Source of the DNA: an uncultured bacterium
Lineage (GTDB): Bacteria; Patescibacteriota; Minisyncoccia; Moranbacterales; GWC2-37-73
Assembly (NCBI GenBank): GCA_903861715.1
Contig: CAIOVI010000052.1
Span: 1-62,984, forward strand
Direction: 5' to 3'
DNA: 62,984 nucleotides
Part shown: piece by piece, positions 1-62,984 of the stretch
How the letters are laid out: each line of letters begins with the position of its first letter
Position numbering within the stretch: position 1 is the first letter of the stretch
Made by a program: the position numbers and the translations under genes
The notes under the pieces: generated by a model
Told to the model about the DNA's origin: nothing
Database searches by the model: none
What the model saw: only the letters and a program-made list of their open reading frames with translations

Positions 1-120
1 ACGGAAGGGTTGAATTCCAAGATACAATCCATCAAAGCCAACGCCAGAGGATTTAGAAGTTTCCAAAATTACCGAGTTGCAATTTTATTCCATTGTGGAA
101 AGTTGGAACTTTACCCATAA
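1..120 (+). CDS. ISL3-family-like transposase, C-terminal fragment (truncated by window edge)
   Basis: Frame 1 reads TEGLNSKIQSIKANARGFRSFQNYRVAILFHCGKLELYP*. The EG-N-KI--IK--A-GFR-F-N-R pattern is typical of ISL3 (IS204/IS1001/IS1096/IS1165) DDE transposase C-termini. Confidence 0.5.
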   Translation, partial: TEGLNSKIQSIKANARGFRSFQNYRVAILFHCGKLELYP

Positions 121-255
121 CATTTCCCGAAGAACCAAAATGATAAGCAAGGAAAAAGAATACGAAAGACTATTGAGAAGTTGAGTGAGGTTTTTAAATA
201 CATATAGGAATATTGATGGAGTTTTATCAATAGCGGATATAAAAAATACTAAAAT

Positions 256-350
256 TTATTTCATCAAGATTTCTGCTATTTCCCTTGCGCATTTTTCCCA
301 GGAAAATCGTTGCACATTTTCAAGGCCTTTTTAAATGAGGTCTTTTTTAA
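256..350 (-). pseudogene. Remnant copy of the last ~31 codons of the glycosyltransferase gene
   Basis: The reverse strand reads KKDLI*KGLENVQRFSWEKCAREIAEILMK*. The intact gene end (1689-1783) reads KKDLIEKGLENVQRFSWEKCGREVAEILER*. The nucleotide match is near-identical over 281-349 versus 1714-1782. Confidence 0.65.
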
Positions 351-440
351 AATCTACATAACTTTATTCTAGCTAAAGAACTTTTGTTAGAATAATGGAA
401 CTTTTTATTCTAGTCATTAATTAAAGTTTGTATCCAACTA

Positions 441-469
441 TTGACATAATGCATACAAGCTAGTATACT
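441..469 (+). promoter_or_regulatory. Sigma70-type promoter for the Fic gene
   Basis: TTGACA (441-446), 17 nt spacer, TATACT (464-469). This places the transcription start after the ATG at 470 and so favours the ATG at 503. Confidence 0.5.
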
Positions 470-502
470 TTGTATACATTTAAAAATAGATGCCAACAAA
501 CT

Positions 503-1660
503 ATGCCAAACATCAAAATTGGGCTTAATGTAAGCCAAAAAGAAGGATTTAAAGCTTTTACTCCCGCACCTTTTCCGCCAAGAGAAGGCTTTAATTTTGA
601 CCAAAAAATATTAAAGAAGAACACCGAAGCCACTCGGCTACTAGGTAAGTTAGATGGGATTACTAAACTTTTACCCGACTGCGATTTTTTTCTTTTGATG
701 TATTTACGAAAAGATGCAGCATCTTCAAGTCAAATCGAGGGAACAAAAGCAACCATGATAGATGCCATCACCGCCGCAGTCAAACTTGATATGAAAAATA
801 TGCCAGCTGATGTTGATGATATCTTGCACTACATCAAAGCACTCAATTATGGAATGAAGAGGATGACCGACGATAATTTCCCGATGACACTCCGCTTTAT
901 TCGTGAATTGCACAAACAATTGATGCACAAGGCGCGAGCAACTCACTTCTCCGACCCAGGTGAATTCCGCAAAAGTCAAAATTGGATCAGTGGCACGCGT
1001 CCAGACAATGCTAGTTTTGTGCCTCCAGTTGTTGCTGATATGCAAAATGCACTGCATGATTTGGAGAAGTTCATCCATACCAACGATACCATACCGACCA
1101 TAATCAAGGCAGGACTTATTCATGCGCAATTTGAAACGATCCATCCTTTTTTGGATGGCAACGGAAGAACTGGCAGGATGCTGATCACCTTTTATCTTTG
1201 GAAAGAAAACTATCTGGAAAAGCCTGTTTTATTTCTGTCTTCATTTTTCAAAAAACATCAGCAACTTTATTATGAAAAACTTTTCAATTATCACCATGGA
1301 AATATTTTTGCCTGGCTAGACTTTTTTCTTGATGGTATTATTGAAATCGCCAATGAGGCAATCAGTATTGTCGAAAAAATAACGCTACTACGCCAACAAG
1401 ATACCATGAAAGTTCAGCAACTGGGCAAGCGTGCTTCGGAAAGCGCGACTATTGTTCTAGTAAAATTATACAGTCAACCAATTGTAACCATCGATATCAT
1501 CCAAAAGTGGACTGGGTTCACTCGGGCTGGGGCTCAAGCAGTTGTCAACAGATTCATTGAGATGCAAATTTTAGCACCGAAAGATAAGCACAAAAAATAT
1601 GGGCAAGTCTATATTTATCAAGAATATGTGGCTATTTTTAATGGTGATGAAAAATGTTAA
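503..1660 (+). CDS. Fic/DOC family protein (AMPylase-type Fic with N-terminal inhibitory motif)
   Basis: Fic active-site motif HPFLDGNGRTGR. An upstream SSQIEG matches the (S/T)xxxE(G/N) inhibitory helix. The ORF-track ORF is 470-1660. Confidence 0.9.
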   Translation: MPNIKIGLNVSQKEGFKAFTPAPFPPREGFNFDQKILKKNTEATRLLGKLDGITKLLPDCDFFLLMYLRKDAASSSQIEGTKATMIDAITAAVKLDMKNMPADVDDILHYIKALNYGMKRMTDDNFPMTLRFIRELHKQLMHKARATHFSDPGEFRKSQNWISGTRPDNASFVPPVVADMQNALHDLEKFIHTNDTIPTIIKAGLIHAQFETIHPFLDGNGRTGRMLITFYLWKENYLEKPVLFLSSFFKKHQQLYYEKLFNYHHGNIFAWLDFFLDGIIEIANEAISIVEKITLLRQQDTMKVQQLGKRASESATIVLVKLYSQPIVTIDIIQKWTGFTRAGAQAVVNRFIEMQILAPKDKHKKYGQVYIYQEYVAIFNGDEKC

Positions 1661-1688
1661 CTTGCGACTTGAATTATTTCTGCCGTTC

Positions 1689-2948
1689 CTACCTTTCCAA
1701 AATCTCCGCCACCTCCCTTCCGCATTTTTCCCAGGAAAATCGTTGCACATTTTCAAGACCTTTTTCAATAAGGTCTTTTTTGAAAGATTGATTTGAAATT
1801 ATTTCATGAATAGCTTCAGCGATTTCTGTGGGACTTTGGGGATTGACCAAGAGCGCGGAAAATTCAGGAAGGTTCAACCTTCGGTGCTCCGAAGGTTTAG
1901 CCTTCGGGCACGTGATTTCTGGTATGGAAGAATTGTTCGAGGCTACAACTGGGCAACCCACACTTTGGGCTTCCAAAATTGGAATGCCAAAACCCTCATA
2001 CTGCGTCGGAAAAACAAAAACTTCCGCCTTTTTCAAAAGCTCCCATTTCTCCTCCTCAGAAACAAATCCCAACGAAATAATTTGGTTATTGTATCTTGTT
2101 TCTTGTATCTTGTTTTGGATTTTCTCAAATCCGAAACCGGGTTTTCCTGCCAAAACTAATTTATGTTCAAGTTGGTATTTTTCTTTCAGAATTTCAAAAG
2201 CCTTGATAATATTTTCAACATTTTTTCGCTCTTCAATGCGACCGAGGAATAACAAGAAAGGCGTGGAGCACAAATCATGGAACATGGAACATTCTTCGTC
2301 ATCGCGAGAATTTTTGTAATCGAAAATTCGTGGCGATCCAGCTTTCAATAGCGCCCTGGATTGCTTCGCTTGATTACAAGCTCGCAAAGACAGGGATTCG
2401 CATTCTGTATCCTGTTTAAATGTTTTGATGTTTAAATGATTAGATGATTCGTATCCTTCATACACCACCTCGATTTTCTCTTCTGTAACTTTGTATAATT
2501 TCATCAAATCTTTCTTAGTATTCTCTGAAACTGAAATTATCCTGCTTGCCCATTGGCAAGATTTTCTGATTGAGACTCGCATGTAAATTCTTTCCCAAAG
2601 AGAATAAGCCTGGGGGCAAAATTCATATTCCAAACCATGAATCGTGACAACGGTTTTCTTTGGGTGTATTAGTGGCACTGTGTGAGCAGGAATGAACAAC
2701 GCCTCGATTGGATGAAAAAGCATTTCCAGTGAAAGCCCGCCTTGGGTCCAAAAAAATGGCCAGTTAATAACCTTAATTTTCCAATTTGCAGGAATTTCAA
2801 AATCAACGGTTTGATTTTTTCTGAGATACAAGCAAACCTCAAAACAACTCAGCTGATCCCTGAGATTTTTGATAACTTGATATGCATATTCCTCAATTCC
2901 CGTCCGTTTTTCCAAAAACGCCCGAGAACCGTCGATACCAATCCGCAT
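1689..2948 (-). CDS. Glycosyltransferase family 1 (GT4-like) carrying several repeat-derived inserts
   Basis: N-terminus MRIGIDGSRAFLEKRTGIEEY. C-terminal GT1 core FLLFLGRIEERKN...FVFPTQYEGFGIPILEA. Inserts are described in the findings. Confidence 0.85.
   Translation of the reverse strand: MRIGIDGSRAFLEKRTGIEEYAYQVIKNLRDQLSCFEVCLYLRKNQTVDFEIPANWKIKVINWPFFWTQGGLSLEMLFHPIEALFIPAHTVPLIHPKKTVVTIHGLEYEFCPQAYSLWERIYMRVSIRKSCQWASRIISVSENTKKDLMKLYKVTEEKIEVVYEGYESSNHLNIKTFKQDTECESLSLRACNQAKQSRALLKAGSPRIFDYKNSRDDEECSMFHDLCSTPFLLFLGRIEERKNVENIIKAFEILKEKYQLEHKLVLAGKPGFGFEKIQNKIQETRYNNQIISLGFVSEEEKWELLKKAEVFVFPTQYEGFGIPILEAQSVGCPVVASNNSSIPEITCPKAKPSEHRRLNLPEFSALLVNPQSPTEIAEAIHEIISNQSFKKDLIEKGLENVQRFSWEKCGREVAEILER
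2298..2391 (+). repeat. 94-bp palindromic element, copy 1 (inside the glycosyltransferase CDS)
   Basis: gtcatcgcgag...cgtggcgatccag...ctggattgcttcg...ctcgcaaagac. The nested inverted repeats gcgatccag/ctggattgc can be read directly. Confidence 0.85.
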
Positions 2949-3022
2949 AACATGGAGCGTGAAACTCGTAGCGTGAAACGAAACAAATTCACGTTTTGCG
3001 TTATGCGTTACGAGTTACGCGA

Positions 3023-4030
3023 TTACTTGGCTAACATAATGGTGCGTTTGTAAACTTCCAGATTATCCAACGCAATTCCAATCCCTTTGATGACACAAAA
3101 AAGTGGATCATCTGCGACGTAACAAGGCACGCCAATTGTTTTGGTGATAAGTTGATCCAAATTTCGCAGCAGCGCTCCACCCCCGGAAAGAATCATGCCT
3201 TTGTCCATAATGTCCGCGGCCAATTCCGGTGGAGTTTCTTGGAAAACTTTTTTGATGGCGTTAATCACTTCGCGCAATTCATCTTGCAGCGCTTCCGTGA
3301 TTTCATTGGAAGAAATTTTGATTGTCTTTGGCAGCCCGCCCATCAAATCGCGGCCTCTGATTTCCATATGCTCTTCTTTGACTTGTCCAATGGCACTGCC
3401 AATTTCTTTTTTGATGTCTTCAGCCGTGCGGTCACCAATAGCCAGGCCATATTTTCTTTTGATGTAGTCTGAGATGGCTTGATCAAAACGATTGCCACCC
3501 ACGCGGGCGCTGTGCGCTGCCACAATGCCGCCCAAAGAAATCACTGCAATTTCCGAAGTTCCACCGCCGATATTGATGATCATATTGCCCTGGGCGTTGT
3601 GAATTGGGATGCCAGCGCCGATAGCAGCCAGCAGGGGTTCTTTGACCACATACGCTGATTTGGCCCCAGCCTTGACCGCTGCATCAATCACCGCGCGTCG
3701 CTCCGTGGAAGTCACACCCGCCGGAATGGAAATCATAATCTCAGGACGCACAATTCTGATTTTGCCCATCACTTTGTTGATGAAATATCTGAGCATCGCT
3801 TCCGTCACGCGATAATCTGCAATCACACCATCTTTCATGGGACGAGACGCAATAATATTGTCTGGAGTTCTGCCAAGCATTTCCCTGGCTTGATTGCCCA
3901 CCGCCAAAACCACATTTTCCGTCGGCGAAACAGCCACCACCGATGGCTCATTAATCACAATGCCTTTACCTGGGACAAAAACCAGGGTGTTAGCCGTGCC
4001 CAAATCAATTCCGATTTTTCGTATAAACAT
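3023..4030 (-). CDS. mreB: Rod shape-determining protein MreB
   Basis: IGIDLGTANTLVFVPGKGIVINEPSVVAV and the actin-fold motifs NIGGGTSEIAVISLGG. Confidence 0.95.
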   Translation of the reverse strand: MFIRKIGIDLGTANTLVFVPGKGIVINEPSVVAVSPTENVVLAVGNQAREMLGRTPDNIIASRPMKDGVIADYRVTEAMLRYFINKVMGKIRIVRPEIMISIPAGVTSTERRAVIDAAVKAGAKSAYVVKEPLLAAIGAGIPIHNAQGNMIINIGGGTSEIAVISLGGIVAAHSARVGGNRFDQAISDYIKRKYGLAIGDRTAEDIKKEIGSAIGQVKEEHMEIRGRDLMGGLPKTIKISSNEITEALQDELREVINAIKKVFQETPPELAADIMDKGMILSGGGALLRNLDQLITKTIGVPCYVADDPLFCVIKGIGIALDNLEVYKRTIMLAK

Positions 4031-4039
4031 GCCATTTTT

Positions 4040-4129
4040 CTTCCCGCCCTTTATTGATTTTAAAATAAAAGACGAAGCATAATAAATTCAAATTAAATAC
4101 AGCTACTACTCTTGCCTAAAGGGCGGGAC
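4040..4129 (-). repeat. Long hairpin in the mreB 5' region
   Basis: Arms cttcccgcccttt (4040-4052) and aaagggcgggac (4118-4129) enclose ~65 nt. The same architecture lies upstream of nusB (13941-14038). Confidence 0.6.
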
Positions 4130-4142
4130 TAGAAAAATGAGC

Positions 4143-4256
4143 ATCCCGCACAAATTCGCTAGCAAAACTTTTGAGTATATTTTAATAAAGCCGATAGGCG
4201 TTTAGTTTAACAAAACAATTTATTATTCGCAATCTCTCATGAATTTGTTGCGGGAT
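4143..4256. repeat. MITE-like element with CCCGCACAAATTC-type terminal inverted repeats, copy 1
   Basis: atcccgcacaaattc...gaatttgttgcgggat. The internal ~90 bp recur at 4970-5062. Confidence 0.8.
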
Positions 4257-4297
4257 TTCAGATGAATCAATAATCAAAAGTCAATATTCAATATTTT

Positions 4298-4403
4298 TGT
4301 CATGCTGAACTTGTTTCAGCATCTATTTTCTTAATCTCACAATACTGCCCGTAACTGAGATCCTGAAACCCTCCAAAGGCGGACAGGCAAGTTCAGGATG
4401 ACA
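4298..4403. repeat. MITE-like element with TGTCATNCTGAA terminal inverted repeats, copy 1
   Basis: tgtcatgctgaac...gttcaggatgaca. A second copy lies at 6857-6968 (tgtcatcctgaa...ttcagaatgaca). Confidence 0.75.
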
Positions 4404-4405
4404 TT

Positions 4406-4858
4406 TTAGAAATTCAAACCACTCAAATCGCCATTTAGAACAATTGGTTTCATATCAATAATTTCATCCACATAATGCATTCGCTCGCTTCGCGCTGGAA
4501 CAGGATTGAATAAAAATATTTTTTTGCCAAAACCATAAGCAAAACCCATTTCCATCAGCGCATTGCCACCAATATAACCATCAATGCCTTTTTTGCTTTC
4601 ATTTAAAACAAGAATCGCATCTGAGTTTTCAATATAGTCCCAATATCTTTTTATCAAATCAACGTCTTGCGCTTTTCGCATCAGAATATCACCATCTTTC
4701 GCCTTAGCAGTCATAAATTCCTCAAAAGTCAATTTGCCATCAATAATCTGCTGAGTGAAGTATGGAATGTTAACACTATGTCCCAAATTTTCCAAATCTT
4801 TTTTGAGCTCAATAATTTTTGGCGTGAAATCCACGCTTGAACAAATTGTGATTTTCAT
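4406..4858 (-). CDS. Nucleoside 2-deoxyribosyltransferase-like protein (putative)
   Basis: 150 aa. The pattern SDAILVLNESKKGIDGYIGGNALMEMGFAYGFGKKIFLFNPVP resembles the Nuc_deoxyri_tr2-type fold. No search was run. Confidence 0.4.
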   Translation of the reverse strand: MKITICSSVDFTPKIIELKKDLENLGHSVNIPYFTQQIIDGKLTFEEFMTAKAKDGDILMRKAQDVDLIKRYWDYIENSDAILVLNESKKGIDGYIGGNALMEMGFAYGFGKKIFLFNPVPARSERMHYVDEIIDMKPIVLNGDLSGLNF

Positions 4859-4969
4859 AATGATATAAAAAAGTTAAATCTTGTCGGTTCAATGTCTTTG
4901 ACTTGAACCGCATTTTTCTTAATTTCCAGAACCATTTCGATTCAGGTCGGAGACACTGAACCGACGCTG

Positions 4970-5062
4970 AAAACTTTTGAGTATATTTTAATAAAGCTGA
5001 TAGGCGTTTAGTTTAACAAAACAATTTATTATCCGCAATCTCTCATGAATTTGTTGCGGGAT
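4970..5062. repeat. CCCGCAC-type MITE-like element, copy 2 (left end missing)
   Basis: aaaacttttgagtatattttaataaagctgataggcgtttagtttaacaaaacaatttatt...gaatttgttgcgggat is nearly identical to 4163-4256. Confidence 0.8.
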
Positions 5063-5071
5063 TTCCATTTT

Positions 5072-5479
5072 TTACAATTCATTTTTAAACTCAGCAACTT
5101 CTTCTTCCATTTCAACTTCATCATTTTCTATGGGCATAATATTATGAGGTTTTTCGATTTTAAAATATTTTACAATTTTCCCAATTTCTTTGGCAATTTT
5201 TATTTCCGCCAACACCCCATCTGAAACAGCTCCGAAAACCCAGATTTCATCAGATCTTTTCACGAGATTATTATTCCCTTCTCTGACCAAATCGCGGTCG
5301 ACACTATCAAGCAAAAAATAATCGAAAATCATAAAAGGATTCAATGGAACTTTATGTTGCTCAATAACATATTTAGAAATATGCATGCGATAATAAAACA
5401 AATGTTTTGACATCGCAGTATAAACCAAACTTTTATCTTCAGTTAATTCCAATGCTTCATGCTTAAATTCTTTTCCCAT
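5072..5479 (-). CDS. Hypothetical protein, possibly DUF4406/deoxyribosyltransferase-like
   Basis: 135 aa. SDEIWVFGAVSDGVLAEIKIAKEIGKIVKYF resembles the Rossmann-like C-terminal motif of that superfamily. The support is weak. Confidence 0.3.
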   Translation of the reverse strand: MGKEFKHEALELTEDKSLVYTAMSKHLFYYRMHISKYVIEQHKVPLNPFMIFDYFLLDSVDRDLVREGNNNLVKRSDEIWVFGAVSDGVLAEIKIAKEIGKIVKYFKIEKPHNIMPIENDEVEMEEEVAEFKNEL

Positions 5480-5516
5480 ATAATTTTACTAGTTACTAAT
5501 TACTAGTTACTGTTCA

Positions 5517-6824
5517 CTATTTACTCTTCTTCTCAATCCCTGCTCCCAACCTCTGCAATCTTTCAACCAGATTTTCATAGCCTCTTTCAATGTGATAAAC
5601 ATCCCTCAAGACTGATTTTCCTTTGGCAGCCAACATTGCCACCAAAATGATAGCCCCCGGACGCAGGGCTGGCGGGCTGGTCATTTCAACTCCGGTCAAT
5701 TTTCTGGGTCCTTCAATCAAAACTCGATGTGGGTCCATCAGTTTCACTTTAGCGCCGAGCTTGTTCAGTTCCGTGAAATAAATTGCCCGATTTTCATAGA
5801 CCCAATCATGAATCAAGGTTTCGCCTTTGGCCACAATGGCCACCGGCACAAAAAATGGCAAGTTATCAATGTTGATGCCAGCGGAAGACGGCAAGGGATG
5901 AATTTTTTCTTCCAAGGCCACGAGCTTGGATGAAAAAGTTTTCAAGTCAACCAAATTTGTTTTTCCATTGCGAGCCAGATACTGCTTGGTGATTTCATAT
6001 TTGAAACCCATTTTTTCCAATTTCAAAAGTTCCAGTTGCAAAAAATCAATCGGACAGCGCTTGATCAAAAGCTCACTGCCACTGCTGGCGGCAAGGGAAA
6101 GAAAAAACATTGCCTCAATCGGATCTTCACTGATTTCATATGCCACCTCCTTGTTGATGCTGTCCACGCCTTCAATTTCCAAATTGCTCGTGCCAACGCC
6201 TTTGATTTTGACACCCAATTTTTCCAGAAAAAAACAAAGATCCTGAACCATGTAGTTCGAAGAAGCCAAATGAATTTCGGTTTTGCCTTTGGTTTGAGCC
6301 GCAGCTAGCAGCAAATTTTCCGTCACCGTGTCGCCAGTTTCATAAAGCACGATATTTTTGCCAGAAAGTAGTTTTCCAACACTGACCGCAAAACCGCCAG
6401 CTTGCACTTTGATTTTCACACCAAGATTTTCCAAAGCAAACAAATGCGGTTTGATGGTGCGACTGCCAAGTCGACATCCGCCAGCTTGCGGAATCACATA
6501 GCTTTTCAGCTGTCCAGCCAAGGCCCCAATCAACATAATGATTGAACGAGTTCTTTCAGCAGCTGCTCGATTGATTTTCTCAACGGCTATTTTCTTGGGC
6601 GGAATAATGGTCAGGTCGCGACCATTTTTTTCAAATTTCACGCCAATGCTTTCCATCACCTCAATCAACCGATTCACTTCTTCAATTTGAGGCACATTTT
6701 TCAAAACCGTTTTGCCTTTGTTAATCAAAGAAGCCATCAGCAAAGCCACAGCTGCGTTTTTTGAACTGTTTACAATAGCCTCACCCCTGAGTTTTTTCCC
6801 GCCTTGAATTTCAAAATATTCCAT
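5517..6824 (-). CDS. murA: UDP-N-acetylglucosamine 1-carboxyvinyltransferase
   Basis: MEYFEIQGGKKLRGEAIVNSSKNAAVALLMASL. The start is taken at the ATG at 6824, whereas the ORF-track ORF extends to 6854. Confidence 0.95.
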   Translation of the reverse strand: MEYFEIQGGKKLRGEAIVNSSKNAAVALLMASLINKGKTVLKNVPQIEEVNRLIEVMESIGVKFEKNGRDLTIIPPKKIAVEKINRAAAERTRSIIMLIGALAGQLKSYVIPQAGGCRLGSRTIKPHLFALENLGVKIKVQAGGFAVSVGKLLSGKNIVLYETGDTVTENLLLAAAQTKGKTEIHLASSNYMVQDLCFFLEKLGVKIKGVGTSNLEIEGVDSINKEVAYEISEDPIEAMFFLSLAASSGSELLIKRCPIDFLQLELLKLEKMGFKYEITKQYLARNGKTNLVDLKTFSSKLVALEEKIHPLPSSAGINIDNLPFFVPVAIVAKGETLIHDWVYENRAIYFTELNKLGAKVKLMDPHRVLIEGPRKLTGVEMTSPPALRPGAIILVAMLAAKGKSVLRDVYHIERGYENLVERLQRLGAGIEKKSK

Positions 6825-6856
6825 ATAAATCGAATTAAACCAGCAAGCAACCATCC

Positions 6857-6968
6857 TGTCATCCTGAATTTATTTCAGGATCTCGTATGCAGGCAGCTTT
6901 CTGAAATAAAAATAGCAGATTCTGAAACACGACAGCCATGCGGCATCGCTATGGAGTTCAGAATGACA
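6857..6968. repeat. TGTCATCCTGAA-TIR MITE-like element, copy 2
   Basis: tgtcatcctgaatttatttcaggatc...ggagttcagaatgaca. Confidence 0.75.
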
Positions 6969-7174
6969 AAAAAAATTAAATTACGAGTCTAGTTATTGCT
7001 CATTTTAGCCATTAATTAGCCTTAAAACACCCCCTAAGCCTATAAAGGTAGTATATTTCAATTCAGGTTAAATTTCAAGCCCTGGGAGCTGATTCTAGAA
7101 TTTAGATTTTGGATTATAAAATTGGCAAATTTCGCAAATCAAAAGACTAAGGCCCCACTAAGATACCGATGTGC

Positions 7175-7283
7175 AAAAAAATAAAACGTGACACATCTTG
7201 TCGACCGTCAACTTCTGTCACAAAAATTTTCAAAAATAAAACGCGACACATCTCTGCGACCGCAGACTTCTGTCACAAAAAAA
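7175..7283. repeat. Tandem pair (~56 bp) of the 'gacagaagtctgcg/cgcagacttctgtc' hairpin family
   Basis: aaaataaaacg[t/c]gacacatct...cttctgtcacaaaaa occurs twice. A perfect version is at 40193-40226. Confidence 0.75.
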
Positions 7284-7366
7284 TCAGACAAAGAAAAAAG
7301 CCGAACCATGTTTTATGTGTTCGACTTTTTTCATTTTCGTTGAAATGAAATTTTTAAAAAAACTCT

Positions 7367-7645
7367 TCAAAATCGTATTTCCATATCCATTTCCTCATTG
7401 ATTTCGCCTGCCTTATGCTTAGCGATAATTATGGGAAGAGCATTGTCCTGAAGCCAAAAACAAAAATCTTCAATTTTTGTTTCGATACTTTCCAAGTCTT
7501 GCCATCCTGACTTGTTGGCTAAAACAACTAAGTCATCTGAATATTCTTCTATTGTTTTTAAATCTCCCAAGTTTAAAAAATTAGTAAATTTTTCAGTTAT
7601 AAAAGCAGCCAACTTTTGTCCCGTTAACGATTTTGTTTCATCCAT
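7367..7645 (-). CDS. Hypothetical protein (92 aa, acidic)
   Basis: An ORF only, with no recognisable motif. Confidence 0.4.
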   Translation of the reverse strand: MDETKSLTGQKLAAFITEKFTNFLNLGDLKTIEEYSDDLVVLANKSGWQDLESIETKIEDFCFWLQDNALPIIIAKHKAGEINEEMDMEIRF

Positions 7646-7804
7646 TTTATATTTAGTATTTTACTGTTAAAGAAGACTGCTTGAGTTCACGTTTTTCGTG
7701 AACCTTAATGAGGATTTCTAATGACCTTCAAGTTAAGACTATTAAACGCCACAATAACTGCTTTGTCAATAATTTTAATATTTTAGCTAATGAAAATTTT
7801 ACCC

Positions 7805-7833
7805 TTGACTGACAATCCAATTTATGCTAAAAA
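7805..7833 (+). promoter_or_regulatory. Candidate promoter
   Basis: TTGACT (7805-7810), 17 nt spacer, and an extended -10 TGcTAAAAA (7825-7833). Confidence 0.4.
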
Positions 7834-7878
7834 TTGAATAATTGTATCCTCCTCTTTAACAATCTAGCCCACCCTGCC

Positions 7879-8865
7879 ATGACAAGCCAAGCAAACACCA
7901 ACTCTGCAGAAAATCTTCTGCCATATTTCATCGAACAATTGCCTTCGCTAGCTAAACGCTTAAATCTAAATGGGTCAGAAGATAAGCTAAAGTGCTTAAT
8001 CTTAGAGGCTCATAAAAAAGAAAAATCTTTGCGTGGAAAACTAGGGATCGCTATCAAGTCTACCACAGAATCAAGAGCTTTGGCCCATTTCCTGATGGAG
8101 CATCTTCTGCCCGAGGGTCCGACTCCTATCGAAGGAGAAGAACACTTTTTCTCAGCTGTCCAGCATTATTGCAGTGGCGGAAGAGTTATTTTTGTTATGA
8201 ATCACAATGCTGTCGCTGATAGCGTTTTCTTGAACTTAGAAATAGAAAAACTTTTAGCCAAGCGTCCACCTGAAGATGCAATCTCATTTGTTTTGACCTG
8301 GGTGGCTGGCAGAAGAGTCTATAATAATCCCCTCATGCTGACATTTTCCCTGGAATCAAATATGATTACTGTTATTGGTGACAGGTATGCAGAAGAAGCT
8401 AGAACTCAAGGCTACTTAGGCGAAATGAGAAGACACAACGCCAGCGCACTAAATTGGATGGCAGAAAATGCTGTGCCTTTAGCTGTTTTTGCAGAAGGTT
8501 CTTGGCATAACGACGGACAATTACATTGGGGAAGCCCAGATGCAGCCAATGTGCCATATGTAGTTGCCAAAAAAACAGGCCAGGATCCACTGATTTTAGC
8601 CTGTCACATTGATGGCATTCATAACATGGTGCCACCATCTGGAAAACCTGGGGATGATTTTCACCGTATTGTAGAAGTTCTCACTCCTGCCCCAGTAACA
8701 TTGCGTTTTAGAAAGCCAAGAAAATGGAGTAATTTTGTTTCTGAAGTGCCAGGGAAAGAACAAGATCAATTTCAATGGCTATCAAATGCAATGATGCGAG
8801 AAGTGGCAAAAATCGCACCTCCTGGAACAAGAGGAGTTTTTGAAAAAGAACTCCTGGGCTTCTAA
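7879..8865 (+). CDS. PlsC-like (lysophospholipid) acyltransferase family protein
   Basis: HX4D motif in VMNHNAVADSV and a later FAEGSW block. The start is taken at the ATG at 7879, downstream of the candidate promoter. The ORF-track ORF starts at 7834. Confidence 0.5.
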   Translation: MTSQANTNSAENLLPYFIEQLPSLAKRLNLNGSEDKLKCLILEAHKKEKSLRGKLGIAIKSTTESRALAHFLMEHLLPEGPTPIEGEEHFFSAVQHYCSGGRVIFVMNHNAVADSVFLNLEIEKLLAKRPPEDAISFVLTWVAGRRVYNNPLMLTFSLESNMITVIGDRYAEEARTQGYLGEMRRHNASALNWMAENAVPLAVFAEGSWHNDGQLHWGSPDAANVPYVVAKKTGQDPLILACHIDGIHNMVPPSGKPGDDFHRIVEVLTPAPVTLRFRKPRKWSNFVSEVPGKEQDQFQWLSNAMMREVAKIAPPGTRGVFEKELLGF

Positions 8866-8888
8866 ATCATCGATTATTTTACTTAATC

Positions 8889-8920
8889 GCCCCGAATTTA
8901 AATTTTGATTCGGGGCTTTA
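8889..8920. terminator. Bidirectional hairpin terminator
   Basis: gccccgaat-ttaaattttg-attcggggc followed by ttta. It lies between convergent genes. Confidence 0.6.
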
Positions 8921-8934
8921 TCATATCTAAAAGA

Positions 8935-10332
8935 CTATTTGAGATTTTTCACCGCCTCCCGAAATTTATCCCCGCGGTCAAATTCATTGGAAAAAAGTCC
9001 GAAACTGGCAGCACCGGGCGAAAGCAAAACCACGTCGCCCTTTTCGGCAAACTTTCGGGCAAGTGAAACAGCCTTCTCCATCGAGTCAACAATTTCAATG
9101 TCTGCATAAAAATCCTTGCTGGCATATTTTTTGATTTGAAAAAATATTTTTTCCGTGGCATTGCCTTTCAGCAAAATTACCTGCTTGGTTTTTTCAGAAA
9201 TTTCTTTGCCAAAATTTTCAAAGTCAAGATTCTTGTCAGTGCCACCGGCGATCAACACGATTGGTTGCTCGAAAGCTTGCAAGGCTGAAATAGCTGCCTG
9301 CGGAATGGAAGCGGTGGTGTCGTTGTAAAATTTGACTCCAGCAACCTCGGCCACAAATTCCAAACGATGAAGCGGGCCTTTCAAATTCGGCAAAGCTTTT
9401 TTGATTTCCAAGGGAGCAAGTCCCCATGCAAACACCGCCCCGATAGCTGCCAACACATTGGACAAATTGTGCCGACCAGGAATGGTGATGTCCTTGACTG
9501 CAATCAGTTCGATGATATCGATGCCATTGTTCAGATAAATTTTTTCATCTTCAATAAAAACACTTTTGCTTTTCTTGAGTGGCGCATAGGAAAATTTGAC
9601 CAGCTGGGAAGGCGCCTGGCTGGAAATTTCTTTCAATTTTTCGTCGTCATAGTTGAGCACCAAAAAATCTTGCGGTTTTTGATTGGCAAAAATGTATTTT
9701 TTGTCTTGCAGATATTTTTCCATGGTGCCATAGTAGTTCAAATGATCGGGCATCAAATTTTTGAACACCGCAATTTGAGGGCTAAGTTTGGCCCTGCCTA
9801 AGGCTGAAAGTCGCCAACTGGAAAGTTCGAAAACCACCACGGAATCTTTTTTGAGCGCTGACAGTTTGTCCAGCACGGAAACTTGTCCAATGCCAACTTT
9901 AACCGGATTTTTGCCAGCCGCTTTGAGAATTTCAAAAATCAAAACTGCGGTGGTGGTTTTGCCTTTGGTGCCAGTCACACCGATGATTTTGTTTTTGCAC
10001 AGTTTGAAAAAAAGACTCGAGTCCATTTCTACTGGAATTTTTTTCTCCAGCGCCAATTCCACGTGCTTGTCAGTCCAAGCCACAGCCGGACTCTTGATAA
10101 CCATATCAACATTAGTGAAATCCTCCACCCGATGTTGGCCAAGGACATATTTGATATTTTTGAGGCCCTTTAATTTTTCCAAAGATGGTGCCAGTTTTTC
10201 GCGACTACCCAAATCCGTGACAATCACCTGAGCGCCGCTGTTCACCAAAAATTTAACCACGCCAACTCCGCCACCATGCAGACCCAGTCCTAGGACGGTT
10301 ATTTTTTTGTTCTTAAAAAAAGATAAATCCAT
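8935..10332 (-). CDS. murD: UDP-N-acetylmuramoylalanine--D-glutamate ligase
   Basis: KKITVLGLGLHGGGVGVVKFL, the P-loop GVTGTKGKTTT, and the Mur ligase C-terminal domain. Confidence 0.9.
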   Translation of the reverse strand: MDLSFFKNKKITVLGLGLHGGGVGVVKFLVNSGAQVIVTDLGSREKLAPSLEKLKGLKNIKYVLGQHRVEDFTNVDMVIKSPAVAWTDKHVELALEKKIPVEMDSSLFFKLCKNKIIGVTGTKGKTTTAVLIFEILKAAGKNPVKVGIGQVSVLDKLSALKKDSVVVFELSSWRLSALGRAKLSPQIAVFKNLMPDHLNYYGTMEKYLQDKKYIFANQKPQDFLVLNYDDEKLKEISSQAPSQLVKFSYAPLKKSKSVFIEDEKIYLNNGIDIIELIAVKDITIPGRHNLSNVLAAIGAVFAWGLAPLEIKKALPNLKGPLHRLEFVAEVAGVKFYNDTTASIPQAAISALQAFEQPIVLIAGGTDKNLDFENFGKEISEKTKQVILLKGNATEKIFFQIKKYASKDFYADIEIVDSMEKAVSLARKFAEKGDVVLLSPGAASFGLFSNEFDRGDKFREAVKNLK

Positions 10333-10426
10333 AGATCATTAGTAACTAGCAATCAGTAATTAGTAACTAAAAAAGGCAGAGCTTCATTTCTCTGATTACT
10401 AGTTACTAATTACTGATTACTAAAAT

Positions 10427-12019
10427 TTAGAATTCAAATAAGGATGTCTTCCTGCGTAAAACCTCACCAGCTCGCTGATCGGTGATGACACCATTTTTCA
10501 AAGTTAATCTGCCATTGACGAAAACATATTCAATGCCTTGACTATATTGATAAGGATCTTCAACTGTTGCCAAATCTTGAATTACTTCTGGATCAAAAAC
10601 AAGCACATCGGCAAAATTCCCTTCAGTCAAAATGCCTCTATTACTAAGTCCGAATTTTTGAGCTGGTCTGCCGCTCATCTTGGCAATTGCCTCCTCCCAA
10701 CCAACCACACTACGCTCCCTGACATAGGTAGCGAGCACGCGAGGAAAAGTTCCAAAATTGCGAGGGTGCACCATTTCGCCAGTTTCCTGATGCTGCACGG
10801 AATATCCAGAGCCATTCGAAGAGATGATGGAAAAAGGATTCATCACGCCCTTGTCAACATTTTTTTCGCTGAGCACGTCCATCGTTGTGACCACTTGGCC
10901 ATCGCTTGCAATCAGAATATCCAAAATAACCTCTTCCACTGTTTTGCTTTGAATTCCAGCCAATTCAATCACGCTTTTGCGATTGAGCGTTTTGTCCAAA
11001 GCTGAAATTGAAATATTTATTTTTGAATAGTCAAAATCACTCTGACGCATTTCTTTGAGAACCCGCTTTCTGGTTTCGACGTCTTTCAGCCTCGAAAGCA
11101 TCATTGTTCTGCCGCCTTCAGTGACCCAGTCAGGCAAAATGATGTAAAGCACTGAACCAGTTGCGGTGTAAGGATAAACATCAAAATGCACGTCCAGCCC
11201 ACCCGTTCTGGCAGTTTCAATCAAGTTCAAAGCTTCTTCCATCAGCTTCCAATTTTTTTTGCCCATTGCTTTCAAATGCGAAATTTGCAGGCGAACCCCC
11301 GTTTCACTGGCGATGCGAATTGCTTCTTCAACCGCTCTGAGAAGCTCACTGCCTTCACCTCGAATGTGCGTGGTGTAAACCCCGTCATATTTTTTCACAA
11401 TTTCTGCCAATTCGGCAATTTCTCTTGAGGAAGCCAACTTAGCATGCGTATAAACCAAACCAGTTGAAAAACCCAGGGCGCCTTCTTTCATGGCCGTCGT
11501 CAACATTTTTTTCATGGATTTCATTTCGGCTGGACTAATGTCACGAACTTCATCGCCCACCAAACCTCTTCTCAAAGTGCCATGACCAACCAAGGTTCCG
11601 AAATTTAGAGCCAATTTTTTCTGCTCAACTTCAGCCAAGAACTCTTTCATGCTGAGCCAATTGAAACTAATTTTTTTGATATCAACCCATTTTTGAATGG
11701 AGCGGATGACTTCATGATTGGCCAGTGGGGCCAGCGAAGAGCCACAGTTTCCACCAATGATGGTTGTCACCCCCTGATAAAGCAAACTTTCCAAAGTCGG
11801 ATCAAGAAAAATTCGCCAATAAGTGTCCGAATGATTGTTCACATCAACAAAGCCAGGGGTGATATATTTTCCAGCCGCATTGATTTCAATTTTTGCCCGC
11901 TCATTGTGCAAATCTCCGATGAAAGCAATTCTGTCATCTTGAATTGCCAAATCTGCCACAAATTTCTTCTTGCCTGTGCCATCAATAACAGTTCCGTTTT
12001 TGATGATGATATCGTACAT
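10427..12019 (-). CDS. N-acyl-D-amino-acid deacylase (D-aminoacylase, amidohydrolase superfamily)
   Basis: MYDIIIKNGTVIDGTGKKKFVADLAIQDDRIAFIGDL...GFVDVNNHSD is typical of the D-aminoacylase N-terminus and metal site. Confidence 0.8.
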   Translation of the reverse strand: MYDIIIKNGTVIDGTGKKKFVADLAIQDDRIAFIGDLHNERAKIEINAAGKYITPGFVDVNNHSDTYWRIFLDPTLESLLYQGVTTIIGGNCGSSLAPLANHEVIRSIQKWVDIKKISFNWLSMKEFLAEVEQKKLALNFGTLVGHGTLRRGLVGDEVRDISPAEMKSMKKMLTTAMKEGALGFSTGLVYTHAKLASSREIAELAEIVKKYDGVYTTHIRGEGSELLRAVEEAIRIASETGVRLQISHLKAMGKKNWKLMEEALNLIETARTGGLDVHFDVYPYTATGSVLYIILPDWVTEGGRTMMLSRLKDVETRKRVLKEMRQSDFDYSKINISISALDKTLNRKSVIELAGIQSKTVEEVILDILIASDGQVVTTMDVLSEKNVDKGVMNPFSIISSNGSGYSVQHQETGEMVHPRNFGTFPRVLATYVRERSVVGWEEAIAKMSGRPAQKFGLSNRGILTEGNFADVLVFDPEVIQDLATVEDPYQYSQGIEYVFVNGRLTLKNGVITDQRAGEVLRRKTSLFEF

Positions 12020-12102
12020 TTTACCCTGTTAAATAAGTTGTGAATTTTCCAGGAAAAGACAAACTTATTTTTTTATTTTTTTATTAGCTATGCCACCTTG
12101 CC

Positions 12103-12211
12103 CCAATATACTGAATTAACTTAATCAGTGCTACTTCACGCAAAGGGACTAAGTCCCCAATAGGGGACTTAGTCCCTTACAAGGTGAAATGAATTAAGTT
12201 AAGTTGGTATA
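12103..12211. repeat. Long composite hairpin element
   Basis: The core is agggactaagtcccc-aata-ggggacttagtccct (12144-12177). It is flanked by the complementary words ttaacttaat/attaagttaa. Confidence 0.8.
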
Positions 12212-12385
12212 AGATGCTGATTTTTACAATTTTGTTTTGATTAAATTGTTTAGTAAAATCAGCGAGATAAGTTTTTTATTTGTGCCTAAATTATACTCCT
12301 CTTCCCCGCTCAAGGCAAACTATTTTAATTTTCAAAAACCCACAAAAATTGCGAGCTTAAATAAAAGGGTATCTTTTTATATTCC

Positions 12386-12454
12386 GTCATCGCGATCCAC
12401 TCATGACCAAGTTTGGCTCTGGATTGCTTCGGACGATTACATCCTCGCAAAGAC
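12386..12454 (+). repeat. 94-bp palindromic element, truncated copy 4
   Basis: gtcatcgcgatcc...ctggattgcttcggacgattacatcctcgcaaagac. About 25 internal bases are missing. Confidence 0.75.
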
Positions 12455-12589
12455 GAATCTTTGTCTGAATTTGTTTGGTTATTGTATCTTGCCTGCCTGT
12501 CCGGCCTGCCTGTCCGGTAGGCAGGTAGGCAGGCAGGTCTCTTGTATCTTTTGCTGTGTCTATGTGTTCCATGTTCCATGCTTCATAAC

Positions 12590-13273
12590 CTAAATCCAAC
12601 CCTTTACTTCCAGACCAATTCTGGCTGCTTCACGTTGCGCCTCTTGTTTGGAATTTCCTTCACCCTCGGCCACCAGCTCGCTGCCCAAAAATACGCCCAC
12701 CACGAAGTGTTTGTCATGATCAGGGCCCCATTCTTTCATCACCCGATAAGATGGCGTCAGCTTGTTCGTTTCTTGCGCTTTTTCTTGGAAATAACTCTTG
12801 GGATCAAGATAAAGTTTTTTCTCCAAAATTTCTTTCAGGTTGACCACGACTTTCGAAAGCACGAATTCTTTGGCCACGTCATAACCTTGATCAAGATAAA
12901 TCGCTCCAATGATAGCCTCCAAGGCATTGGCCAGCAAATATTGCCGAGCCCTGCCAACATCTTTGGCTTCACCGCGACTCATCATAAGATATTTTTCCAC
13001 CCCAATTTCCTGCGCCACTTTGGCCAGCATCTCGCCATTAACCAGGGCCGAGCGCCAGCTGGTCAGTTCCCCTTCAGGATTGGAAAAATGTCCATAAAGA
13101 TATTGAGTCACAATAAGTTCCAACACAGCGTCGCCCAAAAACTCCAACCTTTCATTGTGGTTGAGCTCATAGCTGCGATTTTCATTGAGATATGACCGAT
13201 GCGTGACCGCTTGCTTGAGCAAGGAAATGTCCTCGAAAGAAACCCCGATTTTTTTGGCCAAAGACTGAACCAT
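12590..13273 (-). CDS. rnc: Ribonuclease III
   Basis: Signature ERLEFLGDAVLELIV plus a C-terminal dsRBD. The ATG at 13273 (MVQSLAKKIG) is preferred, because the longer ORF to 13324 runs through the ggattttggatttt repeat words. Confidence 0.9.
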   Translation of the reverse strand: MVQSLAKKIGVSFEDISLLKQAVTHRSYLNENRSYELNHNERLEFLGDAVLELIVTQYLYGHFSNPEGELTSWRSALVNGEMLAKVAQEIGVEKYLMMSRGEAKDVGRARQYLLANALEAIIGAIYLDQGYDVAKEFVLSKVVVNLKEILEKKLYLDPKSYFQEKAQETNKLTPSYRVMKEWGPDHDKHFVVGVFLGSELVAEGEGNSKQEAQREAARIGLEVKGWI

Positions 13274-13424
13274 ACGTTTTGAAAATCCAAAATCCAAATT
13301 CGCCAGCTGGCGAACTAATGACAAACAAAATCAAAAGCTCAAAATCCAAAAATTTTTCTTTTTGAATTTTGAAATTTAGTCATTTATTAGACATTGGACA
13401 TTTGGAATTGAGATTTTAAAAGAC

Positions 13425-13934
13425 TTAATTATTTTCCTCAACTACTTTCTCTTCCTTAACTTCAGCAGCAGCAACTTTCTCCTTATCTTTCTTGCTTGTG
13501 TCGTCTTTCATTGGTTCGCCCATTTCGCGATAGATGGTTCCAAGGACGCCGTTGACAAAGCGCGCACTGCTGTCACCGCCAAAAGCCTTGGCCAATTCAA
13601 TCGATTCATTGATGGCAACCTTGGGTGGAACTTCGTCATAATTTCCATGCATCAATTCAAAAATCCCCAAACGCAAAATGTTGCGATCAATAATGGTCAC
13701 TTGATCCAAAGGCCATTCTGGAGCGCATTTCTCAATGAGCGCATCAATGGTGGAGCGATTTTTGAGCGCACCTGCAACCAAGGCTTGCGTGAATTCGCAA
13801 TGTTCCATGCCTGGTGCAAATTCAGCCACGTTGTGTGTGATAATTTCTTCGATCTTTTCATCATGACGACCTTGAAAATCCCATTCAAAAAGAACTTGCA
13901 TTGCCACCGAGCGTTGAAGATGTCTATTCGCCAT
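13425..13934 (-). CDS. nusB: Transcription antitermination factor NusB
   Basis: [17 protein letters not shown]...[12 protein letters not shown], with a K/E-rich C-terminal tail. Confidence 0.9.
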
Positions 13935-14182
13935 GTTTGTTCCAGCCCTTTTATTTGTTTACAGATACAAAACCAACTTCAAAGTTAACATCTATAGCAA
14001 ATAAAAAAACCTGATTATTCTTTTGAAAAGGGCTGGACTACAAACATGAGCGTCCCGCACCAATTCTTTCAAAAATTTTATTTTTATTTAAAACAAAGCC
14101 GAAGGCGATTCCCGCACATAAAAATTCAAAATAACACTAACTGAGATTCGGAATTTGGTGCTGGGGCGCCATCACAATATTC

Positions 14183-14380
14183 TTATTTCTTTTTTGAAAC
14201 TTTTTTTAACGTATCAATAACCTCCTTGCCCTTGTAGGTTCCACAAGTTTGGCAAACTCGGTGAGCAAGCTTGGCGCCTCCACATTTTGGGCAAGTTTGA
14301 GTCGCAATTGGTGCAATCGCAAAGCGATCGCGCTTGGCATCTCGACGTTGTTTAGTGTGTCGTTGTTTTGGTACTGACAT
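14183..14380 (-). CDS. rpmF: 50S ribosomal protein L32
   Basis: MSVPKQRHTKQRRDAKR...CPKCGGAKLAHRVCQTCGTY. Confidence 0.9.
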   Translation of the reverse strand: MSVPKQRHTKQRRDAKRDRFAIAPIATQTCPKCGGAKLAHRVCQTCGTYKGKEVIDTLKKVSKKK

Positions 14381-14547
14381 AAAATTATATTGCTAAATTG
14401 TTACATTGTTAGATGGTCAATAGCCTATTTCCACATCCTGACTTTCTCCCATATAATCAATGACTAGCTTAACACGGATTTTTATTTCTAGCAAGCCCCA
14501 ATCATCGCCTATTTTAAGCGACGATATAAGCTTAATTACTACTAGCG

Positions 14548-15357
14548 TCAACCAACTTTGAATTCTTCATACCATGGTTGTTTTTCAATCTCTGAAGCTA
14601 AAAAACTTTGCAAATAAGAATTTTCTTCTTCTTTCGGCCTAACTAAAAACATTCTCCTGCTATCATTTTCAAAATAAACTTCTGCCGGATAATTAGCTCT
14701 ATAGATAGGCCCCGAAATAACAACAGGATTAAATCCCATCTCTTCTCTGCAAATTTTCCCCAAAAGAACAATACTTTCAAGATACTCCTTAGGAAACCAT
14801 CTTTTACCACCAAAGATAACAAAGTCCCTGGTTCCTTCTTCGGTTAAAGTTACGAGTTTTTTTATAGATTGACGCATGTCTTCGTTAAACTGAGCAGGAT
14901 TATTCAATATATATTTAAAATCCTGATGACTGAGGCTTGAAATATTTTTACCCTCCTTGTTACTGCCAACCATTATTGTGCCGACACAACTTTTATAGTT
15001 AAGCGACCACTTATCACGACTATCGCAATCAGAAATAACATAAGACTTCTTCTCAGGATTTATCATCCCGCTACTTCTTAATTCCTCTGGTTCTCCATAA
15101 TAGTTGATTTCAATTCCTTCTTGCATTATTTTTACCATATTTATTGCTGCATGCTTGGAATCTTTGTTCTTAGCAAACTCAACGTAATCTTTCGCACTTA
15201 AAACAGAAGCCTTTATTGGGGCCACTCCCTCTTTCAAATGTTCACTCCTTAAAGTATTCAAGGTTTCACTGATTGGTGTAATTTTTTTGATTTTTTCTGT
15301 TGCCAATTGTTCTAGTGCTGGTTGAATATTCTTTTTTTCAAATTTAGGCTCAAACAT
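14548..15357 (-). CDS. Hypothetical protein (269 aa)
   Basis: A long ORF with normal composition and no recognised motif. Confidence 0.5.
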   Translation of the reverse strand: MFEPKFEKKNIQPALEQLATEKIKKITPISETLNTLRSEHLKEGVAPIKASVLSAKDYVEFAKNKDSKHAAINMVKIMQEGIEINYYGEPEELRSSGMINPEKKSYVISDCDSRDKWSLNYKSCVGTIMVGSNKEGKNISSLSHQDFKYILNNPAQFNEDMRQSIKKLVTLTEEGTRDFVIFGGKRWFPKEYLESIVLLGKICREEMGFNPVVISGPIYRANYPAEVYFENDSRRMFLVRPKEEENSYLQSFLASEIEKQPWYEEFKVG

Positions 15358-15405
15358 AGACTAATTATATTTATAAATTCTAAAATTAAAAATAAATTAT
15401 ATTAA

Positions 15406-16245
15406 CTAGTAATTTTTCAATGCTCGCTTGACTGGTCCAAAAGATTTGCGGTGAATTGGGCAAGGTCCGTGCTCAAGCAAAGCCTGCATATGAACCTTTG
15501 TGCCATAACCCATGTGTTTTTCCAGTCCATATTGCGGATACAAAAGCGCAAACTCTTTCATCATCCGGTCCCGCGTCACTTTAGCCACAATTGAAGCAGC
15601 TGAAATTGATTTGACCAATTTGTCACCCCCAATCACTGCGTATTGCTCCATTGAAAGATTTGGAATTGTTTTGTTCCCATCAACTAGAATTATATAATGT
15701 GGAACATGGAGCATGGAGCATGAAGCATCACTTATAGTATTTTCGTCATCGCGAGTATTTCTGTACTCAGAAATGCGTGGCGATCCAGAACTGAGCATCG
15801 TCCTGGATTGCTTCGAGCGATTACACTCTCGCAAAGACAATTCATTTTTTGCAATTTCTATTTTATGTTCCATGTTTTCTGCTTCATGTTCCATGTTTCG
15901 GTTGAGTTCCGAAACCGCTTTTTTCATTGCCAAAAAACTGGCTTCCAAAATGTTGATGCGGTCAATTGTTTCATGGTCGCAAAGTCCCAGGCCAAGATAA
16001 AAATGCTCACCAATGAAATCAAAAATTTCTTCCCGTTGTTTTTCGGAAAGTTTTTTGGAATCTCTGATCAGATCAAATTGCTTTTGCAAATTTTCCGGAA
16101 TTTCAAAATTCGGATCTTTGCACATCGCCGCACACGCCACCACCGGTCCGCAAAGCGGCCCACGACCAACCTCGTCAGTGCCAATGACATGCGTGAAGCC
16201 CTGACTGGCAAAATCTTTTTCCAAAATAAAAGTTGAAGTTTCCAT
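15406..16245 (-). CDS. rnhB: Ribonuclease HII with a ~66-aa repeat-derived insert
   Basis: GTDEVGRGPLCGPVVACA...INILEASFLAMKKAV...ILVDGN...SIVAKVTRD. It is ~279 aa, against my recollection of ~200 aa for RNase HII. Confidence 0.9.
   Translation of the reverse strand: METSTFILEKDFASQGFTHVIGTDEVGRGPLCGPVVACAAMCKDPNFEIPENLQKQFDLIRDSKKLSEKQREEIFDFIGEHFYLGLGLCDHETIDRINILEASFLAMKKAVSELNRNMEHEAENMEHKIEIAKNELSLRECNRSKQSRTMLSSGSPRISEYRNTRDDENTISDASCSMLHVPHYIILVDGNKTIPNLSMEQYAVIGGDKLVKSISAASIVAKVTRDRMMKEFALLYPQYGLEKHMGYGTKVHMQALLEHGPCPIHRKSFGPVKRALKNY
15745..15838 (+). repeat. 94-bp palindromic element, copy 2 (inside the rnhB CDS)
   Basis: gtcatcgcgagtatttctgtactcagaaatgcgtggcgatccag...ctggattgcttcgagcgattacactctcgcaaagac. 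It is flanked by inverted ggaacatgga/tccatgttcc words. Confidence 0.85.
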
Positions 16246-16286
16246 ATAAACTCAGTATAGGGTATTTTTGAGAAAATTAGAAATGG

Positions 16287-16314
16287 TTGCATTTTTGCTT
16301 GCTTTTTGTATAAT
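16287..16314 (+). promoter_or_regulatory. Promoter giving a near-leaderless MNT transcript
   Basis: TTGCAT (16287-16292), 16 nt spacer, and an extended -10 TGTATAAT (16307-16314). The ATG at 16321 is 7 nt downstream. Confidence 0.5.
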
Positions 16315-16320
16315 ATAATT

Positions 16321-16695
16321 ATGGGTAAATATGAAAAAGAAATTTCAATCATCAAAGATCAGATTGTGAAAGAATTTGCACCGGAAAAAATTATTCTTTT
16401 CGGTTCTTATGCTTGGGGAAAGCCAACTGATGATAGTGATGTGGATTTTTTGATTGTGCAAAACAGCAATCAAAAAAGAACTGAGCGCCAAAAAGCTTTA
16501 CAAGAAAAACTAGCAAAAAATGCAGTGCCAATGGATTTACTTGTCTATACACCAGTGGAAATTGAAAATAGCATCAATAAAAATCAAAATCTTTTTCTGG
16601 AAGATATCCTCAGAAACGGTAAGGCAATTTATGAAAACCCAAGCAGCAAACTTTCGATTAAGCTTCCTGAGCGTGAGTTAATTGTTTTGCAATAA
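16321..16695 (+). CDS. Minimal nucleotidyltransferase (MNT) of a HEPN/MNT toxin-antitoxin-type pair
   Basis: LFGSYAWGKPTDDSDVDFLIV is the G[SG]-x9-13-DxD polymerase-beta-like NTase motif. Confidence 0.8.
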   Translation: MGKYEKEISIIKDQIVKEFAPEKIILFGSYAWGKPTDDSDVDFLIVQNSNQKRTERQKALQEKLAKNAVPMDLLVYTPVEIENSINKNQNLFLEDILRNGKAIYENPSSKLSIKLPERELIVLQ

Positions 16696-16699
16696 AAAT

Positions 16700-17083
16700 A
16701 TGCCTACCGAATATGTCAAAAATTGGTTTTTGCGAGCAGACTAAGATCTAGCCGTTATTGAAGCGATTATCAATGAAGATAATATTTCACCAAATTCCAT
16801 TTGTTTCCATGCGCAACAAGCAGGCGAAAAATATTTGAAAGGTTTTTTGGCTCACCACGCTTTACACGTCAGAAAAATTCATAGTCTTAAAACACTCATC
16901 ATCGAATGCATTAATATTGACCAGGACTTTAAGGAATTGCTTGAGAGTGCTAGCACCTTGGATCAATTTTACATTGAATCTCGCTACCCCGATGACTATG
17001 TTGAATTTTCTCTCGCTCAAGCAAGGGAGGGGTATGTGGAAGCCAAGAAAATAAAAGAGTTGATTTTATTAAAAGTATTATAA
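16700..17083 (+). pseudogene. HEPN domain protein interrupted by an in-frame TAA (16742-16744)
   Basis: ATG at 16700: MPTEYVKNWFLRAD*DLAVIEAII...HAQQAGEKYLKGFLA...IESRYPDDY. The reading frame is the same on both sides of the stop. Confidence 0.7.
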
Positions 17084-17115
17084 AAAAACCGACATCAAAA
17101 ATGTCGGTTTTTTTG
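17083..17115. terminator. Bidirectional Rho-independent terminator
   Basis: aaaaaaaccgacat-caaaa-atgtcggttttttt. Confidence 0.8.
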
Positions 17116-17487
17116 TTGCCAAAATTTTAGTCAAAAAATCGCAATTGCGACGAATTGACCAATGCTGTGGCAAAAAAGCCGACCAGTAACATTGCAACCA
17201 GATGCATATGACTCAATTTGCAATGTTTAGTAAAACTTATCTTTCAGCCGCAAATTTCAAAAACGATTTTGGCTTATTTTAGGTATTTTTCGGCGTTTTT
17301 GGGGGCAAAAACTTGACAAAAGTTCTAAAGTGTGCAATGCTCAAGTTTAAGTTTCTTGACAATTAATTTGTTTGACGCTCTGCTTTTTGCTGACCGTATT
17401 TTCATTGAAACGAAATTCGCTCCCGTGAAAATGCGGTCATGGTGATCGCAGGCATGCAAACAAACAATAAAACATAGTGAGGTAGTT

Positions 17488-17883
17488 ATGAACAGTGAAT
17501 ACAGGAACACAGTACGGGAAGTTGAGCGCGAAGGCTACTGGACGCTTGGCAGAACTATACCAGTAATTCTTTTGTTTTTGGTTATGTCTTATGGACTTGG
17601 ATTTCTGGCCACCGGTGGTGACCTTGCAATTTACAGGTTCTGGGCACCAAAACAAGAAGCTGCACGCAGAGAAGTCTTCGAACAAACGAAGGCCTATCGG
17701 CAAGGCATGGTTCAGGAATTGCAGAATATGCAGTTTCAGTATGTGCAAGCAGATCCTGCCGGCAAAGCCGCCTTGGCGTCAATTATCCTTCATCGTGCCG
17801 CTGATTTTCCAGAAGATGCCATGACACCAGATTTGAGGTCTTTCATCGATGAACTGAAGCGTGAGCAAACAATGTCACGATAA
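17488..17883 (+). CDS. Hypothetical membrane-anchored protein (islet gene 1)
   Basis: RBS gaggt. There is an N-terminal TM segment (TIPVILLFLVMSYGLGFLA) followed by a helical soluble part. Confidence 0.6.
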   Translation: MNSEYRNTVREVEREGYWTLGRTIPVILLFLVMSYGLGFLATGGDLAIYRFWAPKQEAARREVFEQTKAYRQGMVQELQNMQFQYVQADPAGKAALASIILHRAADFPEDAMTPDLRSFIDELKREQTMSR

Positions 17884-17914
17884 AAATCAATCTATTATCC
17901 AAAAAGGAGAAGAA

Positions 17915-18442
17915 ATGAAAAGATATTTTTCATGGATGATACCTGTAGCTATCTGTTCAATGTTCCTGCTATCGTCCTGCGCCGTCAAAAAAAGCAGTGA
18001 TGATATTCAAAGAGAGCAACAGGAAAAGATTCTTGAGGAAGGGTCTGCCCAAACTGGAATGCCTGCAATCAAGAACTTCCGGGAAAAGAAAATTCTCAAG
18101 GATATTCTTGAACTTCGTGACCAGGACGGTCTCGTTACATACACGTATATCGTCAGTGAGGTTACAGGCAAACTGATCTTCCTTGGACAAACGATTGGCT
18201 ATGGTATTCCATATGCGACGCAGTACACCAATCCGCAGAAATTGGAATGGAAGTCCAGTCATGGTTATTATAATCTTCCACAGGCTGATCCAAATGGCTT
18301 GTTTGCTCCGGCATCAGCCGAGGGTACATGGGTTCTCATGAAAGATCCTAACGGTACAAAGGTAGTGCCGCTTTATATCGAACCAAGGATCGTCGTGTCG
18401 CCGTTCAAGCTGCCAAACAGCTTGCTGCAAAATCCGCAGTAA
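17915..18442 (+). CDS. Putative lipoprotein (islet gene 2)
   Basis: RBS aaaggaga, then a signal peptide and lipobox LLSSC. It is a paralog of 18521-19081. Confidence 0.7.
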   Translation: MKRYFSWMIPVAICSMFLLSSCAVKKSSDDIQREQQEKILEEGSAQTGMPAIKNFREKKILKDILELRDQDGLVTYTYIVSEVTGKLIFLGQTIGYGIPYATQYTNPQKLEWKSSHGYYNLPQADPNGLFAPASAEGTWVLMKDPNGTKVVPLYIEPRIVVSPFKLPNSLLQNPQ

Positions 18443-18520
18443 TGGGTTCACAATTCTAGCCTCAACCAAACACGACACCCTTGTTTCAAATAATAAGGGT
18501 GTCATTTCAAAGGAAAAAAC

Positions 18521-19081
18521 ATGAAAAGATTTTTTATGGGGATCGTGGGAATGCTATTTCTCATGATTACATTGAATGGTTGCGCAAAACAGTCAGAACA
18601 ACCACAGACTGCCGATGAGACACAGCGCATTCAACAGGAGAAGATCCTTCAGGAGAGTGTCGCTCAGGTCAGCATGCCAGCCATTAAAAATTTCCGCGAA
18701 AAAAAGATTCTCAAGGACATCATCGAGCTATGCGATCAGGATGGCCTTGTAACGTACACTTATCTGGAGAATATGAATCCGGTTATTGTACATGGCAATA
18801 CTTCACTTGGCGGGAAACTGACATTTCTTGGGCAAACAATCGGTTATGGTATCCCGTATGCAACACAGTTTACAAGTCCTCAGCGAATAGCCAACTATGA
18901 TGAGCTGAACTATCGTGGAGATAATCCTGTCGTGCCACAGGCTGATCCGAATGGCCTTTTCAAACCAGCGAGTGCTGAAGGTACCTGGATTTTAATGCTT
19001 GATCCTGTGAAAAAGAAAGTATCGCCACAGTATATCGAACCGCGAATCGTCACCATGACGTACAAATTACCGGTCGATTAA
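18521..19081 (+). CDS. Putative lipoprotein (islet gene 3, paralog)
   Basis: Lipobox TLNGC. Blocks shared with gene 2: MPAIKNFREKKILKDI, DQDGLVTYTY, FLGQTIGYGIPYATQ, PQADPNGLF, ASAEGTW, YIEPRIV. Confidence 0.7.
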   Translation: MKRFFMGIVGMLFLMITLNGCAKQSEQPQTADETQRIQQEKILQESVAQVSMPAIKNFREKKILKDIIELCDQDGLVTYTYLENMNPVIVHGNTSLGGKLTFLGQTIGYGIPYATQFTSPQRIANYDELNYRGDNPVVPQADPNGLFKPASAEGTWILMLDPVKKKVSPQYIEPRIVTMTYKLPVD

Positions 19082-19156
19082 ACCCAAAAGGGCTCAAATC
19101 TAACGATGCGAGCCCTTAACCATTTTCACTCACACAAAAACCAAGAAGGATTAACA

Positions 19157-19420
19157 ATGACGACTTTAGAAATCAAAGAGCTGATTAATATGCTCGTAAA
19201 GCAGAGCATCCAAAGCAACAAAGCATTCGCTCTTGCCTACTTTTCCCTTTTTTGCTTCTCAGCAACATTTCATTTTTTTGCAATCTCTGCAAATTGGGTT
19301 TCATCCAGTAACAGCTGGCCGATTATCCCCGCTGAAATCGCCTTTCTTTCAGGTAGTCTTCTGTCTTTTGTGCACATGCGACAGTGGATTCGAACTTTGA
19401 AAAAAATTAAAAAAAGCTGA
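19157..19420 (+). CDS. Hypothetical small membrane protein (islet gene 4)
   Basis: RBS aagaagga precedes the ATG at 19157. Two hydrophobic segments are present. The ORF-track ORF starts at 19106. Confidence 0.5.
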   Translation: MTTLEIKELINMLVKQSIQSNKAFALAYFSLFCFSATFHFFAISANWVSSSNSWPIIPAEIAFLSGSLLSFVHMRQWIRTLKKIKKS

Positions 19421-19834
19421 GTCATCCTATTGTTCAACTTAAAAACCACAAACCCAAAAGGGCTCTCATCATTATCATTTGATGTGGAGCCCTTTAACCT
19501 TTTTATAGGGCAAAATGCCAGAAGATAATTTTTAAATTCCCTCTTTTCCAAAACTATGCTACAATCAAATTACTAAAATATCTTGCAAAACCCAATGGCT
19601 GAGTCCCTGGGGGATGAAGATACTAAAACCATGAAACCAATTGATTCTATCATTATTACTGTGCGTATTTTATAGCCCGCTATTTATAGTGTGGTTTTTT
19701 AATTTTCAATTTTAAATTTAAAATTTTTAAACAATTCTCAAATATCAAATTTTAAAATTTTTAATTTCAGCCAAGGGCTGATCCGCCTAGGGCGGACATT
19801 TCAAATTTCAAATTAAAAATTTCAAATTAATTTT

Positions 19835-22800
19835 ATGAAATATACTCATCTCCACGTTCACTCCCACTATTCCCTGCTTGACGGTTTGGGAAAGATTGAC
19901 GATTTGATGGATCGAGCCAAGGAGCTAGGCATGGATTCCATTGCATTGACTGATCACGGCGTGATGTATGGCGCGGTGGAACTTTTCATCAAGGCCAAAG
20001 AAAAAGGTATCAAACCAATCATCGGTTGTGAGATGTATATCACCCCCAACGATTTGCACAGCAAAAACCCGATTGCAGAAGATCGCAAACGTCATCACTT
20101 GATTTTGTTGGTCAAAAACGAAGAAGGCTATCACAATTTGATGAAACTGGTTTCCATCGCGCACTTGGAAGGCTTTTACTACAAACCGCGCATTGACCGC
20201 AAAGTTCTGCGCCAATATGCCAAAGGCCTCATCGGGCTTTCCGCTTGTGTGGAAGGAGAAATTCCTTCGCAAATTGTGATGGGAAATTATGACAAAGCCA
20301 AGGAATTGGCTTTGGAATATCAGGATATTTTTGACAAAGATGGTTTCTTCTTGGAAGTGCAAAGTCACACCAAATTTTCCAATCAGGCCATTGCTAACGA
20401 AGGAATTTTCAAACTTGGGAAAGAGCTGAACATCCCAGTGGTGGCCACTTGCGACGTGCACTATGTCAACAAAGAAGATGCTAGCGCCCAAGATATCTTG
20501 CTTTGCGTGCAAACCAACCGCAAAGTTGATGAAATTGATCGCATGAATTTGATGGATTTTGATTTGTCTCTGCGCTCTCCCGAGGAAGTCTTGGCCGGTT
20601 TTCCTGACCATCCAGAAGTCCTTGCCAACACCCAGCTTGTGGTTGATCAATGCGATTTCAAACTCAAGATGGGCGAAACTCAACTGCCACATTTTGATGT
20701 GCCAGCAGGACACACTGCGATGACATATTTGATGGAACTTTGCAACAAGGGTTTGGAGAAAAAATACAAATCAGAAGAAATCACCAATGTTCATCGAGAC
20801 CGCATGGCCTATGAACTTTCCGTGATTGAAAAATGCGGCTATGCGTCTTACTTTTTGATCGTGCAAGATTTCGTCAATTGGGCCAAAGACAATGGCATTG
20901 TGGTTGGCCCAGGTCGCGGCAGCGCGGCTGGCAGTTTTGTTTCCTATCTCACTGGCATAACCAACGTTGACCCGATTGAATACAATTTGCTCTTTGAAAG
21001 ATTTCTCAATCCAGAAAGAGTCTCTATGCCCGATGTCGACATGGACTTTGCTGACAACCGTCGCGACGACGTGCTCAACTATGTCCGTCAAAAATATGGC
21101 AACGATCACGTTTCTCAAATCATCACCTTTGGAACCATGGCCGCCCGAGCCGCCATCCGTGACACTGGCCGCGCTCTCGGCTATCCTTATGATTTTTGCA
21201 ACAAGACTTCGCAAATGATTCCGATGTTCACTTCCATCAAAAAAGCCACCGAAGAAGTGCCGGAATTCAAAGAACTTTATCATAATAATAAGGAAGCCAA
21301 AAAATTGATTGACAGCGCCATGCGTTTGGAAGGTGTCATCCGTCACGCCGGCATGCATGCTTGCGGCGTGGTGATCACCAAGGAGCCCGTGACTTTTTAT
21401 TCCCCTATCCAAAACATCACTGGCTCGCGTGAAGGCACAGTGACCCAATATTCCTCTTCAACCAAATCTTCCTATGTGGAAAAAATTGGCCTGCTCAAGA
21501 TGGATTTTCTGGGACTCAAAAATCTCACCATCATCCAAGACACCTTGCGAATCGCCAAAAAAATCCACGGCGTGGAAATTGACATTGACACCATCCCAAT
21601 TGATGATCCGCAAACTTTCCATCTTTTGCAAGAAGGTCACACCACCGGCGTTTTTCAATTTGAAAGTTCCGGCATGAAAAGATATTTGAAACTTTTGAAG
21701 CCGACTGTGATTGAAGACATTATTGCCATGGTGGCGCTTTATCGCCCAGGACCAATGGATTGGATTCCAGATTTCATTTCTGGCAAACACGGGCGCAAAA
21801 TCAAATATGTCCATCCAAAATTGGAACCTATTTTGGCCAACACTTATGGCGTGGCGGTTTATCAAGAACAAGTGATGCAAATCGCCCGCGATTTGGCCGG
21901 GTTCACGATGGGCGAAGCCGATGTGCTGCGCAAAGCGATGGGCAAGAAAATTATGGAACTCATTCAGGAGCAAAAAATTAAATTCGTGGAAGGTTGCATC
22001 GCCAATGGGAGCACTAAGGCTATTGGAGAAAAAGTTTTTTCTTTCATTGAACCGTTTGCTGGCTATGGCTTTAATCGCTCCCACGCCGCTTGCTATGGCA
22101 TTATCGGCTATCAAACAGCTTATCTCAAAGCCCACTACCCAGCCGCTTTCATGGCCGCCCTACTGACTTCTGACCAAGACAACATTGATCGCATCGCCAT
22201 CGAAGCCAGCGAGTGCCGCGAAATGGGCATCGAAGTTTTGGCGCCAAACATCAACGAAAGTTTTGAAGATTTTGCGGTGATTACAGAAGAAAATGGTTCT
22301 CAAAGAATTCGTTTTGGATTTAATGCCATCAAAAATGTGGGGCACATGATTGCTCACGAAATTGTGGCTGAACGCAAACGAGGCGGAAAATTCAAATCCC
22401 TGGCTGATTTTCTTGAGCGTGTGCAAACCAAAGATCTCAACAAAAAATCCATCGAGGCCCTGGCCAAAGTTGGCGCCTTGGATGAACTTGGAGAAAGAAA
22501 TCAAATCGTGGAAAGCATTGAACAAATTTTGCTTTTCACCAAAAATATTCAGAAACAAAAAAACTCCAACCAAGTCAGCCTCTTTGGCGAAGCAATTTTG
22601 GAAACTCCAATTGTGCCATTGCTTGAAGCTGAGCCAGCCAGCAAGCGTCAACAACTCAAATGGGAAAAAGAATTGCTAGGTCTTTATGTCAGCGGTCATC
22701 CCGCCAGTGAATATCAAAGCTACATTGAAAAAGTGGCCGTGCCCTTGGACAAACTTTCCAAAGAAATGGTTGGCCAAAAAATTGCCGTCGGTGGCGTCAT

Positions 22801-23455
22801 TCAAAAAGTGCAAAAGATCCTGACCAAGCGCCAAGAGACGATGCTTTTTGTGATGCTGGAAGACATGAAAGGTAAAATCGAAATTTTGGTTTTCCCAAAA
22901 GTGTTGGAAAAAATGGCCAGCGCCTGGGAAGAAGAAAAAATGATTATTGCCGAAGGAAAACTTTCCGACAAAGATGGCGCCTACAAACTCATTTGCGATG
23001 AAGTCCGCAATCTTGACCGCAGCGAAATCGAAAACTATCTGCGAGTTGAAGCCACCAAAAAAACCTACGGCCAAAACAATGACGATCACCAAAATCCTTC
23101 TGGCGGAGCAGGCAGGATAAATGATCAACAATCAACATACAATAACCAAAATTCAACAGACAACAATCAGCGAACAATGAACAACAGTCAGGATACAAAC
23201 TATAACTCCTATGAAGCTAAAAAGCTAACGCCTGAAAAGCTGACCAAGCTAATAGTGACCCTTCCTCAAGATGCTAATTCGGAAATGATCAGCAAGCTTT
23301 CTCAAACTTTCAACACCTGCCCAGCCGGACAGTGCAAAGTTTTCCTCCATCACCAAGCCAACAAGCTTGAAACGCCTTTTTCTATCGAAAGCCAACCGAA
23401 CGTGCTCGATGAAATAAAAGACATCATCGCCGGAGGGACGGTGGAATTAATATAG
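19835..23455 (+). CDS. dnaE: DNA polymerase III alpha subunit
   Basis: PHP domain HLHVHSHYSLLDG, polymerase core and OB fold. An N/Q-rich tract plus ~80 extra C-terminal residues follow. Confidence 0.95.
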   Translation: MKYTHLHVHSHYSLLDGLGKIDDLMDRAKELGMDSIALTDHGVMYGAVELFIKAKEKGIKPIIGCEMYITPNDLHSKNPIAEDRKRHHLILLVKNEEGYHNLMKLVSIAHLEGFYYKPRIDRKVLRQYAKGLIGLSACVEGEIPSQIVMGNYDKAKELALEYQDIFDKDGFFLEVQSHTKFSNQAIANEGIFKLGKELNIPVVATCDVHYVNKEDASAQDILLCVQTNRKVDEIDRMNLMDFDLSLRSPEEVLAGFPDHPEVLANTQLVVDQCDFKLKMGETQLPHFDVPAGHTAMTYLMELCNKGLEKKYKSEEITNVHRDRMAYELSVIEKCGYASYFLIVQDFVNWAKDNGIVVGPGRGSAAGSFVSYLTGITNVDPIEYNLLFERFLNPERVSMPDVDMDFADNRRDDVLNYVRQKYGNDHVSQIITFGTMAARAAIRDTGRALGYPYDFCNKTSQMIPMFTSIKKATEEVPEFKELYHNNKEAKKLIDSAMRLEGVIRHAGMHACGVVITKEPVTFYSPIQNITGSREGTVTQYSSSTKSSYVEKIGLLKMDFLGLKNLTIIQDTLRIAKKIHGVEIDIDTIPIDDPQTFHLLQEGHTTGVFQFESSGMKRYLKLLKPTVIEDIIAMVALYRPGPMDWIPDFISGKHGRKIKYVHPKLEPILANTYGVAVYQEQVMQIARDLAGFTMGEADVLRKAMGKKIMELIQEQKIKFVEGCIANGSTKAIGEKVFSFIEPFAGYGFNRSHAACYGIIGYQTAYLKAHYPAAFMAALLTSDQDNIDRIAIEASECREMGIEVLAPNINESFEDFAVITEENGSQRIRFGFNAIKNVGHMIAHEIVAERKRGGKFKSLADFLERVQTKDLNKKSIEALAKVGALDELGERNQIVESIEQILLFTKNIQKQKNSNQVSLFGEAILETPIVPLLEAEPASKRQQLKWEKELLGLYVSGHPASEYQSYIEKVAVPLDKLSKEMVGQKIAVGGVIQKVQKILTKRQETMLFVMLEDMKGKIEILVFPKVLEKMASAWEEEKMIIAEGKLSDKDGAYKLICDEVRNLDRSEIENYLRVEATKKTYGQNNDDHQNPSGGAGRINDQQSTYNNQNSTDNNQRTMNNSQDTNYNSYEAKKLTPEKLTKLIVTLPQDANSEMISKLSQTFNTCPAGQCKVFLHHQANKLETPFSIESQPNVLDEIKDIIAGGTVELI

Positions 23456-23526
23456 CAGAATCATAGGATATAGAACAAAAAAAACCGCCTTATGATAGAC
23501 ACAAGACGATTTAAGCTAAATGCTTT

Positions 23527-24042
23527 TTAAAGAAACTGGCTGTCAAAGTTTAAATGTAAACCAGTTAGCCAGTAAATAAAGACTTTTAATGTGAAGTAGC
23601 TCCCACGATTAAGTCCCTCAGTAGCCACTTCTCCTTTTTCAACTCTGCTTTTTTTACTTGTTTTAAGTTTTTGAACACGCAGAATGTAACATTTTCCCAC
23701 GCAAGGCTCTTCCTCATCAATGATTCTGCTTAAAACTTTCAGCAGATTTTCATAATGCGCATCCTCATTATTTAAACATTTCTTTCTAATTGCATTAAAA
23801 AGCATGCGATTGGGAGGAGCGCAGATTACCCACGAAAATTCAGGACTAGCCCTTGGAACCAAATTGTGTTTTGAGAATGTAACAAAAACACCGATCTCCT
23901 CGTAAAAAAGTTCCCAAAAAGCTAGCCATTCCCATATTGGCAATTCATGCAACCTTTTTTCAGTAAGCTTACCTTGTTCTTTAAATTCTTGATACAGTTT
24001 TTTCTTGTTAACTTTTTCCAAAAATAATTGACGATGCGGCAT
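23527..24042 (-). CDS. Hypothetical protein, 'MPH' paralog A (171 aa)
   Basis: It begins MPHRQLF. It shares YILR and IYWLTGLHLNFD blocks with the neighbouring gene. Confidence 0.6.
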   Translation of the reverse strand: MPHRQLFLEKVNKKKLYQEFKEQGKLTEKRLHELPIWEWLAFWELFYEEIGVFVTFSKHNLVPRASPEFSWVICAPPNRMLFNAIRKKCLNNEDAHYENLLKVLSRIIDEEEPCVGKCYILRVQKLKTSKKSRVEKGEVATEGLNRGSYFTLKVFIYWLTGLHLNFDSQFL

Positions 24043-24066
24043 AACAATGTTCTCCCCTTTTAGTTT

Positions 24067-24693
24067 TCAATATTTGCAAATAATTTCTCGCGTGCGAAAA
24101 AGACTTAAATCCCCAAAAGTAGCAAAATTACAACTACAAACCTTGGAATTCAGACAGTCTAAAATCATGTAATTACCTCTTGAATCCAGGGATCTGGTCA
24201 CAATCATTGTATCTTGATCTAACTTTAAACTGGTAAGCCAATGATAGAATAACCAGATAATTTGAGCTTCCAAAAAAGTCACCAGCTGGGAATGACGATT
24301 TTTAACATATTTTTCTGAATGAATTTCTTTAGATGCAATTGAGGTTCGCAAAATGTAATTTTTGTCCATCGTGTAGCTTCTTCTTCCATTAAATTTGTCT
24401 AGCTCAATGTCGCCATCAACCATAAAAAATTCCTCCATCTTTTGATACACAATTTCACTTGGAAGTATTTTGTCAGAAGGAACACACACAATGAAATCAT
24501 GATCTGCAGACAAAAGCTTAGCAGAAAAAGAGGCTTTTACGCCAAAAAAAAATTCAAAGAAAATTTCATAAAGTACCAACAATTCCATCTGAGATAATCT
24601 TAGGATATCCTTCAATGGGACTGCTCCAATTTCCAACTTATCTAAAAGTTGTTTTCTGATTTCCTTTTTTGAATTCAATAGCTGATGAGGCAT
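24067..24693 (-). CDS. Hypothetical protein, 'MPH' paralog B (208 aa)
   Basis: It begins MPHQLLN. The matching blocks are YILR and FYHWLTSLKLDQD. Confidence 0.6.
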   Translation of the reverse strand: MPHQLLNSKKEIRKQLLDKLEIGAVPLKDILRLSQMELLVLYEIFFEFFFGVKASFSAKLLSADHDFIVCVPSDKILPSEIVYQKMEEFFMVDGDIELDKFNGRRSYTMDKNYILRTSIASKEIHSEKYVKNRHSQLVTFLEAQIIWLFYHWLTSLKLDQDTMIVTRSLDSRGNYMILDCLNSKVCSCNFATFGDLSLFRTREIICKY

Positions 24694-24792
24694 GGCTATT
24701 TTTCCTTTTTATTTTTTGATTTTTAATGTGCTATTTATAAAAATTCTTCATATTGACTGCAACCGCAACCAATAAGACATTAAACACCCTAA

Positions 24793-24821
24793 TTGCAAAA
24801 TTGTCAATCTTGCCATATAAT
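24793..24821 (+). promoter_or_regulatory. Near-consensus promoter of the thrS leader
   Basis: TTGCAA (24793-24798), 17 nt spacer, TATAAT (24816-24821). Confidence 0.6.
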
Positions 24822-24854
24822 CGAAATAGGCTTATATTAAAAGGACAATTTAAT

Positions 24855-24989
24855 GAGATTGCTGGCCACCAACCGGCTTGCCACCAAGGCAAAAATCTCC
24901 GCTTCAGCAGCTTGCGAACAAGCGCCCAAAGTGCCCAAATAATTCGGGAAATCGAGTGGAACCTCCTTGACGAAAGTCATGGACTCGAT
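24855..24989 (+). promoter_or_regulatory. T-box-like leader RNA (candidate tRNA-Thr-sensing riboswitch)
   Basis: Antiterminator-like fold at 24951-24989: helix atcgag/ctcgat, a 7-nt bulge TGGAACC (24957-24963), then helix tccttgac-GAAA-gtcatgga. A small hairpin gcttg-cgaa-caagc (24910-24923) precedes it. An upstream stem gagat...atctc (24855-24899) contains two ACCA motifs. Confidence 0.5.
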
Positions 24990-25088
24990 GCAGGAAAAGT
25001 TAATTTTCCGCCCTATTTTGTTTGAGGCTTTTTATTTTTATAAACCCCACTAAAATACTAATCTTATACGAATGTACCAACTTGCATT

Positions 25089-25192
25089 TTCTTCCTCCTT
25101 TAGAAAAGGAGGATTGAGGTGGATTTGAAAGATTGACTTAAATAAAGAAAATTTTTCGAATCCCTCCCGACCTCCCTTTTCCAAAGGGAGGA
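25089..25192 (-). repeat. ~105-bp double-hairpin element, copy a
   Basis: cctcctttagaaaaggagg...cctcccttttccaaagggagg. It is related to 29782-29886, 38375-38480 and 38764-38872. Confidence 0.8.
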
Positions 25193-25229
25193 GATGAATC
25201 AATTTGTAGATTCGTAGGTCATCAAAATT

Positions 25230-26990
25230 ATGCAAAACAATGAAAAAAAATCTGAACTATTAAAACATTCTAACGCTCACGTTCTGGCTGGCGCAGTTCT
25301 GGAAATGTTTCCAGAGGCCAAATTGGGCATTGGGCCGGCCATTGAAAATGGTTTCTATTATGATTTTGAATTGCCGCGCACTTTGATTCCGGAAGACTTG
25401 CCGCTCTTGGAAGAAAAAATGCGAGAAATCATTAAAGCAAAACATCAATTTGAAAAAGCGGAAATTTCCATTAGTGAAGCCTTGGAACATTTCAAAAAAG
25501 CTGACCAACCGCTGAAACTGGAACTTATCAGTGACTTGCAAAAAGCTGGCCACGAAACCGTCACGATTTATAAATCAGGGAATTTGGTTGACCTTTGCGC
25601 CGGGCCGCATTTGAATTCAACTGGCGAAATCAATTTCAAAGCTTTCGCGTTGACCAAAATTTCCGGCGCCTATTGGAAAGGCGATGAAAAAAATCAACAA
25701 CTGCAAAGAATTTATGGCGTGGTTTTTGAGGATAAAGAAGGACTCAAGAAATATTTTAACTTGATTGAAGAGGCTGCCAAAAGAGATCATCGCAAACTTG
25801 GCAAAGAATTGGATTTATTTTGCTTTTCAGATTTGGTTGGCCCAGGGCTGCCACTTTTCACTCCCAATGGAACTATCATCAAAGACGAACTGCAAAAACA
25901 CATTGAAAAAGTTTGCCGCAGTTATGGTTTCCAAAAAGTTTCCACTCCTCACCTGGCCAAAATCGAGCTTTATGAAAAATCAGGCCATGCTCAAAAATTC
26001 GGCGCAGAACTTTTTCAAGTGACTTCTCACTACAAACAAAACTATGTGATGAAACCCGTGCAATGTCCTCATCAAACTCAGATTTTTGCTTCCAAAGCTC
26101 GCTCTTATCGCGACCTGCCAATTCGCTATATGGAATCAGAAAAACAATATCGTGATGAAAAACCAGGCGAAATCGGAGGTTTGCAGCGTGTGATTGCTAT
26201 CACTGTTGAAGATGGTCATTCTTTTTGCACCGTTGATCAAGTCAAACAAGAGGTGAAAAACATGGTAGAAATTATTCAAAATTTCTACACTTCACTTGGC
26301 ATGTGGGACAATCACACCGTTTCGCTTTCGGTCAGAGATTATGAGCACCCGGAAAAATATATTGGTCAACCAGAAGATTGGGATCTTTGCGAAAAAATGC
26401 TTCAGGATATTTCCGATGAAATGGGCCTAAAAGCCATCAAACACGAGGGTGAAGCAGCACTTTATGGTCCAAAACTTGATTTCATGTTTCGCGACGCCCT
26501 GGGCAAAGAAATTCAAATTCCAACCGTGCAACTTGATTTTGCCACCCCAAAAAGATTTGATTTGGAATATACAAACAACGAAGGCGAAAAGACACACCCA
26601 GTCATGGTTCATCGCGCTATCCTTGGTTCATATGAAAGATTCATCATGCTTCTGATTGAACATTTTGCCGGCGCCTTTCCGCTCTGGCTCTCCCCTGTCC
26701 AAGTTGCCATTCTGCCTATTTCAGAAAAATTTGCCGAGTATGCGCAAGAAGTGAAAAGCAAACTTTTAGCAGCTGACATCCGCGTCGAAATGAATGACAA
26801 AGCCGAATCCCTTGGAAAAAGAATCTCTGAAACTGAAAAACAGAAAGCGCCCTATATAATCGTAGTTGGCGAAAAAGAAGTTGCCGACAAAACCGTCGCC
26901 ATCCGCACCCGGGCAGTCAAGGAGCAACAAACTTTGCCACTAGATGAATTTGTGGAGAAAATTATAAAAGAGATTATTAGTAAGAAGTAA
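25230..26990 (+). CDS. thrS: Threonine--tRNA ligase (lacks an N-terminal TGS domain)
   Basis: SNAHVLAGAVLEMFPEAKLGIGPAIENGFYYDF, the class II core and an anticodon-binding domain. The protein is 586 aa. Confidence 0.95.
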   Translation: MQNNEKKSELLKHSNAHVLAGAVLEMFPEAKLGIGPAIENGFYYDFELPRTLIPEDLPLLEEKMREIIKAKHQFEKAEISISEALEHFKKADQPLKLELISDLQKAGHETVTIYKSGNLVDLCAGPHLNSTGEINFKAFALTKISGAYWKGDEKNQQLQRIYGVVFEDKEGLKKYFNLIEEAAKRDHRKLGKELDLFCFSDLVGPGLPLFTPNGTIIKDELQKHIEKVCRSYGFQKVSTPHLAKIELYEKSGHAQKFGAELFQVTSHYKQNYVMKPVQCPHQTQIFASKARSYRDLPIRYMESEKQYRDEKPGEIGGLQRVIAITVEDGHSFCTVDQVKQEVKNMVEIIQNFYTSLGMWDNHTVSLSVRDYEHPEKYIGQPEDWDLCEKMLQDISDEMGLKAIKHEGEAALYGPKLDFMFRDALGKEIQIPTVQLDFATPKRFDLEYTNNEGEKTHPVMVHRAILGSYERFIMLLIEHFAGAFPLWLSPVQVAILPISEKFAEYAQEVKSKLLAADIRVEMNDKAESLGKRISETEKQKAPYIIVVGEKEVADKTVAIRTRAVKEQQTLPLDEFVEKIIKEIISKK

Positions 26991-27022
26991 GAAATAAAAG
27001 GCATTGTAAGTGGGGCTACTCC

Positions 27023-27116
27023 GTCTTTGCGAGGATGTAATCATCCGAAGCAATCCAGAGCAATGCCAAGCCCTGGATCGCCACAGATTTTCGAGTACAA
27101 AAATCTTCGCGATGAC
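27023..27116 (-). repeat. 94-bp palindromic element, copy 3 (intergenic)
   Basis: gtctttgcgaggatgtaatcatccgaagcaatccag...ctggatcgccac...cttcgcgatgac. Confidence 0.85.
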
Positions 27117-27154
27117 AAAGTTTTTCAAATTTTCAAACTTATTTCCAATATCTT

Positions 27155-28648
27155 ATGCTCCATATTCCCAAAACCTACTACGTCAAGACTTTCGGTTGCC
27201 AAATGAATGTTAGCGACAGCGAAAGAATTGCCACCTTTTTGGAAGCGCAAGGTTTTTTAGAGTGCGGAGAAATTAAGGATGCTAACTTGGTCATTTTCAA
27301 TACCTGTGGCATCAAACAAACTGCCGAGAATCGAGCCTATAGCCTGATTAATAATTTACGAAAAAAAGAGTTAACAGCCTCTGGTTCACAGTCAACAGCA
27401 ATAGTTTTAACTGGATGCTTGGCCAATCGTTCAGATGTGCAAAAAAGAATGAAGACAAAAGTTGATTTATTTTGCGAAATCAAAAACTTCCCCGAAGCTG
27501 TAGCAAGTATTTTGTATAATGTATCAGGTATAAATTCAAAGATACATACTACCCCATACAAAATACCTTATACAAAAAATCTATACAATAAAGAAGATTT
27601 AGATTATTTGAGTATCCAACCTAAACACCAAAACTCTTTCGAAGCTTACGTTCCCATCATGACTGGTTGCAATAATTTTTGCGCCTATTGCGTGGTGCCA
27701 AACGCCCGTGGCCGTGAAGTTTCACGCCCAGCTGATGAGATTATTACTGAAGTGAAAGACCTTGTTGCCAGAGGCTACAAAAACATCATTTTGCTTGGTC
27801 AAAATGTAAATTCCTATCAAAGTCCAATTTTAATAGCTTCTTCTCCTTCTCAAGGAGAAGATGTCCGGTACTCCGGACAGATGAGGTTGAGCGCTGGAAC
27901 AGACGAGGGTGCAGGGTGCGACTTTCCAACCCTTCTCAAAAAAATAAATTCCATTCCTGGCAAATTTTGGATTCAATTTGTCTCCTCTCACCCAAAAGAT
28001 ATGAGCGATGAGCTGATTGAAGCAATGACCAAATGCCAGAAAGTTTGTGAAAATATCCATTTGCCTGTTCAAGCTGGCGACGACGAAATCCTCAGACGCA
28101 TGAACCGTCGCTACGCCCAGAAACACTATCTGACTCTCATCAAAAAAATAAACCTTGCTTTCAAGAAAAACAAACCTGAAAAACTTTTTTCAATTTCATC
28201 AGACATCATCGTTGGTTTTCCCGGCGAAACTCGCAAACAATTCTTGCAATCCGCATCCTTGATGGAAAAATCAAAATTTGACATGGTTTTCTTTGGACAA
28301 TTCTCACCCCGACCAGGAACCGCCGCTTGGAAGATGAAAGACAATGTTTCTCAAAAAGAAAAAGCCCGTCGCGAAAAATATCTCAATGAAATTCTCAAGA
28401 AAACCGCATTTGAAAACAATCAAAAATATCTTGGCAAAATCGTAGAAGTATTGATTGAAAAGAAAGCTCCGAAGGCTAAACCTTCGGACGAAGGTTTAGC
28501 CTTCGGAAACCTAGCTTATTTCGGCAAAACCAGAACTCTAAAAAATGTGAAAGTTACAACAAGCAAAAAAGATTTGCTCGGAAAAGTTGTGAAAGTTGCA
28601 ATAACAAAAGCCAATGTTTGGAATTTAGAAGGTAGTTTAGTGAATTAA
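27155..28648 (+). CDS. miaB: tRNA-i6A37 methylthiotransferase (MiaB-type radical SAM) with inserts
   Basis: YYVKTFGCQMNVSDSE (UPF0004 domain), radical-SAM CNNFCAYC, and a C-terminal TRAM domain. Confidence 0.9.
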   Translation: MLHIPKTYYVKTFGCQMNVSDSERIATFLEAQGFLECGEIKDANLVIFNTCGIKQTAENRAYSLINNLRKKELTASGSQSTAIVLTGCLANRSDVQKRMKTKVDLFCEIKNFPEAVASILYNVSGINSKIHTTPYKIPYTKNLYNKEDLDYLSIQPKHQNSFEAYVPIMTGCNNFCAYCVVPNARGREVSRPADEIITEVKDLVARGYKNIILLGQNVNSYQSPILIASSPSQGEDVRYSGQMRLSAGTDEGAGCDFPTLLKKINSIPGKFWIQFVSSHPKDMSDELIEAMTKCQKVCENIHLPVQAGDDEILRRMNRRYAQKHYLTLIKKINLAFKKNKPEKLFSISSDIIVGFPGETRKQFLQSASLMEKSKFDMVFFGQFSPRPGTAAWKMKDNVSQKEKARREKYLNEILKKTAFENNQKYLGKIVEVLIEKKAPKAKPSDEGLAFGNLAYFGKTRTLKNVKVTTSKKDLLGKVVKVAITKANVWNLEGSLVN

Positions 28649-28670
28649 ATTTTACTTAATCAATTATACT

Positions 28671-28751
28671 CCCACGAAAATACTAATCCCGTACGAATAT
28701 ACTAATAAAATTCAGATTCGTATATTAGTAAAGGATTAGTATTTTAGTGGG
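28671..28751. repeat. Long intergenic hairpin made of word repeats
   Basis: cccacgaaaatactaatcccgtacgaatatactaat...attcgtatattagtaaaggattagtattttagtgggg. Confidence 0.75.
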
Positions 28752-28818
28752 GTCTTTCAGTATTTAATTCGCAATCCAGGAAAAAATCCAATAGATATGA
28801 TTCAACGCCAAAATTAAT

Positions 28819-29757
28819 ATGCCCACCAAAAAGCCAAAAATAATAGTCGTCATGGGCCCCACAGCCTCTGGAAAATCCGGAGTGGCGATTCAGCTTGCCA
28901 AAAAATTCGGCGGCGAAATCATCTCCGCCGACAGCAGACAAATTTACAGAGACATGAATATTGGCACAGGGAAAGTTCGTGGAGCGTGGAGCGTGGAGCG
29001 TGGAGCCTTTATTTCAGAAGACATCCCCCATCATTTGATTGATGTGGCCAAACCGCAAGAAGATTTCAACGTTTCGCATTTCAAAAAATTGGCACAGGAA
29101 AAAATCAAAGAAATTTTGCAGCGCCAAAAAGTTCCCATCATTTGTGGTGGCACCGCTTTTTGGATTGACACCTTGACCAAAAACTCAAACATTCCAGAAG
29201 TTGCCCCAGATGAAAAATTGCGAGCCAGACTTGCCAAGAAAAGTGTCGCGCAATTATTTTCTCAACTCAAAAAACTCGACTCACGGCGAGCCAAAGATAT
29301 TGATAAACAAAACAAAGTCCGCCTGATCCGCGCCATTGAAATCTGCAAAGTGTTGGGGAAAGTACCTGTTCGCGAAACACAAAACTTGGAGCGTGGAGCG
29401 TGGAATACGAAATACGAATTTTTACAAATTGGAATTGAGGTTCCGAGGGAAATTTTGAATGAAAAAATCCAAAAACGCCTTGATGAGCGTTTCAAAGAAG
29501 GAATGACACAGGAAGTCTCAAAGCTGCATAAAAAGGGAGTTTCCTGGAAGTGGATGGAGCGGATTGGTCTGGAATATCGCTGGATTTCACTTTTCTTACG
29601 TCAAAAAATTTCCGAAACCGAAATGCACGAAAAACTCTACTACGCCATCATTCACTATGCCAAACGCCAAATGACCTGGCTACAAAGAAATCCAAACATC
29701 ATTTGGTGCAGTGATTACAAAGCAATAAAAAAAGAAGTTGAGAAGTTTCTTAAATAG
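28819..29757 (+). CDS. miaA: tRNA dimethylallyltransferase
   Basis: VMGPTASGKSGVAIQLAKKFGGEIISADSRQIYRDMNIGTGK. Confidence 0.9.
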   Translation: MPTKKPKIIVVMGPTASGKSGVAIQLAKKFGGEIISADSRQIYRDMNIGTGKVRGAWSVERGAFISEDIPHHLIDVAKPQEDFNVSHFKKLAQEKIKEILQRQKVPIICGGTAFWIDTLTKNSNIPEVAPDEKLRARLAKKSVAQLFSQLKKLDSRRAKDIDKQNKVRLIRAIEICKVLGKVPVRETQNLERGAWNTKYEFLQIGIEVPREILNEKIQKRLDERFKEGMTQEVSKLHKKGVSWKWMERIGLEYRWISLFLRQKISETEMHEKLYYAIIHYAKRQMTWLQRNPNIIWCSDYKAIKKEVEKFLK

Positions 29758-29781
29758 ATACTCCCACAAATTTATAAAAAA

Positions 29782-29886
29782 CTCCTCCCTTTGGAAAAGG
29801 GAGGTTAGGAGGGATTCGAAAACTTTCCTCAAAATTATAATTTTTCAAATCCACCTCAGTCCTCCTTTTCCAAAGGAGGAAGAAAA
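29782..29886 (+). repeat. ~105-bp double-hairpin element, copy b
   Basis: ctcctccctttggaaaagggagg...cctccttttccaaaggaggaag. Confidence 0.8.
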
Positions 29887-29920
29887 TGCATAATTCGAAA
29901 AATAAAATACAAAGTTTTTA

Positions 29921-31522
29921 TTAGTTGCTTATTTTCTTCTTCAATATCTCCAACACGACCTGCGGATTCGCTTTGCCGCCAGTCTCCTTCATCACTTGCC
30001 CCATCAAAAACTTGAGGGCATTTTCCTTGCCAGCCTTAAAATCCTCAACTGATTTCTGATTGTCCGCCAAAACTTTTTCCACAGCGTTTTCAAGCTCACC
30101 AGCATCTTCCATTTGACCCAGATTTTTTTCCTCAATAATTTGCGACGGGTCGCCTCCGGTGTGATACATTTCTTTCAGCACCGTTTGCGCCGCACTGGAA
30201 TTGATTTTCCCATCCGCCACAATCCCAATCAGTTCGGCATAATTTTCCTGACTGATTTTCAAATCCCTGACGTCATGTTTGTTTTCAGCCAAGTGTTTTC
30301 GCAGTTCCGAAATAAGATAATTCACGGCTAACTTGGTGACTTTTTCAGCTGAAGCTTCAATCTCATGCGAAGCCATTTTCTCTCGCAGTTCGCTCATGAT
30401 GTCTTCAAAATATTCCGCCAAGTCCTGGGCAGCCGTGAGCACAGTCACATCATCAATTTTAAGTCCATATTCCTTGGCGAATCTTTTTTCCTTGGCAGCA
30501 GGAAGTTCTGGCAATTTCAAGCGCAACTTTTCAACATAGCTTTGAGAAAATTCCATCGGTGGAATGTCCGGCTCTGGAAAATAGCGATAATCATGCGCAG
30601 ATTCTTTTTTGCGTTGCGAAACCGTCACATTTTTCACACTGTCCCAACCCCGCGTCTCTTGCACAACTTTCTCACCATCATCTAAGACTTTCGTCTGCCT
30701 TTCGATTTCATAATTGATAGCTTTTTCCACATAGCGAAAAGAATTGATGTTTTTCACCTCAACCTTGGTGCCTGAAAGTTTTTCTTCATTTTCTTTGTGC
30801 AGCGACAAATTGACCTCGCAGCGCATGTTGCCTTTTTCCATGTCCGCATCTGAGATTCCAAGATAACGACAAATTTGCTGCAACTTCGTGCAAAAAAGCC
30901 TTGCCTGCTCACCATTTTCAAGATCCGGCTCAGTCACCAACTCCATCAATGGCACGCAAGCCCGATTAAAATCAACCAGGGTATAGCTAGCCCCGGTTGG
31001 ATGCACAAGTTTGCCCGTGTCCTCTTCAAGATGAATTCGCGTGATACCGATTTTTTTAATAGTATTATTCGACATTTGCTTCTCCCCCTGGGAGAAGCTG
31101 TCAGGTAATCCTGACTGATGAGGGGCAATAGAACTGTCCAATGTCCCCCTCTCCCCCTGGGAGAGGGCTGGGGTGAGGGCACTTTGCAAAGCAATATTCA
31201 TATACCCCAGTCCACAAAGCGGTTGATCATATTGTGAGATTTGATAACCCTTCGGCAAATCAGGATAAAAATAATTTTTGCGATCAAATTTCGATTTCAA
31301 ATTAAGCTCGCAATTGAGCGCCAAGCCAGCCAGCTGCACAAATTCAATCGCTTGTTGATTTGGCACTGGCAAAGTGCCCGGCTGGCCCGTGCAAACCGGG
31401 CAAATATGAATGTTTGGCGCGCTTTCTTGTCCAAGTCCATTCTTGCAGCCACAAAACATCTTCGACTTGGTCTTCAGTTCCACATGAACCTCCATGCCAA
31501 TGACGGGGATATACTTAGTCAT
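29921..31522 (-). CDS. gatB: Asp/Glu-tRNA amidotransferase subunit B with a ~40-aa insert
   Basis: IPVIGMEVHVELKTKSKMFCGC...ITRIHLEEDTGK...and a GatB/YqeY tail. Confidence 0.95.
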   Translation of the reverse strand: MTKYIPVIGMEVHVELKTKSKMFCGCKNGLGQESAPNIHICPVCTGQPGTLPVPNQQAIEFVQLAGLALNCELNLKSKFDRKNYFYPDLPKGYQISQYDQPLCGLGYMNIALQSALTPALSQGERGTLDSSIAPHQSGLPDSFSQGEKQMSNNTIKKIGITRIHLEEDTGKLVHPTGASYTLVDFNRACVPLMELVTEPDLENGEQARLFCTKLQQICRYLGISDADMEKGNMRCEVNLSLHKENEEKLSGTKVEVKNINSFRYVEKAINYEIERQTKVLDDGEKVVQETRGWDSVKNVTVSQRKKESAHDYRYFPEPDIPPMEFSQSYVEKLRLKLPELPAAKEKRFAKEYGLKIDDVTVLTAAQDLAEYFEDIMSELREKMASHEIEASAEKVTKLAVNYLISELRKHLAENKHDVRDLKISQENYAELIGIVADGKINSSAAQTVLKEMYHTGGDPSQIIEEKNLGQMEDAGELENAVEKVLADNQKSVEDFKAGKENALKFLMGQVMKETGGKANPQVVLEILKKKISN

Positions 31523-31631
31523 AAGATTATTATTTTTTATACTTATTATATCTTGTCTTTAAATAAAGTTTTCTAATTCTATCCCTACGCTCAAATTTCC
31601 AAATCTCAATTTCCAATTTCCAATAAAATCT

Positions 31632-31961
31632 TTACCTATTGTCCCCATTGCCTTGCAATGTCCCACGCTCTAATCTGCTATATAATTTTTCAATATTTGC
31701 TTGAGCTACATCATCCAAAGATATTTCCAATTCAGTTGAAAGTTGAGTCAAATACCAAAGCACATCGCCAAGTTCTTTTTTTATTTCTTCTCTTGTTTCA
31801 TCATCTAAGATTCCATTTTTATCACGAAATATTTTTTTTATTTTTCCTAAAACTTCACCCGCCTCATCACCAAGCCCTAGCGCTGGATAAACATAATTTT
31901 CTCCTATTTTTGGATAAATAGCAGTTTTCCTTGATTTTTCTTGGTATTCTTTAAAGTCCAT
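31632..31961 (-). CDS. MazG-like nucleotide pyrophosphohydrolase
   Basis: GLGDEAGEVLGKIKK...ELGDVLWYLTQL is the EXXE/all-alpha NTP-PPase pattern. The start is taken at the ATG at 31961. Confidence 0.75.
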   Translation of the reverse strand: MDFKEYQEKSRKTAIYPKIGENYVYPALGLGDEAGEVLGKIKKIFRDKNGILDDETREEIKKELGDVLWYLTQLSTELEISLDDVAQANIEKLYSRLERGTLQGNGDNR

Positions 31962-31980
31962 ATTTTTATAGATAAATATT

Positions 31981-32799
31981 TTAATTTTCCTCCACAAAAG
32001 TCAGCCAGATGTTTTTGATTTGGGCCAATTTCACTGGTGAAACATCCAGAAACTTTTTCTTTTCCTCAAAGTCAGCTTTCCCATAAATCAACTCGAAACC
32101 TCGATTGACGTGCTCGTGCGTGAGATAATTTTCCAATCCATACGTTATCAACTTGGCATTTTTCTGCAAATAAACTTTTGCGCTCCGATATTTTTTTCCA
32201 TGCTCAACTAGTGGAACGAGTTGATTGAAAAGCACATTGGAGGCCAACACATCCCATTGTGAGATTGATTTTTGCTGAATCATTCTGAGGGCGGTGTTGA
32301 CATGGCCTCGACTTTTGAGTGAATCAAAAAAATCAACCAAATCAAAACCTGGGCTCAAATTCTTTTTATCCAAAGAGACGGTCAAAACTTTTTCCAGCAT
32401 GTCCTTTGCATAATCGCTTTGAAGTTGATGCTGGATATTTTTCCTGACATATTCAGCTTTTCGCTTCCTTTCCTGCGCAGTTTTCAGATTATACAAAACA
32501 TCGCCATTTTCCATTTCTCCTAATTTATAAAAGCGCGCTGCCCACATCAACAAAAGTGTCTGATCTTCATCCAGCCCCTCAACCATCGCCTCCCGATAAG
32601 CCAAATACTCCAATAGCGAGCAGTGGGAATGAATGTTTTCATCTTCAAAAGCGCCGTCATTTTCACTCAAGTATGCTCCCCAACGTTTCTTTTTTGACCC
32701 TTCTCTGCTCAGCAAATCAAGCAAAAAAGTGACGTCACTTGCGATTTCGCCACTAGCCAGAGTCTTTTTGTGCAAATACAAAAGTGAACCTGAAATCAT
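31981..32799 (-). CDS. Hypothetical protein (272 aa) inside the thymidylate operon
   Basis: An ORF with no recognisable motif. Confidence 0.5.
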   Translation of the reverse strand: MISGSLLYLHKKTLASGEIASDVTFLLDLLSREGSKKKRWGAYLSENDGAFEDENIHSHCSLLEYLAYREAMVEGLDEDQTLLLMWAARFYKLGEMENGDVLYNLKTAQERKRKAEYVRKNIQHQLQSDYAKDMLEKVLTVSLDKKNLSPGFDLVDFFDSLKSRGHVNTALRMIQQKSISQWDVLASNVLFNQLVPLVEHGKKYRSAKVYLQKNAKLITYGLENYLTHEHVNRGFELIYGKADFEEKKKFLDVSPVKLAQIKNIWLTFVEEN

Positions 32800-32817
32800 A
32801 ACTTTTGATTACTACCC

Positions 32818-33495
32818 TTATTTGATTATCTTTTTCGTTTCTTCCCAAATCAATTCACCAATAACCTTTTTATCCATGATAATTTTGTTTTTCGTGCAAG
32901 CAATTAATTTGAAATTTTTCATTGTTTTGGCGATCTCCAAATAAACTTTTTCAGCAGCCTTCAAATGTTTCAAATCTTTTTCATGCAAGTCACGCTTCTT
33001 TTTGGTGTAATCACGCTTACCCTTGCCATCAACCATTTTTTGGGCAACTGCCGCCTCCACGTGTAAAATAATATTAAGGTCAGGCTGTGGGATTCCAAAA
33101 GTTCCATATTCCAATTCAGCAAGCCAAGTAAAATACTTTTTTCTTTCTTTTGCATTCTGGATTTTTCCTCCTTGATGACCCATATTCGCGGTCACATAAC
33201 GATTTGAAATGACAATTTTTCCTTCAGCTAAATATTTTCTAATTTTAAAACTGGCATCATAACGATCGCAAGCATAAAAAATAGAAGCTCGATATGGTCC
33301 GACCGATTTTGCATCACCGTATTTCCCATTGAGATATTCCTCCACCAAGCCAGCCGACTTTTGTCCATATTGTGGAAAGTCGAAAATTTTCACCGGGTAG
33401 CCTTCCTTTTTCAAACGTTTAACAAGCAAAGCCGTTTGCGTTGCTTTCCCACTTCCATCAGTTCCATCAATAACAATAAATTTCCCTTTTGCCAT
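32818..33495 (-). CDS. tmk: Thymidylate kinase
   Basis: KFIVIDGTDGSGKATQ P-loop and a DRY-like CDRYDAS block. Confidence 0.9.
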   Translation of the reverse strand: MAKGKFIVIDGTDGSGKATQTALLVKRLKKEGYPVKIFDFPQYGQKSAGLVEEYLNGKYGDAKSVGPYRASIFYACDRYDASFKIRKYLAEGKIVISNRYVTANMGHQGGKIQNAKERKKYFTWLAELEYGTFGIPQPDLNIILHVEAAVAQKMVDGKGKRDYTKKKRDLHEKDLKHLKAAEKVYLEIAKTMKNFKLIACTKNKIIMDKKVIGELIWEETKKIIK

Positions 33496-33497
33496 AG

Positions 33498-34853
33498 TTA
33501 TTTTTCCGTAATATCCTGCTGCCCTCTTCTGATGTCGAATCTGTTAGGCTCGTCGTCCAGATGCAACACCAGGCCATCTTTTTCAAAAAGTTCTTTCAGA
33601 CTCTCAATCATTTTCAGCATTTGCTCCACCAGGGTTGCATGCACAAATCTCGTCGAGCGAAGTTCCACCAAGTATACAATAGCTTTCAAATCGCCAGCCA
33701 AGCGACAAGCGACTCTATAGCCCATGGCATTGTAATATTGTTCCAATTCCTTGCTGATTCCAAGCTTGATGATTTTTTCTTCCTGCAACTTTATAAATTC
33801 TTCAGTTTTCTCTCGCAAATCAATTGGTAAGGATTCTAAATACCAGGGATTAAAACCATGCGTGCGAGTCAATAGTGGCATTCTCTGCACGATTGCTCGG
33901 TGCCTTTGTAAGTCGCGATACGATCCGAAATCTAGCAAGAATTCATAGGCCACCATCCCGCATTCCGCTATTGCCATCGGTAATTCAGTTTTTTCTGGGC
34001 GAGTTTTCAAAATATCCCCGTATTTTCCAAGCATTTTTCGATTCACGTTGTCATATAACAAAGTAAAATCCTGCAAATTATCATTTTGATAATAATAATT
34101 TCCCTGCATCCAACTTTTGTTATATTCTTCTGTCTGCGGATAGCGCTTGTGCCCAAAAGAATTCGGATACATTTCTTTCAGCGCCTCTTCAGTTTTTTCA
34201 GCGATATCTCTGATTTCCTCGAGCGGATGGTGCCGAAGCAACATCAATTCATCGGCAAATTGGCGAAAATTCATTCGCCAAGACAAATTTGTGGTTGCAC
34301 CTGCTGGCAAAAATGACCGCGTGATATCAAAAGCTCTAGCGATAATAGCCTTATCGTAAACTCCCTGGTTTTCATTTTCACCCTTTGGAAACTGATATTT
34401 CAAATGCTTGATCAATGGCTCCTGCGCTTCCAAATAAAATTTCCGCCAACCTTCCATAATTTCTTCTCCTTCTTTGGCGCCAGCAGGGTTTAAGAATTTC
34501 TGCTGCGAAAAATCAACGTATCTCGTGGAAGCTTCTTGCCCGGAATACAATCGCCAATCCTGCACGGCCTTGGCTGCCAACATGGAAACTCCCTCAATGA
34601 AAACAGTCACACTTCCGCAATCACCAATGGATTTATGCCCATAACCGACATAAAACTTTTCCATGAAATTTTCGGCGCCTTTTTCCTCCAAAATCCTCAA
34701 GTGACTTTCAATTCCTCCAGTTGAACGTGAATGCAAGGCTTGAAGCATGGCCTCAGCTTGTCCATCAATCTTGGCTTCCACATTAAGCGCCAACACAAAA
34801 CCCCCAGTATTTAATGGTCTCACCGCATGTTTTGCAAAAATATCTTTTTCCAT
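33498..34853 (-). CDS. thyX: ThyX-like FAD-dependent thymidylate synthase, long (two-lobe) form
   Basis: GYGHKSIGDCGSVTVFIEGVS...SGQEASTRY in the N-terminal half, and DLQRHRAIVQR (an RHR motif) in the C-terminal half. The family assignment is from motifs only. Confidence 0.55.
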   Translation of the reverse strand: MEKDIFAKHAVRPLNTGGFVLALNVEAKIDGQAEAMLQALHSRSTGGIESHLRILEEKGAENFMEKFYVGYGHKSIGDCGSVTVFIEGVSMLAAKAVQDWRLYSGQEASTRYVDFSQQKFLNPAGAKEGEEIMEGWRKFYLEAQEPLIKHLKYQFPKGENENQGVYDKAIIARAFDITRSFLPAGATTNLSWRMNFRQFADELMLLRHHPLEEIRDIAEKTEEALKEMYPNSFGHKRYPQTEEYNKSWMQGNYYYQNDNLQDFTLLYDNVNRKMLGKYGDILKTRPEKTELPMAIAECGMVAYEFLLDFGSYRDLQRHRAIVQRMPLLTRTHGFNPWYLESLPIDLREKTEEFIKLQEEKIIKLGISKELEQYYNAMGYRVACRLAGDLKAIVYLVELRSTRFVHATLVEQMLKMIESLKELFEKDGLVLHLDDEPNRFDIRRGQQDITEK

Positions 34854-35012
34854 TTACCCTATTAAATAAGATTAGAATTTCTTTAATATAAAGCTAGACA
34901 ATCTTATTTTAATAAATTTTATTTATTGTTACACCCAATTAATATAACCTCTAATCTTAATTTTAAATTTTATTAAAAATTTAAAATTATTTAACAGGGT
35001 GAATTTGTAAAG

Positions 35013-35567
35013 TTATTGAATATTTTCTTTTATTATCTCATCAATTTGCTTATATAAATCCGTATAGACTCCATCGTTATTCACCACGTAGTTGGCATAG
35101 TTTTTCAAATCACGAATCTGTAATTCCGCATCAGCTTCATGTTCAGCCTTGAACTCTTCAAACGTTTTATTTAAATCATCCGTTTTCTCGCCTCTTTTCA
35201 CAATGCGATCATAGCGAATTTGCATATCAGCTTCGACATAGACAAGTTTAAAATGAGGAATTTCTCCCAGATAGGCGATGTCTGCCATTCGACGGACTCC
35301 ATCAACTACCACAATATCATGCTCATCATTTTTCACATCATGATAAATACTTTTAGCTAAAACATCTTCGCCAAAATTCTTGCGCAAAATCAAAGAAAGC
35401 ACTTGAAAATTTTCTCTTGATTGATCCAGATAAACTCGATCCAAAATATCCCGCAAGATTGTTGAGAACCGATGAGCGCTTCCACCACGTTCAGCAATGA
35501 TATGTTGTGCGATGGTTCCTTTACCAGAACTCATCTCTCCTGCAATACCCAAAATTAGTTTCGCCAT
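35013..35567 (-). CDS. P-loop nucleoside/nucleotide kinase-like protein
   Basis: MAKLILGIAGEMSSGKGT Walker A. The start is taken at the ATG at 35567. Specificity is unknown. Confidence 0.5.
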   Translation of the reverse strand: MAKLILGIAGEMSSGKGTIAQHIIAERGGSAHRFSTILRDILDRVYLDQSRENFQVLSLILRKNFGEDVLAKSIYHDVKNDEHDIVVVDGVRRMADIAYLGEIPHFKLVYVEADMQIRYDRIVKRGEKTDDLNKTFEEFKAEHEADAELQIRDLKNYANYVVNNDGVYTDLYKQIDEIIKENIQ

Positions 35568-35676
35568 ATTTATTGATAACCGATTTTCACTGATTATTAA
35601 CGGATTTTCACTAATCACAGATTATTCGTGATCCGCGCTGATCAGTTTTTCATCAGTGTTCATGGGTCTTAGTAAA

Positions 35677-36213
35677 TTACATATCTGCATACTTCTGCAC
35701 CTGTTCCTGCACGAGCTCATATTCGACTCCGGCTTCTTTGAAAATTTCCTTGCTGCGATCGCCGGCGTGATAATCCAGTTGGCAAACAACTTTATTGATT
35801 CCAGCGTTGATGATCATTTTGGCACAAGCATAACACGGTGTCATATGACAATAAAGCGTTGAACCTTCCAAGGCCACCCCGAAACGAGCGGCTGCCACAA
35901 TGGCATTTTGCTCAGCGTGCGCCGTGCGGATGCAATGACGACTCTCGTGTCCATCCTCGTGTTTGACGGTGTGCATCTCATGACCAACTTCGTCGCAATG
36001 AGCAGTTCCAACCGGCGAACCCACATAACCAGTTGAGAGAATCCTTTTTTCTTTAGCAATCACACAACCAGATCTGCCACGGTCGCAAGAGCCCCGTTCT
36101 CCAATAACTTTGATGATATCCAAAAAATATTGATCCCAAGATGGCCGCACGTATTTTTCTTCGGTCATAAAAATATGCTTAAAAATTACCCGTTCTTCTT
36201 CTATTGTATACAT
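35677..36213 (-). CDS. dCMP deaminase (zinc-dependent CDA fold)
   Basis: HAEQNAI and PCYACAKMI zinc motifs. An alternative start lies at 36168 (MTEEKYVRPSWDQYF). Confidence 0.85.
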   Translation of the reverse strand: MYTIEEERVIFKHIFMTEEKYVRPSWDQYFLDIIKVIGERGSCDRGRSGCVIAKEKRILSTGYVGSPVGTAHCDEVGHEMHTVKHEDGHESRHCIRTAHAEQNAIVAAARFGVALEGSTLYCHMTPCYACAKMIINAGINKVVCQLDYHAGDRSKEIFKEAGVEYELVQEQVQKYADM

Positions 36214-36248
36214 TTAATCAGCTCTCGTAAAGAGCATACTACACCACA

Positions 36249-36274
36249 AAAAAGGCACCCACAGGTGCCTTTTG
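36249..36274. terminator. Bidirectional hairpin terminator
   Basis: aaaaggcacc-caca-ggtgcctttt. Confidence 0.7.
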
Positions 36275-36343
36275 AGATATTTTCGTAGATTCGTATTAAT
36301 TCGCCTGCCTGCCGTCGAGGCAGGTAGTTTCGTATCGGTAAGG

Positions 36344-37021
36344 TTATAAGCTAATCTTCAGTCCCGGTCCCATTGTTGAACAAATCGAGATAGAAACCAC
36401 GTATCGGCCTTTCACGCCAGCTGGACGAGCCTTGGTGATGGCTTCAACAATCGCTTCATAATTTTCTTGCAATCTTTTCTCATCAAAAGAAAGTTTGCCA
36501 AAAACTTGATGCACGTTGCCCGTGTTGTCATTCTTGAAAGAAGCCTTGCCTTTTTTGAGCATTTCCACCGCTTCTTTGATTTTGTCAGTCACGGTTTCCG
36601 TCTTGGGACTTGGCATCAACCCACGGGGTCCCAGGATTTTGGCCACAGCTGCCAATTTTGGCATCATTTCAGGGGTGGCTAGCAAAACGTCAAAAGGCTC
36701 AGCTTTGCCAATTTTGATTTTTTCAATCAATTCTTCGCCCCCCACCAAATCAGCGCCAGCTTCTTGAGCATCCTTGGCCTTGGTGGAAGTCACAACTGCA
36801 ATTTTCAAAGTTTTGCCGGTTCCATGTGGAAGCACCACAGTGCCACGAACTTGCTCATCACCTTTCTTAGGGTCGATGTTAAGTTTTACATGAACTTCGA
36901 CTGATTCGTCAAATTTGGCAATTTTGCCACCATGCACAAGCTTGAGAGCCTCATCGATGGCATAAACTTTTTTCAAATCCATTTTCTCAACCACTGCGCG
37001 ATACTTTTTCCCGTGTTTCAT
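36344..37021 (-). CDS. rplA: 50S ribosomal protein L1
   Basis: MKHGKKYRAVVEKMD...VRGTVVLPHGTGK. Confidence 0.95.
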   Translation of the reverse strand: MKHGKKYRAVVEKMDLKKVYAIDEALKLVHGGKIAKFDESVEVHVKLNIDPKKGDEQVRGTVVLPHGTGKTLKIAVVTSTKAKDAQEAGADLVGGEELIEKIKIGKAEPFDVLLATPEMMPKLAAVAKILGPRGLMPSPKTETVTDKIKEAVEMLKKGKASFKNDNTGNVHQVFGKLSFDEKRLQENYEAIVEAITKARPAGVKGRYVVSISICSTMGPGLKISL

Positions 37022-37192
37022 AATGTTTGTTGTGGTAATAACAGACTGCGCAACAATTGCTCAATCCTCCCACCTAAATTAAAAAATATAATACAAATCT
37101 ACAAATGAATGCTAATAATGCGAATATGCAAATAATAAAATCCATTCGCATATTTGCAGATTTGCATAAATTCGCAAAATTTGTATTTTTTA

Positions 37193-37615
37193 TTATTCGA
37201 TTTTGATTCCCATTGACCTGGCTGAACCGGCCACAATTTTCATGGCGCCTTCGACATCGTTGGCGTTCAAATCAACCATTTTTACTTTAGCGATTTCTTC
37301 CAATTGAGCCTTGCTAACCACGCCAACTTTTTCTTTGAGCGGATTGGCAGCGCCTTTGGCAGCGCCAGCGGCTTTCTTGAGAAGTTCAGCAGCTGGAGCA
37401 GTTTTCATGATGAAATCGAAACTGCGATCCTCAAACACGGTGATTTCAACTGGCACCACTTCTCCCATCTTGTCTTTGGTAGCATCATTAAAACGCATGC
37501 AAAATTCCTGAATTGCCACGCCATGCTGTCCCAAAACCGGTCCGACTGGCGGCGCTGGATTTGCCTTGCCTCCAACAATTTGGAGCTTGATAACTGTCTT
37601 GATTTTCTTTGCCAT
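37193..37615 (-). CDS. rplK: 50S ribosomal protein L11
   Basis: [24 protein letters not shown]. Confidence 0.95.
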
Positions 37616-37772
37616 AAATTTATACTGTTATATTGTCATATTGTTATATTGTTAATCGTGCATTTTAGCAATATAACAATTTAGCAATATAACAATTTCT
37701 ATAAAATTTCTCCTAAATTTTAATCTTCCAGGGAAGCTGTCAAAGACACAGGAAAATTAAAAAGTTTTTACT

Positions 37773-38318
37773 TTAAATTTTCTTAATTTGCAAAAAGTCC
37801 AATTCGACTGGAGTTTCGCGTCCAAACATAGAAACCAACACTTTGACTTTTCCTTTTTCCTCATCAAACTCTTGAACTTTGCCGTCAAAATCCTTAAACG
37901 GTCCGTCATTGATCTTGATTGCATCTCCGGCTTTGATGTCCATTTTATATTTCGGTTCAGACACGCCCATACGCTTTTTGAGCATTTCAATTTCGCGAGG
38001 ATCAACTGGAGTTGGTGTTGTACCAAGGCCGATAAAGCCAGTCACATTCGGCGTATTTCGGACCACGTACCAAGAAGCATCCGTTACCATCATCTGCACC
38101 AACACATAACCAGGATAAATTCGTTCCTCCACTACTGTTCTTTTCCCATTTTTAATCTTGATTTTGTTCTCAGTTGGCACCATCACATCAAAAATCAAAT
38201 CCTGCATATCCATTGATTCGATGCGCTGTTTGAGATTTCGTGCCACATTGTCTTCGTATCCCGAATATGTATGGATCACATACCAGGCTAATCCATGATG
38301 TTGTGTCTGCTTCGCCAT
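37773..38318 (-). CDS. nusG: Transcription termination/antitermination factor NusG
   Basis: WYVIHTYSGYEDNV (NGN domain) and a KOW domain with GDAIKINDGPFKDFDGKV. Confidence 0.95.
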   Translation of the reverse strand: MAKQTQHHGLAWYVIHTYSGYEDNVARNLKQRIESMDMQDLIFDVMVPTENKIKIKNGKRTVVEERIYPGYVLVQMMVTDASWYVVRNTPNVTGFIGLGTTPTPVDPREIEMLKKRMGVSEPKYKMDIKAGDAIKINDGPFKDFDGKVQEFDEEKGKVKVLVSMFGRETPVELDFLQIKKI

Positions 38319-38374
38319 TTTTGTCTGCCGATGCGAAACTACGAAACTGACACGAATCTACGAACTCGCATTAC

Positions 38375-38480
38375 TCCTCTCTTTAGAAAAGAGAGGTTGG
38401 GAGAGATTTGAAAAACTTTCTTTATCTTAGTTAGTCTTTCAAATTCCCCTCAATCCCCTTTTTCTAAAAGGGGAAGAAAA
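38375..38480 (+). repeat. ~105-bp double-hairpin element, copy c
   Basis: ctcctctctttagaaaagagagg...cccctttttctaaaaggggaag. Confidence 0.8.
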
Positions 38481-38522
38481 TACTTTCGTAGATTCGAATG
38501 CTATTCGTAGTTTCGAATCGCT

Positions 38523-38711
38523 TTATTTAATGATATACGTCTTTAAAATATAACTGAAAATCCAGTCTAGTCCGCCCAGGAAAAGGGCCACTGCGAGGCT
38601 GACTGCCACCACCAAAATTGTGTAGTTGATGGTCTGCTTTTTGGTTGGCCAATTCACTTTCATCAATTCTGCTTTGGCTTCTTGAAAAAATTGTACAGTT
38701 TTCTTTATCAT
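38523..38711 (-). CDS. secE: Preprotein translocase subunit SecE
   Basis: 62 aa with KVNWPTKKQTINYTILVVAVSLAVALFLGGLD. It sits upstream of nusG, as is typical. Confidence 0.9.
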   Translation of the reverse strand: MIKKTVQFFQEAKAELMKVNWPTKKQTINYTILVVAVSLAVALFLGGLDWIFSYILKTYIIK

Positions 38712-38763
38712 AATGTAACCGATGCGAAACTACAAACTTTATACGAATCTACGAACTTGTACC

Positions 38764-38872
38764 CCTCCTCCCTTTAGCAAAGGGAGGTTGGGAGGGATTT
38801 GGAAAACTTTCTTTATTTAAGTTAATCTTTCAAATCCACCTCAATCCTCCTTTTCTAAAGGAGGAAGAAAAT
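38764..38872 (+). repeat. ~105-bp double-hairpin element, copy d
   Basis: cctcctccctttagcaaagggagg...cctccttttctaaaggaggaag. Confidence 0.8.
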
Positions 38873-39014
38873 ACACTTGTAAATTCAAATACCATTCGTT
38901 GTTTCGAATCGTCATTGAATTTTGAGGTTTTTTAAAAAGCCCTTGGGGCTTTCTTTATATATCTAATCTACACTATCTCGGGTTTTTTGTCAACAACCAG
39001 TCAACAACCAGCTA

Positions 39015-39042
39015 TGGACAAATATTTTCTTTTCTGTATAAT
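39015..39042 (+). promoter_or_regulatory. Promoter for the tRNA cluster
   Basis: TGGACA (39015-39020), 16 nt spacer, and an extended -10 TGTATAAT (39035-39042). Confidence 0.5.
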
Positions 39043-39083
39043 AAAATCTAGTTGTTATTTTCCTTACTTTAAAGGAAAAATAT

Positions 39084-39167
39084 GGGCCGGTAGCTCACCT
39101 GAGAGCGGAGATTGCTCGCTTTCTCTCAATCTCTTACACTGAGGAGGTGCTGGTTCATAAGCCCCCA
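39084..39167 (+). pseudogene. Degenerate duplicate of tRNA-Ala (not foldable as a canonical tRNA)
   Basis: It shares GGGCCGGTAGCTCACCTG.AGAGCG and CACTGAGGAGGT with the adjacent tRNA-Ala. The anticodon arm is replaced by gagat-tgctcgctttctctca-atctc. The 3' end (gccccca) cannot pair with the acceptor 5' strand. Confidence 0.6.
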
Positions 39168-39175
39168 TTATATAT

Positions 39176-39248
39176 GGGCCGGTAGCTCACCTGGTAGAGC
39201 GCCTCATTTGCACTGAGGAGGTAGCGGGTTCAAGTCCTGTCCGGTCCA
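39176..39248 (+). tRNA. tRNA-Ala (anticodon UGC)
   Basis: A manual cloverleaf gives acceptor GGGCCGG/CCGGTCC with G3:U70, anticodon loop TTTGCAC and T-arm GGGTTCAAGTCCT. Confidence 0.9.
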
Positions 39249-39307
39249 CCGCGTAAAATTCGCTTCGCTCATCATGCGGCACAGCCATTGATGAAAAAGA
39301 ATTATAC

Positions 39308-39381
39308 GGGCGTGTAGCTCAGTTGGTTAGAGCGCGTCACTGATAATGACGAGGTCCCCAGTTCGAATCTAGGCACGCCCA
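39308..39381 (+). tRNA. tRNA-Ile (anticodon GAU)
   Basis: Acceptor GGGCGTG/CACGCCC, anticodon stem CGTCA/TGACG and loop CTGATAA. There is one C:A mismatch in the T stem. Confidence 0.85.
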
Positions 39382-39476
39382 CCCCAAAAACCAAAAGATC
39401 AAAAATCCTCTCATGGATTTTTTGTTTTTTAAAAATTTTAGAAAAGAAAGAACTAACTTTAAACCAGGGGTATGCA

Positions 39477-39734
39477 ATGACTACTAATGGAAATACTAAC
39501 ATGCTAGCTTCTATCGAAACGCCTACTTATGCGTTAGAAATAAGATTGTTGCCTGCTGCGCACAGTGTTTGGTTTAAGAAAAATAAAAAGACTAAACGCA
39601 TAGTTTTATCAGGAGACCAAGCAAACGCACTCGAAAGAATGATTACCGAGGAATTTCATTTGGCACTTGAGGAGATTGAAAGAAAGTTTGAAAATTTTCT
39701 CGTTGATAATCAACTTAAACCAGAAACTATCTAA
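39477..39734 (+). CDS. Hypothetical protein (85 aa)
   Basis: An ORF immediately downstream of tRNA-Ile, with no recognisable motif. Confidence 0.45.
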   Translation: MTTNGNTNMLASIETPTYALEIRLLPAAHSVWFKKNKKTKRIVLSGDQANALERMITEEFHLALEEIERKFENFLVDNQLKPETI

Positions 39735-39757
39735 TAATCCCAAAAAAGGAGGGCACC

Positions 39758-40126
39758 ATGCCTGATTACAAGTTTTGCTTTAACAAGCTTGGGGCGGGAG
39801 AAAATCTCAGCAAGGGTGAAAGTTCCTGTGGACATTGCTTTCTTCCTGCAGAAAACGATGCAGGCGCCAAAAAAGTTGCAGCGACAGCAGTTGCGATAAT
39901 GAACGCCTTAGGCGTTCATAGAACCTTTAAAATAAACGACATCCACTTGGATAAAGGGAGTTTCAGTCCTGGAATATGCACGCCCTGTGAAGATCCTGAT
40001 GCTTTTCAAATCGTGCTCGACGCTTTATATCCAAAAGATGAGAATGGCGTCAGAAGTGTCTCCAAAATGCCCTCTTTCGCTCCCCCCTGGGACGAAGAGA
40101 AGGCGCGTGTTCTTCCTATTCAATGA
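39758..40126 (+). CDS. Hypothetical protein (122 aa, Cys-containing)
   Basis: A strong RBS aaggaggg lies 5 nt before the ATG. No motif was recognised. Confidence 0.55.
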   Translation: MPDYKFCFNKLGAGENLSKGESSCGHCFLPAENDAGAKKVAATAVAIMNALGVHRTFKINDIHLDKGSFSPGICTPCEDPDAFQIVLDALYPKDENGVRSVSKMPSFAPPWDEEKARVLPIQ

Positions 40127-40140
40127 AAAACTACAAAATA

Positions 40141-40176
40141 AAACCTACAAGTAAAAACCTGCTCTTGTAGGTTTTT
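40141..40176 (+). terminator. Rho-independent terminator
   Basis: aaacctacaag-taaaaacctgctc-ttgtaggttttt. Confidence 0.65.
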
Positions 40177-40192
40177 ACTTACCCAAAAAAGT

Positions 40193-40226
40193 GTGACAGA
40201 AGTCTGCGACCGCAGACTTCTGTCAC
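40193..40226. repeat. Perfect 16-bp-arm hairpin of the 'gacagaagtctgcg' family
   Basis: gtgacagaagtctgcg-ac-cgcagacttctgtcac. Degenerate copies lie at 7175-7283. Confidence 0.85.
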
Positions 40227-40240
40227 GTTTTAAAAAAAGA

Positions 40241-41164
40241 CTATTTCTTCAAATGCGCATGAATACTGTGTGCGGCAACGGCTCCTTCGGCAGCAGCTGT
40301 CACAATTTGTTTGAATTTGTCAGAGCCAGTCGTGATGTCGCCAGCAGCCCAGATACCCTTGCAACTAGTTTTGCCACTAGGATCAATCTTGACGTAGCCA
40401 TTTTCGTCAGTTTCAATTTCCAAATTTTTGACCAACTCCACATTTGGATCACTGCCGATCTCCACAAACACGCCATCGACTTTTAAAGTGTCGGAATTAT
40501 TAAATGCATCATTGTCCAACAAAAGTTCCTGCACTTTTCCTTCGCCTCTGATTTCTTTGACATTAGTGTTATACAAAATTTCAATCTTGGAATTTTTCTC
40601 CAGGGCCGTGGCCCAGAAAGATTCACAGCGAATTTTTTCGCCGCGATAAATCACGAAAACCTTCTCTGCAATATCCCCAAGATAAACCGCTGCTCCTGCT
40701 GCGCTGTCATTGCCACCCACCACGGCCACCGTTTTGCCGCGATAAAAAAATCCATCACAAGTCGCACAATAGGAAACTCCTTTGCCCGCAAATTCTTTTT
40801 CGCCGACCACACCAAGATGGCGATGTTTTGTCCCCATGGCTAGCAAAATTGTTTTGGCCTCCAATTTTTCGCCGTTGCTCAGCAGCAACAGATAATTTTC
40901 ATCTTTGATTTCAATCGCATCCACCAAGGCCACGATGTTTTTGGTGCCATAACTTTCTGCATGAGCATTGGCTTTCATGGCAAATTCAAAGCCGGCAATT
41001 TTTTCCGTGCCAAGCCAATTGCCAATTTCGTGGGTCTGGGTAGTGAGTCCTCCAGCAATCCCACCAATCACAACATTACTGATGCCATAACGCGAAGCAT
41101 ACACCGAAGCCGAAAGCCCCGCCGGTCCTGCGCCGATAATAGCCAAATCAAATGATAGACTCAT
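40241..41164 (-). CDS. trxB: Thioredoxin-disulfide reductase
   Basis: FDLAIIGAGPAGLSASVYA and the redox centre CATCDG. The start is taken at the ATG at 41164, because the longer ORF to 41212 runs through ggaacatgg repeat words. Confidence 0.9.
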   Translation of the reverse strand: MSLSFDLAIIGAGPAGLSASVYASRYGISNVVIGGIAGGLTTQTHEIGNWLGTEKIAGFEFAMKANAHAESYGTKNIVALVDAIEIKDENYLLLLSNGEKLEAKTILLAMGTKHRHLGVVGEKEFAGKGVSYCATCDGFFYRGKTVAVVGGNDSAAGAAVYLGDIAEKVFVIYRGEKIRCESFWATALEKNSKIEILYNTNVKEIRGEGKVQELLLDNDAFNNSDTLKVDGVFVEIGSDPNVELVKNLEIETDENGYVKIDPSGKTSCKGIWAAGDITTGSDKFKQIVTAAAEGAVAAHSIHAHLKK

Positions 41165-41323
41165 ATAAAACATATACCATGGAACATGGAACAAAAAAAA
41201 TGCCATGCCCATTTTATGATTAATACCCTTTAAAATAATTATTTCAAAATTTTATTTTATGCCTATTTTATAAACAAATCTTGCATTTCATGTTCCATGT
41301 TATGTGTTCCATGTTCTATATTC

Positions 41324-41602
41324 TCACTTCATTTTAAAAAGGCTCTTCAAATATTTTTCGTCAATTTTTTTCTTGCCGCCTTCCCAATTGCAGACAAAAT
41401 CATTTTTGAGCAACTCGATGCCCAACATCGAAACCGCCTCACGAATAGCCGTAATTTGCGTGATGATGTCAATGCATTCTTTCTGCTCCTGGACCATTCG
41501 CCTTATCCCCTTGAGCTGTCCTTCCACTCTTGAAATCCGATTAAGAATTTTTTCTTTGACAAGCTCTTTGTCTTTTTGAGAAACCACTTTTTTTACAACC
41601 AT
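41324..41602 (-). CDS. csoR: CsoR/RcnR-family metal-sensing transcriptional repressor
   Basis: 92 aa with the DUF156 pattern ILNRISRVEGQLKGIRRMVQEQKECIDIITQITAIREA. Confidence 0.8.
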   Translation of the reverse strand: MVVKKVVSQKDKELVKEKILNRISRVEGQLKGIRRMVQEQKECIDIITQITAIREAVSMLGIELLKNDFVCNWEGGKKKIDEKYLKSLFKMK

Positions 41603-41643
41603 ATTTTTAGTTACCGATTACTGGCTACTAGTTACTATTTAAG

Positions 41644-41660
41644 ATACCTCCTGGGGGTAT
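41644..41660. promoter_or_regulatory. CsoR-type operator (GC-tract palindrome)
   Basis: ATACCTCCTGGGGGTAT lies 42 bp upstream of the csoR start. It resembles the ATACC-n-GGGGGTAT operators of CsoR regulators as I recall them. Confidence 0.55.
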
Positions 41661-41770
41661 TTTACCATAGAAAAATAAAAGATGTCAAACCAAACTAAAG
41701 AAAATAAAAAACAGTGTCCCATAACAAATGACACTGGTTTATAATAAAGCGGGACCTCATGGGCCTCATC

Positions 41771-41851
41771 TTAGTTCCATAGAGACATAATTAACCCCAT
41801 GCAAACAAGGAGCATGACACCTGTAAATACTGCTACGCCAAATAATTCCAT
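41771..41851 (-). CDS. Candidate 26-aa hydrophobic peptide
   Basis: RBS gggag is 5 nt before the ATG. The peptide is MELFGVAVFTGVMLLVCMGLIMSLWN. A hairpin cagtgtc...gacactg plus a T-run (41721-41747, minus strand) follows. Confidence 0.3.
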   Translation of the reverse strand: MELFGVAVFTGVMLLVCMGLIMSLWN

Positions 41852-41932
41852 AAAAACTCCCGTTTATTGAGATTAATAAGAATTACTAAATCCAAAGAAC
41901 AAACTTTTTTATATCAAATAAAAATGGCATTG

Positions 41933-42751
41933 TCAACCCTTTGAGAAGTAAACCGCCACCACAATTGCAGCCAACGCTAGGCGATACCAAAAAAATGGAG
42001 CGCAGCCAACTTTTTGGATGAAGCGCAACATATATTTAATAGACAAGTAGCCAGTAATGGCCGAAGCCAGAATGCCAAAGAAAATTGGCGTGTCAATTCC
42101 AGCTTTGAGCAAATGCGGGACTTTCACAATCGCTGCCCCAAAAATAATCGGGGTCGAAAGCAAAAAAGAAAAACGGGCTGCCTGCTCGCGAGAAAGACCC
42201 AAAAAAAGTCCAGTTGTCATCGTTGCGCCAGAGCGTGACACCCCAGGAATAATGGCCACGGCCTGCGAAAGACCAATCCAAAATGCGTCCAGTTTTGTCA
42301 GCTTGCCAAGCTCTTTGCGATGAGCGGCATATTTGTCCACCAAAAATAAAATCAACCCAACCACGCTCAAGGTAAACGCAATCAAAAGCGGATTGCGAAA
42401 AGCCGCTTCCGCCTTGCTGTCAAAAAGCATGCCAAAAATTGCGCCCGGAACAGAAGCGATGACCAAGAGCCAAAGCAACTGCGAAGGATACTTCTCCGCA
42501 GAATTTGAAATTTGAAATTTGAAATTTGAAATTTTTTGAAGCGCAAGCTGAAAAATAGTGAGCCAATCTCGCCAAAAAAATCCAACCACTGCAATCAAAG
42601 TTCCCACATGCAAAGCCACGTCAAAAGAAAGCCCCGGATCACTCCAACCAAAAAACCACGGCGCCAAAATCAAATGCGCCGTCGACGAAATAGGCAAAAA
42701 TTCCCCCAAACCCTGCAGGATCCCCAAAACGATTGCTTGAAAAATGTTCAT
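41933..42751 (-). CDS. uppP: Undecaprenyl-diphosphate phosphatase
   Basis: MNIFQAIVLGILQGLGEFLPISSTAHLIL. It contains a heptamer-repeat insert. Confidence 0.9.
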   Translation of the reverse strand: MNIFQAIVLGILQGLGEFLPISSTAHLILAPWFFGWSDPGLSFDVALHVGTLIAVVGFFWRDWLTIFQLALQKISNFKFQISNSAEKYPSQLLWLLVIASVPGAIFGMLFDSKAEAAFRNPLLIAFTLSVVGLILFLVDKYAAHRKELGKLTKLDAFWIGLSQAVAIIPGVSRSGATMTTGLFLGLSREQAARFSFLLSTPIIFGAAIVKVPHLLKAGIDTPIFFGILASAITGYLSIKYMLRFIQKVGCAPFFWYRLALAAIVVAVYFSKG

Positions 42752-42855
42752 AATCCCTACAAATTTACAAATTAATTAAAGCCGATGCGAAACTACCTGC
42801 CTCGACGGCAGGCAGGCGAAATTAATACGAATCTACGAACATTTAAAGTTTTTTT

Positions 42856-42955
42856 GTCTTTGCGAGGATGTAATCATCCGAAGCAATCCAGAGCGCTGCA
42901 TATGCCTAGTCCTGGATCGCCACGCATTTCCGATTACAGAAATACTCGCGATGAC
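42856..42955 (-). repeat. 94-bp palindromic element family, copy 5 (100 bp, intergenic)
   Basis: gtctttgcgaggatgtaatcatccgaagcaatccag...ctggatcgccac...ctcgcgatgac. Confidence 0.85.
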
Positions 42956-42984
42956 AAGTCACTGTTCCCATTATATCCTAAAAT

Positions 42985-43695
42985 CTATTTCCTTCCCACC
43001 AGCAAAATATTCCTCCCACCCACAATCTCACATTTTTCAATTTCAAAGCCAGCCTCCTCAAAAAGTTTTTGCAGTTCCCTTTTCGTGAAAGCGTGATGAA
43101 AACGTTGAAATTTTTTGCCCTGATTATCTGTGAAAGAAATTTGGCAGTCGTTCCAGTCCAACTGACTTTTGCCTTGCAACTTTTCAAGCCAATTTTTCAA
43201 AATGTTTTTAAAATATCTTCGCTGAAAAAGATACCAGACCGTGACCACAATGTGTCCATCTTCTTTCGTTTTATTGTAAAGTTCCCTTGCCGCCTCCTGG
43301 CGATATTGCTGAGAAGGAAAATGATGGAAGACCGCAATGCTGAAAATAGCGTTGAAAAAATTATCTTCGAGTTCCTCGGAGCTAAGCTCCGAAACAGTGC
43401 CGGTCTTAAGTTTGAAAAATTTAACATTTTCACTTTCATATTTTTGCTTGGCAAAATCAATCAGTCCTTGAGAGACATCCACACCGCAGTATTGAACCTT
43501 TTTTTCTCCCAGCAATTCCAGCAAGCGTCCATTGCCACAGCCAAAATCCAAAACATTGTCATTTTCTCTGCAATAATCACTGATAAATTCCAAACCTCGC
43601 CAAAAATGTTTTCTGGTTTGAGAAAATTTTTGGCTAATCAAATCATAGCCAACCTCAGTTTCCTGCAAAATTTTTTCCGCTATTTCTTTTTTCAT
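42985..43695 (-). CDS. Class I SAM-dependent methyltransferase
   Basis: Motif I VLDFGCGNGRL. Confidence 0.8.
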   Translation of the reverse strand: MKKEIAEKILQETEVGYDLISQKFSQTRKHFWRGLEFISDYCRENDNVLDFGCGNGRLLELLGEKKVQYCGVDVSQGLIDFAKQKYESENVKFFKLKTGTVSELSSEELEDNFFNAIFSIAVFHHFPSQQYRQEAARELYNKTKEDGHIVVTVWYLFQRRYFKNILKNWLEKLQGKSQLDWNDCQISFTDNQGKKFQRFHHAFTKRELQKLFEEAGFEIEKCEIVGGRNILLVGRK

Positions 43696-43701
43696 AAAAA
43701 A

Positions 43702-45153
43702 TCAGAAGCTATATTCTCTTATTTTAAGACGCAAATTTAAAGCGGCATTTTCCCCAGCCACATAGCCAGTTGCCCAACAAACTTGCAGGTTATAGCCACC
43801 CGTCGGACCATCCACGTCAATAATTTCGCCAGCAAAATAAAGGTTTTCCACAATTTTTGATTGCATGGTTTTTGAGTCAATTTCTTTGACTGAAACTCCG
43901 CCACTCGTGACCATGGCTTTTTCAAAACCAAAAAGTCCTTCGACGGTCATCTCCATTTTTTTGAAAAGAGTTGTGATTTTCAGCCGCTCTTGCTTGCTCA
44001 GCTTGCTAGTATGTTTGTGCGTGTCAATTTCAGAAAGGGCAAAAATCAAATCCAGCATTTTGGGACTGGCAAAATCTTGCAAACAATTGCTCAAATTTTT
44101 GTGTCCATTTGTTTCAAAATCTTTGCGAATAATTTCATCCACCTGAGCAAAAGAAAGCTCTGGCTTCAAATCCAGAAACAATTTCAATACTATGTACTCC
44201 TGAGGAGCATAGCAATGCGACGTGAGGATCTGAGTGCCCATATCGCATTGCTTAAGATTTTTTAGGTTTTTTGCCTCTCTTGCGATAACACACATAATAT
44301 CTCGACTAAGATTTAGCGCCAACGGCCCGCTAAGACCATAATGCGCAAACATCAGGTCGCCAGACAAGGTAGCAATCTTTTTTCCAGCTTGCATAACTGT
44401 CGCTGAAACATTGTGCGCCGAAAGTCCTTGAGCATCCTTGATAGCTTGCTCCCTGATCATAATTGGCACCAGGCTCGGCTGTGGCTCGACAATTTTGTGT
44501 CCGAGTTTTGAAAGCCAATCGAAAGCTTTGCCGGTTGAACCTGTGTGAGGATAAGACTTGCCACCCGTGGCCAGAATATATTTTTCAGCTGAAATTTCTT
44601 TTTTCTTGGTGATAATTTTGGTGATTTTACCTAGCGTCTTGGGAGTTGAACTCCCATCCGGGGAGTTCAACTCCCCCTCGAAGCAAATATCGATAACCTC
44701 TTCTGTATTAAAAAAAGTCACCATGTTTTTTCGACAATATTGATAAAGCGCGTCCAAAACATCCTTACCTTGGTCGCTGACCGGGAAAACTTTTCCATTT
44801 TTTTCCACTTTTGTTTCCACGCCAAGCTTGCGAAAAAAATCGCGCAGATTGCTGGGACTCATGCGGTTGAAGGCGCTGAGCAAAAACCGGCCATTTTTGT
44901 AGGCTTTCACAAACTCAAACATGTCGTCGGCGTCCTGCGTGACATTGCAGCGTCCATTGCCACTCATCAGGAGCTTGATGCCATAGCGATCATTTTTCTC
45001 CACCAAGGCCACGCGAGCGCCCTTCTGCGCTGCTCTTCCAGCCGCCATCAAACCCGCCGGTCCCCCGCCAATCACCAACACATCAAATTGTTCTTGGATT
45101 ATTTTTTTCATAAACTTCATCATGACACGCTTTCGCTTTTTTAGCAATCCCAA
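43702..45153 (-). CDS. HI0933/BaiN-like FAD-dependent oxidoreductase
   Basis: FDVLVIGGGPAGLMAAGRAA...LLMSGNGRCNVT. The start is uncertain; alternative ATGs lie at 45123, 45120 and 45111. Confidence 0.8.
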   Translation of the reverse strand: MGLLKKRKRVMMKFMKKIIQEQFDVLVIGGGPAGLMAAGRAAQKGARVALVEKNDRYGIKLLMSGNGRCNVTQDADDMFEFVKAYKNGRFLLSAFNRMSPSNLRDFFRKLGVETKVEKNGKVFPVSDQGKDVLDALYQYCRKNMVTFFNTEEVIDICFEGELNSPDGSSTPKTLGKITKIITKKKEISAEKYILATGGKSYPHTGSTGKAFDWLSKLGHKIVEPQPSLVPIMIREQAIKDAQGLSAHNVSATVMQAGKKIATLSGDLMFAHYGLSGPLALNLSRDIMCVIAREAKNLKNLKQCDMGTQILTSHCYAPQEYIVLKLFLDLKPELSFAQVDEIIRKDFETNGHKNLSNCLQDFASPKMLDLIFALSEIDTHKHTSKLSKQERLKITTLFKKMEMTVEGLFGFEKAMVTSGGVSVKEIDSKTMQSKIVENLYFAGEIIDVDGPTGGYNLQVCWATGYVAGENAALNLRLKIREYSF

Positions 45154-45246
45154 CCACTTGCTCTTTTCAATTTTCCAGGCTATACTGCATTATTAGGGTT
45201 TAGGATTCATGCTTAATACATTATACTTAATACATTATACAAATTC

Positions 45247-46209
45247 ATGTTACTAGATGACGTCAAAATTGAAATTTCAGCTGGAAACGGCGGCAAGGGT
45301 TGCGCAGGTTTTAACAAGAACTTGATGAGCCTTGGACCAGCTGGCGGCAGTGGTGGCAAAGGGGCCAGCATCTATTTTGAAGGTGTTTCAGACCTTAATG
45401 CCTTCAATCAATTCCGCTTCAAAAAACAACTTTTTGCCGAAGATGGACGCGACGGCAAAGGCCAATTTTGTGACGGACCAGACGGCAAAGATTTGATCAT
45501 CAAATTGCCAGTTGGCACGGTCATCACCAACACCGAAACCAAGGAGGCTTTTGAAATCACCAAGGTTGGCGAGCAAGTTTTGGCTGTTAAGGGTGGCAAA
45601 GGCGGCCGCGGAAATTTTCTTTTCCGCTCAGCCAAAAACACCACCCCAAAAGAATTTGAATTCGGCAAAAAAGGGCAGCATGCCAATTTGCATCTGCAGC
45701 TCAAGATGATTGCCGACATCGGCTTTGTTGGCCTGCCCAATCTTGGCAAATCAAGTTTGCTCAATGAATTGACCAATGCCAGCGTCAAAGTGGCCAACTA
45801 TCAATTCACCACCCTGGAACCAAACCTCGGCGTTTACTATAGTCTCATTTTGGCTGACATTCCTGGCCTGATTGAAGGCGCATCCGAAGGCAAGGGTCTT
45901 GGCATCAAATTTCTAAAACACGTTGAACGCACCAAAATTCTTTTTCATTTTTTGGCTGCTGACAGTGAAAATATTCTGACTGACTACAAAACCATCCGCG
46001 CCGAACTTGCCGCCTATAATCCAGCCCTGCTAGAAAAGCCAGAATACATCCTTATTTCCCGCTCCGACACTGTCGACGAAAAAGAATTAAAAAAACTTCT
46101 CACTAAAGCCAAAAAACTCAGCAAACATGTCATGCCCATTTCCATTCACAATTGGGACCAGCTGCAAAAAGTGAAAGAATTGCTGAATGATTTGGATGCT
46201 CAAAAATAA
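45247..46209 (+). CDS. obg: GTPase Obg
   Basis: Obg fold AGNGGKGCAGF...GGSGGKGASIYF and G domain GLPNLGKSSLL, DIPGLIEGA. Confidence 0.9.
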   Translation: MLLDDVKIEISAGNGGKGCAGFNKNLMSLGPAGGSGGKGASIYFEGVSDLNAFNQFRFKKQLFAEDGRDGKGQFCDGPDGKDLIIKLPVGTVITNTETKEAFEITKVGEQVLAVKGGKGGRGNFLFRSAKNTTPKEFEFGKKGQHANLHLQLKMIADIGFVGLPNLGKSSLLNELTNASVKVANYQFTTLEPNLGVYYSLILADIPGLIEGASEGKGLGIKFLKHVERTKILFHFLAADSENILTDYKTIRAELAAYNPALLEKPEYILISRSDTVDEKELKKLLTKAKKLSKHVMPISIHNWDQLQKVKELLNDLDAQK

Positions 46210-46221
46210 TAACTAGTAATA

Positions 46222-46320
46222 CTGGATTAACTGGATTAATGGCAGCTAAACGTCGGAGGCTCAACCTCCATAATGGAGGTTGAGCCTCCTTGAAACTAAC
46301 AGTGATTCAGTTAATCTGGT
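46222..46320 (+). repeat. ~100-bp hairpin element, copy A (inverted partner at 60566-60648)
   Basis: ctggattaactggattaatggcagctaaacgtc-ggaggctcaacctcc-ataa-tggaggttgagcctcc-ttgaaactaacagtg. Confidence 0.85.
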
Positions 46321-46352
46321 ATAATTAGTAACTAGTAGCCAGAAAAAGAATT

Positions 46353-46383
46353 AAAAAAACGAGAAACTAGTTTCTCGTTTTTA
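46353..46383. terminator. Bidirectional terminator
   Basis: aaaaaaacgagaaa-ctag-tttctcgttttt. Confidence 0.7.
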
Positions 46384-46389
46384 CTTAAT

Positions 46390-46755
46390 CTATTCTTTCT
46401 TTTTTTCTTGAAGTCTTTTTTCATCCCTAATTCTGCCAAGTTCTTCAAGCCTATTTTTTATCATTGCCTGAAGCTTCTTCCTGGAATAGCCTGCTAGCTT
46501 TGGATAATTTTCGGCAATAGCGTGAAACTGATCCTCATATATTTCATCTTTGACGCCATTATCTTCTTTAAACAACTCGATTTCCCTTTCAATCAATTTA
46601 TCCACTATTTCAGCCTCTTCGCGGGCCATATCCAAACCTGAAACTTTTTCTTCGGCTGATAAATTATTCAGTTTGTTTCTTTCCTCAGCCTGTTTATCAA
46701 ATTGTTCATCACTTTTTTTTCGCGAAGCTTCAAAATCTGATTGTCCAAATTCCAT
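46390..46755 (-). CDS. Hypothetical acidic coiled-coil protein
   Basis: An ORF only, rich in E and K. Confidence 0.45.
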   Translation of the reverse strand: MEFGQSDFEASRKKSDEQFDKQAEERNKLNNLSAEEKVSGLDMAREEAEIVDKLIEREIELFKEDNGVKDEIYEDQFHAIAENYPKLAGYSRKKLQAMIKNRLEELGRIRDEKRLQEKKKE

Positions 46756-46766
46756 AATAATATTTT

Positions 46767-47120
46767 TTAAGATTTATGATTTTCTTTGGGTTCGAAAACA
46801 TTCAGCACTGAGTTGACCAGCCAGAGAATCAAACTGAAAAAAACGGCTGTCCAAAAACCGCTCACCTGAAAACCAGGCACCACCGCGCTTGTAAGCACAA
46901 CTAAGGCAGCGTTAATCACCAACGTGAAAAACCCGAGCGTCAAAATGTTGATTGGCAAAGTCAGCACCAGCAAAATTGGACGAAGAATTGTGTTAAAAAA
47001 TCCCAACACCACCGCTACCACCAAAGCCACAAAAAAACTTTGCACAACAATTCCTGGAAGCAAATAGGCTGTGATCATCACCGCCAGAGCGCTCAAAAAC
47101 CAATGAATGATTGCTTTCAT
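46767..47120 (-). CDS. DUF360/phage-holin-4-like membrane protein
   Basis: Four hydrophobic segments. The LLPGIVVQSFFVALVVAVVLGFFNTILRPIL pattern matches the YvlD-type family. Confidence 0.6.
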   Translation of the reverse strand: MKAIIHWFLSALAVMITAYLLPGIVVQSFFVALVVAVVLGFFNTILRPILLVLTLPINILTLGFFTLVINAALVVLTSAVVPGFQVSGFWTAVFFSLILWLVNSVLNVFEPKENHKS

Positions 47121-47210
47121 AAATTTAAAATTAAAAAATTATACGTTTATTATACCATAAACAAAAAAAAGTCCTTACAAGGCCAATGACCCTCAATTAA
47201 CCCCATCAAA

Positions 47211-47248
47211 GTGTTACAAATAAATGCATATGCATTTATTTGTAACAC
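47211..47248. repeat. 38-bp perfect palindrome, copy 1
   Basis: gtgttacaaataaatgcat|atgcatttatttgtaacac. Confidence 0.95.
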
Positions 47249-47353
47249 TCACAAAATAAAATTTGCACTTGATTTTCACTGGCCAAAAATAATCGGCAGC
47301 TTCAGTGACTATTTTGATCATTCGTCCTGTAACACATATTTTCGACACTCAAA

Positions 47354-47992
47354 TCAAAGCTTGAATTTGCGTTTAAACTTTTCTTCATGCATCACCCTTT
47401 CCGCAACTAGGATATCAATAAACTTTTCAACATAGTAAACCTCGGCCAAAAAAAGAATTTCATCCTCACAGTCATAAGGATAAACCCAGACACTCTTCTG
47501 CATCTGAACAAAGCCTAACTCTTTTATCTTTTCTCGCAGAGCATTGCGAGCATTATTGTAAATTGCTGGCTTAGTTGGAATATCAAACATCAAAATTCGC
47601 CACTTGCCATCCCATTTTTTGGGTTTTTTTATCACAAGCGTTTCAAAACAAAACTCACAAACTCTTTTCTTGCCCTTATTTGTAAGCTCCACTCGGGTGA
47701 CGCCATTTTTTTCATTAACTATTTCAATAAGCTTTCGATGTTTAAGTGTCCTAATCGCTTGTTGCAGATTTTTTTTGGCATATTTTCGCTTCCCACCTTG
47801 ATCGCCCATTACCGCAACTAATCCTGGTGCAAGCACACCAGCAAAAACTATCCCACCCAAAGCCAATGTCATCAACACAAATTTCGCAGCTGTTGCTTTT
47901 TTGGAATCAGAACACAAAAAATCCTCCACATAATCACCGAGCTTCTTGTGAGTTTTTTTTGTTTCAATTTTCCTGCGCCTTTTTGTTTCCAT
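47354..47992 (-). CDS. PaaX-like/Cas2-fold regulator-like protein with an N-terminal TM segment
   Basis: WDGKWRILMFDIPTKPAIYNNARNALREKIKELGFVQMQKSVWVYP matches the PaaX-type W-x-W-(l)-v-F-d/s-IP...R..LR..L..lGF...q.svWv.P block. Confidence 0.55.
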   Translation of the reverse strand: METKRRRKIETKKTHKKLGDYVEDFLCSDSKKATAAKFVLMTLALGGIVFAGVLAPGLVAVMGDQGGKRKYAKKNLQQAIRTLKHRKLIEIVNEKNGVTRVELTNKGKKRVCEFCFETLVIKKPKKWDGKWRILMFDIPTKPAIYNNARNALREKIKELGFVQMQKSVWVYPYDCEDEILFLAEVYYVEKFIDILVAERVMHEEKFKRKFKL

Positions 47993-48098
47993 TGTTTTTA
48001 TTTTATTGTTTCTGTCTTATTCTCTCTATCTCATTCTCTCAAATTACTTCAAAGTAATATCCCCCCCCAATAATTGTAATTATAATCCCCGCTCCAAA

Positions 48099-48136
48099 GT
48101 GTGTCAAAAAAATGCATATGCCTAAATTTGTAACAC
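48099..48136. repeat. 38-bp palindrome family, degenerate copy 2
   Basis: gtgtgtcaaaaaaatgcatatgcctaaatttgtaacac. Confidence 0.8.
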
Positions 48137-48277
48137 TTAGTATGATATGTATAAAATTATCTACTCAATAAAACTATTCACTCAATATACCTAATCAATA
48201 TAACCAATTCAAAAATTATATAGATTCAATCTTACAACATCTCAAAAATACCCTCATCACTTCTTCTCTTTTTTAAG

Positions 48278-48315
48278 GTGTTACAAATAAATGCATATGC
48301 CTAACTTTGTAACAC
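48278..48315. repeat. 38-bp palindrome family, imperfect copy 3
   Basis: gtgttacaaataaatgcatatgcctaactttgtaacac. Confidence 0.9.
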
Positions 48316-48403
48316 TAGCCATGAAAATAACCAGTTAATAACATTTCTGCGTCCCAAATTTTACGCCAAACCAAAAAACCCCACAATCTTTATCCCTTTC
48401 AAA

Positions 48404-48441
48404 GTGTTACAATAAAATGCATATGCATTTTATTGTAACAC
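48404..48441. repeat. 38-bp palindrome family, perfect variant copy 4
   Basis: gtgttacaataaaatgcat|atgcattttattgtaacac. The palindrome extends to 48401-48444. Confidence 0.95.
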
Positions 48442-48568
48442 TTTGAAATAATTGGTTAAGTTTTTTATATTTTGCAATGCAAATAATAGCAAAAATTGAC
48501 TGATCTAAAGATTTTAAAAATTTTTCCCAAAAAAAGAGCTGGTCAGGCTCCTTGGGACTTCTGCATAT

Positions 48569-49309
48569 TTACCTACCAGCAAGTTGCCACAACATTTCGA
48601 ATTTTTTTCTTTCCATTTTTACAATATCCTCACTTTCAATCAAAACGGAAATCAATTCTTTTGTAGAAGAAACAAAGGCAACCTTGTTTTGATAAATAAA
48701 CTGAGTTGAGTCATAATTAAATTCTTTCGGCAAAAATCTCACTTCTCGCAAATATTCGCCGTCATAGCCCTCCTTAAACTTCTCAGCCCAACTGTTTTCA
48801 AACAACAACGCTCGCAGTTTAATTTTTCTTTTGATGCGAGTGGGGATATAATACTGCTCATCATATTTATTGCCAATGATTTCATAAATAGCCGAAGGGT
48901 CACCTAGCCACAAAAGTTCACTTGCATGTTTTTCAAGTGTGTCCTCGCAAACAGAAAAATAGCCCTCTTCCCCTTCAAAATATTTTACTTGGGGAGAGTG
49001 TGAATCTTTTTTCGAAACAGCTTTGAGCTGGGGAATAATCAAACTTATCTCTTTCGTTTTTTCTTCCATCTGGCTCAAAATCTTTTCAGGATTTTCTGCG
49101 CTCAAATGAATGCCACTTTTTGTTTTATACTTTCCCAGAAGACCTTTTGCCATCAACGATTTAGCAACCAAATAAACTGAAGTTCTTTTGACCCCAGCAT
49201 GCTTGGCGATTTTTGTCACCAAACTCGGACCCAGTTGAAGAGCGGACAGATATACCGCTATTTCATCATCACTCAGGCCTATTTTTTTGAGAGCATCTTG
49301 TGAATCCAT
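48569..49309 (-). CDS. TrmB-family transcriptional regulator
   Basis: N-terminal wHTH LKKIGLSDDEIAVYLSALQLGPSLVTKIAKHAGVKRTSVYLVAKSLMAKGL. Confidence 0.7.
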   Translation of the reverse strand: MDSQDALKKIGLSDDEIAVYLSALQLGPSLVTKIAKHAGVKRTSVYLVAKSLMAKGLLGKYKTKSGIHLSAENPEKILSQMEEKTKEISLIIPQLKAVSKKDSHSPQVKYFEGEEGYFSVCEDTLEKHASELLWLGDPSAIYEIIGNKYDEQYYIPTRIKRKIKLRALLFENSWAEKFKEGYDGEYLREVRFLPKEFNYDSTQFIYQNKVAFVSSTKELISVLIESEDIVKMERKKFEMLWQLAGR

Positions 49310-49540
49310 AATTGTTGATATTTATGACAACACTATTATTATGCTAACATAGGATGATTAAATTGTCAATATTATAGCTCAAAACAGGCCTTTTAAAGCT
49401 TTTATGATTATTCTAAAATATTAATCTATTGTTTCATTTATAAACATAATCTTTACATCCTCTAATTTTTATACAATAATCAACTGTTTGGATCTTTAAC
49501 AATCGCGGAATCTTCCGCAAAAAACAATGGAGGATAAAAA

Positions 49541-49975
49541 GTGACTAAATTTGACTATTTTTTAACCGGCTTATTAATCCTTATTTTTGGAGGATTTCTT
49601 GGTTTAGAATGGCATATGCTACGATTAATGGATCCGTGGGTATTCCCGACAGTTAATATCTGTTTATTTGTTGCAAGATTAGCATACAATGTCAGATACA
49701 ATATTAATCACATTAATCTCATGGCCTGCAAGCTAAAACTTGATTTCTATTACACTGGCAAACAAGTCTCCCGATTGAGATGGGGCGTGCGTCCATGCGC
49801 CTATAAGCTAACAAAGCTTGGCTGGGAGTTTTGGCCTGCTGGCTGGATTCCCAAATCTCCATATTTGTGGATTGAAATAAGAATAAAAAATATTTCTTTT
49901 TTTCAATACACTCTAGAGGCAAGACTAGGAGAAGATCTTGTAGGATTATGCACCCCACCTGAACCATGGTGGTAA
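49541..49975 (+). CDS. Hypothetical membrane protein (GTG start)
   Basis: RBS ggagg is 8 nt before the GTG. The N-terminus has TM segments and the C-terminal part is W-rich. Confidence 0.5.
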   Translation: MTKFDYFLTGLLILIFGGFLGLEWHMLRLMDPWVFPTVNICLFVARLAYNVRYNINHINLMACKLKLDFYYTGKQVSRLRWGVRPCAYKLTKLGWEFWPAGWIPKSPYLWIEIRIKNISFFQYTLEARLGEDLVGLCTPPEPWW

Positions 49976-50011
49976 AATTTCTTTTTAATTTTAACTTACT
50001 GAGGTGAAAAA

Positions 50012-50269
50012 ATGAAAGAAGAAGCCAAAAAACTGACTGCTCATAGTCTTGGTGTGATTAGCCTGCTCATCACTGCAATCGCTAGTACTCTCATGGTGAG
50101 TAAATTTTGCCCAGATCAAGGGACAGATGGAATGGTTGTTTTGTTAATAAAGGGATTACCGGCCATGTTGGAGGTCGGTACTATCGTTTGGGAATTTCAT
50201 TGGCTAAATAAAAGAGAGGGGCAACTAATGCATAAGCTATTAGTGAATCTCAAGAAGTACGCCAAATAA
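50012..50269 (+). CDS. Hypothetical small membrane protein
   Basis: RBS gaggtg. Two hydrophobic segments are present. A hairpin gctctacacgc...gcgtgcagagc (about 50291-50325) follows. Confidence 0.5.
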   Translation: MKEEAKKLTAHSLGVISLLITAIASTLMVSKFCPDQGTDGMVVLLIKGLPAMLEVGTIVWEFHWLNKREGQLMHKLLVNLKKYAK

Positions 50270-50356
50270 ACTCAACTGCTTTACATAATCTTGAAGCTCT
50301 ACACGCAGATGCGTGCAGAGCTTTATTTTTATATGAATTTCTTAACCTCCTCCCAT

Positions 50357-50394
50357 GTGTTACAAATAAATGCATATGCATTTATTTGTAACAC
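50357..50394. repeat. 38-bp perfect palindrome, copy 5 (identical to copy 1)
   Basis: gtgttacaaataaatgcatatgcatttatttgtaacac. Confidence 0.95.
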
Positions 50395-50438
50395 CCTGTT
50401 TAATGCCAGCACTATGTGCACAATTTTTATGTATAAAA

Positions 50439-51425
50439 CTATAAATTTTTCAGATAATCCCTTAAAATATCTTCCGCCTGCCCAGCATTTTCGGTTTCCA
50501 TAAGCTTGGCGCGTAGTTCTTTGGCGCCTTCAAACTCACTCACATAGGCTTTGAAATGTTTTTTCATGACGTGGTAGCCGTTGATTCCCTCGCTAGAAAG
50601 TTCTTTTTCAAAAAATTTCGCATGTTCAATCGCCACGCGAAATTTTTCAGCCAAAGAAATATTTTTGATGTCAATTTTTTCATTGAAAAACCAAGGATTG
50701 CCAAAAATTCCCCGGCCAATCATGATGCCATCCATGCCAGATTTTTCCGCTTTTTCTTGGCCATCTGCCAAACTCGCCACGTCGCCATTGCCAATAATCA
50801 CGACGCCGTTTTCTTTGGCCATTTCAACTATCTTCGGTGCCAATTCCCAATGAGCAGCAACCTCCGACATTTCTTTTTTGCTGCGCAAATGCACCGTCAA
50901 AGCCGCCGGCTTTTCGGCCAAGATTTCTGGCAGCCAAGTTTCTGATTCATCTTTGGAAAATCCGATGCGGGTTTTGACTGACACTGGCATTTGCCCAGCG
51001 CCCTCCTTGGCAGCGCGAATAATTTCACGAGCCAACTGAGGATTTTTGATCAAGGCGCTGCCCGCCCCCTGCTTGATCACCGCTTTGTCTGGACAACCCA
51101 TGTTGATGTCCACGCCATCAAAACCCAACTCAGCTATCAAAGCCGCCGCTTGTTTGATATTCTCCGGTTTGGAGCCAAAAATTTGCGCCACAATTGGACG
51201 TTCATTTTCTCCAAAACGAAGCTCCTTGAGAAAAACCGCTCGCCCCTTTTCACTGACCAAGCCATCAGCGCTGACAAATTCTGTGTAGGTCACATCAGGC
51301 TTGCCATATTTGGCCAACATTTGCCGCTGCGCAAAATCCGTCACATCCGCCATCGGCGCCAACACAAAAAACGGCTTTTTCTTTGTTGCCAATTGCTGCC
51401 AAAAATTTTGCTCTTCTTTTTTCAT
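50439..51425 (-). CDS. tRNA-dihydrouridine synthase
   Basis: FVLAPMADVTDFAQRQM...VDINMGCP...VSVKTRIG. The start is taken at the ATG at 51425. Confidence 0.9.
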   Translation of the reverse strand: MKKEEQNFWQQLATKKKPFFVLAPMADVTDFAQRQMLAKYGKPDVTYTEFVSADGLVSEKGRAVFLKELRFGENERPIVAQIFGSKPENIKQAAALIAELGFDGVDINMGCPDKAVIKQGAGSALIKNPQLAREIIRAAKEGAGQMPVSVKTRIGFSKDESETWLPEILAEKPAALTVHLRSKKEMSEVAAHWELAPKIVEMAKENGVVIIGNGDVASLADGQEKAEKSGMDGIMIGRGIFGNPWFFNEKIDIKNISLAEKFRVAIEHAKFFEKELSSEGINGYHVMKKHFKAYVSEFEGAKELRAKLMETENAGQAEDILRDYLKNL

Positions 51426-51650
51426 ATATAGAATAACTAACAAATTCACGCAGTCCTTAAAATAAAGCTGGGATATTTTATTTTTCAGACTCGGACCCAC
51501 TGGACCGTAGGGCTGAAAAATAAAGTGTCTCAGCTTAACGCCCAACTAAACTCTAGCAGAACTTTCACCTTTTGCGCAACAAAAAAGTCCCCACAGGAAC
51601 TTTTTCGCATTCTATACAAAATACACACTACAAAATACATTATACATTTT

Positions 51651-52025
51651 TTATTTCCCTGTCGTCGTGCCGCCATTAGCCTTTTTGAAATTGACTTTCC
51701 AAGTTGGCTCATAGGCATTTTCGAATTCATCTTTGACCTCAACCGTTTCACCCTTCATCAAAGTTGTTAGCGCAATGTCATTGAGCATTTCTTTTTCAGT
51801 TTCAACTTCTCTTTTCAAATCATCAAATTTTTCCCAAGCCCGGCCAAGCTCAGCTTGAATTCTAGTTTCAATTTGTTTTTTCTTTTCGCGCAAAGCTTTG
51901 ATTTCCTCCACAATCTCTTCATATTCATCCGCTTGCGCCAAAGCATCCTTATACATGTCTCGCAAATCCTTTTGCTCTTTTTTCATCTCCCTAATTTTGC
52001 TGAAAACTTCTTGTATGTTTTGCAT
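51651..52025 (-). CDS. Hypothetical coiled-coil protein
   Basis: An ORF only, with E/K-rich heptad-like sequence. Confidence 0.45.
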   Translation of the reverse strand: MQNIQEVFSKIREMKKEQKDLRDMYKDALAQADEYEEIVEEIKALREKKKQIETRIQAELGRAWEKFDDLKREVETEKEMLNDIALTTLMKGETVEVKDEFENAYEPTWKVNFKKANGGTTTGK

Positions 52026-52305
52026 TTCTGTTTTTATTTTCGTAATTTTATAAATAAGTCAAGAGCCTTTGTTGCGAAGTATCAATGCGCCGAAATAATT
52101 ACCCCTAAATCGGCTACCCGCCTACCGTCGAGGCAGGCAAATCTACAAACAAAAACAAAAATTCAAAAAACAAATTTATTCTATTAACAAAAATTTAATA
52201 ATTTTTTAAACTTAATATTTTTAAGCATAGCATGCTTTTCTTTTTTAAAAAAGAGTTCCTTAACTGGCTCCTAATTGGAAAAGACTGATCATTAAAAAAC
52301 CTCCA

Positions 52306-52333
52306 TTGACGAATCCCAAATCCGTGCTATACT
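52306..52333 (+). promoter_or_regulatory. Promoter of the candidate small RNA/leader
   Basis: TTGACG (52306-52311), 16 nt spacer, and an extended -10 TGcTATACT (52325-52333). Confidence 0.55.
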
Positions 52334-52339
52334 CCTTAT

Positions 52340-52441
52340 ACAACTAAAAAAGTCCTACTCTAGCCCGCCACTGAGCCAAAAGTGGATAGGCTGGAAAACC
52401 CTACATAAAAGGAAAGGACTTCTTTGAGTGTAGTTTTTTTA
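52340..52441 (+). ncRNA. Candidate ~100-nt structured RNA (unclassified)
   Basis: A hairpin agcc-cg-ccact-gagccaaa-agtgg-ata-ggct is followed by a second hairpin ctaca...tgtag and then a T7 run (52434-52440). Confidence 0.4.
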
Positions 52442-52541
52442 TTTAAATAAATCGCTAATCCAAACTAATTTACTCACCAATAATCGCGAACTAATTCGAG
52501 ATAATTTGAGCTAAATTCGGGTCGATTCGTGAAATTAATCC

Positions 52542-53114
52542 ATGCAATACGAACTGTTTTACCTAGTTGGCCAACGCCAAGAAGCAAATCTCGACGCAAT
52601 TCGAGAAGCAGTCAAAATCATGCTCGTTTCAGAAGGAGCCAAACTTCTTGAGCCAGAGCTGACTGAAAAGAGAAAGCTGTCTTATGAAATCAAGCATCAA
52701 AACAAGGGGACTTATGTCACCCGTCGTTTTGAATTGGAAGATATTGATTTTTGGGCAGATGAAAAAAATGGCGACAAAGAATTTGGAATTCAAGCCATGA
52801 CCAACAAATTGAATCTCAACAACGACGTGCTCAGGTTTTTGATTGTCAAAACCGAAGACCTGCCAGACCTTGGGGCCAAGGAGCGTCGCAAAGCCCAAGA
52901 AATGAAAACTCAGCGCCCTGAAAATGTTCGCACCGGGCGTCCCGAAAAAAAAGAAGCTCCTCGCCAATTTGTCAAACCAGCGCCAACTGTTTCTGCGCCT
53001 ATCGCACCCAAAAAGGAAACCCCTGCAGTCAAAGAAGAAGTCACTTTGCCAAAAGTTGAAAAACAAGCCACCCAAGATATCGACAAGCAACTTGATGATT
53101 TGCTAAACATCTAA
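52542..53114 (+). CDS. rpsF: 30S ribosomal protein S6 with a long K/E/P-rich C-terminal extension
   Basis: MQYELFYLVGQRQEANL...LSYEIKHQNKGTYV. Confidence 0.9.
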   Translation: MQYELFYLVGQRQEANLDAIREAVKIMLVSEGAKLLEPELTEKRKLSYEIKHQNKGTYVTRRFELEDIDFWADEKNGDKEFGIQAMTNKLNLNNDVLRFLIVKTEDLPDLGAKERRKAQEMKTQRPENVRTGRPEKKEAPRQFVKPAPTVSAPIAPKKETPAVKEEVTLPKVEKQATQDIDKQLDDLLNI

Positions 53115-53219
53115 GGATATAAACACTAATCAGTCACTAATTTTTTCACTAATAATCACGAATAATCTATTCGAGATAATTCGAGACTTAATTCGAGAAG
53201 ATTAGCGATAAAAATCCTC

Positions 53220-53708
53220 ATGAATTTAAACAAAGTTCAACTCATCGGAAGACTTACTAGAGATCCTGAAATTCGCACCACGCCTTCAGGACAAACAGTT
53301 GCCACCATTGGCTTGGCCACCAATCGAACCTGGATGGACAAAGCTGGGCAAAAACAAGAAAAAAGTGAATTCCACAACATTGTGGTTTGGGGACGTTTAG
53401 CCGAAATTGCTGGTCAATATCTAACCAAGGGCCAAGAAGCCTATTTCGAAGGTCGCTTGGAAACTCGTGCTTACACCGGCAAAGATGGAGTGGAAAGAAA
53501 AGTGACTGACATTGTCGCTGAAAGCATGCAAATGGGTTCCCGTGCTCAAGGAGGCGGCCAAGGAGGTGGCAACTATCAACCACGTCCAACTCAGCAAGCA
53601 GCTCCAGCGCAAGCCAGCAGACCGGCACCAGCCCAAGAAGAAGCCATCCCAACCATCAACCTCGATGAAGAGACGGATGAAGTCAGGCTCGAGGATGTGC
53701 CCTTTTAA
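53220..53708 (+). CDS. ssb: Single-stranded DNA-binding protein
   Basis: MNLNKVQLIGRLTRDPEIRTTPSGQTVATIGLATNR...FHNIVVWGRLAE, with an acidic tip LEDVPF. Confidence 0.95.
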   Translation: MNLNKVQLIGRLTRDPEIRTTPSGQTVATIGLATNRTWMDKAGQKQEKSEFHNIVVWGRLAEIAGQYLTKGQEAYFEGRLETRAYTGKDGVERKVTDIVAESMQMGSRAQGGGQGGGNYQPRPTQQAAPAQASRPAPAQEEAIPTINLDEETDEVRLEDVPF

Positions 53709-53872
53709 ATGATATAAATCACTAATCTACACGAATTCATCACTAATAATCACGAATGATATAAATCCCTAACCAGCACGAATTTTTTCGCCAATAATTG
53801 CGAATTAAAAAATGCAAAAAATTAGAGATAATTCGAGAAAAATTAGAGTTTGATTCGTGATTTAATTCCACA

Positions 53873-54079
53873 ATGGAAAAGAAAACTTGCTATTTCTGTG
53901 ATCAAAAGATGGACAAGATTGATTACAAGGATGCTTATCTAATTCGTCGTTTCATGAATTCTCAAGGGAAAATTTATCCTCCCAAAAGACATGGAACTTG
54001 CACCAAGCACCAGCGCACCCTGGCGCAAGCCATCAAGCGAGCCCGCGTCATGGCCTTGGCACCGTTTGTCGTTAAATAA
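53873..54079 (+). CDS. rpsR: 30S ribosomal protein S18
   Basis: CYFCDQKMDKIDYKDAYLIRRFMNSQGKIYPPKRHGTCTKHQR. Confidence 0.9.
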   Translation: MEKKTCYFCDQKMDKIDYKDAYLIRRFMNSQGKIYPPKRHGTCTKHQRTLAQAIKRARVMALAPFVVK

Positions 54080-54190
54080 AAATTAGAAAAAATACAAATT
54101 ACGCAAATCTATGCGTATGATGCAAATATGCAAATGATTCGCATATTTGTAGATTTGCATTAAATTCGCATCATTTGTATTATAATCTTC

Positions 54191-54748
54191 ATGTTAGGAC
54201 TAAGTGATATCAAAGCTGGAAAAAATATTCTCTGGGAAGGGCAACCTTACGTTGTTATTTCCGCAGAACATTCCAAAACCGGCCGCGCCGGAGCTGTGCT
54301 TCGAACCAAACTCAAAAATTTGCTCAACGGATCGGTGCTGGAAAAAACCTTCAACGGTTCAGACAAGGCTGATGAGGCCGACATGTCGAAATCCAAAGCT
54401 CAATATCTTTACGCTGAGCAAGACGGTTTTGTTTTCATGGACATGACTTCCTATGACCAATTTACGCTTTCCAAAGAAACTATTGGCAATGCGCCGCTTT
54501 ATTTGCTTGAAGGCACTGAAGTAACCGTGCTTAATTTCAATGATTTGCCAGTCAACATCGAACTGCCAATCAAAGTGACCCTGACTGTCGTTGAAGCTCC
54601 CCCGGGAATCAAAGGTGACACCTCTGGCACTGGCGGAAAAGTTGTGATCATGGAAACAGGCCTCAAAGTTTCCACCCCGCTTTTCATCAACGAAGGAGAC
54701 AAACTCATCATCAACACTGATAAGGGAGAATACGTTTCGAGAGCATAG
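54191..54748 (+). CDS. efp: Elongation factor P
   Basis: KAGKNILWEGQPYVVISAEHSKTGRAGAVLRTKLKNLLNG and three OB-like domains. Confidence 0.95.
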   Translation: MLGLSDIKAGKNILWEGQPYVVISAEHSKTGRAGAVLRTKLKNLLNGSVLEKTFNGSDKADEADMSKSKAQYLYAEQDGFVFMDMTSYDQFTLSKETIGNAPLYLLEGTEVTVLNFNDLPVNIELPIKVTLTVVEAPPGIKGDTSGTGGKVVIMETGLKVSTPLFINEGDKLIINTDKGEYVSRA

Positions 54749-54750
54749 AA

Positions 54751-54878
54751 AAGCTTTCTTCCTTATCATTCTCTCCTTTCGAAGGAGAGATGTCTGAAAG
54801 ACAGAGAGGTCAGAAGCTTTCTTCCTTATTGTTCTCTCCTTTAATAAGGAGAGATGTCCGTAAGACAGAGAGGTTATC
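54751..54878. repeat. Tandem duplication (~63 bp x2) of a double-hairpin unit
   Basis: aagctttcttccttat..ttctctccttt..aaggagagatgtc..aagacagagaggt occurs twice. Confidence 0.8.
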
Positions 54879-54912
54879 ACCTTGCAGGAAAAGCTTCTAG
54901 AAAATATGCGAT

Positions 54913-54947
54913 AAAAAAACACGACTCTTGAAAGGTCGTGTTTTTTG
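54913..54947. terminator. Bidirectional terminator
   Basis: aaaaaaacacgac-tcttgaaag-gtcgtgtttttt. Confidence 0.75.
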
Positions 54948-55129
54948 ATTCAGGAATTAAAAATAATTGCGGTCGCCCGCCTGACGAGATATGCCACTTC
55001 GGACAGGCAATAAATTTCAATTTAGAATATTGTAAAAAAAATCTTCTCTACCATATATGGTCGAATGGTAGAATTGCAAAATGCTAAAATATTGCGCTAT
55101 GTGTAAGAAAACTCTTTATTCAAAAAAAC

Positions 55130-56170
55130 CTAGGAATTTTCTTCTTCGTCTTTGTTTTTCTTTTCAATCAAATCGCCCACGAAAACACTGAGTGAGGTTG
55201 CAATCGGAATCGACAAGATGGCGCCGAAAGATCCGCCGAGCTTAGCGCCAATCAGCAAAGCCAGAATGACTACGATTGGATTGAGACCCACCACTTTTTT
55301 CATGACCTGCGGCACAATGACGTGGCTTTCCAGCTGCTGAATCACGGTAAGAACACAAAGCACAATCAGTCCAACCATCGGAGAAATCAAAAAACCAATT
55401 GCCGAAGCCAGGGCCGTTGAAATGATCGGTCCGAGATATGGCACGATTTCCAGAAGCCCAGCCAGCATAGCCAGAATCAGAGCATAAGGAACACCGAAAG
55501 CTGAAAGCACTGCAAAATCAAGCACAAAAATTATAAGCATCAGCAGCATTTGCCCTCCCAGCCATTTACCAATTTTATTTTTAATACGATTAGTGAGTGA
55601 AACAATATAATCATGCTGAGCCTTTGGCGCTATGGAAACAAAAAATTTGTTCATCACGTCTTCCCTGACGGACATATAAAAAGTCAGCGCCAACACCACC
55701 AAAACTGAGATGAAAAAAGTCACCACGCTAACGGTCGTGGAAAAAATACTGCCCGAAGATTGAGAAAGACTTCCCAGAGTGTTTTGCAAAAATTCATGAC
55801 TGCTGAAGGAAAAACCATAAGACTGAGCATACTGCTCAAGCCCACTAAAAGTTGCCGTCAATTTTTCGCTATAGGCAGGAATATTAGCCGTAAATTCCTT
55901 GAATTGTCCCACCAGTGGAGGAATGATGATAGTGCCTAAAATTCCAATCGAGGAAAAAAGCAACGCATAGATCAAAGAAATGGCAAACGACCTGGGAATT
56001 TTTTTGCTGCCCATCCAATCAATCAAAGGATCAAAGGTGGCCGCCAAAATGATGGACAAGAAAAACAAAGCCAGCACATCTCTGACCAAATACAAAAACC
56101 AAAAACCCAACAAAATTGCGATGGTTCTCAAGATAACACTGGTTGAAATGTCGATTTGTCTTTTGTTCAT
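55130..56170 (-). CDS. AI-2E family transporter (PerM/UPF0118)
   Basis: A polytopic membrane protein with the characteristic YLGPIISTALASAIGF...QQLESHVIVPQVMKK block. Confidence 0.8.
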   Translation of the reverse strand: MNKRQIDISTSVILRTIAILLGFWFLYLVRDVLALFFLSIILAATFDPLIDWMGSKKIPRSFAISLIYALLFSSIGILGTIIIPPLVGQFKEFTANIPAYSEKLTATFSGLEQYAQSYGFSFSSHEFLQNTLGSLSQSSGSIFSTTVSVVTFFISVLVVLALTFYMSVREDVMNKFFVSIAPKAQHDYIVSLTNRIKNKIGKWLGGQMLLMLIIFVLDFAVLSAFGVPYALILAMLAGLLEIVPYLGPIISTALASAIGFLISPMVGLIVLCVLTVIQQLESHVIVPQVMKKVVGLNPIVVILALLIGAKLGGSFGAILSIPIATSLSVFVGDLIEKKNKDEEENS

Positions 56171-56399
56171 ATTCCATTAAGATACACACACTAAACCAAC
56201 TGCTAAATCCTAATTTCCCTGCCTACCGACAGGCAGGCAATTTCCAATAAGATTCCAAGTCCTAAATCCTAATTTTTGATATTTTGATTTCAGATTTTAG
56301 ATTTTATTAGTCACTTGCCTACCGGCAGGCAGGTTGGATATTTAGATTTTGGATTTTAATGGTTTGCTTGGTTATTGTATCTTGTATCTTGGTTATTTA

Positions 56400-57668
56400 T
56401 TATAATTTCATCAACTCGGCAATTTGCTTGTCATTCTTGTGCGGACCAACAATTGCCAAATTGATTTTTTCTTTTTTGAAAATATTTTTAGCCACACGCA
56501 AAATGTCAGCAGTTGTCACGGCGTCAATTTTGGCAAAAACTTCCTTCGGAGAAAGAATTTTTTCTTTGTGCATTTCTTGATCAATGAAAAACATCGCCAC
56601 GTCATCTGAAGCTTCAAAGCCCATCACGGAGCGACCTCTGACATAGTCCTTGGCTTTTTGTAATTCCTTTTCAGAAACTTTTTCGGTGGCAATTTTTTTG
56701 TATTCATTCAGAATAACTTCGATGGTTTGACTAAGCTTTTTGTGCTCAATGCCCGCTTGCGTTCCAATGTAACCACAGTCTTGATAGGTGTCCACGCTGG
56801 TGCTGACAAAATAAGCCAAGCCTCTGCGTTCACGAACTTCAATGAAAAGTCGACTGCTCATGTTGCCACCCAAAATCACCGACAGCAATGAAAGTGCCCA
56901 GCGATCTTTGTGATTCTGATGATATGCTCGGGCTCCCAAAATCAGATGCGTTTGATCAGTTTTTTTGAATTTAAGATGCACGCCTGGCGCAACTTGGCGG
57001 TCAGAAACTTTTTTGAATTTCGCCTGCGCGCCTTTTTCAAATCCGCCGAAGTGCTGTTGCAATTGTTTCAAAATTTCCTTTTCGTCAAATTTGCCAGAAA
57101 TGCAGATGACGGTTTCATTAGCCACATAATGTTTTTTCAAATAAGCCACAAAATCCTGACGCACAAATTTTTTGATGGTTTCCTTGTAGCCCACAATGTT
57201 GCGCCCCATTTGATGCTGACCATAAAGCAGCTTTTCAAATTCCTCGCCCACACTGCGCCTTGGATCATCTTCATACATGCTCAATTCCTGCAAAATTGGA
57301 CCACGCTCACGCTCAATTTCCACTTGTTCCAATTTTGAATTGAGAAAAATGTCAGCAATCACATCCAGAGCCTTGCCCACGTGCCGACCATCCACTTTGG
57401 CATAATAGGCCGTTTTGTCTTTCGAGGTGAAAGCATTAAACTCTCCGCCAATCCCATCGAGTTCTTCCGAAATAGATTGCGCAGTCGGCCGCTCTTGAGT
57501 GCCCTTGAAAAACATATGCTCAATGAAATGTGAAAGTCCAGCTTGCTTTTCGCTTTCATAGCGTGAACCCACGCCCACCATCACCATCACCGTGGCCGTC
57601 TGCGTGCCTTCCATCGGCACTGTCAAAATTCGCAAACCATTTTTGAGAGTTGTTTTTTTATAGTTCAT
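56400..57668 (-). CDS. M16-family zinc peptidase (insulinase/pitrilysin-like)
   Basis: Inverted zinc motif HFIEH in GLSHFIEHMFFKGT. Confidence 0.85.
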   Translation of the reverse strand: MNYKKTTLKNGLRILTVPMEGTQTATVMVMVGVGSRYESEKQAGLSHFIEHMFFKGTQERPTAQSISEELDGIGGEFNAFTSKDKTAYYAKVDGRHVGKALDVIADIFLNSKLEQVEIERERGPILQELSMYEDDPRRSVGEEFEKLLYGQHQMGRNIVGYKETIKKFVRQDFVAYLKKHYVANETVICISGKFDEKEILKQLQQHFGGFEKGAQAKFKKVSDRQVAPGVHLKFKKTDQTHLILGARAYHQNHKDRWALSLLSVILGGNMSSRLFIEVRERRGLAYFVSTSVDTYQDCGYIGTQAGIEHKKLSQTIEVILNEYKKIATEKVSEKELQKAKDYVRGRSVMGFEASDDVAMFFIDQEMHKEKILSPKEVFAKIDAVTTADILRVAKNIFKKEKINLAIVGPHKNDKQIAELMKL

Positions 57669-57782
57669 AAATAATAAAATAATAATTTAATTCATATCGT
57701 GCTTAGAAAATTAAACAGTTGCAATATCGCAAACTAGCCCCACAAATATACAAATTTACTACAAATCTACAAATAGAAACAA

Positions 57783-58778
57783 CTAAGCAATTTGCTTCTT
57801 CGTGCTTTTTTCTTTTTTAATACGACTAACTCTAATCAAGCCTGAGCATGGCACAATTTCAATCCCTTTCTTTTCCAACTCATCCAAGAAAAGATTCATG
57901 CCAATTGAGTCGGATGAAATATGTCCAGCGATAATAACATTAATATGGGCTTCTTCCGCTTGCTTGCGAAATTCCTCACTTTGATGCATTGAAATTATCG
58001 TGCCTATTCCAGCTTGTCCCAATTTTTCATACATTTTTGAGCTGCCAGAAGTTCCACCTGTGATTTCAGCAAAAGCTATTTTGCCACAACGATTTTCTTC
58101 ATTGCCAGTAAACAACCTCGGTCCAGCTCCTCGAAGTTCTCCCTCTCGATACTCAGGAATTTTCAACAATGATTTGATAATATCGCCAACATATTCAGGC
58201 TTGTCTGCTAAAACTTTTTTCTCCACAAATTTAGCCACTAAATTATCCGCTGGCGTGTGGACGTTCATGAAATTCAAACCCAAGAGTCTAGCCGCATCAA
58301 CCTCCTTAAAGTGATTTGAAGCACTAACTCCGCGGCTAACCTCCCCAATGCGAACCCGCATCAGATTTTCAGCCACATTGATTGGCACTCCATATTGAGC
58401 ATACACATCAGCTTGCAAGTGCATCACATCTGCAAGATCAGCCAAAGCTTTGCCTTCAGGATGATGCCCAATGACCAAGTCGATTGGTTTTTTGGGATTG
58501 TGCTCAGAGAGATATCTAGCCATCATCAGTTCTGAAGTGTCAATGTCAATGCCTGCCATCACTCGCTTGATAGCTTTGTTGCCACCAGCGAAATGAATTC
58601 GACTATCCAAATAGGGATTAGTTGTTTTTTCCGTATCAAAAAGTTCCTTATCTTCTTTTGAAAGTTTGGCATATTTTTCCTTTTGCCTTTTGAGGATTTT
58701 TTCAATTCGCTCCTTCGGACGAAAATCATTTTTAATCCCAATTTCAATGGCTAGTTTGTAAATTTCTTGAATGTTCAT
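57783..58778 (-). CDS. Possible NIF3-like dinuclear-metal protein
   Basis: VIGHHPEG and IIAGHISSDSIG blocks resemble NIF3/YbgI metal ligands. The assignment is tentative. Confidence 0.4.
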   Translation of the reverse strand: MNIQEIYKLAIEIGIKNDFRPKERIEKILKRQKEKYAKLSKEDKELFDTEKTTNPYLDSRIHFAGGNKAIKRVMAGIDIDTSELMMARYLSEHNPKKPIDLVIGHHPEGKALADLADVMHLQADVYAQYGVPINVAENLMRVRIGEVSRGVSASNHFKEVDAARLLGLNFMNVHTPADNLVAKFVEKKVLADKPEYVGDIIKSLLKIPEYREGELRGAGPRLFTGNEENRCGKIAFAEITGGTSGSSKMYEKLGQAGIGTIISMHQSEEFRKQAEEAHINVIIAGHISSDSIGMNLFLDELEKKGIEIVPCSGLIRVSRIKKEKSTKKQIA

Positions 58779-58807
58779 AATGTTTTTAAAAAAAATTAGC
58801 TATAAAA

Positions 58808-60463
58808 TTATTTCTCCATCACCTTCCGCATCAGCGAATAAGGCGCGATTCCTTTTTTGTTAATTTCAATAAAATATAGTCCCCCGTGTCCGCCGTGAGC
58901 CGAAGCCACTTCTTCGCCTTGTTCATTTTTAATCTGCAAAATTTTAACGGGAATATTTTTTTCCTTGGTCATGATTTCCACGGCGTCTTTGGCATAAAGC
59001 GCGTTGTGAACTTTCATCTTCAGGATTTTGCCTTCCACTGCCAAAATTTCACCAACTGACTGGGAATTTTTTCCAACCACTTCCCCTTCAAAATTGTGCT
59101 CGGGCTCGTTGCCCAGCAAAAAACCTTTGGTGTAGCCACGATTGACGGTTTTTTCAATTTCGCTCTGGGCCCATTTTTGAGCTTTTTTGACCTCCTGAGC
59201 TGTTTTTTGACCCTCAATTGCGTCCAGAACCCTCCGATAGGCCCGCACCACGCTGGACACATAAAACACGCTCTTATTGCGCCCCTCGATTTTAAACGAG
59301 CTTACGCCCGCTTTTTTGAGCTCGCACAGATGCGAAAGTAGGTTCAAATCCCGACTATTGAAAAAATAGGTGCCATGAGAGTCTTCTTCCAAAAGAACCG
59401 CCTTGCCACTCTGAACCTCCGCAACTTCCATGGTTTTATACTCGCTACAACTACATTTGTCGGATTCTAGTTCTCCAGCTGGTGGGTTGATTTTTTCTGT
59501 CTCTCCGGCAGACAAGGATTTTGAGTTTTGAATTCCACATTCCGCACTTCGCATTTCAGGTTTTGAGTTCCACGTTCCACGTTCCGCGCTATGCGTTTCG
59601 CGATAACCCCAGCGGCACGGCTGCGTGCAATCTCCCAAATTAGCACTTTTGTTGCTCAGCCATTTGCTCAAAATGCAGCGACCTGAATAACTCATGCACA
59701 TCGCTCCATGCACAAAATATTCCAACTCCAATTTTGGCACTCTCTTTTTGATTTCAATGATGTCTGCCAAAGTTGTTTCCCGCGCCAGCACCACCCGCTC
59801 GATTCCTTGCTCAAACCAAAACTGGGCCGCTTGCCAATTGGTCGTGTTGGCTTGGGTGCTCAAATGAATTGGCACCTGCGGCAAATGTTTTTTTGCCAAC
59901 CTGAGGATGCCCGGATCGGAAATAATCAAACCGTCAACTGAAATTGTTTTCAAAAATTTCAGATGTTTTTCAATGATTGGCAAATGATAATTGTGCGCAT
60001 AAATGTTAAGCGTCACATAAATTTTTTTTTCATGGCTGTGCACAAACTCGCAAGCTTCTTTCAAATCAGCTTCCGAGAAGGCATTGATGCGAGCTCGCAT
60101 TGAAACGCTCGGCAATCCGCAATAAACCGCATCCGCCCCGAAGGTGATGGCATATTTGAGTTTTTCCAGACTCCCCGCCGGCGCCAGAAGTTCGATTTTA
60201 TTTTCTTTCTGCTTTAAATTCTTCACATTTTTAAAAATCCCTTTTGTTTTTAGGGCTTTGGCGGACAGGCCCGCCGGCGCCAGAAGTTCGATTTTATTTT
60301 CTTTCTGCTTTAAATTCTTCACATTTTTAAAAATCCCTTTTGTTTTTAGGGCTTTGGCGGACAGGCCCGCCGGCGCCAGAAGTTCTATTTTTTGGCTTTT
60401 TTGGGTCATAATTTCGTTTCCTCTTGCATAGTCCATCCTACGCCTTTTTAAAGATTTGGTCAA
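58808..60463 (-). CDS. Peptidase U32 family protein with tandemly duplicated N-terminus and an internal insert
   Basis: ELLAPAGSLEKLKYAITFGADAVYCG...LSTQANTTN...CTQPCRWGY. The start is uncertain; candidate Met residues are at 60463 and 60412. Confidence 0.85.
   Translation of the reverse strand: MTKSLKRRRMDYARGNEIMTQKSQKIELLAPAGLSAKALKTKGIFKNVKNLKQKENKIELLAPAGLSAKALKTKGIFKNVKNLKQKENKIELLAPAGSLEKLKYAITFGADAVYCGLPSVSMRARINAFSEADLKEACEFVHSHEKKIYVTLNIYAHNYHLPIIEKHLKFLKTISVDGLIISDPGILRLAKKHLPQVPIHLSTQANTTNWQAAQFWFEQGIERVVLARETTLADIIEIKKRVPKLELEYFVHGAMCMSYSGRCILSKWLSNKSANLGDCTQPCRWGYRETHSAERGTWNSKPEMRSAECGIQNSKSLSAGETEKINPPAGELESDKCSCSEYKTMEVAEVQSGKAVLLEEDSHGTYFFNSRDLNLLSHLCELKKAGVSSFKIEGRNKSVFYVSSVVRAYRRVLDAIEGQKTAQEVKKAQKWAQSEIEKTVNRGYTKGFLLGNEPEHNFEGEVVGKNSQSVGEILAVEGKILKMKVHNALYAKDAVEIMTKEKNIPVKILQIKNEQGEEVASAHGGHGGLYFIEINKKGIAPYSLMRKVMEK
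60176..60392. repeat. 96-bp tandem repeat (2.3 copies) inside the U32 peptidase 5' end
   Basis: cgccggcgccagaagttcgattttattttctttctgctttaaattcttcacatttttaaaaatcccttttgtttttagggctttggcggacaggcc starts at 60176, 60272 and 60368. Confidence 0.9.
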
Positions 60464-60565
60464 TTGTAAGTATACATAGTGATACCGAATTAACTAAATT
60501 AATTGTAGTTTACTATCCTGGAGCTTAGCTCCGTCCCAATAGCACTAATACCAAATTAACTAAAA

Positions 60566-60648
60566 CACTGTTAGTTTCAAGGAGGCTCAACCTCCATTAT
60601 GGAGGTTGAGCCTCCGACGTTTAGCTGCCATTAATCCAGTTAATCCAG
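60566..60648 (-). repeat. ~100-bp hairpin element, copy B (inverted relative to 46222-46304)
   Basis: The reverse complement is identical to copy A over ~83 bp, including ggaggctcaacctccataatggaggttgagcctcc. Confidence 0.85.
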
Positions 60649-60732
60649 CATAACTACCCTTCAGCAGAATTTCTCCAACAAAAAACAGGGAAAAATCATT
60701 CCCCTGTTTTTTTGTCTTTGTCCTATTTCTCC

Positions 60733-61674
60733 CTAGCTACTCGGCGCAATTTCAATAAATTTGTTGACCTTCATTTGGCAACCTGGACACTGAATGGTCT
60801 TGGGATTAGAAGGACAAGAGATGCTGTTGGTGGTGCAATCAGTCATCGGTAGACTTTCGCTGCCGGTGCAGCTATTGAGAGCCATGCAAGCAAAGTCAGC
60901 CACAGTGGTGGTGATTTTGAGACCACAGTTTTTGGTGTCAGCACAAAAGGCGTTGATAGCTGCGTCAGTTTCGGCGCAGTTGTAACCAGAGATGATCAAC
61001 GGTTTGGTGCCAGGAGTTAGTGGATTAAGGCCATTGTCACAAGTCAATCCCACGCAGGTGTTGGCGGCGCAATTATTTGGCACCAATGTTCCATAATTTG
61101 TGCCACTAAAAGAAATGTAGCCAAATTCGTCTGACCAAGCATAGCCACTGAGTTTGTTATCTGAACCAATTTTAAGGCCATAAGCATCTCCATTTTGAGC
61201 GTTGCCGCTTAAACTAATCCAGCCAAGATTGCCGCCAGCGTTTGTCCCGGACTGAGCAATGTCTGAAAATCTGGCCCAGCCTTTGATGTCATTGCCAACT
61301 CGATAGGCCTTGCAAGTTCCGCTGGGGCAACCTGTCAGCAAACCATTAATATCATCAAAAGCGATAAAGCCCATGTTTTCACTGTAGGCACTGCCAGCCA
61401 GCTCACCATCAGTTACTGGCACGTTGACGCCATAAGCGACAACTCCGCCACCAGTTGCATTGTTCATGCTGATCCAACCAACTCCAGAATTGACCCCAGC
61501 GCCATCGTCAGATCCTCCCCAGATCCAACCCAAAAGATTTTTGCTGGAATCGGCTTTGACTTGCATGGCCAAAAAAAGCAAACAAATGATTCCCAAAATC
61601 AGAGAAGCTGTGAAAATTTTATTTTTGTTTTTTGAAGGCATACTTTTTAGTTTTTGCAAGTTTAATTTTTGCAT
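60733..61674 (-). CDS. Secreted/anchored repeat protein with a Cys-rich C-terminus
   Basis: An N-terminal TM/signal (IFTASLILGIICLLFLAMQVKA) is followed by recurring G-W/Y-x-W/F...GWIS/GFI.F motifs and then ~14 Cys residues. Confidence 0.6.
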   Translation of the reverse strand: MQKLNLQKLKSMPSKNKNKIFTASLILGIICLLFLAMQVKADSSKNLLGWIWGGSDDGAGVNSGVGWISMNNATGGGVVAYGVNVPVTDGELAGSAYSENMGFIAFDDINGLLTGCPSGTCKAYRVGNDIKGWARFSDIAQSGTNAGGNLGWISLSGNAQNGDAYGLKIGSDNKLSGYAWSDEFGYISFSGTNYGTLVPNNCAANTCVGLTCDNGLNPLTPGTKPLIISGYNCAETDAAINAFCADTKNCGLKITTTVADFACMALNSCTGSESLPMTDCTTNSISCPSNPKTIQCPGCQMKVNKFIEIAPSS

Positions 61675-61692
61675 AAAATTTAAAATTGCTGA

Positions 61693-62034
61693 TTATTTTT
61701 TGACAGCGGGAACTGGCACTTGAGCCTGAGCCTGCGCTGGAGCCTGCGCTTGAGCTTGCGCTTGTTGCTGACATTGAGCATCCACTATTTGAATTTGCTG
61801 ATCATCTTTTTTGACTTCAAAAGATTGGCAATTGCTGGCTTTGGTTTTTTTGATCAAATCGTCAATACTGGTGGCATAACCTTGTTGATAAGCAGCTTGC
61901 ATGCCTCTGATTTTGTAGCCGGCATAAAGGTCATAGGCCACATAGACAGTGGTGGCGAAAAACCAAATGATGAGGATTGTTTTGAGGACGTCTTGTTTGT
62001 TGATGCTGAGCATAGTTTTTTTGTGAAAATTCAA
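61693..62034 (-). CDS. Membrane-anchored hypothetical protein with a QA-repeat tail
   Basis: TM segment ILIIWFFATTVYVAYDLYA and C-terminal QQQAQAQAQAPAQAQAQVPVP. Confidence 0.5.
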   Translation of the reverse strand: MNFHKKTMLSINKQDVLKTILIIWFFATTVYVAYDLYAGYKIRGMQAAYQQGYATSIDDLIKKTKASNCQSFEVKKDDQQIQIVDAQCQQQAQAQAQAPAQAQAQVPVPAVKK

Positions 62035-62102
62035 TCAAGAATGTTTTGAGAAAATTTGCTTATTCAACTTAATTTAATTGGGTTAATGTTTTTTGTTAAA
62101 CG

Positions 62103-62843
62103 TTATTTCAAAGGGGCAGTTGGAGCTGGCGGAACAACAACTTTTCCATCGGTTGGCGAAACTGGAGCTGCGGTTGCATTGGCTGGCAGGGCTGGTGGAG
62201 CTGGAACTGGGGTTGCTTGACCTGGCAAGGCTGCTGCGCTTTGAGGAGCAACTTGCACGTCAATTTCGCTGGCCGTGAACTCAGCTTTGCTGCGAATGTT
62301 TTCATTGGTTGTGATTGAGAGTTGTTGACCTTCTTTGAGATCATTGAAGGAGATTTCTTTTTTTTCTTGCATCATTGGAGGAATGACGGGAGCGCTTTGA
62401 ACTGGTGAGCTTGCTTGATCTTTGAGCGTGGCTTGCTGTTCAGTTAGTTTCTTTTGGAAATCAGCCATCTCTTGTTGAAATTGAGCTTGGTCTTTTTGAA
62501 CCAGCTGGTAAATTTTAGTGTTGGAGTCAGTGTGGATAGTCAGGGTGTTGGTGCCTTGAGTTGCCATTGGGTCACCTTGATTGGTTTGCAAGGTTATGGT
62601 CCCATTGGAAACCTTTTTGACGGTGCCGTTGGCAGTTTTGACTTCCATGCCCTCTGGCAATTTTGGGGCACTGACGCCAGCGCAATTTTGATTGCTAGCT
62701 GTTGGAGCTGCGACTTTGCTGGGCGAGAACTTTGCGCCGACCAGTAGCCCAAGTCCGAAGACTGCCAGCAAGGCCAAAGCGACGATGAGGATTAGTTTTT
62801 TGTTCATTTGTTTTTGCATATTGTTTGGTGGTTTTTCCAGCAA
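62103..62843 (-). CDS. Secreted/anchored low-complexity (P/A/Q-rich) hypothetical protein
   Basis: N-terminal TM segment LILIVALALLAVFGLGLLVGA. The C-terminus is P/A-rich. Confidence 0.5.
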   Translation of the reverse strand: MLEKPPNNMQKQMNKKLILIVALALLAVFGLGLLVGAKFSPSKVAAPTASNQNCAGVSAPKLPEGMEVKTANGTVKKVSNGTITLQTNQGDPMATQGTNTLTIHTDSNTKIYQLVQKDQAQFQQEMADFQKKLTEQQATLKDQASSPVQSAPVIPPMMQEKKEISFNDLKEGQQLSITTNENIRSKAEFTASEIDVQVAPQSAAALPGQATPVPAPPALPANATAAPVSPTDGKVVVPPAPTAPLK

Positions 62844-62984
62844 GCAATATTTTTTATTAATTATTTTTTAAAATTTTTCTGCTAAACAACTTTTTTAATT
62901 ATTTTTAAATTAATTTTGCCTTAATTTACGAGTGGGGCACATTTCAAACGAATACCACTGATTGCTGGGCCATCTCCACCACAT

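Follow-up and report, generated by a model that had tools for sequence, protein, structure and literature searches.

An in-frame dimer of CGTC-tagged hairpin units in the RNase HII gene of a Moranbacteria genome and its likeness to the ends of Ssn-type elements

The composite insert of rnhB and its related copies

The 62,984-nucleotide stretch of Moranbacteria DNA analyzed in this study (the window) contains an rnhB gene whose coding sequence carries an in-frame composite insert. The insert, its components and the related copies elsewhere in the window are listed in Table 1. An initial annotation had placed a foreign-looking segment of ~200 bp in rnhB at 15700–15899, and alignment with orthologs and with a known structure delimited a segment of nearly that size. 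The 94-bp core was found exactly where that annotation had put it. Its four further copies in the window were recovered by repeat finding and alignment, and in an exact search zero matches would be expected by chance.

Table 1. Features of the rnhB insert, copies of the core element and examples of heptamer arrays in the window.
Feature	Position	Strand	Remarks
rnhB (RNase HII, PF01351), host gene	15406–16245	-	279-aa ORF
Extra coding segment of rnhB, 192 nt, aa 115–178	15712–15903	-	From ortholog/structure alignment
Outer insert, arm of heptamer repeats (ATGGARC)n	15695–15726	.	From repeat finding
Outer insert, opposite arm (GYTCCAT)n	15860–15897	.	From repeat finding
Core element, 94 nt, head-to-head (tags outside) dimer of two hairpin units	15745–15838	+	Antisense to rnhB
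Left unit, GTC-ATCGC-GA-G[TATTTCTG-TACT-CAGAAATG]C-GTG-GCGAT-CCAG	15745–15788	+	
Variable 14-nt spacer	15789–15802	.	Position is that of the ssn gene in autonomous relatives
Right unit, GTC-TTTGC-GA-G[AGTG-TAAT-CGCT]C-GAA-GCAAT-CCAG	15803–15838	-	Read on the minus strand
Second in-gene copy, interdomain linker of GT4 glycosyltransferase 1689–2948(-)	2298–2391	+	Orientation and frame as in rnhB
72-nt copy, both heads, left distal hairpin deleted	12386–12457	+	Downstream of rnc
Intergenic copy	27023–27116	-	32 nt past the thrS stop
Intergenic copy	42856–42955	-	~30 nt past the stop of methyltransferase 42985–43695(-)
Period-7 arrays, examples	2089–2115, 2998–3026, 5486–5525, 10395–10423		
Period-7 arrays, examples	19798–19830, 28978–29006, 42502–42534, 56272–56306		

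The nearest homologs of this RNase HII were annotated as RNase HII of Candidatus Moranbacteria and ranged from 221 to 306 amino acid residues; 32 of them were aligned. The insert was absent from the Moranbacteria orthologs of 225 residues, in which ELKRN is followed by 12 residues and then by YIILVDGN with nothing extra in between. Moreover, no residue of the RNase HII of E. coli (7uwe_C) was aligned to residues 115–178 of the window protein. The insertion point corresponds to residue 98 of 7uwe_C, between the helix ending in AVAGL and the strand YVLIDGN, so that the insert separates a helix from the catalytic ILVDGN strand. In an AlphaFold2 model built on the alignment, the RNase HII core was predicted with confidence (pLDDT blocks of 80–94), residues 115–150 were modeled as an extension of helix 99–150 and residues 151–178 as disordered. 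The comparison with orthologs and structure thus supports an insertion into a loop or linker rather than ancestral protein sequence.

The identical site was occupied by different sequences in different relatives. A heptamer-armed segment (MEHETWNMEH...PCSMLHAP) was found alone in P0004 and P0008 and together with the core in the window protein and P0002. P0003 possessed half a core plus an N/Q-rich repeat, and other homologs possessed IPNDKLQIPNKFQ-type repeats or CHPELVSGS...IPDQVRNDR-type repeats. The nesting of the core within the outer insert was borne out by the DNA of four such genes; in the relatives P0004/L001 the outer insert was present and the core was absent. Similar to rnhB, the glycosyltransferase gene of the sister strain P0128 had a core surrounded by the outer heptamer-armed insert. 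The inverted ggaacatgga/tccatgttcc words reported to bracket the core were present, and they turned out to be parts of short period-7 arrays that form the two arms. The heptamer-armed palindromic insert is older than the core, and this layered insertion hot spot in RNase HII is new. The insert was kept in frame in lineages whose RNase HII were 78% identical.

Two additional observations concern the rnhB genes of relatives. A second insertion hot spot lies after AAMxK, at alignment columns ~90–130, where six orthologs, including that of L002, carry a canonical CGTC REP dimer that encodes CHPELDSGS...IPDQVRNDK. In a near-identical strain (P0123/P0124, one contig of 16 kb), rnhB was split into ORFs of 182 and 76 residues directly after the insert, with loss of the ILVDGN strand; the gene is a pseudogene or the split is an artifact of assembly.

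Perfect matches to the head consensus GTCWTYGCGA numbered exactly 10, namely the two heads of each of the five elements, and the same scan revealed no solo units in the window. The G+C contents of the elements ranged from 46 to 50%, compared with 40.5% for the window. The copy at 12386, described initially as truncated, was real but not truncated at an end, as it retained both heads; what it had lost was the distal hairpin of its first unit, deleted internally from one GCGA word to another. The insert of the glycosyltransferase (residues 167–229) was found between the Glyco_transf_4 and Glycos_transf_1 domains. The intergenic copies, to which the rnhB copy was nearly identical in DNA, were situated just past stop codons within co-directional gene pairs, and copies were found in both orientations relative to transcription. 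None of the five window copies was flanked by a target-site duplication, as expected for hairpin- and ssDNA-based elements. When the rnc-amidohydrolase and thrS-miaB spacers were aligned to those of two related Moranbacteria loci (L003 and L004), the spacers were too diverged to give exact empty sites, and no closely related empty site that defines the exact insertion boundaries was found.

Folding and reading frame of the units

Each unit has a CGTC/TGTC head and a CCAG tail, between which lie a basal stem, an internal loop and a distal hairpin. The heads of the 10 window units were all tCGTC, tTGTC or cCGTC, and the CCAG tail followed both units. The stem is split into 5 bp, the internal loop and then a distal helix of 5–9 bp, and the terminal loops are 4 nt. 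In the left unit the stem begins with AT; the AAAGAC variant of the right unit has a T.T mismatch as its first pair. All five window copies are head-to-head (HH; tags outside) heterodimers, and the spacers between units varied from 14 to 20 nt across copies.

Base substitutions supported pairing within each unit. Over 728 units drawn from all of the loci retrieved, the basal stem had T:A as its middle pair in 586, C:G in 122 and another combination in 20. In the distal hairpins of six window-type copies, seven pairs changed on both sides, a number reached by 0 of 500 shuffles, and 90% of the cells could pair, compared with 36–50% in slid controls. The mean folding energy of 330 distinct distal segments was -5.0 kcal/mol, compared with -2.0 kcal/mol after shuffling. 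The folding of the element as a whole was strong (z-scores of -2.5 to -6.5). The conserved pairing is within each unit and not between the two arms paired in the initial annotation. Single-sequence folding yielded a four-way junction with inter-arm helices, which was rejected, as the Y:R covariation favors intra-unit hairpins. In the common heterodimers the left unit has C:G and the right unit T:A, so that inter-arm pairing always produces a C.A mismatch and a G.T wobble. Hairpin stability was strand-asymmetric in 337 of 371 units, to which little weight is given because the constant internal loop may be part of its cause.

Both in-gene copies of the window were read on one strand and in one frame (SLR.CN..KQSR...GSPRI..Y.N.RDDE), antisense to the strand on which the form is described. 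The resulting peptides were SLRECNRSKQSR...GSPRISEYRNTRDDE in RNase HII and SLRACNQAKQSR...GSPRIFDYKNSRDDE in the glycosyltransferase. This common sense and frame had been recognized initially together with the open frame of the intergenic copy at 42856; the copy at 27023 was open as well, so that both full-length intergenic copies are open in the KQSR frame. A local ORF-context scan identified two further in-gene copies of the window type, one in a MiaB ortholog (L215) and the other in an ORF of 1007 residues (L085), which we take from its sequence, rather than from a family search, to be UvrA. The four independent in-gene copies therefore use one of six possible readings. When the frames were anchored on the right unit, the KQSR frame was interrupted by a stop in one of nine low-G+C copies and had a GRAVY of -1.05, whereas the other five frames had stops in 4 to 7 of the nine copies and GRAVY values of -0.13 to -0.43. 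This bias needs no explanation beyond selection against disruptive insertions. A query of concatenated six-frame peptides against a protein database retrieved one spurious ORF, the matches being too short for the database.

The miaB gene of the window itself (27155–28648) contains a different in-frame palindromic insert at 27803–27937, whose peptide is SPILIASSPSQGEDVRYSGQMRLSAGTDEGAG and whose DNA includes CTTCTCCTTCTCAAGGAGAAG and GTCCGGTACTCCGGAC. The site of this insert is that of the 94-nt element in the L215 ortholog.

Relation to known repeats and to Ssn-type genes

When the representative genomes of GTDB were scanned for GGATTGCTTCG-N10-14-CTCGCAAAGAC, at least 118 stretches were returned. 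The matches listed included those of Bradyrhizobium, Xanthobacteraceae, Cytophagales, Chloroflexi, Nitrospinales, Deferribacteraceae, Synergistaceae, Saccharibacteria, Paceibacterota and others. A scan of metagenomes with GGCGATCCAG-N8-30-CTGGATTGCTTCG returned at least 120 stretches, and the matches listed were mostly in DNA of 60–70% G+C. Among the matches listed, the unit motif was also frequent in viral contigs (IMG/VR). The common architecture was GTCATYGCGAG-[hairpin]-...GCRATCCAG-spacer-CTGGATTGC...-[hairpin]-CTCGCAAWGAC. Judged by these motif matches, the element family is spread across bacteria, with its motif in many phyla. The initial annotation knew of no equivalent family for this kind of CPR-like genome. 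That holds for CPR, as no description of such elements in CPR was found in the literature searched, but the family extends beyond this genome. A literature search by sequence words found primer coincidences only.

The closest described repeats are among the REPs, which have been sorted into GTAG- and CGTC-tagged superfamilies (Di Nocera, De Gregorio and Rocco, 2013; PMC3733652). CGTC REPs have an unpaired CGTC/TGTC head, a stem nearly always starting with AT, loops of 4–5 nt and a CCA tail. They are mostly HH dimers with the tags outside, often heterodimers; their intergenic copies are near the 3' ends of genes, and some copies are located in frame within genes, those for DNA repair in particular. 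No transposase was found associated with them. The superfamily includes RPE-4 and RPE-6 of Rickettsia conorii and dRS3 of Neisseria, and the survey covered five phyla, CPR not included (PMC3733652). Similar to CGTC REPs, the window units possess the CGTC/TGTC head, the AT start of the stem in the left unit, the CCA tail, 4-nt terminal loops and the HH arrangement, and their copies are found intergenically at 3' ends and in frame within genes, DNA-repair genes included. Different from the continuous stem of 8–9 bp in CGTC REPs, however, the window units have a basal stem of 5 bp (ATYGC/GCRAT), a GA/GWR internal loop and a long, freely covarying distal hairpin.

REPINs, which are linked to RAYTs (Bertels and Rainey, 2011; PMC3116915), share with the window element the inverted doublet of REP hairpins, the non-autonomous state and the lack of target duplication. 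REPINs have a GTAG tag, a Y1 transposase as partner and species-specific sequences, whereas the window family has a CGTC tag, a GIY-YIG partner gene and a head and tail that are constant across phyla. Similar to a classical MITE, the window element has inverted ends, but target-site duplications were absent from all five copies.

RPE-1 of Rickettsia and the QMITEs of Coxiella are palindromes of ~100 nt that are inserted in the reading frame of essential genes in the small genomes of host-dependent bacteria, and both families are restricted to a genus. The window element, compared with them by description only, resembles them in size and in-frame placement. The initial annotation had likened it to RPEs as selfish DNA tolerated inside genes, and the absence of the insert from the 225-residue orthologs, the near-identical intergenic copies, the location in a loop or linker and the presence of the insert in many independent assemblies support this. 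Based on the CGTC head, AT stem, CCA tail and tags-outside dimers, and on the membership of RPE-4 and RPE-6 in the CGTC superfamily, the analogy with RPEs is probably one of homology.

A candidate partner enzyme comes from Neisseria. SsnA, a GIY-YIG protein of 94 residues, binds and cuts NTS, a longer Neisseria repeat with the sequence CGTCATTCCCGCGMAVGCGGGAATCYRG (CGTCAT...ATCYRG), only as ssDNA and on one strand (Chenal et al., 2025; PMC11893778). The cut site is just 5' of the NTS fold, in the head, and SsnA does not bind RNA. Motifs of this kind flank the Ssn genes of different phyla, in a layout like that of an IS; the activity demonstrated for Ssn is cleavage of DNA and not transposition (PMC11893778). 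The CGTCAT head and ATCCAG tail of NTS are identical to those of the window units. In-gene copies are rare in Neisseria (2%), compared with two of five in the window. The published SRM pattern HGTCWYN(0-2)YYVSBRHN(0-5)WNVSBRGN(0-2)RNCYNB had no match in the window. It also missed the canonical-looking CGTC dimer of the sister genome L002, which is TTGTC-ATTCCGGA-CTTGA-TCCGGAAT-CCAG and encodes CHPELDSGS...IPDQVRNDK, suggesting that the pattern is narrow. A very widespread variant of the unit, with a GCGAG stem and a long distal hairpin, escapes this motif, and motif-based surveys therefore undercount the family.

Similar to the published SRM-ssn-SRM arrangement, the window unit type was found elsewhere to flank GIY-YIG genes of ~95 residues as inverted ends. 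All 10 loci examined with Ssn-like GIY-YIG genes (PF01541) had a unit within 400 nt of the gene, most of them on both sides; four of these loci came from those chosen by the element pattern and six were chosen by protein only. In L048, for instance, CGTCTTCGCGAG-[hairpin]-CGTGGCGATCCAG units with outward-facing heads lie on both sides of the GIY-YIG gene, and a protein search with this gene retrieved 1102 homologs of ~95 residues. In the protein-chosen loci an upstream unit with its head outward was present in six of six and an inverted downstream unit in four of six. L363 is the clearest example, comprising a unit, 12 nt, the gene from ATG to TGA, 1 nt and an inverted copy of the same unit. 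No GIY-YIG gene was found in the 63-kb window or in the related Moranbacteria loci L003 and L004, and none of the six ssn loci whose hosts were looked up was CPR-like. GIY-YIG domain proteins in general, not Ssn in particular, are among the genes exchanged by Patescibacteria (2025 study, PMC12455944). Given that the units flank ssn genes in other bacteria, the window copies would be gene-less, MITE-like derivatives. They look like the inverted ends that flank ssn, a short spacer having taken the place of the gene.

Two of the loci showed further features. In Bradyrhizobium sp. DASA03120 (L030; 1331–1548 and 5935–7108), an array of 21 units surrounds an ssn-like gene, and a group II intron (RF02005) adjoins a disrupted unit. 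In L370 (5001–5285), an ssn-like gene with its upstream unit is located beside phage portal, protease and capsid genes.

Origin of the insert and additional repeats in the window

The reading that we favor, with a probability of roughly 0.6, is that the core is non-autonomous, MITE-like selfish DNA made of Ssn-related units that landed in an older insert of rnhB. The core consists of two CGTC-tagged hairpin units, inverted and related to Ssn motifs, that are separated by no more than a short spacer. Elsewhere the same units are the inverted ends of IS-like elements of ~400 bp, whose only gene encodes the Ssn-type GIY-YIG nuclease of ~95 residues. Each unit would fold on its own strand, most plausibly as ssDNA during replication or repair. 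One copy would then have landed inside the heptamer-armed palindromic insert, at a loop-coding hot spot of rnhB. It may have survived there because its length is, with its flanks, a multiple of three, because its position is outside the fold and because it is translated in the one frame that is free of stops and strongly hydrophilic. We infer that the copies were mobilized by Ssn or by another enzyme, and that this took place in this genome.

The CGTC superfamily is already known, and so are members in frame in genes. New in this study are the CPR host, the unit variant and the explicit connection between this variant and elements that carry Ssn. The results join three topics, namely in-frame palindromic inserts of the Rickettsia type, CGTC-tagged REPs, a superfamily previously without a known enzyme partner, and the Ssn single-strand nucleases, and extend all three to an ultra-small CPR bacterium of the Moranbacteria. 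They suggest that selfish DNA of this kind also reshapes proteins in ultra-small bacteria and offer CPR biology a specific origin, at the level of DNA, of some insertions in otherwise conserved proteins that had lacked an explanation. For annotation, they account for many spurious small ORFs with KQSR, SLRG, LDCF or VIAS peptides. A wider proposal is that unit-ssn-unit elements are active, pan-bacterial, hairpin-ended ssDNA transposons driven by a GIY-YIG nuclease of ~95 residues, that their gene-less dimers are a main source of lineage-specific loop insertions in CPR proteins and that hot spots such as the RNase HII loop are re-invaded repeatedly. This proposal is tentative, and we consider it less likely than not.

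Different explanations can be weighed against the same observations. Strong folding, covarying hairpins and intergenic copies just past the stops of co-directional gene pairs, as reported for REPs, would also be expected of a functional structured RNA, such as an mRNA-stabilizing or -processing hairpin or a small RNA, with the coding copies being incidental. However, neither the window nor 18 related loci had an Rfam match to the element at the gathering score, nothing relevant was found up to E = 10 over 15650–15950, and the copies are oriented either way with respect to transcription. Moreover, the primary sequences of head and tail are conserved across phyla and flank a nuclease gene as inverted ends, which fits recognition of DNA by a protein, and the characterized SsnA does not bind RNA. 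An RNA function is thus unlikely.

The architecture of the element, with its inverted imperfect hairpins, conserved 5' tetranucleotide, spacer and lack of target duplication, is equally that of a REPIN-type doublet mobilized by a RAYT or an IS200-like Y1 tyrosine transposase. Its tag is CGTC and not GTAG, however, and Di Nocera et al. (PMC3733652) found CGTC repeats without an associated transposase. The unit-flanked gene was GIY-YIG and not Y1 in 10 of 10 loci, and clustering of the neighboring ORFs of 118 element loci recovered housekeeping genes only and no recurrent or shared transposase. Mobilization by a Y1 enzyme is accordingly very unlikely.

The in-frame retention in lineages whose RNase HII are 78% identical, and the frame bias, are compatible with a protein module that the host selected for a new surface function of RNase HII and the glycosyltransferase. 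Such a module is highly improbable, however, given that identical DNA occurs intergenically, that its hosts (RNase HII, GT4, MiaB and UvrA-like) are unrelated, that the second half of the RNase HII insert is predicted to be disordered and that sister lineages carry quite different repeat families at the site, or nothing. Finally, although the metagenomic DNA is rich in repeats, an assembly chimera, which the initial annotation had named as a possible refutation, is excluded by the occurrence of the exact 279-residue protein on 69 independently assembled contigs from three archives (NCBI, Logan and ENA) and of the glycosyltransferase with its insert on 48 contigs as the exact protein and on 41 as a variant of 420 residues.

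The window contains additional repeats. Dozens of short period-7 tandem arrays with two to six copies and many different units were found, mostly at gene boundaries (examples in Table 1). In miaA, which encodes tRNA isopentenyltransferase (28819–29757), GTGGAGC heptamer arrays at 28975–29006 and 29387–29404 are in frame (KVRGAWSVERGAF and LERGAWNTKYEF). A near-perfect palindrome of 38 nt, GTGTTACAAATAAATGCATATGCATTTATTTGTAACAC, occurs five times within 3.2 kb at 47197–50395. A palindromic family of CTCCTCCCTTTGGAAAAGGGAGG-type hairpins is present at 25083–25216, 29782–29890 and 38328–38911 and includes a direct repeat of 193 nt at 38328 and 38719. Of two small palindromic families, GTGACAGAAGTCTGCGACCGCAGACTTCTGTCAC is found at 7177–7281 and 40182–40232, and TTCGCCTGCCTGCCGTCGAGGCAGGTAGTTTCG is found at 36300–36338 and 42782–42820 and abuts the element copies at 12386 and 42856. 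The segment at 60174–60391, which by its coordinates is within the ORF at 58808–60436, comprises 2.3 repeats of a 96-nt unit with 99% identity. No rRNA match was found within the window; tRNA-Ala(TGC) and tRNA-Ile(GAT) genes adjoin each other at 39176–39383, as in an rRNA spacer.

Follow-up and report, generated by a model that had tools for sequence, protein, structure and literature searches.

The 38-bp palindrome that surrounds a PaaX-like gene in the analysed stretch of DNA (the window; 62,984 nt) is, judging from sequence comparison, most likely the binding site of the adjacent Cas2-like (PaaX-like) protein. We regard it as reasonably probable that its copies are autoregulatory operators of this protein and, jointly, that the protein belongs to a family of regulators, as yet uncharacterised, that is widespread among bacteria of the candidate phyla radiation (CPR).

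A whole-window scan located the exact sequence GTGTTACAAATAAATGCATATGCATTTATTTGTAACAC at 47211-47248 and 50357-50394, as the sequence-only reading had reported, and none of 100 dinucleotide-preserving shuffles contained a match at ≤3 mismatches. With both 9-nt arms fixed, five copies were recovered (at 47211, 48099, 48278, 48404 and 50357; 0.02 expected by chance), and the half-site GTGTTACAA occurred nine times versus 0.28 expected, always within these five copies. Arm-to-arm mismatches were 0, 6, 4, 0 and 0 per 19 positions, respectively, in agreement with the earlier description of two perfect outer copies and three further ones that are degenerate, imperfect and a perfect variant. The downstream bracket at 47211-47248 (PWM score 42.1) lies 105 nt past the PaaX-like stop codon. 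One arm of the degenerate copy O1 (48099-48136) now reads GTGTGTCAA, which forms a TTGACA -35 box on the minus strand, and this variant is kept in the relative L010 at 7218-7255. O2 (48278-48315) has intact arms and core and an asymmetric spacer that holds all four of its mismatches, and O3 (48397-48448) is a 52-bp perfect palindrome with 26-nt arms and a TAAAAT spacer on both sides. O3 and the exact copy at 50357-50394, which lies between a convergent 85-aa ORF and Dus, form the left and right brackets of a TrmB/small-ORF block.

No sixth copy of the 38-mer was found in the window even at ≤12 mismatches, consistent with the earlier failure to see it elsewhere; the PWM scan (null maximum, 11 per 63 kb) added one distant site of the same type at 17186-17228 (AACATTGCAA..GCATATGA..TTGCAATGTT; score 16.9), giving five palindrome copies and one weak site per 63 kb. 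This distant site follows an intrinsic terminator 3′ of an MntA-like/HEPN-like gene pair. The same palindromes recur in four independent lake-metagenome runs, on the JGI contig L010 and in one NCBI MAG, and are therefore not an assembly artefact.

Comparison of ten lineages (the window, L010, L022, L023, L026, L029, L030, L031, L032 and L033), in which sites were first detected with the bare 8-mer GCATATGC, revealed that the PaaX-like homologue gene is bracketed by palindromes in all ten (38-100% protein identity). The sites share one architecture (arm, ~7 bp, core GCATATGC, ~7 bp, arm), and every lineage has a site 43-125 nt ahead of the start codon and another at most ~110 nt past the stop codon, with PWM scores of 15-44 against the null maximum of 11 per 63 kb. 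Mapped in relatives and metagenomes, as the sequence-only reading had proposed, palindromes of this architecture accompany this gene in 10/10 lineages, and copy number is low; in a related MAG, matches were found on five contigs. The palindrome is identical at 38/38 positions between the window and L010 while the genes of these two species have diverged to 77-84% identity, which argues that it is under strong constraint.

Among the initial proposals had been that either HTH protein of this locus uses the palindromes as operators, with three stacked sites suited to cooperative repression. The operator part is the best supported of these, the stacked copies may bind cooperatively, and the candidate binder narrows to the PaaX-like protein because the sites accompany its gene even without TrmB. 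Bracketing is independent of whether a TrmB gene lies nearby: none was called in the fetched flanks (4-6 kb) of L022 and L031, where the sites are kept, or on the short L032 and L033 contigs. It is accordingly improbable that the TrmB-family regulator is the one that uses these operators. Its winged-helix domain is well supported, its gene lies <2 kb from the PaaX-like gene in six of the eight lineages having enough flank, and its block is itself bracketed in the window and in L029, where a third site, equivalent to 50357-50394, follows the TrmB block. However, no palindrome was found in any TrmB promoter region compared; these regions share conserved motifs of their own (AAATATTGACAA, GTCAATAAT and TGTTG-N10-CAACA), and a TrmB homologue in L011 has no palindrome nearby.

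The promoter of the PaaX-like gene points to negative autoregulation. A sigma-70-type promoter, TTGACA-N17-TATAAT (48079-48107, minus strand), is the only 12/12 consensus match within 46700-50600, and its -35 box lies inside O1. The -10 region and 5′ leader (47993-48098, minus strand) are 92% identical to L010 (z = 18.5), compared with 84% for the PaaX-like coding sequence, while other intergenic segments barely align (z = 0.6-2.7). At homologue loci an arm or core similarly overlaps the -35 box, as read off the sequences. O2 and O3 lie 179 and 305 bp upstream of O1 within the gap between the two regulator genes, which measures 576 bp (0.57 kb in the sequence-only reading). Given this overlap between O1 and the -35 box, protein bound there would occlude RNA polymerase, much as PaaX does at the Px promoter.

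PaaX recognises TGATTC-N27-GAATCA, where its footprint spans 39 bp, and acts by steric hindrance to repress its own promoter (PMC9493321), and the arm spacing observed here resembles that operator, so that the earlier statement that no described system shows this combination was only half right. Like PaaX of E. coli and Pseudomonas, the PaaX-like protein has a central Cas2-like domain (PF20803) and an alignable, if weakly so, recognition-helix/wing/WDGKW region; both operators consist of widely spaced inverted hexamers over ~38-39 bp, and the overlap with the regulator's own promoter would imply steric autorepression here too. The two proteins differ in length (212 versus 316 aa), the PaaX-like protein lacking the C-terminal effector domain (PaaX_C), scoring 24.7 bits against an equivalog cut-off of 264.55 and having a strongly hydrophobic N-terminal segment. 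Unlike the PaaX operator, the sites described here also carry an invariant core, GCATATGC, at their centre; in all lineages another site lies past the stop codon, and no paa catabolic genes occur near the PaaX-like gene.

The PaaX-like gene (47354-47992, minus strand; 212 aa) matched PF20803 (PaaX_M, Cas2-like domain) at 74 bits, and the neighbouring regulator matched PF01978 at 45 bits, which upholds the PaaX-like (Cas2-fold) and TrmB identities originally given. The N-terminus of the PaaX-like protein is basic and is followed by a hydrophobic segment (residues 37-62), by a putative recognition helix and wing (~72-115) and by the Cas2-like domain (120-212); the AF2 model has pLDDT values of ~90 in this domain and <50 at the N-terminus, where it is unreliable. 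Residues 72-135 align weakly to the H3-wing-WDGKW region of the PaaX wHTH, and no Pfam HTH model matched the putative N-terminal DNA-binding region. Foldseek returned type II-A Cas2 proteins as top matches (probability 1.0; 22-29% identity over ~80 residues), and the fold is nearer to these than to the PaaX structure 8a39, which ranked 36th. In addition to the ferredoxin-like fold, the β1 motif ILMFDIPT...GF.Q.S aligns with ILMFDMPT...GF.Q.S of S. pyogenes Cas2, and the motif ILMFD(I/M)PT with GF.Q.S is shared with type II-A Cas2 (S. pyogenes, S. thermophilus, E. faecalis). The β1 Asp is invariant across the family, and the Cas2-like domain is better conserved than the putative DNA-binding part, which together hint at a function besides dimerisation.

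Unlike genuine type II-A Cas2, the protein has its Cas2 domain fused to an N-terminal region, scores 22.9 bits, just under the TIGR01573 cut-off of 24.5, and is accompanied by no Cas1, CRISPR array or other cas genes at the loci examined. The palindromes are 88-2000 bp apart with ordinary genes or intergenic DNA between them, and the intervening DNA gave no phage matches. In Cas1-Cas2 complexes the Cas2 dimer sits on duplex DNA, an arrangement that could serve as a model for contact between the PaaX-like protein and the central core. Homologues of the protein numbered 580, and clustering at 50% identity gave 291 clusters with E ≤ 1e-30.

The hydrophobic segment, described earlier as an unusual N-terminal transmembrane segment, is indeed strongly hydrophobic (Kyte-Doolittle mean 2.28 over 19 residues) and is conserved among homologues. 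It may be a remnant of winged-helix H1-H2 instead of a membrane anchor; if it is a true transmembrane helix, the protein keeps just a partial winged helix. A membrane anchor would suit chromosome-organising sites at which a membrane-associated protein tethers or insulates DNA, with secondary effects on transcription, by analogy with Noc/NBS, ParB/parS or MatP/matS. The low copy number, strong conservation and clustering at the presumed binder's gene, as with parS around parB, are in keeping with this, as are the placement of sites at transcription-unit boundaries past terminators and a gene family that is conserved and apparently chromosomal. Nevertheless, we consider such a role quite improbable: the protein has no ParB/Noc fold, anchoring is only putative, promoter overlap suggests autoregulation, and GC skew is monotonic across the window, giving no reason to place the locus near an origin or terminus.

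Symmetry across lineages bears on whether the palindrome would act as DNA or as a hairpin. Apart from lineages A and B, seven lineages (C-I) were scored for symmetry; every one of their sites but one has 3-8 broken pairs out of 19, and arm and core sequences are kept at fixed spacing around spacers that are often asymmetric. Recognition as double-stranded DNA is therefore favoured over hairpin recognition. Half-sites co-vary across lineages (96 double changes versus 43 in shuffles; 0/500 shuffles equalled this). A role as REP-like or RNA-level hairpins, whether as terminator, mRNA-stabilising stem, RNase III target or target of a hairpin-binding transposase, seems very unlikely, even with the perfect 19-bp stems and compensated spacer variants of lineages A and B, the many copies 5-25 nt past stop codons in a relative, and a pattern scan that scored 50357-50394 as terminator-like. 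The stems are AT-rich (five G-C pairs), four of the five copies in the window lack a U-tract, and separate canonical terminators adjoin the palindromes. One terminator-like hairpin, identified by sequence reading (GAAGCTCTACACGCA..TGCGTGCAGAGCTT, followed by a T-run; 50293-50332, plus strand), ends 25 nt short of the right palindrome, and the order of terminator then palindrome is repeated at 17084-17228.

In REPtrons, a RAYT transposase gene lies between cognate REP palindromes. The present locus is similar in that a gene is bracketed by the palindrome that its product presumably binds, with additional copies in the intergenic DNA that follows genes, but it has no HUH/Y1 transposase, a handful of copies instead of tens to hundreds, promoter-overlapping sites and, in most lineages, imperfect hairpins. 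The low copy number, the lack of an HUH transposase and the broken pairing outside this lineage also speak against the initial suggestion of subterminal hairpins of an ssDNA-transposed element.

Under the autoregulatory-operator reading, the 38-bp palindrome would be this lineage's fully symmetric form of a three-part operator, comprising an outer arm (TTACAA-type), ~7 bp, the core GCATATGC, ~7 bp and an inverted arm, that the adjacent 212-aa protein reads as double-stranded DNA. Dimerisation through the Cas2-like domain would set two recognition-helix/wing modules ~26 bp apart on the outer arms, and contacts to the central GCATATGC may come from the core of the dimer or from the basic tails at the N-terminus. 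Binding at 48099-48136 would produce negative autoregulation, and the additional copies (48278, 48404 and 47211) may support cooperative binding or looping around the PaaX-like gene; the pair 48404/50357 may likewise enclose the TrmB and small membrane-protein block. Multiple operators on either side of the regulated unit, as in lac O1/O2/O3, gal OE/OI and deo, fit looping repression, although a loop here would span the regulator's whole gene (~720-890 bp between sites).

Simple promoter occlusion accounts for only half of the pattern, because in most cases the genes on either side of the downstream site converge on it, with no promoter there. Palindrome units in the relative moreover flank MNT/HEPN cassettes ~50-150 nt upstream of likely promoters, which also speaks against this reading. 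Protein readout also does not predict the three distinct, perfectly symmetric spacer variants of lineages A and B. Left unexplained by the autoregulatory-operator reading are the downstream site present in every lineage, the toxin-antitoxin cassettes that palindromes bracket in different contexts, and the block rearrangements with breakpoints at palindromes, so a module-boundary or recombination role keeps some probability.

Such a role appears unlikely as the primary one. It would make the palindromes sites delimiting the PaaX-like gene, the TrmB/small-ORF block and MNT/HEPN toxin-antitoxin cassettes; recombination, homologous or by a site-specific enzyme, could excise, invert or re-insert these modules, because two copies of a perfect palindrome are direct and inverted repeats at once. 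Brackets occur on both sides of every module, some of them formed by sites between convergent genes. Block order varies among lineages, and the breakpoints fall at palindromes: Dus | small ORFs<>TrmB | PaaX | holin in the window versus Dus | PaaX | TrmB<>small ORF | holin in L023. In the relative, one MNT/HEPN cassette, 95% identical with both palindromes included, occurs in two contexts, following fusA in L012/L013/L007 but an aldo-keto reductase gene in L015; L012 and L013 have different genes past a shared palindrome unit. A 109-bp hairpin-plus-palindrome unit is 93% identical to one at the opposite side of the L010 locus, and non-homologous ORFs fill the slot beside the PaaX-like gene in different lineages. 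These contexts and breakpoints make a boundary or recombination role possible over evolutionary time.

Against this, the Pfam tags around the ten loci included no integrase, transposase or Cas1, and the 20/20 contigs read that encode an identical PaaX-like protein show the same neighbours in one arrangement, with no alternative junctions and uniform depth in the assembled contigs. pdif modules (XerC/D sites) and integron attC cassettes similarly combine modules, including toxin-antitoxin pairs, with short palindromic brackets and varied contexts, but the sites here have neither the Xer-type 11-6-11 layout nor R/L boxes, extrahelical bases or a nearby integrase, and their modules have promoters of their own and lack a common orientation. 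Promoter overlap and family-wide conservation favour regulation first, and the rearrangements may be an incidental result of repeated operators: as repeated palindromes, the sites could become hot spots at which, in the course of evolution, the blocks between them are inverted or transposed. The mobile cassette of ~3.2 kb initially envisaged is not supported as stated, since the syntenic relative at 77-88% identity has these genes and palindromes too, flanked likewise by Dus, holin-like and Obg genes, and the PaaX-like gene adjoins Dus in four lineages. The locus therefore did not arise by recent insertion of a mobile element.

Within the bracketed block, the TrmB-family gene (48569-49309, minus strand; 246 aa), with a promoter TTGACA-N17-TAGCAT at 49341-49369, is divergent from genes for two predicted membrane proteins of 144 aa (49541-49975, plus strand; GGAGG Shine-Dalgarno) and 85 aa (50012-50269, plus strand; GAGGT Shine-Dalgarno), neither of which had a family match in the profile search. 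The 144-aa ORF shares 34% identity with a 132-aa ORF of L010 and occupies a variable 'cargo' slot that holds non-homologous ORFs in other lineages; the 85-aa ORF is missing at the syntenic locus of the relative. A 5-mer Shine-Dalgarno core precedes just 3 of the 45 genes in the window, two of them being these small ORFs, in agreement with the earlier remark that both have strong Shine-Dalgarno sites, unlike the neighbouring genes.

The window carries exactly five copies of a 38-bp dyad, starting at 47211, 48099, 48278, 48404 and 50357, as recovered with a pattern fixing two 9-nt arms (chance expectation 0.02). The sequence-only reading had claimed two identical 38-mers (GTGTTACAAATAAATGCATATGCATTTATTTGTAACAC) at 47211-47248 and 50357-50394; both were recovered, with 0 matches in window shuffles. 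Its description of the three intervening copies as degenerate, imperfect and a perfect variant was borne out by arm-to-arm mismatches of 0, 6, 4, 0 and 0 of 19 in position order, and the 48404 copy sits within a 52-bp perfect palindrome. The palindrome is absent elsewhere in the window, as had been proposed, with no further match at ≤12 mismatches. Its arms here read TTACAA-N20-TTGTAA within the 38-bp dyad, and the half-site occurs 9 times in the window against 0.28 expected. The palindrome set is a real, non-random feature of a sequence typical of Patescibacteria, whose nearest public relatives are Moraniibacteriota/Moranbacteria MAGs.

The earlier gene calls also stand. The gene at 47354-47992 (minus strand) encodes a protein carrying the PaaX central Cas2-like domain, and that at 48569-49309 (minus strand) encodes a TrmB-family regulator. 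Neither the 144-aa ORF (49541-49975, plus strand) nor the 85-aa ORF (50012-50269, plus strand) matched any family, and a holin-4-like membrane protein and Dus flank the locus. The remark that these two small ORFs are distinguished by strong Shine-Dalgarno sites proved right, in that only 3 of the 45 window genes have the 5-mer core, two being the small ORFs. All three (starting at 17488, 49541 and 50012) encode small predicted membrane proteins adjoining palindrome-type sites, and translation of the remaining genome's genes appears to initiate without Shine-Dalgarno sequences.

The PaaX-like family is large and well conserved, yielding 580 matches, mostly 54-88% identical and about 200-215 aa long; clustered at 50% identity, it comprised 291 clusters at E ≤ 1e-30 and 2274 at E ≤ 1e-10. 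We compared nine homologue loci, designated by the identity of their PaaX-like proteins to that of the window: L010 (88%), L022 and L023 (73% each), L029 (64%), L026 (62%), L030 (57%), L031 (53%), L033 (42%) and L032 (38%). In all nine, as in the window, palindromes of the same architecture bracket the PaaX-like gene, the upstream site being centred 43-125 nt before the start codon and the downstream site lying no more than about 110 nt from the stop codon. The core GCATATGC hardly varies (the most divergent lineage has GCAATTGC) and the arms are lineage-specific (TTACAA, TTGCAA, TGTCAA, TGTAAA, ACGTAAA). Bracket sites scored 15-44 with a lineage-weighted PWM; shuffled window sequence never exceeded 11. 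This two-sided arrangement around a gene is unusual and conserved.

That the TrmB regulator is the protein binding the palindrome is quite improbable. The sites are kept in L022 and L031, whose fetched flanks (4-6 kb) contain no called TrmB gene, and in L032 and L033, whose fetched flanks likewise contain none; conversely, the palindrome is absent from all six TrmB promoter regions examined, which share other motifs. Because sites occur where these flanks show no called TrmB gene and TrmB promoters occur without the palindrome, the palindrome goes with the PaaX-like gene. The motifs conserved across lineages in the divergent TrmB/small-ORF intergenic region (49310-49540) and the homologous regions of L010, L023, L026, L029 and L030 comprise AAATATTGACAA (-35 region), GTCAATAAT and a 5′ UTR dyad TGTTG-N10-CAACA, all candidate TrmB operators.

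The PaaX-like protein probably binds the palindrome and thereby regulates its own gene, and the set most likely represents the operators of an uncharacterised PaaX/Cas2-like regulator family widespread in CPR bacteria. A consensus scan of 46700-50600 returned exactly one 12/12 sigma-70 promoter (TTGACA-N17-TATAAT, minus strand, 48107-48079), which points into the PaaX-like gene. Its -35 hexamer, kept in L010, is the altered arm of the degenerate copy at 48099-48136; since this arm doubles as the -35 box, the degeneracy is functional. Between the window and L010, identity is 92% over the promoter and 5′ leader (47993-48098) against 84% for the coding sequence, and the other intergenic segments are barely alignable. 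The leader also holds a small hairpin (ATTACTTTGAAGTAAT), which, together with conservation above that of the coding sequence, may point to post-transcriptional control. Read off their sequences, the upstream sites of the homologues likewise seem to overlap or abut -35/-10-like hexamers.

Site positions, promoter overlap, conservation and dyad co-variation are properties of the sequence itself, and a mechanism can be proposed on top of them. A dimer held by the Cas2-like domain would read two arms about 26 bp apart plus the central core, and binding at 48099 would block RNA polymerase, giving autorepression. The copies at 48278 and 48404 and the site past the stop codon could then provide cooperative binding or looping around the PaaX-like gene; we hold the looping detail with less confidence than binding and autoregulation. 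The pair 48404/50357 would enclose the TrmB/small membrane-protein block likewise, as sites 4676 and 6403 do in homologue locus L029.

Among 33 distinct sites, complementarity extends to 73% of the 19 potential pairs, and the half-sites co-vary strongly (96 double changes versus 43 in shuffles, a count that none of 500 shuffles reached). Outside the window's lineage, 3-8 pairs are broken in most sites, mainly in the spacers, with arms and core unchanged. Such a pattern would be expected of a dyad-symmetric protein-binding site, not of an obligatory hairpin. What the protein-site reading leaves over is that the window's lineage and that of its relative show three perfectly symmetric spacer variants (ATAAAT, TAAAAT, AAAAAA), and that all 38 positions are conserved between these two species. 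An intrinsic (Rho-independent) terminator, recognised by a G+C-rich stem and a U-tract, was rejected: the stem is AT-rich (5 G-C pairs of 17) and has no U-tract, only copy 50357 passes a lenient terminator scan, and canonical hairpin and T-run terminators adjoin palindromes at 50293-50332 and 17084-17120.

REP-like or RNA hairpins are a most improbable identity for the palindromes. A REPtron pairs an HUH Y1 transposase gene with REPs on either side, and a genome carries tens to hundreds of REP copies. Here, by contrast, the bracketed gene is PaaX/Cas2-like and copies are few: five plus one weak site in the window and matches on 5 contigs of a related MAG, a genome-wide copy number taken from one 63-kb window and one fragmented MAG.

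The PaaX-like protein matched PaaX_M (PF20803) at 74 bits against a cut-off of 24 (residues 125-204), and the PaaX equivalog model TIGR02277 at 24.7 bits against 264.55, over residues 102-185 only. The PaaX_C effector-binding domain gave no match, the protein stopping at residue 212, directly past the Cas2-like domain. AF2 was confident for residues 120-212 only (pLDDT about 90), with the N-terminus below 50 and a helix (73-85) and beta-hairpin (89-103) below 60; the N-terminal 126 residues matched no Pfam HTH, even at E ≤ 10. A weak hhalign match of residues 72-135 to PaaX 53-114 (E = 0.0019, probability 14%) offers a lead that this region may correspond to the PaaX recognition helix, wing and WDGKW strand. 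The hydrophobic segment 37-62 is conserved (Kyte-Doolittle 2.28) and may be a membrane anchor, or else a hydrophobic remnant of the winged helix's first two helices. A chromosome- or membrane-organising role, comparable to Noc/NBS or ParB/parS, is very unlikely.

In the PDB, Foldseek placed Cas2-family proteins, mostly type II-A, in the top 21 positions (probability 1.0); type II-A Cas2 gave the best structural matches, at 22-29% identity, and E. coli PaaX (8a39) ranked 36th. A PDB sequence search returned nothing significant, leaving the fold search alone informative. The beta1 motif ILMFDIPT and the motif GF.Q.S align with S. pyogenes Cas2 (FDIP versus FDMP), and D137, the conserved Asp with which beta1 ends, does not vary among 35 homologues.

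A review (PMC9493321) describes autorepression by E. coli PaaX through steric hindrance at its promoter, with TGATTC-N27-GAATCA as the bound sequence. By analogy, the geometry and logic of that box (PMC9493321) would match those proposed for the palindrome, with widely spaced inverted hexamers overlapping the regulated promoter (TTACAA-N20-TTGTAA, 48099-48136 on the -35). Unlike PaaX, the PaaX-like protein is minimal, comprising a putative recognition module and the Cas2-like domain without an effector domain, and its C-terminal domain is closer to type II-A Cas2. Neither the window ORFs nor the genes called around the eight loci whose flanks were long enough include any paa catabolic gene.

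With Cas2 the protein shares the ferredoxin-like fold and the beta1 Asp; it differs in that no Cas1 occurs among the neighbours, no CRISPR-like array occurs in the window, and the Cas2 model TIGR01573 scored below its cut-off (22.9 versus 24.5 bits). A CRISPR-like reading of the Cas2-like gene, 38-bp repeats and non-conserved "spacers" was rejected, as the inter-palindrome DNA had no phage match, the protein had no phage homologue, and neither an array nor cas1 was detected. PADLOC gave weak Cas2/Cas2_II matches for the PaaX-like protein and PDC-S09/M05A matches for the MntA-like protein, and recognised no defence system at the locus.

We scanned GTDB genomes and JGI metagenomes with ATGCATATGC-N6-TTGTAACAC, which recovered the palindrome from one Moraniibacteriota MAG and from lake metagenome contigs. 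L010, from a second species whose proteins are 74-93% identical to the window's, is syntenic and reads Obg, holin-like, PaaX-like, TrmB, a 132-aa ORF and Dus, with palindromes at corresponding positions, two of them 38/38 identical to those of the window. All 20 contigs read with an identical PaaX-like protein share a single gene order, and the gene adjoins Dus again in more distant relatives (73-78% identity). No empty site was found, the same neighbours being present on all 20 of these contigs. The earlier suggestion of a mobile cassette of about 3.2 kb did not hold up: given the synteny in relatives and the shared gene order, there is no sign of such an element. In four runs containing the locus, the Logan contigs showed no excision or inversion junctions and depth was uniform; at each of the three perfect palindromes these contigs are broken, k = 31 being too short to span 38 bp. 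The locus was present in none of the RNA runs. The system is most likely a PaaX-type repressor and operator variant, not a new mobile element.

Among the other hits, eight loci (L003, L008, L009, L014, L016-L018 and L020) were rejected as chance one-arm matches, none having a full palindrome within 8 mismatches; PWM scores, obtained for five of them, were 12-17. The single arm-pattern match among viral contigs, on an IMG/VR phage contig (L001) and without the central core, was likewise due to chance. That contig has a regulatory region (470-770) dense in TTGTAAC/GTTACAA repeats, adjoining a repressor-like HTH gene, which is an unrelated phage operator-like cluster.

The operator model leaves the downstream site, a composite unit, toxin-antitoxin pairs, block order and variable cargo outside its account. 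The downstream site is always there, even where it lies between convergent genes. In the relative, a composite repeat of about 120 bp terminates in the palindrome and includes a second palindrome-type dyad, TGTAAAATCCCGCATATGCGGGATTTTACA, with a T-rich run behind it; copies lie on contigs L012 (1234-1354 and 2135-2254), L013 (881-1000), L015 (957-1076) and L006 (648-753). The TGTAAAATCCCGCATATGCGGGATTTTACA dyad resembles the sites of L031, whose PaaX-like protein is 53% identical, a resemblance suggestive of a second, paralogous binder. The composite unit flanks an MntA-like/HEPN-like cassette on both sides in the relative; the same cassette, at 95% identity, lies behind fusA on some contigs and behind an aldo-keto reductase on one other, and beyond the shared unit two contigs of the relative differ in content. 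Contig L011 carries another bracketed toxin-antitoxin pair.

In the window itself, an MntA-like/HEPN-like pair precedes a terminator and a distant palindrome-type site (17186-17228). The MntA-like nucleotidyltransferase gene lies at 16306-16695 and the HEPN-like ORF begins at about 16702; an in-frame TAA at 16741-16743 interrupts the latter, leaving an 82-aa ORF (16835-17083) before the terminator at 17084-17120, and the toxin gene may be a pseudogene.

Block order varies between lineages, with breakpoints at palindrome positions. The ORFs adjoining the PaaX-like gene are unrelated between lineages, with homology in the window/L010 pair alone; the slot DNA is identical in three loci (L023, L024 and L025), where only the gene calls differ. 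The main rival to the operator reading holds that recombination between palindrome copies inverts, excises and re-inserts blocks, either as a by-product of operators or as their own function. Two perfect copies constitute both direct and inverted repeats, so recombination between them can invert, excise or re-insert a block; against this, the genes called near the loci include no recombinase, transposase or Cas1, and we consider the explanation unlikely.

Integron attC arrays have IntI nearby, imperfect hairpins with R''/L''/L'/R' boxes, and co-oriented promoterless cassettes. In contrast, no integrase was called at any of our loci, the palindrome is perfect and lacks extrahelical bases, and its modules have their own promoters and mixed orientations. 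A bolder proposal is that the palindromes and the wHTH-Cas2-like protein form a CPR-specific module system not recognised before, which we regard as improbable. A possibly membrane-anchored Cas2-domain protein would then mark palindrome-bracketed modules and help to excise, invert or insert them, the modules being its own gene, TrmB with the hypervariable small membrane proteins, and MNT/HEPN toxin-antitoxin pairs. If true, a Cas2 relative would take part in DNA transactions independently of Cas1, or PaaX-type regulators and Cas2 would be linked in evolution.

To our knowledge, there has been hardly any experimental work on how Patescibacteria (CPR) regulate transcription, and an incomplete literature search found no paper linking PaaX or PaaX-like proteins to CPR. 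Read as an operator system, the locus pairs a large uncharacterised family (at least 291 clusters at 50% identity, E ≤ 1e-30) with a conserved 38-42-bp site and a clear promoter, a testable candidate regulator-operator pair in hard-to-culture organisms. As a minimal PaaX with a C-terminus nearer type II-A Cas2, the protein bears on the Cas2/VapD/PaaX relationship and on whether a Cas2 dimer might serve as a DNA-reading scaffold. The constant second site and the bracketed toxin-antitoxin cassettes suggest a layer past simple repression (looping, insulation, module shuffling), and the weight of the finding would be far greater if the Cas2-like protein acts on DNA modules beyond repressing them.

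Elsewhere in the window, a 17-nt motif (ATTCGAGATAATTYGAG) at 52494-52510, 53169-53185 and 53821-53837 lies 30-50 nt upstream of rpsF, ssb and rpsR, accompanied by related 30-nt repeats at 52441, 53708 and 53755, and may serve this ribosomal/SSB cluster as a common promoter or regulatory element. Adjacent tRNA-Ala(TGC) and tRNA-Ile(GAT) genes at 39176-39383 form an rRNA-spacer-like arrangement, and no rRNA genes were detected anywhere in the window. Tandem repeats occur at 7177-7281 (55 bp × 1.9), 54751-54874 (63 bp × 2.0) and 60174-60391 (96 bp × 2.3 copies, 99% identity, within ORF 58808-60463), and positions 60482-60533 match contig L011 (1816-1867) at 90%.
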